This document shows, one piece after another, positions 1 through 64,000 of a stretch of DNA of 64,000 nucleotides. The stretch covers positions 384,001-448,000 of the forward strand of contig CAVTHO010000003.1 of NCBI GenBank assembly GCA_963734545.1, written 5' to 3'. Source of the DNA: an uncultured Spirochaetota bacterium (GTDB lineage: Bacteria > Spirochaetota > Spirochaetia > SZUA-6 > Fen-1364). Position numbers and translations under genes: made by a program. The notes beneath the pieces are model-generated. The model was not told where the DNA came from and made no database searches. It saw nothing but the letters and a program-made list of their open reading frames with translations. Every line of letters begins with the position of its first letter. The first letter of the stretch is position 1.

Positions 1-1068
1 GGGATCCCAGTACGGCGCTCCCATGCCCACGAACGCGGGAACGAAATAGACCCCGCCGGTGTCCGCAACCGACCGGGCCAGTGTGTCGGATTCCGCGGAA
101 GAGGAGAGGATGCGCAGCTCGTCGCGCAGCCACTGTACCACCGCGCCTCCGACGAACACGGAGCCCTCCAGCGCGTACTCCAGGCCGTCGCCCAGGTCCC
201 ATGCAACGGTCGTGAGAAGCCGGTTGCGGGAGGCAACGGCCTGGCGGCCGGTGGAAAGCAGGCAGAAGCATCCCGTCCCGTACGTGACTTTCACCGCCCC
301 TGGCTCCAGGCACGCCTGGCCCAGGAGCGCGGCCTGCTGGTCTCCCAGCACGCCGCACACGGGAATCTCAGCGCCGAGAAGGCTTGCCTCCGCATGACCG
401 AAGCTCGCGGAGGAGGGGATGACGCGGGGCAGCAGCGCCGCGGGGATTTCCAGGGCGGCGAGTATCTCCGGGTCCCACGCGCCCTTGCGAATGTCGAAGA
501 GGAGCGTCCGTGAGGCGTTCGACGGGTCCGTGAAGTGGCCCCCCGTCAGCTTGTAGACGAGCCACGAATCCACCGTGCCGAAGCAGACGTCTCCCGCGTG
601 CGCCTTTTTCCGCATGCCCGGCATGTTTTCCAGGGCCCACATGATTTTCGTCGCCGAGAAGTATGGATCGACCAGGAGGCCCGTGCGCTCAATGAGCATG
701 CGCTCCAGCCCCCGGGCGGAGAGGGTGCGGCAGATATCTGCCGTGCGCCGATCCTGCCAGACGATGGCGGGGCCGAGGGGCGCGCCCGTGCTCCTGTCCC
801 AGAACACGGCCGTTTCCCGCTGGTTGGCAATTCCGATCCCGGCGATCTGCGAGGGACTGATGTGCGCCTGGGCAATGGCCTCCCGCGCCGCGGTGAGCTG
901 GGTGGACCAGATCTCAGCAGGGTCGTGCTCCACCCAGCCCGGGCGGGGGTAGCTCTGCGGAAAGGATTTCTGAGACAGGGCGAGCGCGCGTCCCGTCCGG
1001 TCGTAGACGATGGCGCGAGAGCTGGTCGTGCCCTGATCGAGGGCGAGAACGTACTGCGAGCCTGCCAT
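1..1068 (-). CDS. glpK: Glycerol kinase (3' end runs off window; apparent frameshift near 950)
   Basis: Manual translation: [21 protein letters not shown]..., [63 protein letters not shown]; FGGY/GlpK motifs. Confidence 0.95.
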
Positions 1069-1075
1069 GAAGGGG

Positions 1076-1105
1076 ATTATATGCGTCCGGCTATCGGGCG
1101 GACAA
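1076..1105 (-). promoter_or_regulatory. sigma70-type promoter for glpK (TTGTCC-18-TATAAT), ATG 7 nt downstream of -10
   Basis: Perfect TATAAT at 1081-1076 on minus strand; no SD sequence before the ATG. Confidence 0.6.
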
Positions 1106-1801
1106 GCTTCCCGGCGCGTAGGGGCCGGAGACCACCCCGTAGCCGGCCTTCTCGTCCCACGCGAACACGCGATAGGTGAAGCCCGCCGTCAGCGCCGGCG
1201 AGGCGCTGAGGATGGTTCTTATTTCCAGGGGAGGGGATTTGCTCCCTGCCGGAAACGCCGCCACGAACCTTCCATCGGAGCTGTATGTCCACACCTCGTA
1301 CGCCGCGTAGGGGCCTGACACCCTGATGATTCCTCCTGCCACGCTCGAGGAAGGGTACGCGGCGTCCGCCGCGCCGACGGCGCGGGCGGGAATCGTCACG
1401 GTGTCTTCCACGGTGTCCCCCCCCGCGTCCTGCAGAACGACCCTGTAGGGGCCGGCGGGGAGCCTGGCTGACCCGGGCATGAAGAGAGACGTGCTCCCGA
1501 TCCAGCTCTCCCCCTCGGCAGTGGAGGTGGACCACGCGCCGCTTTCCACCTTCCAGAAGAGCTCCGCGTCGTCGTTGATCACGTAGAACGCGCCGAGGTT
1601 CTCCAGTCCCTCCGGGTCATTCGCCACGAGGAAGACTCCGAGTGTTTCGGATTTCCTGCCGCTTCCCGTGTCGTGCACATAGATGGCGCGCGCGAATACC
1701 CGGGAGATGGTCGGCGGCTTGCCGGCGCAGCCGGCCAGGACCAGAACCAGGAGCGCGCAGAGGGCGGCGGCTGCGGTGCCGGTCCGGAGGGTCCTCCTCA
1801 C
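1091..1801 (-). CDS. Hypothetical lipoprotein (start approximate)
   Basis: Hydrophobic stretch ending in lipobox VLAGC within ORF 1091..1888; likely GTG start overlapping the tdk stop. Confidence 0.65.
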
Positions 1802-2916
1802 AGCTTCTCCAGCACGGTGGCCCGCCGGCAGTCGGACAGGCGGCGCTGCAGGTAGTCGACGTCCAGCCGGAGCTCTTTCACAAGGCACAGGAACAGGGAG
1901 TCCGGCACGATGTTTTGTTCCGTGAACAGAAACAGCAGCGCCCTCTCCGCGATGCAGGACACGCGCAGCGAGTTCATCCGGATTTCCTCGTACCTGTCAC
2001 GGAAGTGGGCGTACAGCAGGGATTTCTCCAGGTTGTCCTTGATGAGAGACAGCTCCTCGCGAAGGGGCGCCGCGTCCCCCCGTGCCGCCTGCGCGCCGAG
2101 GGGCTTGAGAACGAGGAAGGTGTACTCCTTGCCCGGCAGATAGTGATGGTCGTCGCAGCGGGTGCAGTAGTTCGGCTCCAATGGATCATGCACCTCGCGG
2201 TCTCCGCCGATCACCAGCAGGGGATCGAAGTAGAGCGCGGGACACTCCCGTCCGTCCACCGTGTAGTACCGGTAGGTATAGAAGGAATCCTGGAGACACT
2301 CGGGATGCTCGCAGTAGGCGGTGAGAGGGAACACGTCCGTGGCCGTGTCCAGCAAAAGCCGCGCGGTCGTATTGAATATCTCGCGCCGGAAATTCAGCAC
2401 GAGCGAGGGGAAGATGAATGTCAGCCCCCGGGTCCGCGAAGCGTTTTCCACCACGTAGGCGAGCCGCTCCTCGTAGAAGGATGCCTCGTCGATGACCCAG
2501 GTCCCCGCCTCCGGGTTCTCCGCCATGACGCGCTCCAGGTCGAACGAGCTTGAGATCGAGGCGATGTTCTTCCCGCAGCGCACGAACCCCCCGCGGTAGG
2601 GAAGCGCATCCGGCGGGTAATCGGGAAACCTCCTGACATCCAGCGCGGAACGGATGAAGAACACGATCCTGCGGTCAGCCCCATCGGCGCGCGTGCTGAG
2701 CGCGGCGGCCCCCTTTTTCCTGCGCGCCACCTCGGAATCCCGCCAGATCCGCGCGGAGAACTCGGTCTTGCCCGAGCCCATGGAGCCGATCACGAGGATC
2801 CGCCGTGACGGCCGCGAGAAGTCGAAGTGATTGAACGAGTGATGAACCCTGACCTCGGGGAATCCGAGGCTCTTCAGGAAGGTTCGTGTGTCCTGGCTCT
2901 CCGGCGCGCCGTCCAT
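1798..2916 (-). CDS. tdk: Thymidine kinase, long spirochaete-type
   Basis: Walker A GSMGSGKT, Walker B VIDEA, Zn ligands AYCEHPEC and YCTRCDDH; ~370 aa with N- and C-terminal extensions. Confidence 0.88.
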   Translation of the reverse strand: MDGAPESQDTRTFLKSLGFPEVRVHHSFNHFDFSRPSRRILVIGSMGSGKTEFSARIWRDSEVARRKKGAAALSTRADGADRRIVFFIRSALDVRRFPDYPPDALPYRGGFVRCGKNIASISSSFDLERVMAENPEAGTWVIDEASFYEERLAYVVENASRTRGLTFIFPSLVLNFRREIFNTTARLLLDTATDVFPLTAYCEHPECLQDSFYTYRYYTVDGRECPALYFDPLLVIGGDREVHDPLEPNYCTRCDDHHYLPGKEYTFLVLKPLGAQAARGDAAPLREELSLIKDNLEKSLLYAHFRDRYEEIRMNSLRVSCIAERALLFLFTEQNIVPDSLFLCLVKELRLDVDYLQRRLSDCRRATVLEKL

Positions 2917-2924
2917 GAACCGCA

Positions 2925-2992
2925 AGCATAGTCCGCGCGACGCGCGACGTCAACGCGTGCGAGTTGACAGAGTGCCGGAATCGACCTACGGT
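2925..2992. promoter_or_regulatory. Back-to-back divergent sigma70 promoters: TTGACA-17-TACGGT (+) and TTGACG-17-TATGCT (-)
   Basis: Plus strand -35 at 2964-2969 and -10 at 2987-2992; minus strand -35 at 2953-2948 and -10 at 2930-2925; both spacers are exactly 17 nt. Confidence 0.7.
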
Positions 2993-2998
2993 GCCCGA

Positions 2999-5557
2999 AT
3001 GGCCCTTACGGAAGAGCAGGTGAAGACATTGACAGGCCTGACCGAGGAACAGGCGAGGCTGATCCTGGCGAAGGAGGGGATGAACGAGCTGCCGTCCTCG
3101 AAGAAGCGCGGCATCTTTTCCATCGCCTTCGAGGTGGTCAAAGAGCCCATGTTCCTGCTCCTGATCGCGTGCGGCGTCATCTACCTGGTGCTCGGCGACA
3201 TCCAGGAGGCGATCATGCTTCTCGGGTTCGTCGTGGTGATCATGGGCATCACCATCTTTCAGGAACAAAAGACGGAAAACACGCTGGAGGCCCTGCGGGA
3301 CCTCTCGAGCCCCCGGGCCCTGGTCATACGGGAAGGCGAGCGGCGGAGGATCCCCGGCAGGGAGGTGGCGCGCGGGGACCTCCTGGTTCTTTCCGAGGGG
3401 GACCGGGTGCCGGCGGATGCCCTGCTCCTCTGGTGCGTCAACATCTCAGCCGATGAGTCGCTTCTGACGGGCGAGTCGGCAGCCGTGCGGAAGTCCGCCG
3501 GCGACCCTGACACGCCATTGCAGAGACCGGGCGGAGAGGACACCCCTTTCGTCTATTCCGGCACCCTGATTGTGCATGGACGGGGGGTCGCCGTCGCGAA
3601 GGCCACCGGCGCGGACTCGGAGATCGGGAGGATCGGGAAAGCGCTGCAGACGGTACAGCAGGAACAGACCCCTCTCCAGAAGGAAACAGCCTCCATCGTC
3701 AAGGCAATCTTCGCGGGCGCGCTGCTGCTGTGCGCTGTCCTGGTCGTGGTATACGGCCTCACGCGCGGGAACTGGCTGGAAGGGATTCTCTCCGGCATCA
3801 CGCTGGCGATGGCGATGCTCCCGGAAGAGTTTCCCGTCGTGCTCACGATCTTTCTCGCTCTCGGCGCATGGCGCATCTCCCAGAACAGGGTGCTTGCGCG
3901 CAGGATGGCGGCGGTGGAGACCCTTGGCGCAGCCACCGTGCTGTGCGCGGACAAGACGGGCACTCTCACCCAGAACAGGATGAAGATCCGCATGCTGCGT
4001 GCCGGCGGCGTCTCTCTCGATCTGGCGGAGAGCAGGGGCGCCGTTCCCGAGAGCTTTCACGAGCTGCTGGAGTTCGGCATTCTCGCCAGCCAGGAAGACC
4101 CGTTCGACCCGATGGAGAAAGCGATCCAGGAGGCGGGTGCCCTCACCCTGACGAATACCGAGCATCTGCACAGGAGCTGGACCATGGTGCAGCAGTACCC
4201 CCTGTCGCGGGACCTGCTCGCGCTCTCCCACGTGTGGAAGTCGGTGTCCGGGGCCGGCTACGTCGTCGCCACGAAGGGCGCGCCGGAGGCCATCGCGGAT
4301 CTCTGCCATTTCGACACCGGAGCGCGCCGAGGCGCTGGCCCGCGAGGTGCACGATCTGGCGGACCGGGGCCTGCGGGTGCTGGGTGTGGCGAAGGCCGGT
4401 TTTCCGGAGAGTGACCTTCCCGGCGCGCAGCACGAGTTCGTCTTCGAGTTCATCGGCCTGGTCGGACTGGAAGATCCCATACGGCCGACGGTGCCTCCGG
4501 CCATCGCAGAATGCTACGAAGCGGGCATCAAGGTCGTGATGATCACGGGAGATTACCCCGTGACGGCGCAGAAAATTGCCCGGCAGATCGGGATGCGGGG
4601 CGGGGAGACCGTGATCACGGGGCAGGACCTTGCGCGCATGTCCCCCGGGAGCTGCGGGAGCGAGTGAGGGAGACGACCATCTTTGCCCGGGTGGTGCCCG
4701 AGCAGAAGCTTCTCATCGTGGATGCGTTCAAGGCGAACGGCGAGGTGGTGGCCATGACCGGGGACGGGGTGAACGACGCGCCCGCGCTGAAGTCCGCGCA
4801 CATCGGCGTGGCCATGGGGGAAAGGGGTACCGACGTGGCGCGGGAGGCGTCCGCCCTCGTGCTGCTGGACGACGACTTCTCCTCCATCGTCGCAGCGGTG
4901 AGGATGGGACGGAGGATCTTCGACAACCTGAAAAAGGCGATGGCATACATCATCAGCGTGCATGTCCCCATCGCTCTCGCATCCCTGGTGCCCGTGCTCT
5001 TGAATTGGAAGGAGATGATCCTGTTCCCCGTGCACATCGTGTTCCTGGAGCTGATCATCGATCCGGCGTGCTCCGTCGTGTTCGAGGCCGAAGCGGGGGA
5101 GCGGGACATCATGAAGCGCATGCCGCGCAGCCCGAAGGACCGCCTCTTCGGCAGGCGGAGCCTGGTGACCAGCGCCATCCAGGGGCTGGTGGCTTTTGGA
5201 GCGGTGATCGCGGTCTACGCGGCGGCGCTCGCCCTCGGGGAGAGCGTGGCCCAGGCCCGCACGCTGTCCTTCGTGACGCTCATCGTGTCCAATCTCTGCC
5301 TTATCCTCACCAACCGCAGCTGGCAGCGCAGCCTGTTCACGTCCTTTGCCGTCCGCAACCCCGCGCTCCTCTGGGTCATCGGCGGCGCGCTCGCTTTCCT
5401 GGCTCTCGTGGTATACGTCCCGGCGCTGCAGCGTCTTTTCCACTTCGCCTTCATGCAGCCGCTGGATCTCGCCCTCGCGGGTGCCGCCGGTCTCTTCAGT
5501 ATCTTGTGGTTCGAAGTGATGAAGCTTGTCAGGCGCAGGCGGCTTCGAGCCGGCTGA
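2999..5557 (+). CDS. Cation-translocating P-type ATPase (P2/Ca2+-like); frameshifts near 4315 and 4645
   Basis: TGES, PEEF, DKTGT, KGAPE, MITGD and GDGVNDAP motifs spread over three adjacent ORF fragments. Confidence 0.93.
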
Positions 5558-5579
5558 GCGGGGAAGGCGCGTGCGCCCT

Positions 5580-8500
5580 TTACGCGAACAGCGTGAGCTG
5601 CCGGTCGCGCGGCGGGCGGCGCGGGGTCTTGTCCACCAGGCAGCGCGCAGGTATTTCCGACAGGAACCGGCTCGGCAGGGCGCCCTGCACCTTTCCATGC
5701 GCGCGGCGACTGGCGCAATGGCTGATGAAGAGAAAGTCGCGTGCCCGGGTAACGGCGACGTAGAACAGCCGGCGCTCCTCCGCCAGGTCATCCGGCAGGC
5801 GCGCAGAATCCACGGAGTACCGTGGCGTGACTCCTTCCTCCGCGCCCGCGATGAACACGACCGGGAACTCCAGGCCCTTGGCCGCGTGGAATGTCAGGAG
5901 AGCCACCTTCTGCGCGGCCCGCGCCCACTCGCTTTCTCGCGCGCAGAGGGAAACACGGGAGAGGAAACCGCGGAGGTCCGACCCGTGTTCCGCCGCGAAA
6001 TCGCGCAGAGCTTCTTCTCCGAGCACAACGTCCGGTGAGGAGGTGTCGAACCGCACCACGCTGCTCCGCGCATCGTCAATGAGAGCGCAGACACCTTCCG
6101 AGCCGGCCTTCCGCGCAAGCTCGGCTCCGCGGAGCGAGCCAGTCCTCCACCGACGCGGCGGGGCTTCCGCCGGCCGCGTGGGCGCGGAGGATGCGCAGTG
6201 ATACCGGGTCTGCCGGGCATGACCACCAGCCTGAGCGCCGCGACAAGGGAACGGAAGGGCTCCTCTTCGGCGAGCGGGGTGCCGGCGCCGAGCGTGAGCG
6301 GCAGCCCGGCGCCTGCCAGCGAGGGGAGAAGCGCGTCCCGGACAGCGCGCGTGCGAAAGAGGACCGCGATGTCCGAGAACGCGTAGCCGCCGCGGTCACG
6401 GTACGGCGTACTCGCCGAACGGGTACTCCCGTATTCAGCGACATTTTCGAGCTCGCGTCCCCTCGCCGCGTCCACGGACACGGAATCCACGCCCCCGACA
6501 AGGTCGCTGATCGAACCGGCAATGATTTTTCCTTCCTCCTGCGGGTCCGAGACCCTGAGCAGCCGTACCCTGGCGCCTTCCGGCCGAACCGCAGCGAGCA
6601 GGGGAGCGCCCTGCGCGCGCGCACGGTGGAAATCAATGCGTCGGCAGAGGCTACGATGGCCCCGGCAGATCGATAGTTGCGTGTCAGGTAAAAGGTGCGG
6701 GCGCCGGTCTGCTCGCCGAATCGGAAAAACAATTCCCTGTCTGAGCCGCGAAAGCCATAGATGGCCTGGTCGGGGTCCCCGATGCCCAGCACCCGCTCCA
6801 CGGAGGGGCAAAGCTGCATCAGAAGCTCGTACTGGGGCTTGTTGATGTCCTGGAGCTCGTCGATGGCAATGAGACCGTATCGAGCGGAGAGCTCGGCTCG
6901 GAATGCTCCGTCGGCCTGCAGCGCGGCATTCAGCCGCGTCACCAGGGACGAGAGGTCCGCGCCGCCGATGCGACGCAGCTCCTCCTCGTACCTGTCCATT
7001 ACGATTTGCAGGTCCGTTCCCGGTTCCTCCATCCCTTCCCAGCACCGCTCCATGCGCTCCGCAAGGGCGCCGCGGTACGCCGCGGATTCGGCATTGCGGT
7101 ACGCCGCGGATTCGGCCTTCACCCGACCGGTCACCTGCCGGAAGAAGCATTTCCAGCAGCTCGGCCCTCTGCGAGGGGGCATAGACGGCAAGGAGCGAGG
7201 GATCGCGCTCCCTGAGGACCGACCAGCAGAAGGAATGAAATGTCGCTGCGGTGATCTTGTCAGCCTGTCCCGGGCAGCAGGAGCGCAAGCCGGTCTTTGA
7301 GCTCTCCGGCCGCCCGGTTGGTAAAAGTGAGCGCAAGGACCCGGCCCGGCTCGATGGCCCCGGTGCGCACCTGACGGGAGATCCAGGCCACCAGGAGTCG
7401 GGTCTTCCCGGTGCCGGGACCTGCCAGGACCAGGCTGCGCCGGGAATCGCAATCAACGATGGCGCGTCTGTTCGTCGTCGAGAATCGCGGGGTCCTCCAT
7501 GGTATCCTGCGCGCGCGCGCGCAGCCTGAAGGGGGAGGGCCCGCGCGCCTTCCGGGACGAGGATGCGCGTCTCGGCTTGAAAGAGCTCATCCTGTCCCCG
7601 GAGCCTGATCAGCTCCGCGTCGTTGAAGACCCGGATGACTCCGAACTCCCCGTCATAGCCGGGCCGGGGATCGATTCTTCCCTCCCTCATGCGCCGCACG
7701 GCCTCGGCCAGAAGGCTGCCCTGTGAGCGCGAGATGTCTTCCAGCGCCGCGTCGAGGAGGAACCCGTATTCGTTCCCGAACGCCGTGATGATCCGGCCGT
7801 ACAGGCCGGTGACCGCTTTCGAGCCGGAGCCGCTGCCCGCAATTTCCGCGAGGAGCTCGGGGAGGGGTATGATGTAGCTGAATCCTTCAGCCCTCCGCGG
7901 CGGCAGCGGCTCGGCCCTGTCCGCGAGCGCGAGCACCCGGTTGAGCACGCCCACGGTGACGGGCGTGCCGCACACGGGACACATGCCGCCCGTTTTCAGC
8001 GTCTGGTCCGGCTCCATGCAGACCCCGCACTTGCGGTGGCCGTCGTAGTGGTACTTTCCCTCTTCAGGGTAGAACTCGAACGTCCCCAGGAAGCCCTCGC
8101 CGGTCCGGAGGGCATCGACAAGGCCCTGCCAGCTTTGCTCGGTGTCGAGGAGATTCGCCTCCCTGCCGAGCCTGCCCGGCGAGTGCGCGTCCGAGTTCGA
8201 GATCAGCCGGTAGCGGTCGAGGGCGCTCCAGCGCCAGTTCATGAGCGGATCCGAGGAAAGGCCCGTTTCCAGCGCGAAGATGTGCGGGGTGAGCTCCTCG
8301 AAGCAGTCTTCGATGCGGTCGAAGCCCGACTTCGAGCCGAAGAGGGAGAACCATGGCGTCCAGATGTGGGCGGGGATGAGGAACGAGTCAGGCGAAGTCT
8401 CCAGGAGCAGGGAAAGCAGGTCCTTCGGGTCCAGCCCCAGGATGGGCCGGCCGTCCGAGGCGATGTTGCCTATGGTCGCGAGCTTCGTGCTCATCCGGCG

Positions 8501-8852
8501 CGCGTCTTCCAGGGTGGGCACGCCGATCAGGCTGTGCACTTTTCGCACCTGCCCCTGCTTCTTGTAGATGGAGCTGATTTCCGTGGTCAGGATGAATCGG
8601 ACCGGGTGGTCCGCCGGGCACAGCCCCTTCGAGGGGCGAGCCCTCGGGCGGTTCCCTGAGCGCGTACAGACCGTCCTTCTCCACGAGCCGGTCTTCCAGC
8701 TCCGCGAGCCACCCGGGGTGAGTGAAATCACCGGTGCCCACGACCCCGATGCCTTTGACCCTGGCCCAGCGATAGTAGCCCGCCAGGTCAGCCTCCCTGC
8801 TCGTGGCCCGCGAATATCGGGAGTGCACGTGCAGGTCGGCAACGTATCTCAT
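5580..8852 (-). CDS. Endonuclease Q/PHP (TIGR00375-like) domain fused to a UvrD/PcrA-type SF1 helicase; several frameshifts
   Basis: N-terminal DLHVHSRYS, ETGLSSDP, SNSDAHS, GKYHYDGHRKC and CPVCG; helicase motifs IDELQD, GDPDQAIYGFRG, TRNYRS, TFHAAKGLEF, EERRLFYVAVTRA. Confidence 0.9.
5806..5827 (-). repeat. Hairpin repeat copy (CCACGG-TACT-CCGTGG-ATTC), in frame in the UvrD C-terminus (PRYSVDS)
   Basis: Reverse complement reads cgccacggtactccgtggattc; perfect 6-bp stem. Confidence 0.75.
6395..6443 (+). repeat. Compound double-hairpin repeat copy, in frame within the UvrD domain (AEYGSTRSASTPYRD)
   Basis: cacgGTAC-ggcgtactcgccgaacgggtactccc-GTAT; near-identical to 17675-17712. Confidence 0.85.
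7066..7116 (+). repeat. Two tandem 24-bp hairpin repeat units, in frame in UvrD (AESAAYRN-AESAAYRG)
   Basis: gcggtacgccgcggattcggc occurs twice with period 24. Confidence 0.9.
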
Positions 8853-9442
8853 GCGGATTTCGCGAAAATCGTCCTGATCTCTTCCTTGGCGCCGTCCAGC
8901 ACTTCCCCGTATTTCATGTCGAGCTGGGAGAGGTACTGGCGGATCATGGACTGGAACTCGGGATCCGCCGCAGGGTTGATCTTCACCGGCCTGCCCATCT
9001 GCCGGGACAGCTCCTCTTCCTTCTTCTTCAGCCTCTGGGAGTACTGGCGCTCGACGGTCTCCACCAGGCGCTTGCGCTCGCCGAGGTACTCCTTGAAAAA
9101 GCCGTCGAGCTGGCTGAATATCGTGGTCACCTTGCGCGCGTCCGAGACGGCGAGCGACACGGCTTCCCCAATGCGTTTCAAGTCTTTCGTTGCGAACTCG
9201 TCGATCGGGAGAACGAGGTTGGCAAGAAGGGACTGGACAAGCCCCTCCCTCACCGTCCGGGCCTGGGAAGCGTCATAGCCCTTGAGCGCAGCCTTGAGAT
9301 CGTATGCAGGGTCCTCCAGCATCCTGGACACGAGCTTTTTCCCTTCGTCTCGGAGCCGGTTCGTCTCCACCAGCTCCTTGTTCGCTTCTATGCCCTTGGA
9401 GTTCTCCATCGCGATTTCGAGCGCCGATTTTATGATTCCCAT
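8849..9442 (-). CDS. Conserved hypothetical protein (DUF6657-like)
   Basis: N-terminus MGIIKSALEIAME, helical and charged; overlaps the start of the helicase fusion. Confidence 0.7.
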   Translation of the reverse strand: MGIIKSALEIAMENSKGIEANKELVETNRLRDEGKKLVSRMLEDPAYDLKAALKGYDASQARTVREGLVQSLLANLVLPIDEFATKDLKRIGEAVSLAVSDARKVTTIFSQLDGFFKEYLGERKRLVETVERQYSQRLKKKEEELSRQMGRPVKINPAADPEFQSMIRQYLSQLDMKYGEVLDGAKEEIRTIFAKSA

Positions 9443-9493
9443 CTATTTTTCTCCCTCACCCGGTGTGCAATGTAATCTGGCCTTGTGCGCGAA

Positions 9494-10076
9494 TCAAGCA
9501 GGGAGAAGGATGGTATCCTTCTCCGTGACCGCGCCGTCCAGGCGCTGGTCCCTTTCACCGTGAGGGACCTCTTCCACGAGCTGTTCGGAAACGCAGACGC
9601 CTATGGCGGCGATGCTCTTCGCGGTGCGCCGTGCCCCGGCCAGGAACCTGTCGTAGTAGCCTTTGCCCCTGCCCAGCCGATTGCCCTGCCGGTCGAAGGC
9701 AAGACCGGGCACCGTCACGAGCACGCATGCGGCGCGCGCGAGGTCCACCGGCAGCCACGCGGGATCCGGTTCCGGTATGCCCCAGGCATCGCGCGGGAGC
9801 TCCCCCGCATCCGGCGGCATGACGACGAAGCGGATGTCATTTTCCTCGATGCAGGGGACCGCGACGGTCTTGCCCTCGCGCGCGCGCTTCCGAGATCATC
9901 GCCGCGGTGTCCAGCTCGTGGGGCATGGACAGAAAACACAGGACCGTGTCGGCCCGGCGCCAGGCGTCTGTCAGCGCGAGGCGTCCCGCGACGACCGCGC
10001 TCCGCGCCGCGAGGTCCGCCGCGCCGATCCCGCGCAGGCGGCGCTTCATCGCCGCGCGCATTTCCGTCTTGTTCAT
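9494..10076 (-). CDS. 5-formyltetrahydrofolate cyclo-ligase (frameshifted near 9840-9890)
   Basis: MNKTEMRAAM... N-terminus; VPGLAFDRQGNRLGRGKGYYDR motif. Confidence 0.9.
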
Positions 10077-10099
10077 GCTACATTCATACGGACGGGGAG

Positions 10100-11813
10100 A
10101 TGGATATGCAAGAGCAGGGGGCCGCGCCCAGGGCCGATTTCTGGGATTTCACGCGCGCGAGCATCATCGGGGAAAGCACCCTGATCGAGACGCCGTTCGG
10201 CAGCAGGCGGGTCACCTACGCCGACCACACCGCCTCGGGCCGGGGGGTGGCATTCATCGAAGACCGGATGCGCGACGTGCTGGAGCTGTACGGCAACACG
10301 CACACGGAGGACGATGCGACGGGCACCCTCACCTCCGAGCGCCTGCGCGATGCCGAGGCCACGATCAAGAGGCTCGTGCACGCGGGCCCCGCGCACATGA
10401 TCGTCACCGTCGGCGCCGGGGCCACCGCGGCGGTGCACCACCTCCAGCAGATCCTGGGCATCTATGTCCCGCCCGCGGGCAGGGATTTTTTCGAGACTCT
10501 GCTCAGGGAGCATCTCCCGGCCTCGCAGAATGAAGCCCTGGCCGCCCTGCTCGGCGCCTCCCGCCCCGTGGTCTTCGTCGGTCCCTACGAGCATCACTCG
10601 AATGAAGTCTCCTGGCGGGAGTGCTACGCCGAGGTCGTCGAGATCGAGCTCACCCCGGAGGGCCTGCTCGATCTCGAGGACCTGCGCGCCAAGGTGTCCC
10701 GGGAAGGATACGCGGGCAGGCGCAAGATCGGCGCTTTCTCCGCTGCCTCCAATGTCACGGGCGTGAAAACGCCGGTGCACGAGGTCGCACGGATCCTGCA
10801 TCGCCACGACGCGCTTGCGTTCTTCGATTTCGCCGCGCTCGCGCCGTACGAGCCCATCGACATGTGCCGGGACGCCGAGTCGTGTTTCGATGCGATCTAT
10901 TTCTCCCCGCACAAGCTCCTCGGGGGTCCGGGAAGCTGCGGCGTGCTCATCTTTCACCGCAGAATCTACCGCGGCGATCTTCCCCCCACGGTGGGCGCCG
11001 GTGGCACGGTGGACTTCGTGAGCTTCGACGACCAGGCCTACAGCGCCGACATCGAGGTCCGGGAGAAGGCCGGCACGCCGGGCATCCTGCAGACCCTCCG
11101 GGCGGCGCTCGCCATGGAGCTGAAGGAGAAGCTGGGTGCCGCGCGCATCGCGGAGCGTGAGGGGGACCTGGTGCGCAGGGTGCACGCCGCCCTTTGCGGG
11201 CACCCGGCCATCGATCTCATGGGCAATGTCGGACCGGAGCACCGGCTGCCGATTTTCTCCTTCAATGTAAGGGTGGGCACGTCGTGGCTGCACCCGCGAT
11301 TCGTCACCCGGCTCCTCAATGACCTTTTCGGCATCCAGAGCAGGGCGGGGTGCTCGTGCGCCGCGCCGTACGGTCACCGGATCCTCCACATCGACGCGAA
11401 GAAGTCCCGGGACCTCCGGCGCTCCATCATGGGCGGAAACGTCGGTCTCAAGCCGGGCTGGGCCCGGGTGAACTTCCACTTCCTTCTCAGCGACGAGGAG
11501 GTCGATTTCATCTGCCGCGCCATCCTTTTCGTGGCGGAGCAGGGAAAGCATTTTCTGCCTCTCTATCGCTTCGACATCCACAGCGGGTCCTGGCAGCACG
11601 GCGAGTTCGCGCCCCGTCACAGCGTCTTCGGTCTGGAGGAGGCGCTGGCGCCGGGCGCGGGCGCGGCGCGCGCGGCAGAGGACGATCATGGCGCGCTTTT
11701 TGCGCGCTACCTGGCCGAGGCGGAAAGCCTGGCGCGCGGCCTGCAGGGACCGCTGGTCGGATACGAATCTCAAGCACACGGAGGAGGACCTGATCCCCTT
11801 CGTGTACATGTAA
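10100..11813 (+). CDS. Aminotransferase class V / cysteine desulfurase-like PLP enzyme (frameshift near 11750)
   Basis: YADHTASG, GPYEHHSN, SAASNVTG, SPHK (PLP lysine), RAGCSCA; natural end ...EEDLIPFVYM* in the shifted frame. Confidence 0.88.
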
Positions 11814-11842
11814 GGGGGTACCCTTTCGGCGAATACGCCGGT
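11812..11842 (-). repeat. Double-hairpin repeat copy immediately after a stop codon
   Basis: Reverse complement cggcg-tatt-cgccg-a-aaggg-tacc-ccctt; same layout as the 6404 and 17682 copies with compensatory changes. Confidence 0.75.
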
Positions 11843-11890
11843 TCTGGGCGCCGCGGTAGTCGGCCGCGGCCCGGAATGCTATTTTTCATC

Positions 11891-14620
11891 ATGGTCATAC
11901 ACATGTTCGGCGGCCGCGCGGGTGGAGCCCGCCGTGCTGCAGTGCGGCTCGCCCTGCTGGCAGCTCTTGCCGGCGGAGCTCTCCTCCTCTCCGGCTGCGC
12001 AACCTTGCGGCCGGACCCGGGCGCCTCGGCCGGCACCCGGGTTCTGCACGCCACGCTCGAAAATGGACTGCGCGTCATCATCGTGAAGACGTCCCTCGCG
12101 CCGGTGGTCGCGCAGCAGCTCACCTTCTTTGCAGGGGCCAATCAGTCCCCGCCGGGGTTCCCCGGTATGGCTCACGCGGAGGAACATATGATGTTCCGCG
12201 GCTCCCCGGAAATATCGGGAGACCAGTTTTCCGCGATCACGGCGCAGCTGGGGGGGGACCAGAATGCGTTCACCCTTTCCACGACCACCACGTACTATCA
12301 CACGGTACCGGCGGACGACCTGGATCTGACGCTGCGCATGGATGCAATCCGGCTTGCCGGTATCGACAACGATCAGGCCGCCTGGGAAAAGGAGCGCGGG
12401 GCCATCGAGCAGGAGGTGGCACGGGACAACTCCAGTCCTTCCTATGTCCTGCAATCAAGGGCGCGGGAGCGCATCTTCGCAGGCACTCCCTATTCGGACA
12501 CCGGTCTCGGCACGAAGTCGTCTTTCGACCGGACGACTGCCGACATGCTCAGGAGCTTCCACGAGAGCTGGTATGCGCCCAACAATGCGCTCCTGGTTCT
12601 CGTCGGAGACGTGGACCCGGAGGCGGTGCTTGCGAAGGTGAAACAGCTCTACGGGCCCATTCCCGGAAGGCCCGTTCCTCCCCGGGAGGACATCGCGCTC
12701 CGTCCGGTGGCGTCGGACACTTTCAGCTCCACCACCGACCAGCCCTACGGCTTTGTCGCCTACGTCTTCCGCGCGCCGGGCTACCGGGCCCCCGACTATC
12801 CGGCCGCGCAGATTCTTTCCCGCGTGATGGACTCTCCCCGCGGCGCCATCACCGGGCTGGCATACGAGGGGAAGGCCCTCAACGCGGGGTTCACCATGCA
12901 GACTTTTCCCGACACCGGCTACGCCACCGCGTGGGCCGCATTTCCACAGGGAGGGGATGAAAAGGCGCTGGCGGAGGAGCTGAAGAGCGCCGTCAAGCAG
13001 GCGCTGGCCGGCATCCCCGGGGATCTCATCGAAGCCGAGCGCCGGCGCGTGGTGCTGGAAAGCGCGCAGCGGGGCAATTCGATTTCCGGGCTGGCCGACT
13101 CCTGGACCGATGCCGTTGCCGTGAAGGGGCTGGATTCCCCCGACAGGGAAGGGGAGCTGCTCCAGAAAGTGGATGCGGACGCGGTGAAGGCCGCTGCCGC
13201 GCGCCTGCTGGACTTCGATCATGCCATCACCCTCGTGCTCACCCCCGCATCCGGCACCACGGCACCCAGGGGCGGCGGGGCGTTCGGATCGCCTGAATCC
13301 TTCGCGTCCACCCCCGAGAAACCGGTGGCGCTTCCCGCCTGGGCTGCCGCGGCGCTGGCAAAGCTTCCTCATCCGAAGCCCCTGTTCGCACCGACCATCT
13401 ACGACCTGTCAAACGGACTGCGGCTCATCGTGCAGCCTCTCTCTTCCACCAGCGCGGTGAGCCTTTACGGAAGCGTCCATACCAACGAAAATCTCCAGGC
13501 GCCTCAGGGGCAGGAAGGCGTCGAGGACATGCTGAACACCCTCTTCGCCTGGGGCCCGAAAGGAATGAGCCGCGAGTCCTTCGAAGCGGCGTGGGACTCC
13601 ATCGGGGCCGACTACTCGGCGGGCACGTCTTTCTCCCTGAGCGTGCTGCCTGAATACTTCGACAGGGGCGTCGGGCTGCTGAGCGAGGACCTGCTCCAAC
13701 CGGCCCTGCCGACAGATGCCTTCGCAAGCCAGCAGCCTATCCAGGGCAGGCAGGCTGCCGGCAATGTGCAGAGCCCGGTCTTCCAGTTCCGGATCGCCGT
13801 TCAGAAAGGTCTCGTGCCCGCGGGCGACCCCTCCCTGAGGAAGCCGACGCCCGAGTCCATCGCATCCCTCACCGTGGACGCGGTGCGCGCATATCACCAG
13901 GCGGTGATGAGGCCCGACATGACCACGATAGTCGTGATGGGCAGGATAGAGCCGCAGGCGGCGCGCGCGGTCATCGAGAAGTACTTCGGCGCATGGAAGG
14001 CCTCCGGCCCGAAACCCGTCCTGGACTACAAGCCCGTTCCTGCCTCCGTGCCTTCCGAGGTGTTCATTGCCGACGCAGTGCGGGAGCAGAACGAGGTCGT
14101 TCTGACGGAGACGCTGCCGCTGACATACGAGGATCCCGAGCGGCATCCGCTGCGGCTGGGAAGCGAGTTCCTCGGGGGGGACAGCTTTGCCAGCCCCCTC
14201 TACCGCGAGCTCCGGGTCAAGCGGGGCCTTGTCTACAGCGTCGGCAGCTCCGCCGGGTTCGGCCGCACGCGCTCCCAGTTCTCGTTGAGCTTCGGCGCCT
14301 CCCCGGACAAGGTCAAGGAGGCCCGGCTGATCGCCTTGCAGCTCGTGAAGGCCATGGCGGATACGCCGCTGTCCGAGCAGGACCTGCATCTCGCCAAGGG
14401 ACAGTCCCTGCGCCAGATCGAGCTCTCCAACCAGACCGCCTCGGATATCGCCCAGAGCTGGATCGGCTACAATGAGGAGGGGCTCTCGCTCAACCGGTTG
14501 TTCGAGGTCGCGCGCGCCTACGAAAGCCTGACCGCGGAGCAGATCCAGGCCGCTTTCAGGAAGTATGTCGACCCCGACAGGTTGTCCACCTTTGTCCTCG
14601 GCCAGCCCTATGGCCGGTAG
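11891..14620 (+). CDS. M16 family zinc peptidase (pitrilysin-like), lipoprotein
   Basis: Lipobox LLSGC; inverted zincin motif HAEEH; two M16 halves; LRVKRGLVYS. Confidence 0.92.
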   Translation: MVIHMFGGRAGGARRAAVRLALLAALAGGALLLSGCATLRPDPGASAGTRVLHATLENGLRVIIVKTSLAPVVAQQLTFFAGANQSPPGFPGMAHAEEHMMFRGSPEISGDQFSAITAQLGGDQNAFTLSTTTTYYHTVPADDLDLTLRMDAIRLAGIDNDQAAWEKERGAIEQEVARDNSSPSYVLQSRARERIFAGTPYSDTGLGTKSSFDRTTADMLRSFHESWYAPNNALLVLVGDVDPEAVLAKVKQLYGPIPGRPVPPREDIALRPVASDTFSSTTDQPYGFVAYVFRAPGYRAPDYPAAQILSRVMDSPRGAITGLAYEGKALNAGFTMQTFPDTGYATAWAAFPQGGDEKALAEELKSAVKQALAGIPGDLIEAERRRVVLESAQRGNSISGLADSWTDAVAVKGLDSPDREGELLQKVDADAVKAAAARLLDFDHAITLVLTPASGTTAPRGGGAFGSPESFASTPEKPVALPAWAAAALAKLPHPKPLFAPTIYDLSNGLRLIVQPLSSTSAVSLYGSVHTNENLQAPQGQEGVEDMLNTLFAWGPKGMSRESFEAAWDSIGADYSAGTSFSLSVLPEYFDRGVGLLSEDLLQPALPTDAFASQQPIQGRQAAGNVQSPVFQFRIAVQKGLVPAGDPSLRKPTPESIASLTVDAVRAYHQAVMRPDMTTIVVMGRIEPQAARAVIEKYFGAWKASGPKPVLDYKPVPASVPSEVFIADAVREQNEVVLTETLPLTYEDPERHPLRLGSEFLGGDSFASPLYRELRVKRGLVYSVGSSAGFGRTRSQFSLSFGASPDKVKEARLIALQLVKAMADTPLSEQDLHLAKGQSLRQIELSNQTASDIAQSWIGYNEEGLSLNRLFEVARAYESLTAEQIQAAFRKYVDPDRLSTFVLGQPYGR

Positions 14621-14627
14621 GCCTGTC

Positions 14628-16454
14628 ATGGGATCCCTTGCCGATCTGGTTTACCTCCCCCGTCCCCGCGATATCCGGCCTGCGGCCGGTCACTTCAAGG
14701 CGCTCGCGGGCGCGCGGATCGCTCTCCTGGGCAACGTGCAGCCCCTCCTCTCTTCCGCGGTCCTCCTGCAGAAAATCGCGCATGATAGGGGGGGCATGGA
14801 GTGGCACATCGCGGCAGGCGCGGGCGGTGATGCGCCTGCCATCGCTCTTTCCATGACGGGCAATGCGGCGGCCGAGCACTATCGTGTGAGGATCTCCCCT
14901 GCGGGGATCGACGTGACCGCGTCAGATGCGGCGGGAATGTTTCGTGCGGTGACGACTCTCGGCCAGGTCATCCGGCAATCTTCGGGCGCCCTGCCTGCCG
15001 GAGAGATCGTCGACTGGCCGGATTTCCCCGTGCGCGGTCTCATGCTCGATATTTCCCGGGACAAGGTGCCGACCATGGAGACCCTGTTCTCCCTGGTGGA
15101 CCTGCTGGCTGACCTCAAGATCAATCACCTCCAGCTCTACACGGAGCACACCTTTGCCTATTCGGCGCACCGGGAGGTCTGGGCAGAAGCGAGCCCGATG
15201 ACAGGTGAGGAGATTCTGGCCCTGGACGCGTACTGCCGGGAGCGCTTCATCGAGCTTGTTCCCAATCAGAACTCTTTCGGCCACATGAGCCGCTGGCTTA
15301 CCCACGCGCGGTATCGGGACCTTGCCGAATGTCCGGATGGGTTCGACTCGCCGTGGGGCTTCGAGCCGTACGGCCTCGATCCCACCAACCCGGCCTGCCT
15401 CGAGCTCCTTGACGGCTTGTATGCCGAGCTCCTGCCCCATTTCGGAAGCCGGCTCTTCAACGCTGGCTGCGACGAGACGTTCGATCTTGGCATGGGCAGG
15501 AGCCGGGAGCTCTGCGAGCGGGTGGGCAAGGGCCGCGTCTACCTTGATTTCCTTCAGAAGATCCATCGGCTGACGACCGCCCATGGGCACACCCTCCTCT
15601 ACTGGGGGGACATCATCATGCAGTATCCCGCGCTCGTGCCCGAGCTCCCGCGGGACGGGATTGCCCTGGAGTGGGGCTACGAGGCGAACCATCCTTTCGA
15701 GGAGCACGGGGCCCGGTACCGTCAAGCGGGCGTGCCCTGGTGGGTCTGCCCCGGCACTTCCTCCTGGAACTCCATCGCGGGGCGCACGGACAACTGCCTG
15801 GCGAACATCCGCGCCGCGGCGCGCGCCGGGCTGACGCACGGGGCCACCGGTTTTCTGAACACGGACTGGGGTGACAATGGGCACTGGCAGGTCCTGCCGG
15901 TCAGCTTTCTGGGCTACGCGGCCGGAGCGGCTCTTTCCTGGTGCCTCGAAGCAAACGGCGCAACCGATTTCAGCCGTGAGCTGGACATGCATGTCTTTCG
16001 CGACGGGGCGGGCATCATGGGCACTCTTGTCCGGGACCTGGGCAATACCTATCAGCACGAAGGGCCGCTGAAACACAATGGGAGTGCGCTCTTCTATATC
16101 CTGCAGAGCCGCAAGGACGTCATTGAGCCGCGGGAGCTCTCATCCGCCGCGCTCGGAGAAGCCCGGGCATGGGTCGATTCGTCAGCGTCGAGGCTTGCCG
16201 AGGCCCGGATGGTTCGGCCTGATGCAGCGCTCATTCTCGAGGAATACGCCAACACCGTGCGCCTGCTTCACTGCGCGTGCGACCACGCGCAGGCTCTCCG
16301 GGACGGCACGCTGGATGACAACACGGTTATGGCCCGGGCCCGCGATGAGCTTCGCTTCGCCCTCGGTGAGTACCGCAGGCTCTGGGTGCGCCGGAACAGG
16401 ATAGGCGGCCTGGCGGACAGCGTGCGGAGGCTGGAAAGACTGCTCCCGTCTTGA
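14628..16454 (+). CDS. Glycoside hydrolase family 20 (beta-N-acetylhexosaminidase-like)
   Basis: DWPDFPVRGLMLDISR, NSFGH, catalytic GCDE pair, TDWGD. Confidence 0.9.
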   Translation: MGSLADLVYLPRPRDIRPAAGHFKALAGARIALLGNVQPLLSSAVLLQKIAHDRGGMEWHIAAGAGGDAPAIALSMTGNAAAEHYRVRISPAGIDVTASDAAGMFRAVTTLGQVIRQSSGALPAGEIVDWPDFPVRGLMLDISRDKVPTMETLFSLVDLLADLKINHLQLYTEHTFAYSAHREVWAEASPMTGEEILALDAYCRERFIELVPNQNSFGHMSRWLTHARYRDLAECPDGFDSPWGFEPYGLDPTNPACLELLDGLYAELLPHFGSRLFNAGCDETFDLGMGRSRELCERVGKGRVYLDFLQKIHRLTTAHGHTLLYWGDIIMQYPALVPELPRDGIALEWGYEANHPFEEHGARYRQAGVPWWVCPGTSSWNSIAGRTDNCLANIRAAARAGLTHGATGFLNTDWGDNGHWQVLPVSFLGYAAGAALSWCLEANGATDFSRELDMHVFRDGAGIMGTLVRDLGNTYQHEGPLKHNGSALFYILQSRKDVIEPRELSSAALGEARAWVDSSASRLAEARMVRPDAALILEEYANTVRLLHCACDHAQALRDGTLDDNTVMARARDELRFALGEYRRLWVRRNRIGGLADSVRRLERLLPS

Positions 16455-16525
16455 GTCCACGGAGTGCGGAGTACCGCTCAAACGGAGAGTGCTCGCTTCC
16501 GCTCGTGGGTCCGTTTGTACCGTGG
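16453..16525 (-). repeat. Nested hairpin repeat between convergent genes
   Basis: Reverse complement ccacgGTAC[8-bp-stem hairpin caaacgga..tccgtttg plus gcgg-tact-ccgc]actccgtggactc; outer halves match the 5806 copy. Confidence 0.75.
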
Positions 16526-16539
16526 CGCGCTAGATCGCG

Positions 16540-17669
16540 CTAGATATAGTTCAGCCCATAGCCCGGCAGCGGCAGAGGGAATAACCGGGCAAGGATTTCC
16601 CGCAGAGTCCCGTCCTCTGCCGCGGGCGGCGTATGCGCGACCGAGCCGAACACGAGGGCGGTGAGATCTGCGTCATCGGCAATGGCGAGCTCCGCACCCT
16701 TGTATCGGAAAACAACAGCCGGCCCGCACTGGATCGTAAGCCCTGCGCGTTCCCCCTGGGTCAGCCTGGAAGCGATGTGCCCTTCGATTGCTCCGAAGAA
16801 ACCCGCCCGGTCGAGGATCTTCATCGTCCCGTGGAATCCGCGCGGAGACGAGGAAAGGTCCCCGGCATGGGCGAGGGTTTCCATTTCAAGGTCCGTTGCA
16901 GTTGTCTCGATCTCCACGCCGGGGCGCCGGTGGCGGCACAAATCGCCGGCAGCGCGGCAAGGAGCGCGTGCCGGGACCCGGCAATTTCAAGCGCCTTGAG
17001 AACTCTTTCTCCGCTCCGCTGCTCGGGCCCCGTGGTGCACACGTAAGCGGCGAGCTTCTGCCCCAGCCGGCACACCCATGTGCGTCCGGGACGTGCGTGC
17101 AGCGAGCGCGACTCCAGGAGAGTCCGCATCTCCTCCATGCCGCGCTCGAACCGCACCGGTTCGGCCTGATACAGCGCAGCCATTTCAGGGATGTCACGGC
17201 CGGTCCATTCAGCCACGTCGCATCCCAGCCGGGGCAGGCTGCTGGTCTCTTCCACGCGCACGGTCCGCCAGAGTCCGGCGTCCACGCAGCCCATGCGCCT
17301 GTACAGCCCCCGGCCGCCGGAAACAAGGACAGCTACGGCTCCCTGCTCCGCTGACCGGGCAACCACCGCTTCCACCACGCGCCCTGCCATGCCCTGCCCG
17401 CGAAACTCCTCGAGGGTGCACACCGCTCCGACGAGCCCCACCCTGATCTTCGTTCCCGCAAGGCAGAGGTCACGCAGGACGCCGCCGGCCAGCGCCACCG
17501 GTCTTCCCTCGTCGAGCATGATCTGCAGGTTCTCCAGATTGTCCGCATCAAAGAGCGTGGGAAAGGACGTTCCCATGTCCGCATCGTCTCCGCGGCGGAA
17601 AACGGTGTTTGCAAGGCGGACCACCGCGTCCAGCTCGGCGGGCAGTACCGCCCTCGGTCCCTCGATCAT
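16540..17669 (-). CDS. GNAT family N-acetyltransferase (Eis-like); frameshift near 16920
   Basis: VGAVCTLEEFRGQGMA acetyl-CoA motif, GLYRRMG; C-terminus LPLPGYGLNYI. Confidence 0.85.
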
Positions 17670-17670
17670 G

Positions 17671-17723
17671 GCGCCACGGTACGGGGTATTCCCCGAACGG
17701 GTACTCCCGTACTCCTTTGATTC
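17671..17723 (+). repeat. Nested compound hairpin repeat in the 5' leader of the GNAT gene
   Basis: ccacg-GTAC-ggggtattccccgaacgggtactccc-GTAC-tcctttgattc. Confidence 0.85.
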
Positions 17724-17770
17724 ATACTCCCACTATACACGGGCATGCGCGGACATGCAAAATAATCTCC

Positions 17771-18655
17771 ATGAAAAGGCGACCGACATCAAAAGACTGG
17801 CTCCCCCTCGCGCGCGCGGACGGGCCGGCCGTCGAGGCGCCCACCGGCGAAGCGTTTCGCACCGAGTGGATCGATTTCGACAGGGGCATCCGGGTCGGCA
17901 ACCTCGAGCCTCACGAGCGCATCACGCGCATTCTCAAGTTCCGCCTGGAAGAAGAGTACGGCACCGGATTCGTGACCGACCGGTGGGGGCGGGGCGTCTA
18001 TTGGCAATGGATCTGCTGGGTGCCCCGGGCGGATCGTGATGCCAAGCCCCTTTCGAGCAGCGTGAACTTCGGCTGCGCAAAGCTCTTCATATCGCAGGAC
18101 CGCCCCGCACGGGTGTTCCAGTGCGGGCTCCAGGTGGAGCGCGGCGCCGAATCCGCGTCGCGGTACTCCGCGGATTCCGCGTCGCGGTACTCCGCGGATT
18201 CCGGCGAAGGAGAGGTGGTGCTCCAGGACGACTGGGACTGGCACCGGCTCATGCGGCAGTGCGCGGCGAAAACGCCGCTGGACGACGAGCTTCACCGGCT
18301 GGTACGGAAGGAAGGATTCGTGGCCCGTATCTGGGGATGGCCGGGAGCGCCTTCATTCACCGCTGCAAATTACCGGTCGGCGGCCCAGATCCGGCAGGCC
18401 GCGCGGAAGGCCCCCCGGGACCGGTGGGCGGGTTTCCAGCTCTACTATCCAATGCCCGAGCCGGAAGTGCGCGCCACCGGGGGCTACGATTTCGTGCAGG
18501 CGATCATGGGTGCCTTTTCCGAGGTGATTCCCGCCATGAACCTCTGCATGCAGGTCACATTGGCTCCGGCACGCCCGCTCAGCGCGCCCGGTCCCGGATC
18601 GGCGACTCCTTCAGGAACAGCGCGAGGCAGACAGCGGCCAGCGTCAGGGCGATGA
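17771..18655 (+). CDS. Conserved hypothetical protein (Trp-rich) with in-frame repeat insertion
   Basis: ORF with DRWGRGVYWQWICW, FGCAK and DWDWH; codon usage typical of the window. Confidence 0.65.
   Translation: MKRRPTSKDWLPLARADGPAVEAPTGEAFRTEWIDFDRGIRVGNLEPHERITRILKFRLEEEYGTGFVTDRWGRGVYWQWICWVPRADRDAKPLSSSVNFGCAKLFISQDRPARVFQCGLQVERGAESASRYSADSASRYSADSGEGEVVLQDDWDWHRLMRQCAAKTPLDDELHRLVRKEGFVARIWGWPGAPSFTAANYRSAAQIRQAARKAPRDRWAGFQLYYPMPEPEVRATGGYDFVQAIMGAFSEVIPAMNLCMQVTLAPARPLSAPGPGSATPSGTARGRQRPASGR
18149..18202 (+). repeat. Two tandem 24-bp hairpin repeat units, in frame (SASRYSAD x2)
   Basis: tccgcgtcgcggtactccgcggat repeated exactly at 18152 and 18176. Confidence 0.92.
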
Positions 18656-19799
18656 GGGCCACGAGGGAGCTGGTCATCGAGCCGCTGGGGGACTTCAGCG
18701 CATCCATCGCGAATATGAATACGATTCCGGAAAACTGACCCATCACGATGAGCATGCTGTTCGAAGTGCCCTCGGGAGCGGGAAGGGTGATCTCGGCCCC
18801 GTACTGGAAGCCGATTGGCCCTGCGCTCAGCAGGAACATCCCGAACACCACGGCGGAGACCGCCAGCAGCCACCACGTCGTGGCGAATGTGAGGCCCGCC
18901 AGGCCGGGGAGCAGCCCCGCGAGGGCGAGAATGATGAATGGCTTCCGCCTTCGCGTGGCATCGGAGATGAGCGGAATGACGACGGCGCCGACGACTCCGC
19001 CGATCAGCATCAGGCCGCCCGCCAATCCGGCCTGGGCCGTGGTAAATCCGCGCGGCCCGACGATCTCCTCGATCCACGTGGTGATTCCATTGAACAGGCC
19101 GAGCCCGATGAAGAATATGATGAGCAGGAGGATGAAATCCTTCTGCCGGATCATGCTTTTCAGCCCGTCGAACATGAGCGTTCTCTCGTCATGACCGGCA
19201 GGCCCCGGGGGCGTCGGCGGATGCTCGCGGGCCGCGACGACGAAAAGCACCGCGGCGAGGCAGGACACGGCCCCGCCGATCAGGAGCATGCCCTTCATTC
19301 CATAGCTGCCCATCAGGAGAGGGGTCAGTATCAACGACGCGAGGATTCCGAGGTAGATGGAGAGGGTGCCCAGCCCCGCGGCCGTTGCCCGTTCATCATT
19401 CAGGAACCAGCGGGCGCCCAGCTTCGTGATGGCGCCGAGTATCAGCGGCTGGCCGATGGCGATGCCGATCTGGGAGACGAAGACGAGCGCGAAATTGTCC
19501 GCGAATATGCCGCGGGTCAGGGCGAACACCGCGGTAAGAATCGCGCCGAGGGACACGGACTTCCGGAACCCCCAGGTGTCGATGAGCCAGGCCGACGGGA
19601 GGAACAGGAGGATGTAGACCACCATGAAAACCATGGACAGGAGGCCGATCGCGATATCGGAGGCGGCGTAGAACTTCATCGCGTCGCTCGTGATGGGGGC
19701 GAATGTGATCCAGAGGCCCTGGTTCAGCGCGGTGATGAACATGAACACCGCCAGGATCACCCACCGGTATCCGTACGTCCTGATTGTTCCTTCCTCCAT
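18579..19799 (-). CDS. MFS transporter
   Basis: About 12 hydrophobic segments; YRWVIL, WLIDTWGFRK, WF..ERATA; SD GAGGAG upstream. Confidence 0.9.
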   Translation of the reverse strand: MEEGTIRTYGYRWVILAVFMFITALNQGLWITFAPITSDAMKFYAASDIAIGLLSMVFMVVYILLFLPSAWLIDTWGFRKSVSLGAILTAVFALTRGIFADNFALVFVSQIGIAIGQPLILGAITKLGARWFLNDERATAAGLGTLSIYLGILASLILTPLLMGSYGMKGMLLIGGAVSCLAAVLFVVAAREHPPTPPGPAGHDERTLMFDGLKSMIRQKDFILLLIIFFIGLGLFNGITTWIEEIVGPRGFTTAQAGLAGGLMLIGGVVGAVVIPLISDATRRRKPFIILALAGLLPGLAGLTFATTWWLLAVSAVVFGMFLLSAGPIGFQYGAEITLPAPEGTSNSMLIVMGQFSGIVFIFAMDALKSPSGSMTSSLVALIALTLAAVCLALFLKESPIRDRAR

Positions 19800-19823
19800 C
19801 TGGCCCTCCTCTGTCAAAAACCC

Positions 19824-19852
19824 ACTATATAAGCGCGTGTTCCCGGTATCAA
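19824..19852 (-). promoter_or_regulatory. sigma70 promoter TTGATA-17-TATAGT
   Basis: Near-consensus hexamers with a 17-nt spacer upstream of the MFS gene. Confidence 0.65.
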
Positions 19853-19862
19853 GGAAACAACT

Positions 19863-21042
19863 TCACGTGCGCGTCGCGACGGAGCGTTTCACCATGGCGA
19901 CGATCGCAAGGGAGAGCACGACAAGCACAAGGGTGAGGCCGAGATAGAACCAGAACCCTCCGCGCAGGCCGATGCTTTCCGCGACGACTGCCATGAGGAA
20001 CGGGAAGGTGAATGAGCCCAGACCGCCTCCGGTCGCGACGGTCCCCACCGCAAATCCGCTCTTGAAGTAGCGGCCGACGATGGTCATGACGAGCGGGTAG
20101 AGCGCGGACAGGCCGAGTCCCGTCAGGAAGACTCCCACTGCCACCGCGGCGGTGGAGCTCACCACGAGAACAAACCCCAGCGCGACCGCGGACAGCAGGG
20201 AGAGACCCAGCACCAGGTATTCCTGGCGGGTGCCCCGGTAGAGCACCGAGACTCCGAGCCGGCCGGCGAAAGATACCCAGCCAGAAAAGCGAAACGGAGA
20301 AGGCGCCCGTGGAGGTGCTGGTTGCGAGCACCTTCACGAAATACTCTGAAACCCACGTGGAGACACCGAGCTCCGCTCCCACGTAGAGGAGCAGGAAGAG
20401 CGTCAGGAGGAGCAGGACGGGGCTGCGCAGGAGCCGGAGCCCGTGTCTCTGTCCATGTTCGTCCTCCTGGGCGAGCCGCGGGAACCTGGCCGTGCCGAAG
20501 AGAAGCGCCATGAGGGCAATCGGCCCGGCCGCGGCCAGGAAAACGACCGTCCCCCGAATGCCCAGGCTCATGAGAATGCCCACGGCGGCCGGTCCCACGA
20601 TTGCTCCCACGGAAAAGGCCGCATGCATGAGGTTCATGAGCCTGCTCTGGCCCTTCCGCTCCATGTGGATGACCTCGAGATTGGTCACCACCTCGATCGT
20701 GCCCTGTCCGAGCCCGATCATCAGGTTCAGCGCCAGATTGAGCCACGGTGAACGCCACCGCATGAAGAAGAGCATGCAGACCGCAATGAGCAGCAGGCCG
20801 GTGACCAGCACTGTCCGTGGGGAGAACCTCTGCACGAGAAAGCCGCAGAGGAATGTCGAAAGGAAGTAGCCGATGGCGCTGGCAGCCAGCACGACCCCGG
20901 TGAGGGTGTACGACCAGTGGAACGTCCGGATGATCTGGGGGAGCGCCGCACCGATTATGGTGAAGAGGATCCCGAAAATCACGAAGCCGGCAAGGAAGAG
21001 GACATACAGGCGCCGTGTCTCGCGGTTGAGTGACTGCATCAT
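19863..21042 (-). CDS. MFS transporter (FucP/TsgA-like); frameshift near 20270
   Basis: Hydrophobic helices, MNLMHAAFSVGAIVGP and LYVGAE motifs; C-terminal half in ORF 19863..20246. Confidence 0.85.
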
Positions 21043-21056
21043 ACGTGTGATGTCTA

Positions 21057-21085
21057 TCTATAGAGGATCGCATCGCTCTGGTCAA
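21057..21085 (-). promoter_or_regulatory. sigma70 promoter TTGACC-17-TATAGA
   Basis: Hexamers with a 17-nt spacer upstream of the MFS start. Confidence 0.55.
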
Positions 21086-21089
21086 GACA

Positions 21090-21108
21090 TCGCGGTATTC
21101 CGCGGATT
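21090..21108 (+). repeat. Single intergenic hairpin repeat copy
   Basis: tcgcgg-tatt-ccgcgg-att. Confidence 0.7.
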
Positions 21109-21206
21109 GAGCGCCTGCCGACATCGTCGTATTGTGACTTCGCCGTTTTTGTGCTATATCCGGAACTGCATCTCCACTGACACACCGAAAAGCCCGGAGC
21201 CTGATT

Positions 21207-22103
21207 GTGACGTCCCGATCCATTGCGATCATCTTGTGCGCGACAACTCTCGCCCTGCTCCTCGGAGCATGTCCCGCGCACGCGCAAGCTGCTGCGTCAG
21301 GCGTCACTATTGATGCCACGAGCGCGGCCACAGGCACGGATGCCGTTACGTCCGCGTCGGCAGCGGGGACTCGATCCGGCAGCGGCCGTGCCGCGCTCGA
21401 CCTTGCGAGCATTCTGATGGGCCCCGGGTTCATTCTCGCGTGGGTCCTTTTCGCGCTCGGATGCGCATGGCGCGTCATCCAGTTCAGCCGCCTGACCCGG
21501 CTCGCGCAGCACACGCCGGCCGCCGGCGTGCAGCTCACCGCTCCCCGTCCGGAGATTGCTGATCGGGAGTTCCTGCTCAGGGGCGAGTCCTGGCTGGGCC
21601 GACTTTTCTCACGTTATCGAAGATGGGAACGGGGAACCGTTTTCGGCGGCCACCCCGTGATGGCAAGGGTGAGCCTCGTGTTTCACTTGCTTCTTTTCCT
21701 GGTTCCGCTGCTTCTTCCCGCGCACAACAACCTTCTCTCCCGGGCCCTTGGCGTGGGCCTGCCTTCCCTTCCGGCGCCACTACTGGACATGCTGACGCTC
21801 GTCTTTCTGGTCATCGGCGGGTTTTTCCTCGCGCGCAGGATCCTTGTTCCGCGCGTCAGGATCCTCAGTACCCTGGGGGACTACGCCATCCTTCTGCTCG
21901 TTGTGGCGCCGTTCATCACCGCTTACGCGGCCCATCACCGATGGCTCGACTATCACGCGCTTCTCATGGCGCACACGTTCGTCGGGGAAGCGCTGATTGC
22001 CGCCATTCCGTTCACCAAGCTGGGTCATATGCCCTTCCTGATATTCTCGCGCTTCTTCACGGCCTCCGAGTACTCGTTGAAGACGGCGGGCCGCAGGTGG
22101 TAG
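21207..22103 (+). CDS. DsrM/TmcC/NarI-family di-heme cytochrome b with an N-terminal signal peptide and low-complexity extension
   Basis: Five TM helices; four candidate heme His in VFHLL..LPAHN and MAHTF..PFTKLGHM; N-terminal signal peptide ending PAHA/Q. Confidence 0.85.
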   Translation: MTSRSIAIILCATTLALLLGACPAHAQAAASGVTIDATSAATGTDAVTSASAAGTRSGSGRAALDLASILMGPGFILAWVLFALGCAWRVIQFSRLTRLAQHTPAAGVQLTAPRPEIADREFLLRGESWLGRLFSRYRRWERGTVFGGHPVMARVSLVFHLLLFLVPLLLPAHNNLLSRALGVGLPSLPAPLLDMLTLVFLVIGGFFLARRILVPRVRILSTLGDYAILLLVVAPFITAYAAHHRWLDYHALLMAHTFVGEALIAAIPFTKLGHMPFLIFSRFFTASEYSLKTAGRRW

Positions 22104-22105
22104 CA

Positions 22106-22483
22106 ATGGACGCACGGACCCGGGAGAGGATCGCCAGGATCGTCGCGAAAAAGGAGGGATTGATCAGGCTCTCCCTGCAGGCATGCGCGCACTGCGCCTT
22201 CTGCGCGGAGAGCTGCTTCATGTACCGGCAGAGCGGCGGCGATCCCACCTGCACTCCCTCCTACAAGGCAATCAATTCCATCGGGAAGATCTGGCGGAAG
22301 AAAGGGAAGCTGTCAGAGGCGGAATATGCGCGGATCAGGGAACTTGCGTGGGACAAATGCGTGCTGTGCATGCGCTGCTACTGCCCGGTCGGCATCAACA
22401 TCCCGTCCCTGATCGCCGCGGCGCGCGGCGCGTGCAGGGAACAAGGCGTGCTGCGCACCTATGACGCAAAGAGGAACGCCTGA
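22106..22483 (+). CDS. 4Fe-4S dicluster protein (N-terminal domain of DsrK/TmcB/HdrC type), no CCG domain
   Basis: CAHCAFCAESC and CVLCMRCYCP motifs; 125 aa. Confidence 0.88.
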   Translation: MDARTRERIARIVAKKEGLIRLSLQACAHCAFCAESCFMYRQSGGDPTCTPSYKAINSIGKIWRKKGKLSEAEYARIRELAWDKCVLCMRCYCPVGINIPSLIAAARGACREQGVLRTYDAKRNA

Positions 22484-22502
22484 GGGCGGAAGCGAGGAAG
22501 AC

Positions 22503-23228
22503 ATGGTCAAGGCCACACGGAAGCCATTGGAAGAGATATTCGGCATGGTGAAGGGATTCGAGCGCGTGCTGGTTGTCGGCTGCGGCGGATGCACGTCGGT
22601 GTGCCTCGCCGGCGGACAGCGGGAGGTCCTTGCCCTTGCGGATGAGCTTGCCGAATGCGCGCGTCACGAACGGGTGCCCCAGCAGTACGCGTGCTTCGTG
22701 ACGGAGCGCCAGTGCAACCGCGAGTTTCTGGATGACATCGAGGAGCGGGTGGAAAACTGCGACTGCCTGCTGTCCCTGGCCTGCGGCGCGGGCGCCGGCC
22801 TGATGGCGGACGTGTATGCGGCCGTTCCGGTTTTCCCCGCCCTCAATACGATGTTCCTCGGCGCGGACCTGGATGTGGGCCTGTACGAAGAGAGGTGCCG
22901 CACCTGCGGCCAATGCGTGCTGGGTGACACCGGGGGAATCTGCCCGGTGACGCGCTGCTCCAAAGGCTCGCTGAACGGCCCCTGCGGCGGGACGCAGCAG
23001 GACGGCTCCTGCGAGCTGGGGGACGGCATCCACTGCGCGTGGAACGACATCTATGATCGACTGAAAGGACAGGGAAGGCTGGAAAGCATGCAGGTCATCC
23101 GGCCGCCCATGGACTGGATGGAGAAGGGCCCCCGAACCCTTGTCCAGCGGGGCTTCGAAGCCAGGTACGCCAAAAAGCCCGCCGGAATGCCGCCAGGAGC
23201 GGCCGCGGAAAAGGCGCGGCTGCCGTGA
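22503..23228 (+). CDS. metV: Methylenetetrahydrofolate reductase small Fe-S/Zn subunit
   Basis: GCGGC, ERQC, ACGAG, CRTCGQCVL...CPVTRCSKGSLNGPCGG...C...CAW. Confidence 0.9.
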   Translation: MVKATRKPLEEIFGMVKGFERVLVVGCGGCTSVCLAGGQREVLALADELAECARHERVPQQYACFVTERQCNREFLDDIEERVENCDCLLSLACGAGAGLMADVYAAVPVFPALNTMFLGADLDVGLYEERCRTCGQCVLGDTGGICPVTRCSKGSLNGPCGGTQQDGSCELGDGIHCAWNDIYDRLKGQGRLESMQVIRPPMDWMEKGPRTLVQRGFEARYAKKPAGMPPGAAAEKARLP

Positions 23229-24151
23229 GGTCGGGCAGCAATCTGGAAAAGGTCCTTGCCGCGGGTCACTTCGCCGTCACGGCGGAGCTGGGCCCTCCCG
23301 CGGGAGCCGACACCGAGCCGGTGCGGCTGAAAGCGGAGCTCCTGCGCGGCGCCGTGGATGCCGTGAACGTGACGGACAACCAGACGGCGGTCGTCCGCAT
23401 GTCCAGCATTGCCGTCTCATCGCTTCTCGTGCAGATGGGCGTCGAGCCGGTGATGCAGATGGTCTGCCGCGACAGGAATCGCATCGCCATGCAGAGCGAC
23501 ATATTCGGGGCCTCCGCGCTCGGCATCCGCAACCTCACCTGCCTGTCGGGAGACCACCAGAGCTTCGGGAACCAGGCCGGCGCGAAAAAGGTCTATGATA
23601 TCGACTCGGTGCAGCTCGTCGCCATGGTGAAGCGTCTTCGGGACGAGAAGAAGGTCCTGGACAGCGACGAGGAGATCGCCGGCAGCGTGCCGATGTTCAT
23701 CGGCGTGGCGGCCAACCCGTTCGCCCAGCCGTACGAGTTTCGCGCGCTCCGGCTGGCCAAGAAGGTGGCGGCGGGCGCGGACTACGTGCAGACCCAGTGC
23801 GTGTTCGACGTGCCCCGTTTCGCGGAGTGGATGAAGGCCGTGCGCGACCTGGGGCTGCACACCCGGTGCGGAATCCTTGCCGGGGTGACGCCGCTGAAGT
23901 CCGCGGGCATGACCCGCTACATGGCGGAAAGCGTGCCGGGTATCAGCATTCCGGAGCAGATCGTGAAACGGATGAGCGACGCGCCCCGCGGCAAGGCCGC
24001 GGAAACAGGGCTGCAGATCTGCCGGGAAATCATCGAGGAATTGCGCTCGATCGAGGGAGTCGCCGGCATCCATATCATGGCGGTCGAATGGGAGCAGAAG
24101 GTCCGCGAGATCGTGGCAGGGGCCGGTCTTCTCCCGCGGCCACTGGTATAG
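23225..24151 (+). CDS. metF: Methylenetetrahydrofolate reductase
   Basis: VTAELGPP, NVTDN, CRDRNRIAMQS, LSGDH, KKVAAGADYVQTQ, GIHIM. Confidence 0.95.
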   Translation: MRSGSNLEKVLAAGHFAVTAELGPPAGADTEPVRLKAELLRGAVDAVNVTDNQTAVVRMSSIAVSSLLVQMGVEPVMQMVCRDRNRIAMQSDIFGASALGIRNLTCLSGDHQSFGNQAGAKKVYDIDSVQLVAMVKRLRDEKKVLDSDEEIAGSVPMFIGVAANPFAQPYEFRALRLAKKVAAGADYVQTQCVFDVPRFAEWMKAVRDLGLHTRCGILAGVTPLKSAGMTRYMAESVPGISIPEQIVKRMSDAPRGKAAETGLQICREIIEELRSIEGVAGIHIMAVEWEQKVREIVAGAGLLPRPLV

Positions 24152-24180
24152 CCCGCGCGGCCTGGGTAGAATCCCCCCTG

Positions 24181-25563
24181 ATGCAGCCCGTTCCTTCCAC
24201 AGCGCCACGCGGTCTCTCGGGCAGGATCGGAAGAATGTGGGAGCTTTCCGCCCGAAAGATACGCTCGATCGAACGCTCCTATGACCCGTCCCGGGGAGCG
24301 CCGGTATTCACCGCCGGAGGCTCCTGGACCTCGCGCGGCTGGACGGAGTGGACGCAGGGATTCCAGTACGGCTCCGCGCTCCTGCAGTTCGACGCCACGG
24401 GAGAGACGGAATTCCTCGAGATCGGCAGGCGCAACACCCGGGAAAGAATGGGCGTGCATCTCACCCACGTCGGCGTGCACGACCACGGCTTCAACAATGT
24501 GAGCACTTACGGCGGTCTCCTGCGCCTGATGAACGAGGGTCGGATCCCTGAAAACTCATGGGAAAGGGCCTTCTATGAGCTGGCCCTCAAGGTGAGCGGC
24601 GCCGTGCAGGCATCGAGGTGGACACGGACCGCTGACGGCGGCGGGTTCATCTATTCCTTCAACGGTCCCCATTCCCTTTTCGTGGACACTATCCGGTCCC
24701 TGCGCTCACTCGCCCTTTCACACTCGCTGGGCCAGATCTTGATGGAAGAAAACGACCGGAAGGTCTCCCTGCTCTCGAGGCTCGTCCGGCATGCCGCGGC
24801 CACCGCCCGTTTTTCGGTCTTCTACGGCGAAGGCCGTGACGCATATGACGTGCCGGGCAGGGTCACCCACGAGGCGATCTTCAATATCAAGGACGGCACG
24901 TATCGCTGTCCGAGCTCCCAGCAGGGCTATTCGCCATTCAGCACGTGGACTCGGGGGCTTGCCTGGGCAATCCTCGGCTTCGCGGAAGAGCGGGAGTACA
25001 TCGCCGGTGTTCCCGAGCAGGAGCTGGCGGACCTCGGCGGGAAAGGGGAGATCCTTTCCTGGATGCGCCGCGCCCTCGATGTCACCATTGAGTTCTACCT
25101 GGCGAACACGGCCGCGGACGGGATCCCGTATTGGGACACCGGCGCTCCCGGTCTGGAGGGGCTCGGAGCGTGGCGGGAGCGGGATGCGGATCCCTTCAAT
25201 GAAAAGGAACCGGTGGACAGCTCTGCCGCGGCCATTGCCTGCCAGGGTCTCATGCGGTACGGAACCTGCCTCCGGGCGGAGGGGGAGCCGCGAGGGGAGC
25301 GCTTCCTGAACGCGGGCCTCGCCGTGCTCTCCCGGCTCCTCGAAGAGCCTTACCTGAGCACGGCGGACGCGCACCAGGGGCTCCTGCTGCACTCCGTGTA
25401 CCATCGCCCCAACGGCTGGGACAGCATCCCTGCCGGGCGGGCGGTTCCCTGCGGGGAGTCCAGCATGTGGGGTGACTACCACCTGCGGGAGGCTGCCCTC
25501 TTCGCGCAAAGGCTGATGGACGGCGGCGCGCCGCTTGTTTTCTGGAGGAGGAATCCACAATGA
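24181..25563 (+). CDS. Glycoside hydrolase family 88-like (unsaturated glycuronyl hydrolase)
   Basis: WTQGF, HDHGF, WTRGLAW, PYWD, DSSAAAI, WGDY motifs; TAGAAT lies 8 nt upstream of the ATG. Confidence 0.85.
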   Translation: MQPVPSTAPRGLSGRIGRMWELSARKIRSIERSYDPSRGAPVFTAGGSWTSRGWTEWTQGFQYGSALLQFDATGETEFLEIGRRNTRERMGVHLTHVGVHDHGFNNVSTYGGLLRLMNEGRIPENSWERAFYELALKVSGAVQASRWTRTADGGGFIYSFNGPHSLFVDTIRSLRSLALSHSLGQILMEENDRKVSLLSRLVRHAAATARFSVFYGEGRDAYDVPGRVTHEAIFNIKDGTYRCPSSQQGYSPFSTWTRGLAWAILGFAEEREYIAGVPEQELADLGGKGEILSWMRRALDVTIEFYLANTAADGIPYWDTGAPGLEGLGAWRERDADPFNEKEPVDSSAAAIACQGLMRYGTCLRAEGEPRGERFLNAGLAVLSRLLEEPYLSTADAHQGLLLHSVYHRPNGWDSIPAGRAVPCGESSMWGDYHLREAALFAQRLMDGGAPLVFWRRNPQ

Positions 25564-26006
25564 CCGTGGCGGATCTCTCGAAGATCGCGGGCCGCGCGTA
25601 TCCTGCCGGGCGCAGGACGCAGAACCTCGTGGGAGGCGCCTCCCCGATCCAGGCGAAAAACTTCTGCATGGGTCACGTCACGCTCGACCCGGAGGGAGGG
25701 CAGGTGCCCTGGCACAACCACGAACAGGAAGAGGTGTACTTCATTGTCCGCGGAACCGGGGAGGCGTGCATGGGAGACGAGCGCATCGTGCTCTCGGCCG
25801 GCCAGGCCCTGTACGTGCCGCCGAACGTCTTCCACCAGCTCACCAATACCGGAAAGGACGCGCTTCTCATGGTGTATGTCTATGCTCCTGCAGGGGACGT
25901 GGCGCACTGGCGCCAGGAGCTGGACGGCACCCTGCCGAAGGCAGGGATCGACGCGCCGCCATTGCCGGCAGGGGCACGGCCGCAGCGGGGGGAGGCTCCC
26001 CGGTGA
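25560..26006 (+). CDS. Cupin domain protein
   Basis: WHNHEQEEVY and PPNVFH cupin motifs. Confidence 0.9.
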   Translation: MTVADLSKIAGRAYPAGRRTQNLVGGASPIQAKNFCMGHVTLDPEGGQVPWHNHEQEEVYFIVRGTGEACMGDERIVLSAGQALYVPPNVFHQLTNTGKDALLMVYVYAPAGDVAHWRQELDGTLPKAGIDAPPLPAGARPQRGEAPR

Positions 26007-27160
26007 ACACTCGCACTGTCGGCATCATCATGAACGGCGTCACCGGCCGGATGGGCACGAACCAGCACCTGTTGCGCTCCATCGTTCCCCTCATCCAGCA
26101 GGGCGGGGTGAAGGCGGACAAGGACACCCTGATCGTGCCCGAGCCGCTCCTGGTGGGCCGCAATGCGGACAAGCTCGCGCAGGTGGCGCGGAGCGCCGGG
26201 CTTTCCCGCTGGACCACGGATCTCGATGCCGCGCTCTCCGACCCGAAGATGAGCGTGTACTTCGACGCCCAGACAACGCTGAACCGCGCGGCAAGCGTGA
26301 CCCGGGCCATTGCGGCGGGCAAGCACATCTATTGCGAGAAGCCCACGGCCACGAGCACCCGGGAGGCATACGCGCTCTATGAGCGGGCGCACCGGAAGGG
26401 AGTGAAGCACGGCGTGGTGCAGGACAAGCTGTGGCTCCCCGGGCTGATGAAGCTGGCCGACCTCAAGGCCAGGGGGTTCTTCGGCCGGATCCTCTCTGTG
26501 CGCGGCGAGTTCGGCTACTGGGTCTATGAAGGAGACCTCATCCCCGGGCAGCGGCCTTCCTGGAACTACAAGAAGGAGGAAGGCGGCGGGATCGTCGTCG
26601 ACATGCTCTGCCATTGGCGCTACGTGCTGGACAACCTGTTCGGCGCGGTGAAGGCCGTCTCCTGTCTGGCCGCCACGCACATCCCCGAGCGATGGGACGA
26701 GACCGGGGCGCCCTATCGATGCACTGCCGAGGACTCCGCCTACAGCACCTTCGAGTTGGAAGGGGGGACCGTGGCCCACTTCAACTCGTCCTGGGACGTG
26801 CGGGTGCGTCGGGACGACCTTCTCACCCTGCAGGTGGACGGGACGCTTGGCTCGGCCGTTGCCGGGCTTCGCGACTGCTGGATCCAGCCGTATGGCGCAA
26901 CGCCCCGGCCCGTGTGGAACCCCGACATCCCCAACCCGATCGACTTCCTTGCTTCCTGGCAGAAGGTGCCTGAGCAGAGGCAATACGACAATGCGTTCAA
27001 GGCGCAGTGGGAGCTGTTCCTCCGGCACGTTGTGCTCGACGAGCCGTTCCGCTGGGACCTGCGGGAAGGGGCCAAGGGCGTCCAGCTCGCGGAAAAAGGG
27101 CTGGAGTCCTCCGAGAAGCGGTGCTGGGTCGATGTGCCTCCCCTGGCTGAGGCCGGCTGA
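26003..27160 (+). CDS. Gfo/Idh/MocA family oxidoreductase
   Basis: NGVTGRMG, KHIYCEKP, GGGIVVDMLCH. Confidence 0.92.
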   Translation: MNTRTVGIIMNGVTGRMGTNQHLLRSIVPLIQQGGVKADKDTLIVPEPLLVGRNADKLAQVARSAGLSRWTTDLDAALSDPKMSVYFDAQTTLNRAASVTRAIAAGKHIYCEKPTATSTREAYALYERAHRKGVKHGVVQDKLWLPGLMKLADLKARGFFGRILSVRGEFGYWVYEGDLIPGQRPSWNYKKEEGGGIVVDMLCHWRYVLDNLFGAVKAVSCLAATHIPERWDETGAPYRCTAEDSAYSTFELEGGTVAHFNSSWDVRVRRDDLLTLQVDGTLGSAVAGLRDCWIQPYGATPRPVWNPDIPNPIDFLASWQKVPEQRQYDNAFKAQWELFLRHVVLDEPFRWDLREGAKGVQLAEKGLESSEKRCWVDVPPLAEAG

Positions 27161-27933
27161 TGGCCGCGCGCGTGGCGCTGGTGACAGGAGGAACGCGCGG
27201 CATCGGCCTGGGCTGCGCGGAGGCGCTCGGCAGGGAGGGATGGGACCTCGTGCTGTGCGGGCTCCGTTCCGAGGCGGAGGTGCGGCCCGTTCTGGAGAAG
27301 CTTCGGGGTGAGGGGAGCCAGGTCCTCTACATCCAGGCGGACATCGGCGACGACGAGACGCCGCAGCGCCTGGTATCCGGCGTGCACGAGCGCTTCGGCA
27401 GGCTCGACGTCCTGGTGAACAACGCGGGTGTGGCGCCTCGGGAGAGGAAAGACATTCTCGAAGCCCTGCCGGAGAGCTTTGACAGGCTCATGCGGATAAA
27501 CCTCCGCGGCCCCTACTTCCTCACGCAGGCTGCCGCACGGTACATGGTGAAGGCCCGCGAGCAGGGAAGGGGGACGGGCGGCTGCATCGTATTCATCACA
27601 TCCATGTCCGCCGCCGTGGCGTCCACGAACCGCGGGGAGTATTGCATCTCGAAGGCCGGGCTGAGCATGGCGAGCCTTCTGTGGGCAACGCGTCTTGCGG
27701 AGGAAGGCATCACGGTCTACGAGGTGCGCCCCGGCATCATACGCACCGACATGACTTCCGGTGTCGCTGCGAAATACGATACCCTGATCAGCCAGGGCCT
27801 GACGCTCCAGAGAAGATGGGGCACTCCGCAGGATGTCGGCCGCTGCGTTGCCATGCTCGCCCGGGGAGACCTGCCGTACTCGACGGGACAGGTGATCGGA
27901 GTGGATGGGGGACTCACCGTTCAGAGGCTTTGA
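27160..27933 (+). CDS. SDR oxidoreductase (3-ketoacyl-ACP reductase-like)
   Basis: TGGTRGIG, NNAG, YCISK. Confidence 0.92.
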   Translation: MAARVALVTGGTRGIGLGCAEALGREGWDLVLCGLRSEAEVRPVLEKLRGEGSQVLYIQADIGDDETPQRLVSGVHERFGRLDVLVNNAGVAPRERKDILEALPESFDRLMRINLRGPYFLTQAAARYMVKAREQGRGTGGCIVFITSMSAAVASTNRGEYCISKAGLSMASLLWATRLAEEGITVYEVRPGIIRTDMTSGVAAKYDTLISQGLTLQRRWGTPQDVGRCVAMLARGDLPYSTGQVIGVDGGLTVQRL

Positions 27934-27986
27934 CGCGCGCGGCTTCGCGGCGGCTCGGCCTCGCTGCCCCCGGCAGCCTCGCGCCT

Positions 27987-29555
27987 TCAGCGGCCCCGCA
28001 GCAGGTCCGCCGCGCGCTCCGCGATCATGATGGTCGTTGCGTTCGTGTTGCAGCGGACGATTTCCGGCATGAGGGAGGCGTCCACCACCGAGAGCCCTTC
28101 TGTTCCGATCACCGCGCAATCCGGGTCCACTACCGCGTTCGGGTCGCTCGCCGCGCCCATCCTGCACGTCCCGACCGGGTGAAAGTACTGCGCGCACTGG
28201 GCAAGAATCGCGGCGTCGAGATCGTCGTCCCGCGGGAAGGCGCTGACGGCCCGCCCCTTGCCGCCCCGCGGGGCAAAGTTTGCCTCTCCCTCTATCGCTT
28301 CCTTCAGCGCGCCTTCCTGCACGAGCTCGAACAGGTGCCGCAGTCCCTGGCGGACCCGCACCAGGTCCCTTTTGTCCGACAGCATTCCCACATTCACGAA
28401 GGGGCTGCGCTTCGGATCCGCGGATTCGAGCGCCACGCTCCCCGAGGAGTAGACGGAGCCGAGGCCCATCACGAGGCCGCCGGTTTCCCGGGCCGCCTCC
28501 GTCGTGCCGATGAAGCTCTGCGTGTGCACGTTCAGGTCGTTCTTCAGGCTGTGGGGAGTGTCCGAGGTCCAGAGAAGGAGGATCGAGGAGAAGAAGTCGC
28601 GCGGGGCCGGAGCGGGCGCGCGGTGACTCTCCTTCAGCGTGAATGTCACGGTGAGGAGCGGATGGTCGAAGAGACGGCCGAGGCCGGGACGATCGCTCAC
28701 GAGGGTTGCGCCGAGGCGGTGCACCTGCTCCGCCTGCCCGATGCCTGACCTCAGGAGGATGGCAGGCGTGAAGACCGCGCCGGCGCAGAGGATGACCCTG
28801 CGGGCCTTGTATGTCTCCTGCCGTCCCGCGACCAGCGCGCGTACTCCCGTGGCCTTCCTGCCCTCGAACAGGACCGCGTCCACCAGGGAATCTCCCTGAA
28901 TCGCGAGGTTCTCCCTTTGCCGGGCAGGCTCCAGGTAGGCGTCGTTCGTGGAGACCCTCTTGCCGTCACGCACGTTGTAGGGCACGGTCGTGATGCCCGA
29001 AGCCCCGGGCGCGTTGAAGTCCAGGTCAGCGGACTCCCGGTGTCCCCGCTGCATTGCCGCTTCATGGAACGCGAGATCGAGCGGCTTCCACGCTCCGCGC
29101 GATGGGCGCCAGACCGGTATGGGGCCGCTGGTGCCGTGGCAGTCGCGGTCCGCGGGCGCAAGGTCGCTTTCAGCCCGCACGAAATACTTCAGGGCTTCCT
29201 TTCCCGACCATCCCCGGCAGCCGAGGGCTTCCCACCGATCGAAATCGTCCAGCGGCGGCCGCACGTAAAACAGCGCGTTCACGGTGGAGCCCCCGCCCAG
29301 GCCCTTTCCCACCCAGTACTGCTCAGGCTGCTTTGCCTCGGTCAGCCGGCCCTTGAGGTCCTGCCAGAAAAACTCCGGACGCTGGAATGCATGAAAGAAA
29401 TTGAGACTGCGGATCTCTTCCGGCGCGTCGGCGCTTCTCCAGTTCTTTCCCGCCTCGAGGAGCAGGACCGACGACCTCCCGTCTTCGCTCAACCGGTTGG
29501 CAACAACGCTGCCGGCAGACCCCCCGCCGACAACGACAAAGTCCCAGGTGCGCAT
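27987..29555 (-). CDS. GMC family FAD oxidoreductase (choline/alcohol dehydrogenase-like)
   Basis: VVGGGSAG, GKGLGGGSTVN, LLRSGIG, HPVGTCRMG, VDASLMP, NTNATT. Confidence 0.92.
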   Translation of the reverse strand: MRTWDFVVVGGGSAGSVVANRLSEDGRSSVLLLEAGKNWRSADAPEEIRSLNFFHAFQRPEFFWQDLKGRLTEAKQPEQYWVGKGLGGGSTVNALFYVRPPLDDFDRWEALGCRGWSGKEALKYFVRAESDLAPADRDCHGTSGPIPVWRPSRGAWKPLDLAFHEAAMQRGHRESADLDFNAPGASGITTVPYNVRDGKRVSTNDAYLEPARQRENLAIQGDSLVDAVLFEGRKATGVRALVAGRQETYKARRVILCAGAVFTPAILLRSGIGQAEQVHRLGATLVSDRPGLGRLFDHPLLTVTFTLKESHRAPAPAPRDFFSSILLLWTSDTPHSLKNDLNVHTQSFIGTTEAARETGGLVMGLGSVYSSGSVALESADPKRSPFVNVGMLSDKRDLVRVRQGLRHLFELVQEGALKEAIEGEANFAPRGGKGRAVSAFPRDDDLDAAILAQCAQYFHPVGTCRMGAASDPNAVVDPDCAVIGTEGLSVVDASLMPEIVRCNTNATTIMIAERAADLLRGR

Positions 29556-30991
29556 CAGAACTTCATGCAGATGGTGGACTGCTCGCTGTAGAAGTCGAGG
29601 CTGAACAGCCCGCCCTGCCTGCCGATGCCGCTCTCCTTCATGCCGCCGTAGGGGGTCCGCGGGTCTCGCAGGAACCACGTGTTGACCCAGGTGAGCCCGG
29701 CCTCGATCTGCTCCGCCACCCGGAACGCCCTCTTCGCGTCGCTGGTCCAGAGCGAGGCGCTCAGGCCGTAGCGCGTGTCATTGGCCTTGCGGATCACTTC
29801 CTCTTCCGTGTCGAACGGCTCCACGGTGACGACGGGACCGAACACTTCCTCGCACATGATCCGCGAGGCAGGCTTCGCGCCCGTGATGATCGTGGGCTCC
29901 ACGAAGTAGCCGCGGGCGATCCCTTTCGGGCGTCCTCCGCCGGCCAGGATGGCCGCCCCGTCCTTCCGGGCGAGCTCGATATAGCTCATGACCCGGTCGT
30001 AGTGCTCCCTGCTGATGAGCGCCCCCACGTTCGTCTTCGGCTGCAGCGGATCTCCCACGACCTGTTCCCTGGTTTTTGCGAGGAACTTTTCCATGAACTG
30101 ATCGTAGATCGGGCGCTGCACGTACGCGCGGGAGCCGCTGAGGCAGATCTCCCCCTGGTTGAGGAAGCTTGCCCGCACCGTGGCCTCCACCACCTCGTCC
30201 ACGGCGCAGTCCGCGAAAACGATGTTCGGGTTCTTGCCGCCGAGCTCGAAGGAGACTTTTTTCAGGTTGCCCGAAGCGGCCTGCATGATGCTCGTGCCGG
30301 TCGTGGTCTCTCCGGTGAAGGAGATCGCGCCGATTCCGGGGTGGCGTGCGATTGCCTCTCCCGCCGAGTCCCGGCCGAACCCGTGCACGACATTGACCAC
30401 GCCGTCAGGAACACCGGCCTGGGCGCAGATCTCGGCCAGGACCGTGGCGGTCATGGGGGTCCACTCCGCGGGCTTGAGGACGGCCGCGTTTCCCATTGCG
30501 AGGCAGGGCGCCAGCTTCGCGCTGAGCAGGAGCAGGGGGAGGTTCCACGGGTTGATGAGCCCGACCACCCCGATCGGCCTCCGCAGGACGTAGTTCAGTG
30601 CGCCGGCCTCCATCGGGTAGGCCTCTGTACCCATCGTGGAAATGAGGTTCGCGAAGAACTGGTAGCTGCCGGCCGCCCGTGGGATGTCGACGTTCGTGGC
30701 GAGCCACAATGGCTTGCCCGTGTCCAGGGCTTCGAGCATTGCGAGCTCGTCCCTGCGCTGAAGGATCAGGTCGCTGATCTTCCGCAGTATGGCCGCGCGC
30801 TCACTGAGCTTTGTGGTCTTCCATCCTCCGGCAAAGGCCTTGTGCGCCGCCTCGACCGCCATCTCGACCTCCGCGGCACCCCCTTCGGCCACGGTTCCGA
30901 GCACTTCCTCGGTGGCCGGGTTTATATTCTCGAAGCTCTTGTTGTTGCGCGATGCAATCCGGTTCCCGCCGATGAAGTGGAGACAATCCAT
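29555..30991 (-). CDS. Aldehyde dehydrogenase (2-hydroxymuconate semialdehyde dehydrogenase-like)
   Basis: PWNLP, FTGETTTG, ELGGKN, catalytic Cys in NQGEICL, EEVFGP, WFLRDPRTPYGG. Confidence 0.92.
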   Translation of the reverse strand: MDCLHFIGGNRIASRNNKSFENINPATEEVLGTVAEGGAAEVEMAVEAAHKAFAGGWKTTKLSERAAILRKISDLILQRRDELAMLEALDTGKPLWLATNVDIPRAAGSYQFFANLISTMGTEAYPMEAGALNYVLRRPIGVVGLINPWNLPLLLLSAKLAPCLAMGNAAVLKPAEWTPMTATVLAEICAQAGVPDGVVNVVHGFGRDSAGEAIARHPGIGAISFTGETTTGTSIMQAASGNLKKVSFELGGKNPNIVFADCAVDEVVEATVRASFLNQGEICLSGSRAYVQRPIYDQFMEKFLAKTREQVVGDPLQPKTNVGALISREHYDRVMSYIELARKDGAAILAGGGRPKGIARGYFVEPTIITGAKPASRIMCEEVFGPVVTVEPFDTEEEVIRKANDTRYGLSASLWTSDAKRAFRVAEQIEAGLTWVNTWFLRDPRTPYGGMKESGIGRQGGLFSLDFYSEQSTICMKF

Positions 30992-31091
30992 CCCTTTGAC
31001 TGATTTCGGTTCCATGGAGGAAAGATCGACATCGACGGAATGGTCGTCAATCGATTCCGAACGGGACGGAGACGAGGGGGCCTCGAATGGA

Positions 31092-34000
31092 TCAGGTCCC
31101 CTGCGGGGGGCGCTCATCCGGCTCCTGGCCCGGCCGCTTTCCCAGCAATGAGAACGAGGGCTGGAGGCTGCGCCAGCTCCTTTCGAACTCCTCGTCGATC
31201 AGCGCCGCTTCCCGGCCCGAATGGGCTCCCCGACGGCAGACGTCCCGCAGCCTCTGGTACTCCCGCGCGAATCCGTCGAAAAGACCCTGCAGCGCCGCGT
31301 CGTCGATCGTCACCTGGACGGGAGAAGTCGTCGAAGCCGCTCCCGGGTGCTGGCTCTTTTTCAGGGGATCCTTTTCCGGTGGCAGCCCGAGGGCGATTTC
31401 AGTGGGCTCCCATGCCCGCAGAGGGTCGCGCAGGCCCTTGATGCCGACCATGCCGAGATCGTTGGCATGGATCCAGTCGGCCACCCGCGCGAACAGCTCC
31501 TGGGAGATGCAGATCGACCCTCCCCGTGCCGTGGTCTGGAGACGGGCCGCGATGTTCACCGTGTTGCCCAGCGCGTCCCCTCCCTTCTCGACCACCTCTC
31601 CCCAATGGATCCCGATCCGCACGATCACTCTCATCTTCTCCGGCCGGAAGCGGTTGAACCTCCGCAGCGCCTTCTGCACGCGGATCGCGGAGAGGACGGC
31701 GGACATGGGCTCGGAGAACAGGAAAATATGGCCGTCCCCCATCCTCTTGACCAGCGCTCCCTCGTGGGCGCCGACGATCGGCAGGAGAATGCCTTCGTAC
31801 TCCTGCAAGAGGGAGGTGATCTCCAGGGGGGAGAGCTCCTCTGCCTTGCTCGAATAGTCCTGGATATCGGAGAAAAGCACGGCGCACACCCGCACGTGCT
31901 CCCGCTCGAACTTGTACGTGTCCTTCTCCGTGGAGAAGCGCACTTCCGGTTCGTCCACCGGCTCGACGTCCGCCGCTTCGATGTCTCCGGCCGGCGTGCG
32001 CAGGATCCTCACCATGCTGACAAGGAGCTGCTGCGCGCGCGGATCGCTCGTGACCGGGAGCACCGAGCGCAGGGTCTCCTGGAGCTGCGGGTCCCTCTCT
32101 CTCATCAGCGACCAGATGGCGGCGATGACGGAAGGCCGCAGGTCGTGGCGCAGGTCCCTCACCAGCGTGATCCGGTCGGTGGAGGCGAGGCGGGAGAGCA
32201 CCTCCGAGAGGACGCGCGGAGCGTAGTCGTCCCCGAGCGCAAACAGGACGGCGGGCACACGGGCGATTGCCGCCGAGGACCCGCTGCGAAGCACGCGGTA
32301 GAGAAACTCGGTCATGACGCTGCCGGTGACAGGGGCCGACCGCTCTGCAATGCGATGGATCGCGGAAATTGCGAGAAGCTTCTTGCTTTCCTCCAGCTCC
32401 TCGTACACCTCGATCAGGGCGAGCGCAATGGCCATGTTCCCTTTCGATCCGAGCAGCTCGGCGAGCTTGGAGACGACCTCCGAATCGGTCTCCATGACCA
32501 GGAGCTGGAGGATGGCGCGGAGCAGTCCGTCACCCAGCACCTCGTCCGCGGAGAGAGCATCGAGCAGGGCGAGCCGGATGTAGCGGTCGTTCTCGTGCAG
32601 GAGGTTGATGAGCGTGGGCTCCATGGCCCCGAGCTCCTTCTCCTTCACGAGCTCGATTGCGGCAATGGCGAGGATCCGGTTGGACACGGGAGGCGTCATG
32701 CTCTGCCCGGCACGCCTCGAGCGCCTGCTGCGGATCGACGGTGTGGAGGGCGAAAAGCGCGTTCTCGGCGAGGCGATAGAGCTTCGCCTCCCGCGCCCAC
32801 TGGAACACGGAATAAAGCAGCTCCCGGGCACCCGGCCGGGGCGCGAGCCTCACCAGCGCGAGACACCGTTTGAGTCTCAGGACGACACGGTGCTTGTCGG
32901 TCCTGGCGAGGGAGAGGTGGCGGATGAAAAGCGCGATCCCCGACCGGGTCGGGTTCTCCAGCAGCTCGCGCAGGACGCGGTACCCGTCGAAGTGGCTTCC
33001 CTCCAGCTTCACGGCGGACTCCTTGAGCGTACGGGCGCAGCGCTGACGCTCCGCGGAGCTCCCCCCCGTCTTGATGGACTGAAGAAAGGCCTTCTTCATC
33101 TCCTCGTCGTAGTAGAACTCCATGTACTCCCGGGCGCTGGCGATCTGCTGGCCGGTTTCGTGGGTGGTGTCGATATCCACCTCCCGGATCTCACGCAGGT
33201 CCTTGAAGAGCTGGGCGATGGTGTCCGGGAGTGCGGCGAGACGCGGCATCGGGGGAGGGGATGCGGCGGAGAGGAGCGCCGCCTCCATTGCGTCCACGGC
33301 CAGCAGCGCCTCCTCCTCCAGCGAGGCATCCGCCTCCACGTTCGCCGCGAGCAGAGCGCCCAGCTCGTCGAAGTGGGGGACCTGCGAGGCGCGGGACCCG
33401 ATGTGCCGGTAGCATTCCCGCCGAAGCGCGGAGCTCGCGTCTGCAAGCGATTCGAAGAAGATGCTGCGCGCCTCGGCTGTGGCGAGCGGCGCGGCAAGCG
33501 CGACCAGCGCAGCGCGCAGGGGCGCCGACAGACGCGTGTGGGACGGCTGGTAGGCGGCAAGCGTGGCCGCGGCAAGCGTGTCGTCCCGGGCGGCGGACTG
33601 GAACAGGTATTGGACGGCCTCGTGGTCCTGCGCGGCAAGAGCGAGCGCAGCCTCGGCGCCCCTGCGCGCCCGCAGCTGCAGGAGCACCTCGAGAGAGGCG
33701 GAGCGCACCGCCGGCTGCACCGTCTGCGAGCGGGACAGGGTTTCGGCGAGCTGATGCACTTCCGGGGCCTCCGGGGACAGCTCCGCGAGCGTCCGCAGGA
33801 GCTCCAGCTGGACGAGCTCCTCCCGCCGGGTGGCGAAAAGCTTCAGCAGGAGCGGGAGGGTCTCGGGAGCGGCTATTCTCCCCGAAACACGGACGGCTGC
33901 GCAAACGATTTCAGGGTCGGGATGGCTGAAAAGCCTCGAAATCCAGCCGAAGCTCCGGGGATCCCGAATGACGCCGAGCGCCTGCAGGGCCGAGATGACG

Positions 34001-34167
34001 ATCAGCGGCCGGGTGTCGAAGATATCGGCGCGAAGGATGTCGAGCGTGCGCGCATCCCGGCCGAAAGCACCCAGGATCTTGTGCGTCGTGAGGACGGCAT
34101 CCTCGTTCAAGTCACCGGGTGACACACGGGGAGGGGGATGATTTGGCGTGTCATTGCTGCTTGCCAC
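31092..34167 (-). CDS. HEAT-repeat protein with C-terminal class III adenylate/guanylate cyclase; frameshift near 32700
   Basis: Long Ala/Leu-rich helical repeats; FSDIQDY, KRMGDG, GIHWG, GNTVNIAARL. Confidence 0.85.
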
Positions 34168-34353
34168 GGGACGGTTTCGGCCTTGTCACCAATGTACCAT
34201 GGCCGCTTCCTGCATGCAAACCCCGGTTCGGTGGAACGGCGGCGAGCGGGGGCAGCGGCGGCCCCGGAAGCGCTCCGGGAAGCCGGGGAAACAGCGCGGT
34301 TTTCAGGGCCTTGACCTCTTGCGGAGTGGCGCCCCGCGGACTACATTATAGAG

Positions 34354-36016
34354 GTGAGCATCCGACTGAAGATTATCCTCACCGTGGTGCCTCTCATCAT
34401 CGCCACCCTGACCCTGACGGGCATCTCGTCCTTCTTCTCCGCCACGAACGGCATCACCCGTATCGCAAAGGACTTCCTGGGCTTCAAGGCGGACGAGCTC
34501 GAGAACCAGGCGCAGAGCCAGTGGAGCCTCCTGGTGGAGAACAATCTCTCCGACAAGCCGGAGATGATCGGCGCCACCCAGGCCGCCATACAGCGGTTAC
34601 GCCCGGAGCATCATCCGGAGCCCCACGGAGGTGATCCTCGCGCTCGACAAAGACGGCAACATGTCCATGTCCACGGGGGACATCACCCTGCGGGCTGACG
34701 AGCTGCCCGGCGCTCCAGAAGCTGATCACGGCGAAAAACACGGAGCTGAACACGCTGCGCATCGGCGGGCAGGACCGGGTGACAAAGGGCTTCTGGTTCG
34801 ATCCGTTCGGCTGGTACCTGATGGTGACGGAAGAGCGGAGCACCTTCTACAACCAGGTGAACGAGATCACGCGGCGGAGCGCCATCATCCTGGCGGCCGC
34901 CATCCTCCTGGCGGTGGCGCTCATGCTGCTCTTTCGCCGGCTACCTCACCCGCCCGCTGACCCGGGTTGCGGGCACGATGAAGAACATCATCGCCGACCA
35001 ATGACCTTTCCCAGCGCGTCATGGTGGAGTACAACGACGAGATCGGGGGTCTTGCGCAGACCTTCAATCTCATGGTGGGCGAGCTGGAGAGGGCGTACGG
35101 CCAGATCAAGAACTTCGCCTTCAAGGCGGTGCTCGCGCAGAAGCGCGAGCAGAAGATCAGGAACATTTTCCAGAGGTACGTGCCCAAGGAAGTGATCGAC
35201 CGGTTCTTCGCAAGTCCCGAATCCATGCTCGTGGGAGAGAACCGCGTCCTCTCCGTGCTGTTCTCCGACATCAGGAGCTTCACCACGATTTCGGAAGGAA
35301 TGGCGCCGGACGACCTGGTGGAATCGCTCAATCGCTACTTCAACGTCATGGTGGACATCATCATGGCCAGGCAGGGAATCGTGGACAAGTACATCGGGGA
35401 CGCGATCATGGCGTTCTTCGGCGCCCCGGTGAAGCACGAGGACGACGCCCTGCAGTCGGTGAAGGCAGGGCTGGAGATGAATGCAGGCCTCGCCGATTTC
35501 AACGCAAGACAGAAGGCGGCGGGCAAGCCGCAGTGGCAGATCGGGGTCGGGATCAACTTCGGAGAGGTCACGGTGGGGAACATCGGGACCGAGAAGAAGA
35601 TGGATTACACGGTCATCGGAGACATGGTGAACCTCGCTTCCCGTCTGGAAGGGCTTACCAAGCAGTATCACCAGCGCCTCATCATTTCCGAGACTCTGCA
35701 TGAAAAGGTGAAGGGGACGGTGCCCTGCCGCCTTCTCGACTCCGTGGCCGTCAAGGGAAAGACCAAAGGGGTGAAGATCTACTCCGCCAAGCTCGATCTG
35801 GAGCCAACGGAGCGCGAGGCCTGGGACATGCACAACGCCGCCATGGAGGACTACTACGGACGGCGCTTCGGCATGGCGGCGCATAAGTTCGAGGACGTGG
35901 GCCGCATGCTCCCGGATGACTTTGCCAGCAAGCTTTTACGCGCTCGATGCCTGCTGTACGAGAAGGAAGCGCCGGCCCCGGATTGGGACGGGGTCGAGGT
36001 CATGAAGAGCAAATAG
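34354..36016 (+). CDS. Membrane sensor-HAMP class III adenylate cyclase; several frameshifts between 34590 and 35000
   Basis: Two TM segments, HAMP NDEIGGLAQTFN, FSDIRSFT, DKYIGD, DYTVIGDMVNLASRLE; upstream TTGCGG-17-TACATT. Confidence 0.88.
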
Positions 36017-36019
36017 GAT

Positions 36020-38149
36020 ATGAGCGACCTACAATTCGATTCCGAGGCCGGGATTTCCAAGGAAGATCAGAAAGACGTCCTCCAGGAAATCGAGAACGTC
36101 GTTACAAAGAACAGGATCGTCACGACTCCCGAGGACTTCATCGTACGGGCGGACAAGCGCGGCGTGCTCTTCCCCGTCCTCGTCCTCGTCTCCGCCGTCG
36201 CTGCCCTCGGGATCGGCGTGGCGGCATTCTACTTCCTGTTCCAGCGCGGGGAGTCGCAGATCGCACGCGGCGCCGTGGGCACCATCACCGCTGAAGGTCA
36301 GCTCATCCAGGCGGTGCGGCGCGAGGCGAGCGGCAAGATACTGGAGAAGAACCAGGAGATCAACGCGATACAGGGCCGGCTTGCCGACATCGACAAACAG
36401 CGCCAGGACCTGCAGTCCAACATGGACAGCAAGGTCAGCCAGAGGGAGCAGGAGCTCCGGGCCCAGATGGCGTCGGCGCTGGAGTCGGAGAAGGAGCGGC
36501 TTCAGAAAGAGGGGCTTTCCAAGCAGGCCATCGCCCTGCGCATGCAGCAGCTCGAGGCCCAGAGGGCCTCCCAGCTGCAGCGCGCAATGGAGGCATACCG
36601 GAAAGAGGCGGAAACGTCGAGGCTCCAGGCGGAGAAGAATCTCCAGACCATGCAGCAGGAATACACGGCCAGTCTCACCAAGGCCAACACAGAACGGCAG
36701 CAGGCCCTGGCGGATGCGCAGAAGAGGGAGCAGGAGCTGAGGGGACAGTTTGCGCAGAAGACGCAGTCCCTGGAGTCCGCGAGCGCCCAGGCCACGCAGG
36801 CCCTGAACACCCTTATCGCCCAGCGTGAGAAGGAAGACCTCGTCACCGGCCAGCTCGTCGGCCTGTACACGGGGGTCCGTGACCAGATTGCTCACGGGGA
36901 CTACACCGGCGCCCTGGCGAGCCTGCAGTCCCTGAGAGAGTTCGTCAATCGGCCCGATGTCGTCGTCCTGCCCGCGCTGGCCAAGCGGCACGATGTAGAC
37001 CTTTTCGTCATCGATTCCCTGTCGAACCTGGTGGAAACCGAGCTCGAGAAGGCGAAAAACGATACGGCCTCCCTGCTGGAAGCGGCCAATGAGATCACGG
37101 AGCTGAAGAAGAACGTCACCGACGCCCAGGAGATGCTCAAGGCGGGCAAGGTTGCGGAAGCGGAAAAGGCGTATGCGGATGCGCTCGAGGCAATTCCCGA
37201 GATCGCTGCAAGCTACGCGTATTTCGTGAACCGCGACAAGGAGGCTGAAGCGGCCCGGCAGGCGCGGCTTGCACAGGCCCTGGACAAGGCCGAGGCGGCA
37301 TTCAAGGCCGGCAATCTCACCGCGGCCGCGGCTTCGTACCGCTCGGCCCTGACATACCTGCCGGCAAGCTCCGACCGGCTGGACAGGATCGTCGCGAACA
37401 TTGAAGCCGCGGGAAACATAGAAGGCTTCCAGCGTCTCAGCCAGTCACAGTCGAATTCGGCGGAGGGATTGCTCGCCCAGGCAGACGCGCAGCGCAAACA
37501 GGGCAGGTTCGAGGATGCGCTGGGCGGCTACCTGAACCTGCTCGGCCAGTACCCGATGGCCGTGCAGAAGAATGACGCGTTGAAGGGCATCCAGGCCGCC
37601 TCAAAGGGCTTGAACGACAATGCCGCGGCTGCCGCTGCCGCGAAGTCGAAAGACGACATCGCAAAGCTCCAGGCGCAGATCGATTCGATGAAAACGGAGC
37701 TGCAGAGGGTCACGATACTCGCAAACAACGGCCAGATCTCCGAGCAGCGCCTCAAGGAGATGCAGGATCGGTACGCCGCCATGCTGAAATCCTATAATGA
37801 CTACGTCAGCAAGGAAGACGCGGTGCTCAAGGATCCGAAGCTCAAGTCGAAGGGTGACGCGGCCCTGATGAACACCAAGCCGTACCTCGACACTTTCTTC
37901 CGCTCGGCAGCCGTCAGGGACGCGTTCCCGGATCTCTCCGAGCGGATCAAGAAATACGATCTGGGCTTCCAGTCCGCGGGCAGGTCGGATGCGTTCCAGG
38001 ACGCCATCTCGGTGGTGATCAACTTCGCGCAGAAGACCACTCAGGCGCAGAGGCGCGAATTCCTTCAGCAGCAGCGCGAGTTGTACAAGAATGACGATGA
38101 CATGAAGGCGCTCCTGCAGGAAATGGACCAGAGGCTGGCGAGCCGATAG
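36020..38149 (+). CDS. Membrane-anchored coiled-coil/TPR-like hypothetical protein
   Basis: One TM helix near the N-terminus, then Q/E/A-rich heptads and TPR-like helices. Confidence 0.75.
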   Translation: MSDLQFDSEAGISKEDQKDVLQEIENVVTKNRIVTTPEDFIVRADKRGVLFPVLVLVSAVAALGIGVAAFYFLFQRGESQIARGAVGTITAEGQLIQAVRREASGKILEKNQEINAIQGRLADIDKQRQDLQSNMDSKVSQREQELRAQMASALESEKERLQKEGLSKQAIALRMQQLEAQRASQLQRAMEAYRKEAETSRLQAEKNLQTMQQEYTASLTKANTERQQALADAQKREQELRGQFAQKTQSLESASAQATQALNTLIAQREKEDLVTGQLVGLYTGVRDQIAHGDYTGALASLQSLREFVNRPDVVVLPALAKRHDVDLFVIDSLSNLVETELEKAKNDTASLLEAANEITELKKNVTDAQEMLKAGKVAEAEKAYADALEAIPEIAASYAYFVNRDKEAEAARQARLAQALDKAEAAFKAGNLTAAAASYRSALTYLPASSDRLDRIVANIEAAGNIEGFQRLSQSQSNSAEGLLAQADAQRKQGRFEDALGGYLNLLGQYPMAVQKNDALKGIQAASKGLNDNAAAAAAAKSKDDIAKLQAQIDSMKTELQRVTILANNGQISEQRLKEMQDRYAAMLKSYNDYVSKEDAVLKDPKLKSKGDAALMNTKPYLDTFFRSAAVRDAFPDLSERIKKYDLGFQSAGRSDAFQDAISVVINFAQKTTQAQRREFLQQQRELYKNDDDMKALLQEMDQRLASR

Positions 38150-38234
38150 GGCGCCGCGGTACCCCGCGGATTCTGGCGCCGCGGTACCCCGCGGATTCTG
38201 GCGCCGCGGTACCCCGCGGATTCTGGCGCCGCGG
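38150..38234 (+). repeat. 3.4 tandem copies of a 25-bp hairpin unit GGCGCCGCGGTACCCCGCGGATTCT filling the gap between convergent genes
   Basis: Exact repeats with period 25 and no spacers; same core as the other family copies. Confidence 0.95.
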
Positions 38235-39293
38235 TCAGCCTTCCAAACCTCGCAGTTTGGCGGTCGGAATGGCGTACACGCGGAATGCCCAGGCCTCGCG
38301 CGGGAAATCCAGGGACAGCGAGAAAAACACGTACGGCGTCGTCCCGACGTATGCCTCGTAGCAGAATTGCAGGGCGCCGAGGCCGACGGAAAGCTTTTCC
38401 GCGCCGCCGGAATCGTAGATTCGAAGAGTCGCGTCTTCCGTCGAGATGAGATCCCCGTTGCTGAGCACGGCGTCGATGCGATGGGTGACGCCGTTCAGGG
38501 GAAAGGTAGATGATCCATCCGTGCGGGACCAGATCCAATTGCCGCCCGAGTTGTAGCCGAAGTAGCTCCACACGTTATCCGCGCTTCGATAGTAGAGCAT
38601 GCGGTTGATGCCGGCAGGCAGAGTCGCCGTGCGATAAATCGCGCCCGTCCCGAACGAGGACCCTGAGAGTGACGCATCGATTTCCGACCAGCTCGACCCG
38701 CTCGTGAAAAGGAAATTGAATCTGTCGTAGGGCGCGGCGACGAGGGGCAGACACTGGACCCCCGCTGCAGTCTGGCTTCCGTAAACGGAATTGAGAAAAA
38801 CCTGGCCGGCAGCCGTGAATGTGCCGGTTGCAAGATCCGCCGTGAGAAGCTGATAGGTGCTTCCGGATGCTGTTCCATCCAGGTGAAAGGCAACGATATT
38901 CGCCGTCGTCGTGGTTTCTATCACGTCGTACTCGTTCATGGGATAGTTCGAGTCGGCGCCTGCAAGCGAAAAGCCCTGGCGGAAATCCGCAATTCTTATG
39001 TTCCCGCCCGACTCCTTGAAAGCAAAGCACAGGCTCTCTCTGCCGGTGCTCCGGGATACGAGAAAGCCGGATCCGACGCCGAGCGAGTCGATGCTGGTGG
39101 TGGCGGAAGTCGGCTTCAAGGGCAGGAACTTCATTTCCGTGGTCTCGTTGCCGTCGGGACTCTTGATTGGCCCGAAGGTGCCGAGCAGGATCATCTGGCG
39201 CGCCAGCCCGGCGGAGGAGTTCAGCTCGGCGCTGTACGGCGGCGCGCAGGAGACGATCGCAAGAGAGAGGACGAGCAGTGAGTATGGTTTCAT
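38235..39293 (-). CDS. Hypothetical lipoprotein (beta-rich)
   Basis: MKPYSLLVLSLAIVSC lipobox; S/T/G/aromatic-rich mature part. Confidence 0.75.
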   Translation of the reverse strand: MKPYSLLVLSLAIVSCAPPYSAELNSSAGLARQMILLGTFGPIKSPDGNETTEMKFLPLKPTSATTSIDSLGVGSGFLVSRSTGRESLCFAFKESGGNIRIADFRQGFSLAGADSNYPMNEYDVIETTTTANIVAFHLDGTASGSTYQLLTADLATGTFTAAGQVFLNSVYGSQTAAGVQCLPLVAAPYDRFNFLFTSGSSWSEIDASLSGSSFGTGAIYRTATLPAGINRMLYYRSADNVWSYFGYNSGGNWIWSRTDGSSTFPLNGVTHRIDAVLSNGDLISTEDATLRIYDSGGAEKLSVGLGALQFCYEAYVGTTPYVFFSLSLDFPREAWAFRVYAIPTAKLRGLEG

Positions 39294-40547
39294 AGCGTCC
39301 ACCGTAGACCGAAGCGGATCTCGACTGGGTTGAGGGCCCACGACGGCGGGAAAATGACATAGGGGAAGGTACCGTTGTTGTCGACGCCAAAATAGGCTTT
39401 AAACACCTCCGGCTCGGGAGTGGAATAGAGGGTCGGCGCGTATTCGATGAACGCGTGAAAGCTGCCGCCGAGCGCGAACTCCCATCCGGCGACAGCCTGG
39501 ATCCCCCAGGGCATGAGGTGATCGTAGGTGAACGAGCCGTTTGGCGGGAGAGTGACCCGAAGAAGAGGTCCGGCACCCGCGTAGAACCGGGTGGCGCTGT
39601 CTTCCGGGCTCACGTACCACCCGAGGAGCAGGGTGATCTGTGACAGGGGAAGGCTTGCCAGGGGCTGGTCCTGGTTGAATGCAATGCCGACGCGAAAAGT
39701 CGTGAACCCCAATCGTATGAAGCCCGGGAATATTGGAATTGCCCAGGTGGCCGAGACTCCCGGAAAAAAGCCGTCCAGGACTGCGGCGTCGAGGTACAGC
39801 CAGGGAGACTTGACCTGGTTCACGGTCATTTCAGTCTGCCCGTTCAGGTAAAATGCCATTCGAGTCGGCACGTAGCCCACCAGGGTTGCGCGCAGAGAAT
39901 AAGGCGCCGGCGAGGGAAGCTCTACCGCGGCCGTCCCGTCGGGACCCGCGGTGAGCGGCTTGACGGACAGGCCGGTGATCAGCGGTGCCCGGATGCGCGC
40001 GAAGCGTGAGGGTCAAGGGGGCAGGAGGGCCGCGCGAATAGGCGAGCGGATCCAGCGCGGGATATTTTTTGGCCACCGGCGAAACGATGTCGTCCCAGTG
40101 CTCACGGGAGATATTCATCATGGGAAATGACTCATGACGCGACGTGGTGAAGTCGAGGGTCCCGATGTCGTAGATGAGGTCGTACGAAAGAACACGAATC
40201 GAAGGTGCGAAGCCGAATCCGGATATCTTCACCCAGAGCCAGCAGTCCGCTCCCGCATCCCGCGCCACCTTGTTACGGTCTTTTGTCGAGCCGGGAAACA
40301 CCTTTGACAGCCCATACGCGACGGGTGAGGGTCCCCCCTGCGCCGCGCTGATGGCGGTGAGGAGGGATCGCTGCAGGATGGCCATGTCTTCGCTCGAGTA
40401 ACCCGTGAGCCAGGTCTTTTCCAGGGCAACGAGGATACGCCGCGGCGCATTCTGATCCGGAGGCGCCGGTTCCTCGGCAAAAATGCTGCCTTGCGCCGCG
40501 AGAAGAAGGCAGGCCATCACAATCCCGGATGCGCACTTTTTGTTCAT
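39290..40547 (-). CDS. Secreted hypothetical protein with predicted C-terminal beta-barrel; frameshift near 39980
   Basis: Signal peptide; alternating aromatic strands; ends ...IRFGLRWTL. Confidence 0.7.
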
Positions 40548-40552
40548 GGGGC

Positions 40553-41536
40553 CTACCACCATGCGGTGTACTTCGTGAGGACCAGACTCTTCATGTTGAA
40601 CCCGTAAAAATCGCCTCCGGAGAGCCGATACGCGTACCGGATGTCCTGCTGCCTGACCGAGTAGAGGCTTTTTTCAATGGTGCCGTCAGCGGGATCGATA
40701 CGGACGAACCGGGAAGAGCCCTTGTCATACGCAATGACGGCTCGGTCTGCAAAGCCGATGCTGTCTCTCTCTATCTGATCCCTGGCCGGGGCCGTGTCGA
40801 GGAGGTTGGCAGGCACCGTGCCGTTGGCGACGTCTAATTTGGAAAGCGTCACAAAATAGCGCCTGACATCGTCCTGGCTCCCGTCGCCCTGACTGACCAC
40901 AATGACGACATTGCCCGTCTTGTTGCCGTCGTCGAGCACGGCGTTGACTTGAAAGTTGGACATGCTGGATGAGAGCGTCGGCGTATACGTGGTTCCACCG
41001 GCCCAGGCGGCCGTATAACGCATGTAGGACAGCGTATTGGAACCGCCGGGGCAATAAATGCCGGTGATGTTGTAAAGGGTACCGGCATTGTCGACGACAA
41101 AGCCGTCATTCCCCATGGCGCCGTTGTTGCTGACATTGGGGCTCCCGGGAGTAGGGACCGTCAGGTCGGCATTGAGGAGTGTGCCCCCCGCGTTTATCTT
41201 GCCGTTGCTGTCCGCCATGACGCCGGCCCCCGCGGGCGCCGTTGCGCCGGTCAGTGAAAGCTTCAGATTCAGGTCCAGGTCGTAAAAGAATATGGAGTTT
41301 CCGGAGAGCGGCGTGGAACCCTCCACCACGACATAGGCGTAGCCACCCGCCTCCACGACGCGTACGGCGAATGACTGTCCGAAGCCGGAATCGATACCCT
41401 CGACCTTCACCTGGGCCTTCGCGAGCATCAGGGTGGTGGGAAAGACCGAACCGAATATGAACTGGAGCACCTCGCAGGAGCCGAGGAAGAGCACGGCTGC
41501 GCAGAGAAGGATTGTCCTGAGGATTCTCATCGCCAT
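40553..41536 (-). CDS. Hypothetical lipoprotein (beta-rich)
   Basis: MRILRTILLCAAVLFLGSC lipobox. Confidence 0.75.
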   Translation of the reverse strand: MAMRILRTILLCAAVLFLGSCEVLQFIFGSVFPTTLMLAKAQVKVEGIDSGFGQSFAVRVVEAGGYAYVVVEGSTPLSGNSIFFYDLDLNLKLSLTGATAPAGAGVMADSNGKINAGGTLLNADLTVPTPGSPNVSNNGAMGNDGFVVDNAGTLYNITGIYCPGGSNTLSYMRYTAAWAGGTTYTPTLSSSMSNFQVNAVLDDGNKTGNVVIVVSQGDGSQDDVRRYFVTLSKLDVANGTVPANLLDTAPARDQIERDSIGFADRAVIAYDKGSSRFVRIDPADGTIEKSLYSVRQQDIRYAYRLSGGDFYGFNMKSLVLTKYTAWW

Positions 41537-42747
41537 GGCAGTACCACCCCGAGCGTGACAGGTATCCCGAGCGGTCCCCCGGCGATAAAATTGGTGCCCA
41601 GGACATTGGTGCCGAGACCAAGCCCGACTTTCGCCTGGATCCTGAGCAGCAGCGTCAGGCCCCAGACGCGATATTCCACCCAGATGTTCAGCGGGTTGAC
41701 GTAGACATCCGTGTAGACGGGAAGCGACGTGCCGGGAACCCAGGTGAGTATGGCGCCGAAACCCGCGGAAATTCCCAGCCTGAACGCTGATTCCGGTGGC
41801 CAGATGAGATAGAGACCTGCAAGCAGCTCCGAATCGCTGTGGAGCGGCAGGCTCGCATCCGGGACAAAGGGGATCTGCGCATAGAGATACTCGGAAAAGC
41901 CGAGCATGACCCAGTTGGGGACCGGATACCAGCGCATTGTCGCTCCGGCCCCTTCGAGCTGGCCCGTGGTCCAGTTGATTTCCAGGGCCCAGGTGTCCTT
42001 GATCGGAATGGGCGCGAGCGCGATCTCGGGCGACGCGTGGATGGTCTGCCAGACCGTGTGATATCCTTCCCGCCGCTTCTCCAGCCGAAGCACGGTCCCG
42101 GCCCTCACGCCGCCCGTGTGAAAGACGAGCGAGCCGCCCTGGATGCGGCCAATGCTTTGCTGGCCTTCCACCACGACCTCCAGCCCATCCTGCGGGCACG
42201 TGAAGGTGATCTCGTCCACCCTGACGCCAGCCTGGATGCTGATGAGCTTCGGTGCTGTCACAAAAATGACATTCTGCACGAGGTCCGCGATTTCCCTGTG
42301 CAGCAGGTTGTAGAAGCCCAGGTTGAAGCGCATCGTCTTCAGAAAGCCGGTAATCAGGGTGCCGTCCGCCACGTCATAGCACTGTACGGACACGAGGATG
42401 TCGTCCCTTTCCATCGAATAGGAGCCGATGACCGCCATGTCGGCGGTTGTGCTCCGCGCGACAGCAAGCGCCTGCGGGGCCTCCAGGACGCGCAGGGGAG
42501 GGACCTTGAGCCGGCCGGCTTCCCCGATCCACTGATCCTGGGGAATGAGGGTGAACCCGACGGCCCCGAACTCCTGCTCCACCGCCTCGCTGAGGGCAGC
42601 CTGGTTGTCCTTCTGGGCCCCTGCCAGGGGAGCAAGCGGAAAAACGACGACTGACTTTCCGCTGATCTGGCTCTCTTCGGACCAGCCAGACGGGACCGCG
42701 AGAATGAGAGGCAGAATCAGGAGAAGCAGTCTCCGTGAATCCCGCAT
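41527..42747 (-). CDS. Secreted hypothetical protein: CsgG/TolB-N-like alpha/beta domain, PEGA-like domain, C-terminal beta-barrel-like region
   Basis: Signal peptide; SVVVFPL...ADMAVIGSY...VSVQCYDV; amphipathic strands ending VTLGVVLPWR. Confidence 0.65.
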   Translation of the reverse strand: MRDSRRLLLLILPLILAVPSGWSEESQISGKSVVVFPLAPLAGAQKDNQAALSEAVEQEFGAVGFTLIPQDQWIGEAGRLKVPPLRVLEAPQALAVARSTTADMAVIGSYSMERDDILVSVQCYDVADGTLITGFLKTMRFNLGFYNLLHREIADLVQNVIFVTAPKLISIQAGVRVDEITFTCPQDGLEVVVEGQQSIGRIQGGSLVFHTGGVRAGTVLRLEKRREGYHTVWQTIHASPEIALAPIPIKDTWALEINWTTGQLEGAGATMRWYPVPNWVMLGFSEYLYAQIPFVPDASLPLHSDSELLAGLYLIWPPESAFRLGISAGFGAILTWVPGTSLPVYTDVYVNPLNIWVEYRVWGLTLLLRIQAKVGLGLGTNVLGTNFIAGGPLGIPVTLGVVLPWR

Positions 42748-42806
42748 GACACCAGTTCTGCGTGGAATATGGGAAAAAATCAAGTGTTGTTTGAAAAAAA
42801 ATCGGC

Positions 42807-43583
42807 TCACGGGCGTTCCGCCGCATCACCGAGAAGTTTTCCCAGCAGCTCACGCCGGTTGCGCACGTTGAGCTTGGTGTAGATGTGACCGATGTGCGTT
42901 TCCGCGGTGCGAGGGCTGATCACGAGCATGCTTGCGATCTCCTCGGGGCGCATCCTTCGGCAGAGGAGAGAAGCGATCTCGGCCTCCCGTTTGCTCAGAA
43001 GGTCGCACTCGGCGGCCAGCTCCGCGGCCAGGAAATGGTCCGCGGTGAGCCGTTCGAGCCTCCTGAAGGAATTGACGAAATTGACCAGGTGGGGGCGCAG
43101 GGCGAGCAGGATGGCCACTTCCCTCGGTCTGAGACCTCTTGCGCCCGTCCGGGTGACGATGAGGCTGATTCCGCCCTGGCCCTCCGGGTCCAGCACCGGA
43201 ATACCCGCGGACATGTCGATCTTCATGAGCTTCCCAATGAAGTCGCGCACGAACCCACTGTCCGCGAATTCCCTGTTCTTCCAATGAAACTCGAAATACT
43301 CCGTCGACGGGCCCGTGCGAAGGCGCGCCACATCCTCGTAGAAGTAGCGGTCCCTGTATGCGCGGAGTGCCTTCTCGGGGGCGCCGTTGTTCACGAGGGA
43401 GACCGCCGCGTCGCCCCGTGGTGATACCACATCTGCGATGCAGGCGACGGACTGGTCGCACGAGATGAGGGCAGGGATCTCACGAACGGCGCAGCTCAAC
43501 AGGTCATGAAGATCTGCTTGTTGACCGCACGCGCTCACGAAGTCCCACATCTTCAGCCATGGCAGTGGTGCCGGTCGTGCCAT
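42807..43583 (-). CDS. LuxR-family HTH transcriptional regulator
   Basis: C-terminal LSKREAEIA...EIASMLVISPRTAETHIGHIYTKL; N-terminal sensor-like domain. Confidence 0.92.
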   Translation of the reverse strand: MARPAPLPWLKMWDFVSACGQQADLHDLLSCAVREIPALISCDQSVACIADVVSPRGDAAVSLVNNGAPEKALRAYRDRYFYEDVARLRTGPSTEYFEFHWKNREFADSGFVRDFIGKLMKIDMSAGIPVLDPEGQGGISLIVTRTGARGLRPREVAILLALRPHLVNFVNSFRRLERLTADHFLAAELAAECDLLSKREAEIASLLCRRMRPEEIASMLVISPRTAETHIGHIYTKLNVRNRRELLGKLLGDAAERP

Positions 43584-43758
43584 TCTCGCTTCCTTCCATA
43601 GTGTAGCACCGGAAACCCCTGCCCGCAATTACGTATGCTTGTACGGACGTTTTATTTGCCGGAGCGTGCAATGATTTGTTTCATCTAAAAGGACATCCCA
43701 TAAAGTCCAGGGAGGCTGAGGGGCGCGACTGGAGAGTCGTATGCTCCTCAGCCCCTCT

Positions 43759-44496
43759 CTAGAGCGTCCTGTTCGTATGCCCAATGGCGCTCCGCGTGGC
43801 ACGCGAGAGCGCATGGAATGCGGAGGCGTTCAGCCGGTCGCACGCCCAGTTCCAGTGGATCGACACAATCTCACCTGGACGGAAATCGTCGAGGTACCCG
43901 CGGCCGTCGATCTGGCGCAGGATCCTCACGGGCACAGGCCGCCCGAGGGCGAGCTTTGCTCCTGCCATGACAAGGGGGGACCGTTCGACGATCATTTCCG
44001 CCCCCTCGACACATTTGACCCGGCCCCAGCTTATCCGGCACTGGTCCATGCGCTCCAGCGCGATCGTCGCCCGCTCGTCGCGCAGGAGGCCGGCGCGGCG
44101 GTACACCTCGAAGACGTGGAAGTTGTGATGGGGTTTTGTCCCGTCGGAAAGCCCGGCCGTCATCCACGAAAAGGAGCGGGCGTCCATGCGCGGTCGAAAG
44201 CGTGCGCGGAGCGATTCATACAACAGGGATGCGCCGACACGTTCCAGGAAGGCATTGCCTATCCAGTACGCTTCCACGACCCGGGGGTCGAATGGATCGC
44301 TCTGCCCGTTCGCCTCCGCGATCAGTCTCAGGTAGGGATAGGCACCCTCGAACTTCTGCGCGAGCTGCCTCAGCCCAGGGTCCACACGTTCCTCTGTGAG
44401 GTAGCCGAAGAGTCCTTCATGATCCGGTGAGCCGCAGTAGCCTAGACGGTTCGGCGGGAAGGCATACCGGGAAAAAAGGAGAAGCCCGGAGATCAC
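43759..44496 (-). CDS. DUF6390-like protein
   Basis: SRYAFPPNRLGYCG, VVEAYWIGN, PHHNFHV, CRISWG, VSIHW. Confidence 0.75.
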   Translation of the reverse strand: MISGLLLFSRYAFPPNRLGYCGSPDHEGLFGYLTEERVDPGLRQLAQKFEGAYPYLRLIAEANGQSDPFDPRVVEAYWIGNAFLERVGASLLYESLRARFRPRMDARSFSWMTAGLSDGTKPHHNFHVFEVYRRAGLLRDERATIALERMDQCRISWGRVKCVEGAEMIVERSPLVMAGAKLALGRPVPVRILRQIDGRGYLDDFRPGEIVSIHWNWACDRLNASAFHALSRATRSAIGHTNRTL

Positions 44497-45428
44497 CGCG
44501 CATCCCTCCGGCCCGGAGCGCGGAGCGCGTTCTGCTCCTGCCGGCGCCCCAGGATGAAAATCGTGAGGACCGCCAGCAGGGCGAGGGAAAGCCCCAGCCA
44601 GCGCCAGGGCGGGATTGCGACCTGTCGGGAGATGATGACCAGCGCGGTCGTGATGATCGGGGAGCCCGCGGGGATGGCGGTCGTGGCGGTTGCCGATGCG
44701 TGACGAAGGCCGAGCACCGACGTGACGCTGAAGGCAAGCAGGATGAGGCCGGTGATGCACACAAATCCCCACTGGAGAAGGGAAAGCTGCCCGATTGCCC
44801 CCGCTCTTCCCGTCGCGGCAACGAAAAGGAAGAGAAGCAGGGAGCCGAAAGTCATCTTGAACGTCATCACGGTCAGCGCTGCCACGGAGCGCAGCAGGTA
44901 TTTCATGAGCACGAAGTCCGCGGCCCAGAGGAGCGTGGCCGCCGCGACAAAGGGCAGTCCCGCATCCAGCCGCACCGCGCCGGCCCCAATGCCGAGGGTC
45001 AGACCCGCGAGCAGCACCCCGAGGGCCGCCCAGATCGCGGGACTGAAACGCTCCCCGAGCAAGAGGGCGGCGAAAAGGGCCACGAAGAGGAACTGCGTGT
45101 GGTCGACCAGTGAGGCGGTGACGGGAGTCGTGAGCTGCAAACCGCGAAAATACAGCGCATAGGAGACGCTCCCACCGATCAGGGCTACCACGATCAGGAG
45201 CAGCCATTCGCGCGCGCCGAGCCGTCGCCAGTCCGCGCGGCTCCTGCCGGAGAACACGAAAGGCAGCAGGAGGGCGAGGCCGACGACCGAGTTCTTCAGC
45301 GCCGTGTAGAGCGTCGAATCGCTGAACATCCTGACGCCGATGCTGTTGACGTAGATCGCCACACCGCTGATCACCATGTTGAGCGCTGCGAGGCTGTAGC
45401 CCAGGCGGGGATCCGCTGCGCTTCTCAT
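44493..45428 (-). CDS. DMT/EamA family transporter
   Basis: About 10 TM helices in two EamA repeats; LLLGERF. Confidence 0.88.
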   Translation of the reverse strand: MRSAADPRLGYSLAALNMVISGVAIYVNSIGVRMFSDSTLYTALKNSVVGLALLLPFVFSGRSRADWRRLGAREWLLLIVVALIGGSVSYALYFRGLQLTTPVTASLVDHTQFLFVALFAALLLGERFSPAIWAALGVLLAGLTLGIGAGAVRLDAGLPFVAAATLLWAADFVLMKYLLRSVAALTVMTFKMTFGSLLLFLFVAATGRAGAIGQLSLLQWGFVCITGLILLAFSVTSVLGLRHASATATTAIPAGSPIITTALVIISRQVAIPPWRWLGLSLALLAVLTIFILGRRQEQNALRAPGRRDAR

Positions 45429-45435
45429 CGCTTTC

Positions 45436-46461
45436 CTAGTCCTTCCAGTTCTTGAACCGGGTATTCCGCTCCGCGACGTTTTTTCCCAGTACGGGATGCA
45501 GCGAAAGATCAGGGGAGTAATGGCTTGCGGCGGCGCGGCGGCCCAGCGCTTCCGCCATGGACCGCACATGGTGCGGGGCACCGCCGCAGCAGATGCCGAT
45601 GTAGTTGGCGCCGACTTTTTTCGCCGTGACGGCAAACTCCGCCATCTCGAAACGGCTGCACGCGAAAGGATCGAGCGCAAGCGGAAATGCCCGGTTCCCC
45701 GATGCGTCCCTCAGGGACTGAAAGGTGGGCTGCGCCGCGGTGGTATGATAAGGGACGGGCTGCACGGCCACGTAGCAGGCGACCGCGGACCTGACCTGAT
45801 CCAGCAGGGGGAGGAGTGTTTCCGGCCCGCGCGAGCAATTCAGGCCGACAATATCGCAGCCGTGCGCCTCGAGAGTCCTGCAGGCCGCGTCGAACTCGTG
45901 CCCGTCGATGGTCCTGTCATCCGTGGATGCGAGCGTGATCATGGAAGGCAGCTTGAACTCCTGGATCACCTCCAGCGCGATCAAGGCCTCCCCGAGATAG
46001 TCATTGGTCTCCGAGATGATGAAATCCGCGCCTTCCTCCGCCGCCCACGCGACCTGTTCGCGGTACATCTCCCGCACGACGCGCCCCGATTCTTCGGCAT
46101 GGCGCGGGTCGTACACCCATGTATTGCAGATATTTCCGGCAACCAGGGCATCTCCCTCATCGGCGACCTCGCGAGCCAGTCGCATTGCCTGCCGATTGAG
46201 CTTCTCCAGGTCGGCCTCACGGCCGACGGTGCGCATCTTCTCCTTGTGCGCGTAGTAGGTGAAGGCCACCATGACCTCCGCGCCCGCCCGCAGGAACTCG
46301 CGGTGCAGCTCCCTGACCGCGTCCGGGAAATCGAGCACCGCTTCCGGCACATACGGTCCTGCCTTCAGGTAGCCGCGCCGCTCGAGCTCGAACAGATAGC
46401 CTTCCGCGCCCAGTACAACGCCGTCCTTCAAACGTTCGAGGATGCCTCTTTTCATGCCCAC
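45436..46461 (-). CDS. Homocysteine S-methyltransferase (BHMT-like)
   Basis: ELERRGY, LHREFLRAGA, Zn ligands GLNC and GICCG. Confidence 0.9.
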   Translation of the reverse strand: MGMKRGILERLKDGVVLGAEGYLFELERRGYLKAGPYVPEAVLDFPDAVRELHREFLRAGAEVMVAFTYYAHKEKMRTVGREADLEKLNRQAMRLAREVADEGDALVAGNICNTWVYDPRHAEESGRVVREMYREQVAWAAEEGADFIISETNDYLGEALIALEVIQEFKLPSMITLASTDDRTIDGHEFDAACRTLEAHGCDIVGLNCSRGPETLLPLLDQVRSAVACYVAVQPVPYHTTAAQPTFQSLRDASGNRAFPLALDPFACSRFEMAEFAVTAKKVGANYIGICCGGAPHHVRSMAEALGRRAAASHYSPDLSLHPVLGKNVAERNTRFKNWKD

Positions 46462-46491
46462 GGACCTCCGCTTCCTGCCCAGGTTCCTGGT

Positions 46492-47694
46492 CTAATGTAT
46501 GTCCGCGGGCCTGCCGACGTCGACATGAAGCGCGGGCCGCCGCGCCGCCGTTGCGGAGACGAACCGGTCCACGCCAAGGCCTGTCAGGTCGTATTCCGTT
46601 CTGCCCGACAGGGCAAGCTGCGCCATTATTTCACCCACCAGCGGAGCGAACTTGTAGCCGTGACCCGCCATGTTGGCCATGGCGATGTCGGGATGGCGCG
46701 GATGCAGGGAGAGCACGAAGTGCTCATCCGGTGGAAAGTCGTAGAGGCAGGCCTGGGCGTTCAGAACCTCACCGTTCGCGCCGGGGATGAACTCCGTGAC
46801 CCAGTCGCGGACCCGGCGGGTCGTGTCCTCGCGCGGGAGCATGTCGTATCGGGCCACGTCGATGTAGTGATTGGAATGATGCACGGCGACCTTGATCCCC
46901 GGATTGCGGAAGGTCGGGAAGCCGTACATCCCTCCCATCGGGTCCCGCTCGTGTCGGACGATAAAGACGGGGAACCGGTCCGGCAGGTACAGCTCGGGGC
47001 GATCCACCTTGAACCAGATGGACTGGTTCAGCTCGATCGTGTAGGGCACATCCAGTCCCACCTGCGTGAGCAGGCCCCTGGCGTACGGTCCCGCGGTAAT
47101 GACAAGCTTGTCGCACGTGTATATGGCCCTTGTCGTGCGCACTTCCGCGCCGTGCGCGAGGGGCCTGATCTGGAGAACCGGCTCCTCGTCCTGAAGGAGT
47201 GCGCCGTGCGTGCGCGCCTGCTCCGCCTGGGCGCGCAGGCAGTCGTCGATGGCCAGGAAGCCGTTGAGCGGGCAGAATGCCAGCACGAAATCGGCGCGCA
47301 GGCGGAATTGCGGATAGCGCGTCGCCGCTTCGGCCGGGCCCATCACCTCGATGGGCACGTTCAGCTCGCGGCTGATGCGGATGATTGCCTGCAGCGCGGG
47401 ATCGCTCTCCGGTCCGATCTCGACGCCCCCGCACAGGTACAGGAGCTTCTGCCCGGCGTCCGCTTCGAGCTCTTCCCAGAGCCGATAGGCGTGCGGCATC
47501 AGGCGCGTATACAGCTCATCATCGTAGGTGCGGCGGATGATGCGATGTTCCGAGTGGGAGCTGCCGCGATGATGAAAGAAAGGGAATTGCTCCAGGACCC
47601 GGACGTCGGTGCCGCCCTTTGCCAATCGCCAGGCCGTGGCGAGTCCCATGCCCCCGCCGCCCACCACGATGACGGTGCTGTGTCCGCCGCCCAT
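46492..47694 (-). CDS. solA: Monomeric sarcosine oxidase / N-methyltryptophan oxidase family
   Basis: VVGGGGMG, GSSHSEHRIIR, ACLY (covalent FAD Cys), GHGYKFAP. Confidence 0.85.
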   Translation of the reverse strand: MGGGHSTVIVVGGGGMGLATAWRLAKGGTDVRVLEQFPFFHHRGSSHSEHRIIRRTYDDELYTRLMPHAYRLWEELEADAGQKLLYLCGGVEIGPESDPALQAIIRISRELNVPIEVMGPAEAATRYPQFRLRADFVLAFCPLNGFLAIDDCLRAQAEQARTHGALLQDEEPVLQIRPLAHGAEVRTTRAIYTCDKLVITAGPYARGLLTQVGLDVPYTIELNQSIWFKVDRPELYLPDRFPVFIVRHERDPMGGMYGFPTFRNPGIKVAVHHSNHYIDVARYDMLPREDTTRRVRDWVTEFIPGANGEVLNAQACLYDFPPDEHFVLSLHPRHPDIAMANMAGHGYKFAPLVGEIMAQLALSGRTEYDLTGLGVDRFVSATAARRPALHVDVGRPADIH

Positions 47695-47697
47695 CCG

Positions 47698-48078
47698 CTA
47701 CTTCGCTTCCTTCTCCTCTTCCAGGTAGAAGCGCAGGATGGTGTTTCCGATCAGGATGCGGTCCCCGTACTGGAGGCGTGTTTTTTCCTGGAGCTTTCGA
47801 GAGTTGAGGTACGTGGAGTTAGTCGAGCTCAAATCCTCAAGCCAGTAGTCGCCTTTCTCATCGACCGCCAGGCGGCAGTGGTGCCGGCTCAGGAGCGGAT
47901 CATCGATGACGCAGTCGCTGTCCTTCTGGCGTCCCAGCACGAGCACCGGTTGATCGATGACGAAGGTGGTCCCGAAATCAGCGCGGGAGAGGATGACCAG
48001 GAGCGCTTTCTTTCCCAAAGCGGCCGAGTATTTGAACTTTGCGGGCTGGCTGCCGATCCGCGTCTTGTCGTCTTTCAA
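47698..48078 (-). CDS. FHA domain protein
   Basis: LGR, SRHH and DLSSTNSTYLN FHA motifs. Confidence 0.9.
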   Translation of the reverse strand: MKDDKTRIGSQPAKFKYSAALGKKALLVILSRADFGTTFVIDQPVLVLGRQKDSDCVIDDPLLSRHHCRLAVDEKGDYWLEDLSSTNSTYLNSRKLQEKTRLQYGDRILIGNTILRFYLEEEKEAK

Positions 48079-48087
48079 GTGCGACAG

Positions 48088-48116
48088 AGAATAGGGAAGG
48101 ACGGGATTTTCGTCAA
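48088..48116 (-). promoter_or_regulatory. sigma70 promoter TTGACG-17-TATTCT for the FHA-solA-BHMT operon
   Basis: Hexamers with a 17-nt spacer; TTG start 9 nt downstream. Confidence 0.6.
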
Positions 48117-48177
48117 TACGCGCTCGGACCCGCCTTTCTTGACTCCGCCAATGACAAAGCAGTAACTATAATATGGT

Positions 48178-49203
48178 ATGGCCAAGCTCCTGCAGGAGAT
48201 TGAGTGGGGGAGTCCGCTTTTTGCGGGTGACACAGGCACGGGATATCCTGACCTGGGCAGGCTCAGTCCGTGGATCGACGCCACCATGGCATGGTTTTCC
48301 GAGCCGATGAAATTCAGTTACGCAAGCGCCCCCCACATGGGGATCGCCTATTTCGTTACAAGCCAGGAGAACGCTTGCCGTTACTGCTATGGGGTGGCCC
48401 GGGCCACGATGCAGATATGGGGGTACAGCGAAAGACAGATCAGTGACCTGGAGCAACAGGCATCGCTGGCGGACGGCATCACCCGGAGGGTGGTGGAGTT
48501 TGCCCGTAAGCTGGCCAAGTCGAATCCATCGCCGGCACGCGAGGACCGTGAAGCGCTGATAGCAGGAGGGCTGAATCCGGAGGCTGCTCCCGAGATAGCC
48601 GCCTGTGTCGTAGAGGCCTGTTTTGCCAATCGAATCGCCACGTTCCTTGCCCTGCCCCCCAACCTTGCCGTAGAGAGAATCCCCGCGAGCCTTATGGGAA
48701 GGCTGAGGTTGCCGTTCATCAGAAAGAGACTGATTCCGAAAAAAGCGGCACCCCCCCAGGATTTCCGCAATGAGGGCCTTTGCGCGCCCATCATCGCCGC
48801 GGCAGGGAGGACGCATCTGGCCGCGTGGCTGCGGAGTGTCACCGACGGCTGCATGAGCTCCCCCGTGATTCCAAGAAGGAGCAAGGGCCTGATGCTGGCC
48901 GTGATTGCCCGGCAGCTTGACTCCACGCTGTGCGAGGAGGAAACCAGGGAGAGCCTGGCCGTCGATGGAGTGCCCCGTGCGGATATCCAGGCTATTCTCT
49001 CCACGCTGACCTCGTCTGCCATGAATGGAGTCGAGGAACGACTGCTCCGCTGGACCAGGGAGACTGTCTGGTACGAACCGCGGATCATCCAGAACAGCAC
49101 GAAACGGCTCCTCCAGGAAGTGGGGCCGGAGATCGCCCTCGAGGCCATCGGGACAGCCGCACTGTGCAACACGCTGGCCCGGCTTTCTCTCGTAAGGCAG
49201 TGA
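48178..49203 (+). CDS. Tandem AhpD/carboxymuconolactone decarboxylase-like protein
   Basis: TSQENACRYC (AhpD CxxC); second degenerate repeat VIARQLDSTLC. Confidence 0.75.
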   Translation: MAKLLQEIEWGSPLFAGDTGTGYPDLGRLSPWIDATMAWFSEPMKFSYASAPHMGIAYFVTSQENACRYCYGVARATMQIWGYSERQISDLEQQASLADGITRRVVEFARKLAKSNPSPAREDREALIAGGLNPEAAPEIAACVVEACFANRIATFLALPPNLAVERIPASLMGRLRLPFIRKRLIPKKAAPPQDFRNEGLCAPIIAAAGRTHLAAWLRSVTDGCMSSPVIPRRSKGLMLAVIARQLDSTLCEEETRESLAVDGVPRADIQAILSTLTSSAMNGVEERLLRWTRETVWYEPRIIQNSTKRLLQEVGPEIALEAIGTAALCNTLARLSLVRQ

Positions 49204-49974
49204 GTCCCCTGCTCGTCCCCTTTGGCTTTCTGCTCGCTCTGGCGGCGGCGCTCGCGCTGATCGCTTTCTACCTGTACCGGGAGCGGGACCTCCTGAAACG
49301 GCGTGTTGATCAGAGCTCCCGTGAGCTTGAAAGGCTGCAGAGGTCATTCGCCCGTTTCGCGCCTGCCGTGCTTGTGGAGAGGATCGTCGACAAGGGCATG
49401 CAGGAGAGCGGAGAACGGCGCGAGGTGACCGTCATGTTCGCCGACATCCGCGGTTTCACACGCATGAGCGAAAAGCTGGATCCGGCGATCGTCGTCGAGA
49501 TGCTGAACGGCTATTTCGAGCCGGATGTCGGGGGTGATTCGGGAACATCACGGCCACGTGACCCGCATGATGGGGGATGGCATCATGAGCGTGTTCGGCG
49601 CCCTGGAGCCGAATCCGTGGCACGCGCAGGACGCGGTGGAGGCTGCGATCGGCATGCGCCGGGCCCTCGCGGAATACAACGAGAAGCTGAGGGTGCGCGG
49701 GTTTCCCGAGCTCGGCTTCGGCATCGGCATCCATTGCGGACCTGTCGTGGCAGGGCTCGTGGGCAGCGATGAACTGCTCGAGTTCACCGTCATGGGCGAC
49801 GTGGTGAACGTGGCCTCGCGAATCGAGGCTTTGACCCGCGAGCTCGACGCCGACATCCTGGTGACGGATGACGTGAGGAGCCGGCTCAACAATCGCTTCG
49901 TGACGAGCGCAATGCCGCCGGCCCGCATCCGGGGAAAGACGGACCCGATCCTCACCTGGACAGTCAACAGTTGA
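49200..49974 (+). CDS. Small membrane-anchored class III adenylate/guanylate cyclase; frameshift near 49520
   Basis: One TM helix; FADIRGFT, MGDG, GIHCG, GDVVNVASRIE. Confidence 0.88.
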
Positions 49975-50077
49975 GTCCGCGTCACGTTGAGATGGACTAT
50001 GTCCCTTCCTGTTACTATTTTTGACTGAAATACTCAGGTTTGCGCGCGCATGGGACATCAAGTATGGAGAGAGAAAG

Positions 50078-51730
50078 ATGGCCAAACCCGTCATCCTCGC
50101 GGTAGACGACGAAGAGCAGGTCCTCAACGCCGTCGAACGGGACCTCCGCGGCAGGTTCGCGTCGGAATACCGAATCGCAAAAGCCCTTTCAGGAGAGGAC
50201 GCGCTGAAAGCGGCCCGGGAGATCAAGAGACGCGGCGGGGCGCTCGCCCTGTTCCTCGTCGATCAACGGATGCCGGTGATGAGCGGCACCGAGCTCCTGG
50301 CACAGGCCATCGAGATCTTCCCGGGGGCAAAGCGAGTCCTGCTCACCGCTTATGCCGACACACAGGCCGCGATCACGAGCATCAACACGCTGGGCCTCGA
50401 TCACTACCTCATGAAGCCGTGGGACCCTCCCGAGAAGGAGTTGTTCCCCGTCCTGGAAGATCTGCTCAGCGACTGGGCCGCCTCGAACCGTCCTCCCTTC
50501 GAAGGGATCCGGGTCCTCGGCACCACCTGGTCGGCAAAGAGCCACGGCGTGAAGGACTTCCTCTCCCGCAACCAGATTCCCTACCTCTGGATGGACGTCG
50601 AGAAAGATGAGGACGCGCAGCAGCTCTTGAAGGCGCTCAACGGTCCGCAGCGCCTTCCCGCGGTGCTTTTTTCCGACGGCCGGGTTCTTTCAGATCCCGG
50701 AATGCACGAGCTGGCAAAGGAGTGCGGTCTCCGGACGAGCGCCGCGCGGCCTTTCTATGACCTGATCATCAGCGGCGGCGGCCCCGCCGGCCTGGCCGCG
50801 GCGGTTTATGCGGCCTCCGAAGGGCTGCGGACGGTGCTCGTCGAGAAGGAGGCCACGGGCGGGCAGGCGGGCACGAGCTCCCTGATCGAGAACTATCTCG
50901 GTTTTCCCAGGGGCCTGAGCGGCGGCGACCTGGCACGCCGGGCCACGATCCAGGCAAAACGCTTCGGAGTGGAGATCGTGAGCGGAGAGGTCATCGGAGT
51001 GCGCGTGGAGGATCCGTATCGCTACGCGCGCCTCGCGGACGGCACCGAGATAAGCTGTCACGCCCTTTTGATCGCAACCGGGGTATCCGTGCAAAAGCTC
51101 GACCTGGAGGGGGCGGACCGGCTGACAGGAGCCGGCATCTACTACGGCGCCGCGGTGAGCGAGGCGGTGAGCTACAAGGGCCAGGACGTGATGGTCGTGG
51201 GCGGGGCCAACTCCGCGGGCCAGAGTGCCGTCTTTCTCTCCCGCCATGCGCGGACGGTGTTCCTCGTGGCAAGGGGAGCGCTGGAGGCGGGCATGTCTTC
51301 CTACCTTGTCGACCAGATCAGGTCGACGGAAAACATCCAGGTCCTCCTGGGCGCCGAAGTCACCAGGGTGAGCGGAGAGTCGCGCCTTGAATGCGTGACG
51401 GTTACGGAAAAGGTCGGCGGCGCATCACGCTCAATTCCGGTGGGAGCCATGTTCGTCTTTGTCGGCGCGGCAGCCCACACGGACATGCTCGACGGTGTCA
51501 TTGAAAGGGACTCCTCTGGTTTCATATTGACCGGCAGGGACACCGGCGCGAACGGAGTGCGGCCGAAGAGCTGGAACCTCAAGCGGGACCCGTACCTTCT
51601 GGAGACAACCGTGCCCGGCATATTCGCGGCAGGGGACGTGCGGCACATGTCCGTCAAACGGGTCGGCTCCGCAGTCGGAGAAGGCGCCATCGCCGTTGCG
51701 CTGATCCATCAATACCTCAAGACCGTATGA
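50078..51730 (+). CDS. Response-regulator receiver fused to thioredoxin-reductase-like FAD oxidoreductase
   Basis: REC AVDD..DQRMP..KPW; glutaredoxin-like middle region; GGGPAG, GGANSA, FAAGDVR. Confidence 0.92.
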   Translation: MAKPVILAVDDEEQVLNAVERDLRGRFASEYRIAKALSGEDALKAAREIKRRGGALALFLVDQRMPVMSGTELLAQAIEIFPGAKRVLLTAYADTQAAITSINTLGLDHYLMKPWDPPEKELFPVLEDLLSDWAASNRPPFEGIRVLGTTWSAKSHGVKDFLSRNQIPYLWMDVEKDEDAQQLLKALNGPQRLPAVLFSDGRVLSDPGMHELAKECGLRTSAARPFYDLIISGGGPAGLAAAVYAASEGLRTVLVEKEATGGQAGTSSLIENYLGFPRGLSGGDLARRATIQAKRFGVEIVSGEVIGVRVEDPYRYARLADGTEISCHALLIATGVSVQKLDLEGADRLTGAGIYYGAAVSEAVSYKGQDVMVVGGANSAGQSAVFLSRHARTVFLVARGALEAGMSSYLVDQIRSTENIQVLLGAEVTRVSGESRLECVTVTEKVGGASRSIPVGAMFVFVGAAAHTDMLDGVIERDSSGFILTGRDTGANGVRPKSWNLKRDPYLLETTVPGIFAAGDVRHMSVKRVGSAVGEGAIAVALIHQYLKTV

Positions 51731-53136
51731 CACCGGGCACCCGGGGAGGCAGGGTCGAGTTCCTGCGAGAGATAGACCTGTTTGCAGAGCTCCCTGTCGA
51801 TGACCTGGAAAAGATATGCGGCATGCTGGAAGAGGTGAGGCTTCCGGCAGGAGCAGAGCTTTTTGCGCAGGGCAGCGCGGGAGACTCGGCCTATATCATC
51901 AGGCAGGGAGAGATCGAGATCACCCGGCTCTCCGACGGACGGCAGGTACCCCTCGCCGTGCGGCGCCGGGGCGAGGTGGTCGGGGAAATGGCCATCCTCG
52001 AGCGGACGCCCCGCATGGCGAGCGCCCGGGCCCTCTCGGACAGCGTGCTGCTTGCAATCGGGCGCGAGCAGATGGATCGGCTCCTCAGCTCGAGCTCCTC
52101 CGCGGCCAGGGTTCTCCTGGCCACGGTGACCGCCAGGCTGCGGGAGACCCAGGCTCTTCTCCAGCAAAGCGAGAAGATGGCCCAGCTCGGAGTCTTGACC
52201 GCGGGCCTGGCGCACGAGCTCAACAATCCATCCGCTGCCACGCTCCGGGGCGCCGCGCATCTCACACAGGCGGTGGAAACTCTCATCGGAGAATCCGCGG
52301 AGATCCAGCGGATGGGGATCACCGGGGACCGGGCTGATGACCTGGAGCGGCGCATTGTGGCCGCCCGTGAGAAGGCCTCCCGATCGGACAAGGTGGGAGC
52401 CATGGATCTGGGGGACCGGCAGGACCTCCTGGAACGATGGCTCGAGCAGAGGGGGATCACCGACGCCGGCACCGATGTCCCGGACCTTGCCGCGATGGGA
52501 TATGGCACCGCCGACCTTGAAGAATTGCTGCAGATCTACCCTTCTCCCGGATTCCGTCATGTCATCAGGCTGCTTTGCGCGGCCTACGTCGCGGAAACGC
52601 TTCTGAAGGAGATCGGGGCGGGTGCCCGGCAGGTTTCCGAGATTGTCAAAGCGTTGAAGAGCTACGTCTACCTCGACCAGGGTCCTGTCCAGGAGGTAGA
52701 CATCCATGAGGGCCTGGAGAACACGCTGATCATCCTGAGACACAAGCTGCAGCCGGGTATCACCGTGCGTCGGGAGCTCGCGCCCGATCTTCCCCGTGTT
52801 CCCGCGTTCGGCAGCGAGCTGAACCAGGTGTGGACAAACCTGATCGACAATGCGGCGGACGCCCTGAATGGAAAAGGGCAGATCATCCTCCGCACGTACG
52901 CGAAAGACGGACGCGTGCACGTCGAAGTGGAGGACAATGGTCCGGGAATCCCCGAGGATGCAAAGCCGCGGATGTTCACTCTCTTCTTTACGACAAAGCC
53001 GCTCGGCAAGGGCACCGGGCAGGGCTTGAATATCAGCTACGGGATCGTCCGCCGGCATGGGGGCACCATGGATTTCGAGAGCCGGCCGGGCAGGACCGTG
53101 TTCGCCGTGAAGCTGCCATTGAGCCCCGCGCCATGA
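51727..53136 (+). CDS. Cyclic-nucleotide-binding domain sensor histidine kinase
   Basis: GEMA...PRMASA cNMP motif; AHELNNP H-box; NLIDNA, DNGPG, FFTTK, GTGQGL. Confidence 0.93.
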   Translation: MTPGTRGGRVEFLREIDLFAELPVDDLEKICGMLEEVRLPAGAELFAQGSAGDSAYIIRQGEIEITRLSDGRQVPLAVRRRGEVVGEMAILERTPRMASARALSDSVLLAIGREQMDRLLSSSSSAARVLLATVTARLRETQALLQQSEKMAQLGVLTAGLAHELNNPSAATLRGAAHLTQAVETLIGESAEIQRMGITGDRADDLERRIVAAREKASRSDKVGAMDLGDRQDLLERWLEQRGITDAGTDVPDLAAMGYGTADLEELLQIYPSPGFRHVIRLLCAAYVAETLLKEIGAGARQVSEIVKALKSYVYLDQGPVQEVDIHEGLENTLIILRHKLQPGITVRRELAPDLPRVPAFGSELNQVWTNLIDNAADALNGKGQIILRTYAKDGRVHVEVEDNGPGIPEDAKPRMFTLFFTTKPLGKGTGQGLNISYGIVRRHGGTMDFESRPGRTVFAVKLPLSPAP

Positions 53137-56076
53137 CAGGCACTCTGCCCGGCGGGACGCTCACCTACCTGTTCACCGATGTCGAGGCGAGCACCGAGCT
53201 GTGGGAGCACGAGCCCGAAGCGATGCGGAGCGCGCTGGTCCGGCACGACGCTCTCATCGAGGCGGGGGTCGAAGGGCATCGGGGCTCCCTGGTGCGGCCC
53301 CGCGGGGAAGGGGACAGCCGGTTCGCCGTCTTCCCCCGGGCCACGGATGCGGTGACAGCCGCGTGCGCCATCCAGATTGCGCTGCACGTCGAGCCGTGGC
53401 GCACCTCCCGACCGGTTCGCGTGCGCATGGCGCTGCACACCGGGGAGTCCGACCTCCGCGACGGCGACTACTACGGGTCGGCCGTCAACCGCTGCGCGCG
53501 CCTCCGGGCCCTCGCGCATGGCGGCCAGATACTTCTTTCGGCCACGACGGCGCGGCTGGCCCAGGAAGGCATGACAGGGGAAGCGGGACTGCGCGACCTG
53601 GGACTGCATCACCTGAAAGACCTGCAGCAGCCCGAGCAGGTCTTCCAGCTCACCCACCCGGCGCTTCCGGTGGATTTCCCGGCGCTGCGGTCCCTGGAGA
53701 GTCTTCCCCACAACCTCCCCGTCCAGCTCACGAGCTTCATCGGCCGGGAGAAGGAGATGGCGGAAGTGAAGCGTCACCTGGCCGACGCGCGTCTTCTGAC
53801 CCTCACCGGATCGGGAGGCGCGGGAAAGACGCGGCTGGCCCTGCAAGTGGCGGCGGACGTGCTGGACTCGTACCCGGACGGGACCTGGCTCATCGAGCTG
53901 GCAAGCGTCACCGACGGCGCGCTCGTGCCCCAGGCGGTGGCATCAGCGCTGGGAGTGACGGAGACGCAGGGGAGCTCCGTCACTGCGACGCTCCTCACCT
54001 GGATCGCCGGAAAGAGACTCCTGCTTCTCCTGGACAACTGCGAGCACCTCATCCAACCCTGCGCGGAGCTGGTCGAAGCAATGCTTCGCGCGAGCGCGAA
54101 GCTCAGGATCCTGGTGACCAGCCGCGAGGCCCTTGCCATAAACGGGGAGACCGTCTGGCTCGTCCCGTCGCTCGCGCTGACTGACACGGCGAGCCTGGAG
54201 GCGCCGGGAGCGGATGTGAAGGCGCTCGTGGCGCAGAACGAGGCCGTCCGGCTGTTCATCGACAGGGCGGTCTCGGCCCAGCCCTCGTTCGTTCTGACGG
54301 AACGCAACGCAGCGGCCGTTGCGCAGATCTGCCGGAGGCTGGACGGCATTCCGCTGGCAATAGAGCTGGCCGCTGCGCGTGTGAAGGCCCTTTCCGCGGA
54401 ACAGATCAGCGCGCGGCTCGATGACCGATTCCGGTTTCTGACCGGCGGGAGCCGCACGGCGCTGCCGCGGCAGCAGACGCTGCAGGCCCTCATCGACTGG
54501 AGCCACAGCCTGCTTACGGATCCCGAACGGCTTCTGCTCAGGCGCCTGTCTGTTTTCCTGGGCGGCTGGACGCTTGCGGCGGCGGAAGCTGTCTGCGCGG
54601 GCGATGGCCTCGAAGAGAGCCAGGTTCTGGACCTGCTCAGCCAGCTCCTCAACAAGTCTCTCGTTGCGGTGGAGAACCTCGAAGGGGAGATCCGGTATCG
54701 GCTCCTGGAGACCATCAGGCAGTACGCCCGGGGCAAGCTCTTCGACTCGGGAGAGACGCCGCGCGTGGCAGACCGGCATCTCGACTACTTCCTGTCATTC
54801 GCGGAAGAGGCCGAGAAGCACCTTTCCGGCAGCGAGCAGGTGGCGTGGCTGAACAGGCTGCAGACCGAGCATGACAACATGCGGGCCGCGATCGAGTGGA
54901 GCCGGGCGGGCACGGCGGAGACAGCGGCAAGCCTGCGGCTGGTCGGGGCGCTCTGGCAGTTCTGGTACATCCGCGGCTTCATCAGCGAGGGACGCAGGCA
55001 CCTGCGGCAGGCGCTCGCGGAAAGCACCAATGCGCCCGCCGGCATGCGCGCCAGGGCTTTGACGGGCGCGAGCCTCCTGGCGCATGCGCAGGGAGACTAT
55101 GAGCGGGGACCGGTGCTGATCGACGAGAGCATCGCCCTGTCCCGGAAGTCCGGTGACAGGAAGGAGCTGATGGCTGCCCTGGGGGTGGCGAGCATCCTGG
55201 CCGAATACCGGGAGGAATACGAGCGGGGAAGGCAGATGCAGGAAGAAAGCCTCGTACTGGCGCGCGAGCTTGGGGACAAGGCCGGCATCGCTACGGTCGC
55301 TCGTGCGGCTCGGGAATCTCAAGCTGGTCGAACCGGGCGAGCACAGTCACGCGCGCGCGCTGATCGAGGAAGGCCGCGCCCTGTACGTGGAGCTGGAGCA
55401 CAAGTCCGGCATCGCGCTGTCGCTGCGTCTCCTTGCCGCCGCATATTCGATCGACAACGAGCTGGACCGGGCCACCGTTCTGCTTCAACAGGCCGTCACG
55501 CTGAGCAGGGAGCTGGGGGACAAGGGAGGTACCGGTTTCTGCACCCTCGGTCTCGCGATCATCGCAATAGGGCGCGGGGATGACGAGGAGGCCAGAAGGT
55601 TGTCCACGGAGGGCTACTCGCTCTACCACGACCTGGGAAACAAGTGGGGCACCGCGGGATCACAGGGTTTCCTCGCCTACCTGGCGGTGAGGAAGGCGGA
55701 CTACCGCAATGCAACGGCCCTGGCCAGACAGAGCCTGGCCATTTACCGTGAGCTCCGGGAGAAAACCGGCGCCCACTATGCCATGCTGACCCTCGCCATG
55801 GCAGCCGAGGCAGAAGGCAGCCCGGAGCGGGCCGTCCGGCTCATAGCGGCGTCTGATGAGCTGCGCGTGCGGCGTGTTCCCCCTGTCTGGTCGCTGCGGC
55901 CGTTCGCGTTCGACTACGAGGGCTACGAGTCGCGTCTTCGCGAAAAGCTCGGCGCGGAAGCCTACGGCCGTGCATGGGCGCTGGGACGCTCATGGACTCT
56001 TGCAGAGTCGATTGCCTATGCGCTGGAGGATAACTCCCCTTCGTCAACGCACGAGCGCATGAACCCGGCGGAATAG
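53133..56076 (+). CDS. Cyclase - STAND/NB-ARC ATPase - TPR protein; frameshift near 55295
   Basis: FTDVEAST, GEGDS, VNRCARL; Walker A GSGGAGKT, LLDNCEH, LDGIPLAIELAA; TPR-like C-terminus. Confidence 0.9.
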
Positions 56077-56113
56077 CAGCGCACGCTCGATAGTAATTGA
56101 AGATTTCGATATA

Positions 56114-57865
56114 TTGAGACACGTGTCCGTGTATCAAGGAAAGAGAATCCGACTGGGGACACGCTCATCGCGCCTGGCCCTGTGGCAGGCGCAGAAGGTA
56201 GCGGCGCTTCTTCGCGGCCTCGGCGTCGAGTGTGACATTGTTCCGATCGAAACCCGCGGGGATGATATCCCCGACCGCCCGCTGCCGGAAATCGGCGGCG
56301 ACGGGGTCTTCACGGAGCGAATCGAACGCTCGCTGCGCTCGTCGGAGATCGATATTGCGGTGCACTCGCTCAAAGACCTGCCCGTGGAGGACCCGGACGA
56401 GCTGTGCGTGGGGGCCGTCCTCTGCCGGGAGGAAGTGCGGGAGGTCCTCGTCTCGCGGGGCGGGAAGAAGCTCTCGGAGCTGCCTGCCGGCTCGGTGCTC
56501 GGGTCCAGCAGCACGCGGCGGCAGGCCCAGCTTCTCACCCTGAGGCCGGACCTGGTCATTCGTCCCATCAGGGGGAACGTGGAGACCCGGATCAGGAAGG
56601 TGGAAGCAGGAGAATACGAGGCGACCCTGCTTGCCGGCGCGGGCATCATCCGTCTCGGGCTCACCTCGAAGGTCGCAGAGTGGCTGGAAATTTCCCGGAT
56701 CCTCCCGGCGCCCGGGCAGGGGGCCCTCGCGGTCCAATGCCGCACCGAGGACCGGTCCACGCGAAGCGTGCTCGCAGGGATCGACGAACCGGCCCTGCAC
56801 GCCGAGACGGACGCGGAGCGCGGGTTCCTGCGCGCCCTCGGGGGCGGGTGCTCGGCGCCGGTGGGTGCCTTCGCGCAGGTGCGGGGTCCCCGGCTTCGGC
56901 TTCGAGGCAGGATCTCCGCGCTGGACGGGAGCAGGTCCGTCGACGTGGAGGACGAAGGTGAGGACCATGCGGCGCTTGTGGCGGGGCTTGCCGCAAAGGC
57001 CCTGCGCGAAGGCGCCGCCGAGCTGATCGTCGCGGCAGGCAGGAGCCTCCCCGTCCTGCAGCCATCCTCCCTGAGCGGGAGGCGTGTCGTGGTTACCCGC
57101 GCGCGGGAGCAGGCGGACGATCTGTGCCGGAGGCTCGCGGCAGCGGGCGCCGTACCCCTGGCGGTCCCGATGATCCGGATCGCTCCCGAGGAGGATACGC
57201 GCGCGCTGGATGCGGCCATCGACAAGCTCGCATCCTACCGCTGGCTTGCTTTTGCGAGCGCCAACGGCGTGGAGTTTTTCATGAAAAGGCTCGCGGCCAT
57301 GCGGCCGGGAACCCGGTGGGCTGCCGGCGCGCCGCTCGTTGCCGCAGTGGGCCCCGGCACAGAGGCGGCGCTCACCCGTCATGGCGTCAAGGCCGACCTC
57401 GTGCCCGCGGTCAATACGGGGACGGCGCTCGCAAAGGCGATTCTCGACACCGCCCCTGAAGGGCTGGCCGGCGCAAGGCTGCTCATGCCGCGCGCGCGGG
57501 AAGGCCGGGAGGAAGCCGCCGCCCTCCTGCGACAGCACGGCGCGGTTGTGGACGATGTGCCGGCTTACCGGACGGATGCCTGCGCGCCCTCGGAAGAAGA
57601 GCTCGCGCTCCTGGGGCCGGGTGTGGACGCCATTCTTTTTGCCAGCAGCTCCGCGGTCAGCGCCTGGTGCGACCTGGCCCGCTCTGTCGACCAGCTCGCG
57701 GAGGCCGCGCGCGGGGCGGTAATCGCGTGCATCGGACCGGCGACCTCGTCCACTGCCCGGGACCGGGGCCTGCGTGTGGACGTGGAAGCGCCGATCCATA
57801 CCGCCGAGGGGCTCGTCACGGCACTCGAGCGTCATTTCGCGCGCGCGCATGGAGGGTCTCGATGA
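56114..57865 (+). CDS. hemC: Fused hydroxymethylbilane synthase / uroporphyrinogen-III synthase (HemC-HemD)
   Basis: GTRSSRLALWQ, VHSLKD, RGNVETR, GGCSAP; then VVTRA, FASANGV, VGPGT, FASSSAV, IGPAT. Confidence 0.93.
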   Translation: MRHVSVYQGKRIRLGTRSSRLALWQAQKVAALLRGLGVECDIVPIETRGDDIPDRPLPEIGGDGVFTERIERSLRSSEIDIAVHSLKDLPVEDPDELCVGAVLCREEVREVLVSRGGKKLSELPAGSVLGSSSTRRQAQLLTLRPDLVIRPIRGNVETRIRKVEAGEYEATLLAGAGIIRLGLTSKVAEWLEISRILPAPGQGALAVQCRTEDRSTRSVLAGIDEPALHAETDAERGFLRALGGGCSAPVGAFAQVRGPRLRLRGRISALDGSRSVDVEDEGEDHAALVAGLAAKALREGAAELIVAAGRSLPVLQPSSLSGRRVVVTRAREQADDLCRRLAAAGAVPLAVPMIRIAPEEDTRALDAAIDKLASYRWLAFASANGVEFFMKRLAAMRPGTRWAAGAPLVAAVGPGTEAALTRHGVKADLVPAVNTGTALAKAILDTAPEGLAGARLLMPRAREGREEAAALLRQHGAVVDDVPAYRTDACAPSEEELALLGPGVDAILFASSSAVSAWCDLARSVDQLAEAARGAVIACIGPATSSTARDRGLRVDVEAPIHTAEGLVTALERHFARAHGGSR

Positions 57866-58884
57866 GCCAGGGAGAAAAATCTTCCGCTGCGCGGCCGCGC
57901 CGGCTTCGCGCGCTTCCGGCAGTGCGGGGAATGGTTCGGGAAACCTCCCTCTCGCCGGGAGACCTGATCTACCCCCTGTTCGCCGTTCACGGCCGCGGAG
58001 TGCGAAACCCCGTTCAGGCCATGCCGGGGGTGTTTCAGCTCTCGGTGGAAAATCTTGCCGAGGAGGCCCGGGAGGCGGCGGGACTCGGAATACCCGCGGT
58101 CCTGCTTTTCGGCATCCCCTCGACAAAGGATCCCGGGGGGTCGGAGAGCTACGCAAGAGACGGCATTATTCCGCGCGCCGTCGCGGCGGTGAAGGACAAG
58201 TGCCCCGGTCTCGTCATCGTCACGGACGTGTGCATGTGCGAGTACACCGACCACGGCCACTGCGGCATTCTGAACACGGGGACCCCGCGCCCCGTGCCGG
58301 CCCTTCCGGAGGGCTTCCTGCTGAATGACGAGACTCTCGACGTCCTGCGGCGGATCTCCCTCTCTCACGCGGAAGCCGGCGCGGACATCGTGGCGCCCAG
58401 CGGCATGATCGACGGCATGGTGCGCGCCATCAGGGAGGGCCTCGATGCGGGAGGGTTCGGCCACCTCCCGATCATGTCATATGCCGTCAAGTACGCCTCC
58501 TCGTTCTACGGTCCGTTTCGCGAGGCGGCCGAGGGCGCGCCGAAGTTTGGCGACCGGCGCAGCCACCAGATGGACCCCGCGAACGCGCGCGAAGCGCTCC
58601 GCGAGGCCGCCCTCGATGTCGAGGAGGGCGCGGACTTCCTCATGGTGAAGCCTGCCCTCCCGTACCTCGACGTGGTCCGCCTGCTCCGCGACCGTTTCCC
58701 CGCGCACCCCCTCGTTGCCTACAACGTCAGCGGCGAATACGCGATGCTGAAAGCCGCGGCGGCGAACGGCTGGCTGGACGAGAAGGCCGCGGTGCAGGAG
58801 GCGCTCGTGGGAATGCGGCGGGCCGGCGCGGATCTCATCATCACGTATCATGCAAAGGAGGCAGCCCGATGGCTGACGGAATGA
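57862..58884 (+). CDS. hemB: Porphobilinogen synthase
   Basis: DVCMCEYTDHGHC Zn site, SFYGPFR, MVKP, YNVSGEY. Confidence 0.97.
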   Translation: MSQGEKSSAARPRRLRALPAVRGMVRETSLSPGDLIYPLFAVHGRGVRNPVQAMPGVFQLSVENLAEEAREAAGLGIPAVLLFGIPSTKDPGGSESYARDGIIPRAVAAVKDKCPGLVIVTDVCMCEYTDHGHCGILNTGTPRPVPALPEGFLLNDETLDVLRRISLSHAEAGADIVAPSGMIDGMVRAIREGLDAGGFGHLPIMSYAVKYASSFYGPFREAAEGAPKFGDRRSHQMDPANAREALREAALDVEEGADFLMVKPALPYLDVVRLLRDRFPAHPLVAYNVSGEYAMLKAAAANGWLDEKAAVQEALVGMRRAGADLIITYHAKEAARWLTE

Positions 58885-59603
58885 AACAGGCCGAAGCGCC
58901 TGTCATCGACCTGAGGGAGAAAGGCCGGCCGATGAACGGCGAACCGCAGAGCCTGGATCGGCGGCTCTTTGTCCAGCTCCTCGTGTTCGACGGCTGCCGG
59001 GACAGCCGGCCGATTGCCGACCTGCTCGGCCGGCGCGGCGTCCAGGGGGTCCTGTACGAGGACTTGAACGATCCGACGGGCATTGGGCTTCTTGCCTATG
59101 ACGAGAATCCCGGCTACTTCCTGGAGACAGTTCGTCCCCTCGTGAACGGGGACGCCTTTTCAGGTCTGCGGTTCCGCGAGGAGCTCACCATGCTCGGCCG
59201 TACCTACTCCATGGGGTATGAGGCCGACCTCGAAGAGGCGCTCATCACGCGTCCGAGGACCAGGCTGTGCAGCCCCGAGCTTCCCTGGGCGGTCTGGTAT
59301 CCCCTTCGCCGGTCAGGGGCGTTCGAGGAGCTGCCGGAAAAGGATCAGCGCTCGGTGCTCTCCGAGCACGGCGCCATCGGCCACTCTTTCGGCAAGGCCG
59401 GGGTGGCGCACGATGTGCGTCTCGCCTGCCACGGCCTGTCAAAGGAGGACAACGATTTCGTCATCGGCCTCCTCGGCGCAGAGCTGCACGCGCTGTCCGC
59501 GGTTGTCCAGCGCATGCGCAAGACCCGGCAGACCTCCAGGTATCTCGTGAGGCTGGGCCCGTTCTTCGTGGGCCGCGTCCTGTGGCAGGCGCCGTCCGCA
59601 TGA
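58881..59603 (+). CDS. hemQ: Coproheme decarboxylase (ChdC/HemQ, chlorite dismutase family)
   Basis: WYPLRR, EHGAIG (proximal His), GPFFVG; position within the hem operon. Confidence 0.85.
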   Translation: MKQAEAPVIDLREKGRPMNGEPQSLDRRLFVQLLVFDGCRDSRPIADLLGRRGVQGVLYEDLNDPTGIGLLAYDENPGYFLETVRPLVNGDAFSGLRFREELTMLGRTYSMGYEADLEEALITRPRTRLCSPELPWAVWYPLRRSGAFEELPEKDQRSVLSEHGAIGHSFGKAGVAHDVRLACHGLSKEDNDFVIGLLGAELHALSAVVQRMRKTRQTSRYLVRLGPFFVGRVLWQAPSA

Positions 59604-59634
59604 CTGACCCCGCCCGCATGACCGCGTCGCCCGC

Positions 59635-60705
59635 ATGACCGGCGTCGCGCAAGGGTCCCCCGGCACCTCTGCCTTCCTGAAGGCCTGCCGCCGCGAGACT
59701 GCACCGCACACGCCGGTCTGGCTCATGCGCCAGGCCGGGCGCTACCTCCCCGAGTACCGCGCGCTCCGAGAGCGCCACTCGATGCTGGAGATGCTGGCAA
59801 CGCCCGAGCTGGCCGTCGAGGCGACACTCCAGCCCCTGAAGCGCTTTCCCCTGGACGCGGCGATCATCTTCATGGACATCCTGCCGCCGCTCGCCGGCAT
59901 GGGGCTGCAGATCTCCTTCGGCGCCGGGGACCGGGAAGGCCCGCGTATCGGCAACCCGATCTCCCGCACGCGCGACATCGACATGCTGGCTGTCCCTCCC
60001 GCAGCGGAGACGCTGGGCGTGCACCTGCAGGCCATTGCAATGGCCTGCGCCGAGCTCACGTCCCGCGGAACCCCTCTCATTGGATTCAGCGGTGCGCCGT
60101 TCACGCTCGCCAGCTATGCCATCGAGGGGGCGGGGAGCAGGAACTACGCAAAGACGAAAGCGTTGATGTACGCCGAGCCCGCGGCATGGCGTCGGCTGAT
60201 GGTGAAGCTCGTCACTGTCCTCGGGGACTTTCTCATCGCGCAGGCGCGCGCCGGTGCCGCCGCGCTGCAGGTTTTCGACTCGTGGGCCGGGATCGCCCTC
60301 GGCAGGGATGACTATGTGCGCTACGTCCAGCCCTGGAACCGGCAGCTCTTCACCGCGGTGCGGTCGGCCGGTGTGCCTGTGATCAATTTCAGCACGGGAA
60401 CGGCAGCCTACATCGAAGAGGTGGCCGCATGCGGGGGAGAGGTTGTCGGCGTCGACTGGAGGATGCCGATCGACTGCTACCGCAGGAGGATCGGCCCCGA
60501 GCAGGCCATCCAGGGCAACCTGGATCCCGTGGCGCTTCTCGCTCCCTGGCGGGAGCTCGAGCCCCGGATCGGGGCGGTCCTCGCCTCAGCGGGCCGCACC
60601 GGGCACCTGTTCAACCTCGGCCATGGGATCCTTCCCGAGACGGAGCCCGACATCGTGGCCCGGCTGGTGGATCACGTGCATGCGTGGAAGGGAGCCGCTT
60701 CATGA
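59635..60705 (+). CDS. hemE: Uroporphyrinogen decarboxylase
   Basis: PVWLMRQAGRYLPEY, GAPFTLASY, FDSW, QGNLDP, NLGHG. Confidence 0.97.
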   Translation: MTGVAQGSPGTSAFLKACRRETAPHTPVWLMRQAGRYLPEYRALRERHSMLEMLATPELAVEATLQPLKRFPLDAAIIFMDILPPLAGMGLQISFGAGDREGPRIGNPISRTRDIDMLAVPPAAETLGVHLQAIAMACAELTSRGTPLIGFSGAPFTLASYAIEGAGSRNYAKTKALMYAEPAAWRRLMVKLVTVLGDFLIAQARAGAAALQVFDSWAGIALGRDDYVRYVQPWNRQLFTAVRSAGVPVINFSTGTAAYIEEVAACGGEVVGVDWRMPIDCYRRRIGPEQAIQGNLDPVALLAPWRELEPRIGAVLASAGRTGHLFNLGHGILPETEPDIVARLVDHVHAWKGAAS

Positions 60706-61646
60706 GCGCCCCCATCGGCGTCCTCCTCATGACGTACGGGGGCCCTGATACGCTGGACGACGTTCCCGGCTACCTCGCGGACATCCGCGCGGGCCGCGCG
60801 ACCTCCCGGGCCATCGTCGAAGAGATCGCGGAGCACTATCGCCGTATCGGGGGAAAGTCGCCTCTCCTCGCGCACAGCCTCCGCCAGCTTGCCGCGCTTT
60901 CCGTGCGGCTGGACTCTGCGCTCTATCGCTGCTACCTCGGCATGCGGCACTGGTCGCCGTGGATCGAAGAGGTGGTCGCTGCCATGGCTGAAGAGGGAAT
61001 CAGGCGCGCTGTCGGGATCGTCCTCGCTCCCCATTACAGCTCCATGAACACGGAGCGCTATTTCCAGAAGATCGCCCTTGGCCAGGAGCTGTACAGGACC
61101 TCGATCGAGTTTGCGTTCGTGAAAAGCTATCATGATTCGCCGCCGCTGCTGGATGCGCTTGCCCGCAGGGTGGCCGAAGGAATCGGCCGGTGGCCGGCCG
61201 GCGAACGCGCCGGCGTGCACGTGGTGTTCTGCGCTCACAGTCTCCCCTCGCGCCTCCTTGCCGAAGGTGATCCGTACGACACCCAGCTTCAGGAAACCGC
61301 CCGACAGGTCGCCCTGCGCGCCGGCCTGCCGCCCGAACGCTGGTCGTGGAGCTACATGTCCGCGGGGAAGAGCCCCGAACCGTGGCTGGGTCCTGACCTG
61401 CCGGACCATCTCACGGAGCTCACGCGGCGCGGCGTGCGGTCTGTCGTCTGTGTGCCCGTGGGATTCGTCGCCGACCACGTGGAGATCCTCTACGACGTCG
61501 ACATCGAGGCCCGGCAGAAGGCGGAGGAGCTCGGCATCCGCCTGGAGCGCCCGGCATCCCTGAATGATGACCCCCTGTTCATCGAGGCGCTCGCCGGCGC
61601 GGTGACTGCCCGGGCGCGCGAGGCGGGTTTCACCGGCAGTGGTTGA
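60702..61646 (+). CDS. hemH: Ferrochelatase (coproporphyrin-type CpfC/HemH)
   Basis: YRRIGGKSPL, AHSLP, WLGP, FVADHVEILYD. Confidence 0.95.
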   Translation: MSAPIGVLLMTYGGPDTLDDVPGYLADIRAGRATSRAIVEEIAEHYRRIGGKSPLLAHSLRQLAALSVRLDSALYRCYLGMRHWSPWIEEVVAAMAEEGIRRAVGIVLAPHYSSMNTERYFQKIALGQELYRTSIEFAFVKSYHDSPPLLDALARRVAEGIGRWPAGERAGVHVVFCAHSLPSRLLAEGDPYDTQLQETARQVALRAGLPPERWSWSYMSAGKSPEPWLGPDLPDHLTELTRRGVRSVVCVPVGFVADHVEILYDVDIEARQKAEELGIRLERPASLNDDPLFIEALAGAVTARAREAGFTGSG

Positions 61647-61650
61647 CCTC

Positions 61651-63115
61651 GTGAAGAGGCTCGTGATCATCGGCGGAGGCATTGCCCGGGCTTTCCGCGG
61701 CCTGGCAGGCAGCACGGCGGGGCGCGGCATCCCGGGGCCCGGCATCCCGGCCGGACCTGCAGATCACGCTCATCGAGCGTGACGAGCAGGTGGGCGGGAA
61801 GATCCAGTCCGAATCGATCGACGGCTTCGTCCTGGAAGGAGGGCCGGACAGCTTTCTCACGACCAGGCCGGAGGCCCTGCGGCTCTGCGAGGACCTGGGC
61901 ATTTCGGCCAGGCTGATTCCCCGGACCCCGCGCAAGGTCCATTCCTTCATCATGCACAATCATGTCCTCTCGCCCCTGCCGCAGGGATTTTCGGGCATGG
62001 TGCCCATGGACACCGCCGCCCTGGCCGCCAGTCCCCTCCTGTCCGAGAGGGGCAAGCGACGCGCGCTGGAGAAGCCTGCGCAGGAGTGGACTGACGGGGA
62101 CGATGAATCGGTTGCCGCTTTCATGATCCGAAGGTTCGGCGAAGAGGCGTACCAGCTTCTCGTCGAGCCCCTCGTGGGGGGCATCCACGCGGGAGACGCG
62201 TCCCTGCTCAGCCGTGACGCCATCCTGCGCCCTCCTCGAGGGTCCGCCGAGGCAGGCACGGCCGCCGGGCCGGGCAGAGCACCCGAGCCGGGCAGAGCAG
62301 CCGAGCCGGGCAGAGCACCCGAGCCGGGCAGAGCAGCCGAGCCGGGCAGCGGCAGCACTCCGCCGTTCCTGTCATTTCCACGCGGGACCGCGGAGCTTGT
62401 CCACGCGCTGGAAGATCAGCTCGCGGGAGTCACGATTCTCCGTGGGACCAGGGTGGAATCGGTGAGGCGGCACGAAGCCGGCTTCCTTGTCGAAACAGCA
62501 GGCAGGGCGCGGCACGAAGCTGATGCGCTGATCATCGCCACCCCGTCGCATGTTACTGCCCGGCTGGTCGCGCCGTTGGACTCGGCCCTGCGGGAAGCGC
62601 TCGGGCAGATTCAGTCTGCCTCCACCGTCGTCATCCATCTGGCCTACCGGCGCGCGGATGTCGCGCACCCGCTGGACGGCTACGGATACCTGATACCGGA
62701 CGTCGAGCACAGTGACCTGGTTGCCTGCACCTGGAGCTCGCAAAAGTGGGAGGGCCGCGCGCCTTCGGAACACGTGCTGCTGCGGCTCATGGCAGGCCGG
62801 TTCGGACGCCGGGATCCTCTGGGCAGGTCCAACCATGAGCTCTTCGCGCTCGCCCGCGGCGAGCTGTCGGCGACGCTCGGAATCACAGCGGTTCCGGTCC
62901 TGCAGCGGGTTCACCGTTGGGAGCGCGGAATGCCGCAGTACACTGTCGGTCACGTCGGCCGGGTGGACGCCATCAACGCGCGTGTCGCAGCCCTTCCCGG
63001 GCTGTTTCTTGCCGGTTCGTCGTACGGAGGCGTCGGGATTCCCCAGTGCGTGGAATCCGGGGCCCGGGCGGCAGAGGGCGCATGCGCCTATTTCAAAAGA
63101 CAGGGGGAGCACTAA
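61651..63115 (+). CDS. hemY: Coproporphyrinogen/protoporphyrinogen oxidase (HemY/CgoX); frameshift near 61686
   Basis: [38 protein letters not shown]. Confidence 0.92.
62269..62349 (+). repeat. In-frame 18-bp tandem repeat (4.5 copies) encoding (PGRA[P/A]E)n in hemY
   Basis: gccgggcagagca(c/g)ccga units alternate, giving a 36-bp higher-order period. Confidence 0.92.
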
Positions 63116-64000
63116 ATGGGCTCACAGAAATCGCCATTGAACGTCGAAAGGTCCCGCGCGCTCTTTGCCGAGGCCGTCACGCTTCTCCCCGGGGGAGTCG
63201 ATTCTCCTGTTCGGGCATTCAAGGCAGTCGGCGGCGAGCCCCTCTTCATCGAACGGGGGGAAGGGCCCTGGCTCTTCGACGTGGACGGCAACCGCTATAT
63301 CGACTACGTCCTCTCGTGGGGACCCCTGGTGCTCGGGCACGCGCACCCGCGCGTGGTCTCCGCGCTGATCCAGGCGGCATCCCGCGGCACCAGCTTCGGC
63401 GCCCCGAGCCCCCTGGAGCTGGATCTGGCCCGGCTCGTTCGCGGGCTCATGCCGAGCGTCGAGCTGATCCGGTTCGTCAATTCTGGAACAGAGGCGGTGA
63501 TGAGCGCGCTGCGCCTTGCCCGGGCGTTCACCGGCAGGGACAAGATCGTGAAATTCGCCGGCGGCTACCACGGTCACGCCGACATGCTGCTCGTGCAGGC
63601 CGGCTCCGGGGCCGCGACTCTCGGATTGCCCGATTCGCCGGGCGTGCCGGCCGCGGTCACGGCAGACACCCTCTCCTGCGCCTACAACAACCTTGAAGCA
63701 GTGGAGGAGGTCTTCCACCGCCAGCGGGGCAGGATCGCGGCGGTGATCGTGGAGCCTGTTGCGGGCAACATGGGCGTCGTTCTGCCGGAACCGGATTTCC
63801 TGCAGGGCCTCCGCGCCATCACGAAAGCGGACGGCGCGCTCCTGATATTCGACGAGGTGATGACCGGGTTCCGGGTCCACCTGGGCGGCGCCCAGGCCTT
63901 GTACGGGGTCACGCCGGATCTCTCGGTGCTGGGCAAGGTCATCGGGGGCGGCATGCCGGTGGGCGCCTACGGGGGACGCCGTGACATCATGGGGCTGGTG
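63116..64000 (+). CDS. hemL: Glutamate-1-semialdehyde 2,1-aminomutase (partial)
   Basis: Manual translation [39 protein letters not shown]. Confidence 0.97.

Follow-up and report, generated by a model that had tools for sequence, protein, structure and literature searches.

The window, i.e., the whole stretch of 64,000 nucleotides that was analysed, carries four tightly packed genes on its forward strand between positions 21207 and 24151, encoding a cytochrome b, a mini Fe-S protein, MetV, and MetF (Table 1). The tight coupling described in the initial annotation, with junctions of 2 nt, 19 nt, and an overlap, matches the coordinates of the open reading frames. The two MFS transporter genes that diverge from the operon are also found as a pair upstream of it in L003, L006, L007, L012, and L021, and may be associated with it. 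The second MFS gene shows an apparent frameshift near position 20250.

Table 1. Positions within the window of the operon genes, the parts of the cytochrome b tail, and surrounding features.
Feature	Position	Strand	Remarks
Two MFS transporter genes	18579..21042	-	Divergent from the operon; MFS_1 2e-35 and 4e-26
GGAG ribosome-binding site	21196..21199	+	7 nt 5' of the cytochrome b GTG; direct sequence reading
TmcC/HmcE-like dihaem cytochrome b, 298 aa	21207..22103	+	GTG start; predicted signal peptide, outward tail, and five-helix core
Signal peptide, residues 1-26	21207..21284	+	Hydrophobic segment at residues 6-24; predicted cleavage after AHA (CPAHA followed by Q)
Extracytoplasmic Ala/Ser/Thr-rich tail, residues 27-66	21285..21404	+	Predicted; 2 K/R vs 3 D/E
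Motif 1, DATSAAT, residues 36-42	21312..21332	+	Within IDATSAAT (residues 35-42, nt 21309-21332); fits D-x-x-[ST]-[GSA]-A-[ST]; Thr42 predicted FMN acceptor
Motif 2, DAVTSAS, residues 45-51	21339..21359	+	Within TDAVTSAS (residues 44-51, nt 21336-21359); Ser51 predicted FMN acceptor
Mini Fe-S protein, 125 aa	22106..22483	+	ATG start; 2-nt gap from the cytochrome b gene
MetV, 241 aa	22503..23228	+	19-nt gap from the mini Fe-S gene
MetF, methylenetetrahydrofolate reductase catalytic subunit, 308 aa	23225..24151	+	GTG start; 4-nt overlap with the MetV stop
Haem synthesis cluster	56114-63115

An alternative start of the cytochrome b at the downstream ATG at 21417 was considered and rejected. The 70 codons upstream of it, signal peptide included, are kept as protein in 28 homologues of 52-85% identity, and the GTG at 21207 is therefore regarded as the real start, which places the start upstream of the tail motifs as originally proposed. 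By sequence inspection, no GGAG-like site precedes the ATG. The extra signal peptide that had been noted before the flexible segment was recovered as well, as residues 1-26 are signal-peptide-like and conserved in the same 28 homologues. Its lipobox-like LLGAC could suggest a lipoprotein, a reading that was rejected because the Cys is not conserved (homologues have LLGAI or LLGAY).

The cytochrome b matched the TmcC model NF045723 at 2.2e-42 and 145 bits, short of the equivalog cut-off of 240 and over model positions 69-210 of 218 only, while the Desulfobacter control L036 reached 293 bits on the same model. The match to HmcE (NF045716, 1.7e-35) was likewise under the equivalog cut-off, that to Pfam NarI (PF02665) missed the 22.9-bit cut-off with 17.4 bits (E 0.0036), and a profile built from 29 cytochrome sequences reached the E. 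coli NarI chains at E 0.012 only. The core comprises five hydrophobic segments, with K/R-rich loops at residues 94-144, 209-218, and 281-298. His160, His173, His244, His256, and His274 are invariant among the 29 sequences; His160 and His173 are located on and after helix 2 and His256 and His274 on helix 5, a spacing which we take to be comparable with the two His pairs of NarI on helices 2 and 5. These conserved residues suggest that the protein binds haem. The protein is thus predicted to have the NarI-type traits of five helices, an outside N-terminus, and a His pair on each of helices 2 and 5. The outward N-terminus, claimed at the outset, is backed by the many homologues that carry a tetrahaem cytochrome c3 domain with haem-c sites (CxxCH x4) at the exact position of the tail, and the positive-inside rule agrees as a prediction.

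The mini Fe-S protein matched Fer4_8 (2.3e-8) and covers only positions 51-153 of 457 in HmcF and 21-137 of 430 in TmcB, the latter with a score of 70 bits where the cut-off is 735. Judged by these matches, it is the two-[4Fe-4S] ferredoxin-like N-terminal dicluster domain of TmcB/HmcF/DsrK. That this domain stands alone, without a CCG domain, had been stated in the initial annotation and agrees with the length of 125 aa, the partial HmcF and TmcB matches, and a Pfam search that gave no PF02754 match in this protein. Cys27, 30, 33, 37, 85, 88, 91, 93, and 110 are invariant in 20 sequences, and the reading frame stops 0-29 codons past the aligned part in 80/80 metagenome loci. MetV matched PF12225/DUF5981 at 3.4e-33, with invariant Cys residues and a common start, MVKATRKPLEE, in 21 aligned sequences. 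MetF matched PF02219 at 2.2e-38 (132.7 bits, cut-off 24) and the MTHFR half of NF006396 at 5.7e-67. Neither RnfC2 nor HdrCBA-MvhD was found in the operon or its flanks.

Tmc ancestry and gene linkage

On profile similarity, the cytochrome/Fe-S module goes back to the Tmc complex of sulfate-reducing bacteria, a descent missing from the initial annotation. Both systems pair a TmcC/HmcE-type membrane cytochrome b with a cytoplasmic TmcB/HmcF-type Fe-S subunit, and relatives of the operon add a TmcA-type tetrahaem c3 outside. Unlike in Tmc, the TmcB of the operon is cut to its N-terminal dicluster domain with the CCG domains gone, no TmcD-like gene is present among the four, and the TmcC and TmcB scores fall below the equivalog cut-offs. 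The cytoplasmic partner is MetVF, whereas that of Tmc is the DsrC/sulfite pathway, and TmcA is absent in the window, where the motif-bearing tail takes its place. The combination of a NarI-type cytochrome b and a cytoplasmic Fe-S subunit is also shared with DsrMK, HdrDE, and HmeCD, but the operon is without catalytic CCG domains and its catalytic end would be MetV and MetF. A second pair in the genome, at G000:C7:244733-246824, consists of a NarI-type cytochrome b and a full CCG subunit.

The TmcA-like tetrahaem c3 (4 CxxCH), which serves as outer module in most relatives and was also not part of the earlier reading, is fused to the N-terminus of the cytochrome b, encoded in the operon, or both. 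In L023, TmcA was detected at 159.5 bits (cut-off 114) adjoining MetV, a TmcC-like gene, and a mini Fe-S gene, and the Desulfobacter locus L036 has the gene order hdrA-mvhD-metV-metF-nifU-tmcDCB. PF02085 (c3) had no match in the window's own genome, which is 89% complete, and none anywhere in 8 of the 18 genomes holding the operon cytochrome.

The proposed linkage of the cytochrome b to metVF is conserved across relatives. All 18 spirochaete loci long enough to show the set have cytb-FeS-MetV-MetF on one strand, with L008 outside this count as its locus runs to the contig end. When the Fe-S gene was taken as an independent start in metagenome contigs, cytb was found upstream in 66/66 loci where 300 nt or more were available, MetV downstream in 37/46 loci with 700 nt or more (7 others have it upstream instead), and MetF downstream in 25/26 loci with 2000 nt or more. 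A second gene order, metV-cytb-FeS-metF, appears in divergent low-GC contigs with a 4xCxxCH gene upstream. That the cytochrome b and Fe-S pair is an independent redox module merely adjoining metVF is therefore highly improbable: the genes stay together in two orders, in one of which the pair is inserted between metV and metF, the junctions are short or overlapping, and in none of the 80 loci does the Fe-S protein have its own catalytic domain. Gene order alone suggests that the Fe-S protein contacts MetV.

Motifs on the cytochrome tail

Both motifs are located between the signal peptide and the first core helix, and their extracytoplasmic location is predicted from the preceding signal peptide, the c3 fusions, and the positive-inside rule. 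The initial annotation had proposed them as ApbE-like sites, and their conservation in homologues is borne out by the pattern D-x-x-[ST]-[GSA]-A-[ST] in 55 of 59 full-length tails, with 97 copies vs 1.2 expected and zero copies in the membrane core. When the 44-residue tail encoded in the window was shuffled 100,000 times, 0.031% of the shuffles had at least two motifs. Across the whole genome, at least two copies were present in only 4 of 22,239 six-frame ORFs, namely the operon cytochrome b, a two-domain FMN_bind protein, a second NarI-type cytochrome b, and an NDH-2. FMN_bind is a known flavinylation substrate type (PMC8238504, PMC11334425). The second NarI-type cytochrome b keeps the motif in 108/120 homologues, and the NDH-2 with the tail-type motif lies ~0.8 kb from apbE; neither occurrence was part of the initial annotation.

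As pointed out initially, the canonical Gly of D-x-x-[S/T]-G-A-[S/T] is replaced in both window motifs, by Ala in DATSAAT and by Ser in DAVTSAS. The 80%-identical orthologue P0002/L003 has Gly at both sites (DATSGAT, DAVSGAS), and canonical Gly forms also occur in P0030 and P0021. Close homologues read DAVTSAS, DAVSSAS, or DAVSGAS at motif 2. Gly at position 5 accounts for 4/109 instances in the operon cytochrome family and 3/162 in the second cytochrome family, and position 2, which the pattern leaves unconstrained, is Ala in 104/109 instances of the former.

ApbE-flavinylated extracytosolic proteins include FMN_bind, DUF2271, DUF3570, and NqrB/RnfD, and the cytochromes associated with flavinylated proteins include PepSY-like, MsrQ-like, and DUF4405 types (PMC8238504, PMC11334425). 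Similar to these substrates and to the 7-residue Flavin-tag (PMC12052999), the tail carries an extracytoplasmic Asp...Ser/Thr motif, here D-A-x-[ST]-x-A-[ST], is linked to a transmembrane haem protein, and has multiple copies as in multi-flavinylated proteins. In contrast to them, the motifs lie in a disordered tail and not in a folded domain, Gly is mostly swapped for Ser or Ala in the operon cytochrome family, and the motif-bearing protein is a cytochrome b of the NarI family, a group unnamed in the covered sections of PMC8238504 and PMC11334425; "NarI" and "cytochrome b" have 0 occurrences each in the main text of PMC8238504. The cytochrome b gave no Pfam match to the flavinylated domains FMN_bind, DUF2271, DUF3570, or NqrB/RnfD, and the canonical-motif proteins of the same genome match FMN_bind and DUF2271. 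In the literature covered, experimentally verified ApbE sites are [S/T]GA[S/T] throughout, no test of a G-to-S substitution was found, and the engineered Flavin-tag is the only precedent for bare-peptide flavinylation. According to the covered part of PMC12052999, flavinylation needs no more than seven residues, G-to-A leaves ~50% flavinylation in one model protein, and the effect of D-to-A is minor. The expected apbE was present in two copies (303 and 291 bits in the profile search) that are not adjacent to the operon, a presence that is not discriminating because 87/92 genomes of the order have apbE.

The same complex might also work with an unflavinylated tail, whose motif would serve for docking, act as a linker, or take up a different modification, while the cytochrome b exchanges electrons with the quinone pool as a quinol:methylene-THF / methyl-THF:quinone oxidoreductase. 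NarI, HdrE, and DsrM trade electrons with the membrane quinone pool, and a quinone is plausible here because the genome carries genes for UbiA-type prenyltransferase and polyprenyl synthase. The near-constant substitution of Gly at position 5 and the low-complexity, Ala/Ser/Thr-rich sequence fit this reading, and S. ovata membranes reduce AQDS with methyl-THF (PMC9430772). We nevertheless consider it unlikely, since a linker would not hold D, A2, [ST]4, A6, and [ST]7 in register among homologues of 42-85% identity and in two cytochrome families, and since canonical Gly variants occur at orthologous sites. A tail or c3 domain is always there outside the basal forms, which argues for a periplasmic partner rather than quinone alone.

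The cytochrome tail is viewed as probably flavinylated. Loci without any c3 carry 2-3 motifs (8/8) and loci with c3 carry 0-1. The c3-less, multi-motif loci grouped together (support 85/93) and may form one clade, so that the inverse relation between c3 and motifs may reflect a single event. We infer that Thr42 and Ser51 would each bear a tethered FMN that takes over the role of c3. Each in-silico refutation check that the initial annotation had named beforehand favoured its overall reading.

Electron route and direction of flow

With chances that we regard as evenly balanced, the four genes encode one membrane-bound, Tmc-derived MetVF enzyme that is wired to the outside, has a flavinylated tail, and works in methyl-THF oxidation. 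It would be a MetVF-type methylene-THF reductase / methyl-THF dehydrogenase connected to the outer face of the cytoplasmic membrane. On the inner side, electrons would move between MetF (flavin, folate site), MetV (Fe-S), and the two [4Fe-4S] of the mini Fe-S protein, and from there via the two haems b of the TmcC-like cytochrome to and from an extracytoplasmic carrier. This carrier would be the TmcA-like tetrahaem c3 in most relatives; in the window's lineage c3 would have been lost, the outward tail with its two ApbE-type motifs being there instead, and FMN at Thr42 and Ser51 would do its job, passing electrons from methyl-THF out to acceptors in the periplasm or beyond the cell. The analysis itself shows the gene content, its conservation, the topology markers, the conserved motifs, and that apbE and haem synthesis are there to supply cofactors; that the proteins form a complex, that the tail receives FMN, and which way electrons flow are inferred.

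Acetyl-CoA synthase (ACS) had 0 matches in the own genome and was found in 1/25 family genomes, that genome being without the operon cytochrome. The own genome holds an MttB-family gene, a methyl-THF:corrinoid methyltransferase above cut-off, and a corrinoid protein, with the methyltransferase genes scattered. A corrinoid gene (81-92% identical) lies directly 5' of the cytochrome in L016, L018, L019, and L072, and a Pterin_bind gene upstream of the operon in L013. The oxidation of methyl-THF has a potential of about -200 mV. Because ACS is missing but the corrinoid protein and both methyltransferases are present, methyl-THF oxidation with export of electrons to periplasmic or extracellular acceptors is the likely physiological direction, an argument resting on absences in an 89% complete genome with visible frameshifts.

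Tmc carries periplasmic electrons inward, and the same hardware, flavinylated or not, might do so too, with donors in the periplasm, e.g., H2 or formate, reducing cytoplasmic methylene-THF in a charge-separating, energy-conserving redox loop. Inward flow would suit the Tmc ancestry, the TmcA-like c3 of relatives, the H2-dependent methylene-THF reduction by S. ovata membranes (PMC9430772), and a long-standing hypothesis for cytochrome-containing acetogens (PMC8578096). It is, however, rather improbable for this host, where the ACS to use methyl-THF is absent, NiFe-hydrogenase matches are weak N-terminal fragments only, and the corrinoid/pterin methyltransferase genes beside the relatives' operons point to methyl input.

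The electron partner and membrane coupling of MetVF-type reductases have been argued over for decades. In recent papers, the connection is still drawn as a hypothetical linker or as a membrane carrier of unknown identity (PMC8578096, PMC8760232, PMC9430772). Acetogen types II-IV are described as MetVF alone, with RnfC2, or with HdrCBA-MvhD, and in the covered sections no integral membrane subunit is encoded in the cluster of any of the four described MTHFR types (PMC8760232, PMC9430772); for the S. ovata enzyme, the authors report no transmembrane helices (PMC9430772). The operon shares with acetogen MetVF the MetF and MetV core subunits and the idea of a membrane-chain tie, reversible for methyl oxidation (PMC8760232, PMC9430772), but itself encodes the cytochrome b anchor and Fe-S connector, in a host without ACS. 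No published description of the system was found in the literature.

A wider proposal is more tentative, and we rate its chances as somewhat short of even: short ApbE-type motifs on disordered tails or loops would be natural "flavin-tags", an unrecognized substrate class on NarI-type cytochromes b and on NDH-2 near apbE; tethered flavins would have replaced tetrahaem c3 in one spirochaete lineage; and the operon would represent a fifth, membrane-integral MetVF type coupling methyl-THF oxidation (in other hosts, methylene-THF reduction) to transmembrane electron transfer. In this operon the putative linker is itself encoded, as a cytochrome b together with a pared-down Fe-S connector that stay with MetV and MetF in two orders, so that four or five defined proteins can be targeted in expression, structural, and activity studies. 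Should FMN sit on the tail motifs, flavinylation would reach bare peptide tails on very common respiratory membrane anchors, and flavins and multihaem cytochromes c would be interchangeable outer modules. The operon also suggests a route by which non-acetogenic anaerobes may shed methyl-group electrons.

Architecture of the operon and quality of the assembly

The operon is best filed as a Tmc-derived transmembrane module combined with a MetVF reductase, and it may include an ApbE substrate of a new kind. Coordinates and family matches confirmed the order described in the initial annotation, with a membrane cytochrome b followed by a mini Fe-S protein, MetV, and MetF. MetV and MetF matched PF12225 (3.4e-33) and PF02219 (2.2e-38), respectively. 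The cytochrome b matched the NCBIfam models TmcC (2.2e-42, 145 bits against a cut-off of 240) and HmcE (1.7e-35), both confined to its last 150 residues, while the match to Pfam NarI was sub-threshold with 17.4 against 22.9 bits. The mini Fe-S protein consists of a Fer4_8 dicluster domain, which aligns with residues 51-153 of 457 in HmcF and 21-137 of 430 in TmcB, and family searches found no CCG domain in it. Among PDB sequences, the cytochrome retrieved NarI at no better than E 0.012, the Fe-S protein nothing, and MetV nothing meaningful. The 5' region of the operon gave no relevant Rfam match, and scanning for promoters and terminators returned no promoter candidate; the minus strand held a single terminator-like site, a yield not above that of shuffled sequence. 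No RNA run was listed in the sequencing-run search, and in DNA runs the share of sampled words reached 0.33 at most.

Coordinates of the operon and of further features in the window, in the contigs of its own genome (C5, C7, C8), and in other loci (L)
Feature	Location	Strand	Remarks
Membrane cytochrome b	21207-22103	+	first gene of the operon; GTG start, 298 aa; two or more motif copies
Mini Fe-S protein	22106-22483	+	ATG start, 125 aa; 2-nt gap after cytochrome b
MetV	22503-23228	+	ATG start, 241 aa; 19-nt gap after Fe-S gene
MetF	23225-24151	+	GTG start, 308 aa; 4-nt overlap with MetV
Motifs in cytochrome tail	21309-21332, 21336-21359		
Two-domain FMN_bind protein			secreted; canonical DAISGAS twice
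Second cytochrome b	C7:245985-246824	-	NarI-type, 279 aa; Pfam NarI 1.8e-11; two or more motif copies
Second cytochrome b and Fe-S pair	C7:244733-246824 (L037:6734-8825)	-	
apbE/NDH-2 locus	C7:705000-711000 (L038:8011-13001)		genes about 0.8 kb apart
NDH-2 reading frames	L038:8653-10182, 8666-10573		apparent frameshift; two or more motif copies
Chaperonin-ApbE frame	C8 (L039:7140-9929)	-	929 aa; GroEL-type domain 23-524, complete ApbE domain 625-899
Formate-THF ligase	C5:238122-239802		internal TGA
P-type ATPase	2888-5557		split
Aminotransferase and M16 peptidase domains	9485-14620		joined in one 1711-aa ORF
MFS transporter	~20250		apparently frameshifted
GMC oxidoreductase and aldehyde dehydrogenase	27987-31117	-	adjoining genes
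Adenylate/guanylate cyclase domains	31092-32831, 35021-36016, 52830-55583		three proteins within 25 kb
Haem cluster	56114-63115	+	hemC-hemD fusion, Chlor_dismutase family (HemQ/ChdC-like), hemE, proto/coproporphyrinogen oxidase
Pterin_bind and fused MetF-MetV genes	L013:3014-5936		438 and 527 aa; directly upstream of operon
MTHFR cluster beside tmc genes	L036:66-7855		Desulfobacter
Second gene order	L115:1996-5314		

Several genes in the table appear split, joined, or interrupted. The assembly probably carries indel errors, and apparent pseudogenes are therefore not to be trusted. The three cyclase-domain proteins of the window have further counterparts near other loci (L003, L052). Choline dehydrogenase and betaine-aldehyde dehydrogenase were among the best names for the GMC oxidoreductase and its neighbor, and this assignment was rejected as all scores were below the family cut-offs.

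Start, topology, and motifs of the cytochrome tail

The database gene call for the window sequence itself (P0003, 228 aa) begins at the ATG at 21417, as does the gene call P0006 (228 aa), which would place the start downstream of the motifs. This start was ruled out because the 70 codons upstream of it are conserved as protein, with all 298 residues, including signal peptide and tail, aligning in 28 homologues at 52-85% identity. The GTG start was assigned by this conservation together with a GGAG located 7 nt ahead of it, and not by GC3, which at 0.67 against 0.62 and 0.71 was uninformative on frame in the 5' extension. A lipoprotein reading was also rejected, as the Cys of LLGAC varies among homologues.

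Hydropathy resolved a signal-type segment at residues 6-24, a 41-residue low-charge tail, and five core helices. Since the K/R-rich loops are at residues 94-144, 209-218, and the C-terminus, the tail is predicted to face outward. The strongest topological marker is comparative: in many homologues the signal peptide and the first core helix are separated by a cytochrome c3 domain (PF02085/PF14522, four CxxCH), and such a domain matures only outside the cytoplasm. Five histidines are invariant (His160, His173, His244, His256, and His274), and the placement of His160/His173 and His256/His274 on helices 2 and 5 is as expected for two haems b, an arrangement that presumably resembles that of NarI. 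Elsewhere in the window, the composition of the haem cluster points to a putative coproporphyrin-dependent route.

The initial annotation had proposed that ApbE attaches FMN to two motifs in this tail, and both motifs lie at the coordinates it gave. The pattern D-x-x-[ST]-[GSA]-A-[ST] was searched in 99 homologues, of which 30 short or truncated sequences were left out for want of a core anchor at or beyond residue 40 and a further 10 for want of a signal-like start. At least one copy was found in the mature tail of 55 of the 59 remaining homologues, with 97 copies in total against 1.2 expected from residue shuffles, and none was found in the membrane core. For the tail of the window protein, two copies were reached in 0.031% of 100,000 shuffles. 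When position 5 was unconstrained, Ala occupied position 2 in 104 of 109 motif instances; position 5 itself was Ser in 78, Ala in 25, and Gly in 4. The canonical Gly was seen at the orthologous sites of P0002, an orthologue 80% identical to the window protein (DATSGAT and DAVSGAS; locus L003), and in the homologue P0030 (DAQSGAS). According to the review PMC12052999, the ApbE motif is D-x-x-[S/T]-G-A-[S/T] and its seven residues are enough for flavinylation; in one model protein a G-to-A change keeps about 50% flavinylation, and a D-to-A change has a minor effect. Attachment of FMN to the tail is a prediction from sequence, against which the scarcity of Gly weighs most.

In the window's own genome, 22,239 six-frame ORFs no shorter than 80 aa were screened; 74 contained one motif copy and only four contained two or more. 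These four are the operon cytochrome b, a known kind of ApbE substrate (the two-domain FMN_bind protein), a second cytochrome b, and an NDH-2-like protein. Other proteins with the canonical motif in this genome match FMN_bind and DUF2271. The second cytochrome b carries DAVTAAS and DAATSAS in its N-terminal tail, and the gene after it encodes a full DsrK/TmcB-like CCG Fe-S protein. One to two copies occurred in the first 60 residues of 108 of its 120 best homologues, among which one was labelled Bacillota and one had canonical Gly forms. The NDH-2-like protein has a C-terminal membrane domain and an Ala-rich loop with DATTAAS and DVTSAAS. In its homologues, the strict motif occurred in 61 of 120 loops and the relaxed motif in 100 of 120, but the latter is expected in A/S/T-rich loops and is not discriminating.

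Two apbE genes were found in the window's genome. As apbE occurs in 24 of 25 genomes of the family and 87 of 92 of the order, its co-occurrence with the cytochrome is not discriminating. The gene close to NDH-2 is accompanied by genes for a UbiA-type prenyltransferase, a polyprenyl synthase, and an ECF transporter, a locus that resembles the one for flavin-based extracellular electron transfer in Listeria. An ApbE domain also shares one reading frame with a GroEL-type chaperonin on another contig, which may be a true fusion or may reflect the loss of a stop codon between two genes.

Linkage to MetVF and relation to Tmc

Of the 92 genomes of the order, 18 hold the cytochrome, and these belong to a single family. 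Scanning one genome for each species yielded 34 loci, of which 19 were spirochaete-type. The order cytochrome b-Fe-S-MetV-MetF was kept in all 18 of these that were long enough; the remaining locus (L008) stops inside the Fe-S gene. Linkage was tested independently in 80 metagenome loci found from the Fe-S gene. The cytochrome was located upstream in 66 of 66 loci with room of at least 300 nt, and MetF downstream in 25 of 26 with at least 2000 nt. With room of at least 700 nt, MetV was found downstream in 37 of 46 loci and upstream instead in 7 more; of the two left over, L113 gave no detectable MetV and L118 is truncated on its 5' side. L128, the one locus that departs for MetF, is apparently the contig of L023, as both have the same length and identical identities of the cytochrome, MetV, and Fe-S matches. 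In 80 of 80 loci the Fe-S ORF ends 0-29 codons past the aligned domain, and in no case is it a full TmcB. Divergent low-GC metagenome contigs (L115, L116, L121, and L122) showed a second gene order, c3 (four CxxCH)-metV-cytochrome b-Fe-S-metF, in which the membrane module is inserted within metVF and the cytochrome has neither tail nor motif.

In the Desulfobacterales locus L023, metV is followed by a TmcC-like gene, the mini Fe-S gene, and TmcA (159.5 bits against a cut-off of 114). In Desulfobacter (L036), hdrA-mvhD-metV-metF-nifU lies directly beside bona fide tmcD, tmcC, and tmcB, each of which scores above its NCBIfam cut-off. A type-IV-like MTHFR cluster thus neighbours a true Tmc complex here, and this arrangement may be ancestral.

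Cytochrome c3 and motif copies in the window and the loci of the one-genome-per-species scan
c3 arrangement	Loci	Motifs in tail
No c3 at all	window, L003, L004, L005, L016-L019	2-3
Fused c3 and separate c3 gene	L006, L007, L012, L021	1
Fused c3; contig ends ahead of c3-gene position	L008	1
Separate c3 gene, tail present	L010	1
Separate c3 gene, no tail	L011, L013-L015, L023	0

PF02085 had no match in the window's genome (89% complete) and was absent from 8 of the 18 order genomes that hold the cytochrome; where it was present, most of the matches listed fall at the cytochrome locus. In the core tree, the c3-less forms are possibly one clade (support 85/93, not decisive), and the swap between c3 and motif may therefore be a single event.

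Described systems and metabolic context

Four types of MTHFR have been distinguished (MetF, MetVF, MetVF-RnfC2, and MetVF-HdrCBA-MvhD), none with a membrane subunit in its cluster, by Öppinger et al. (PMC8760232), who propose a hypothetical membrane coupling. A hypothetical linker is likewise drawn by Rosenbaum and Müller (PMC8578096). Kremp et al. (PMC9430772) showed a chain from H2 to methylene-THF in S. ovata membranes but found no transmembrane helices in the MTHFR subunits. Described flavinylation substrates are folded domains, with PepSY-like, MsrQ-like, and DUF4405 cytochromes associated (Méheust et al. PMC8238504; Huang et al. PMC11334425), and the text of both that was examined does not mention NarI-type proteins. 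Our literature search found no description of a cytochrome b/Tmc-MetVF operon and none of flavinylation of NarI/DsrM/HdrE-type proteins or of its motifs on NarI-type cytochromes; the supplementary candidate lists of PMC8238504 and PMC11334425 could hold such proteins. The membrane electron conduit to MTHFR proposed in the initial annotation withstood the computational checks on start, motifs, metVF linkage, and apbE. In this proposed conduit, MetV would be in contact with the Fe-S protein, quinone may take part, and the direction of electron flow is tentative.

A role in acetogenesis was rejected, as acetyl-CoA synthase (PF03598) was not found in the window's genome at 89% completeness; it occurred in 1 of 25 family genomes, and that genome lacks the cytochrome. 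For the formation and processing of methyl-THF, the window's genome encodes an MttB-family methyltransferase, a stand-alone methyl-THF:corrinoid methyltransferase (325 bits, above the cut-off of 259), a 212-aa corrinoid protein, and formate-THF ligase, along with a separate 630-aa ORF whose MTHFR domain possibly has a biosynthetic role. In four loci of a sister clade (L016, L018, L019, and L072), a corrinoid gene 81-92% identical to that of the window's genome lies directly upstream of the cytochrome. A Pterin_bind protein and a fused MetF-MetV directly precede the cytochrome b-Fe-S-c3-MetV-MetF operon in L013, and the same upstream arrangement occurs in L011, L014, and L123, so that each of these loci has two sets of MTHFR genes.

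Methyl-THF is oxidised at about -200 mV, and methyl oxidation was calculated to be exergonic with a quinone-level acceptor (PMC9430772). The oxidation of methyl-THF needs an acceptor other than NAD+. As methyl-THF from such systems has no acetyl-CoA outlet here and a non-NAD+ acceptor is needed, outward electron flow with oxidation of methyl-THF is the favoured inference.
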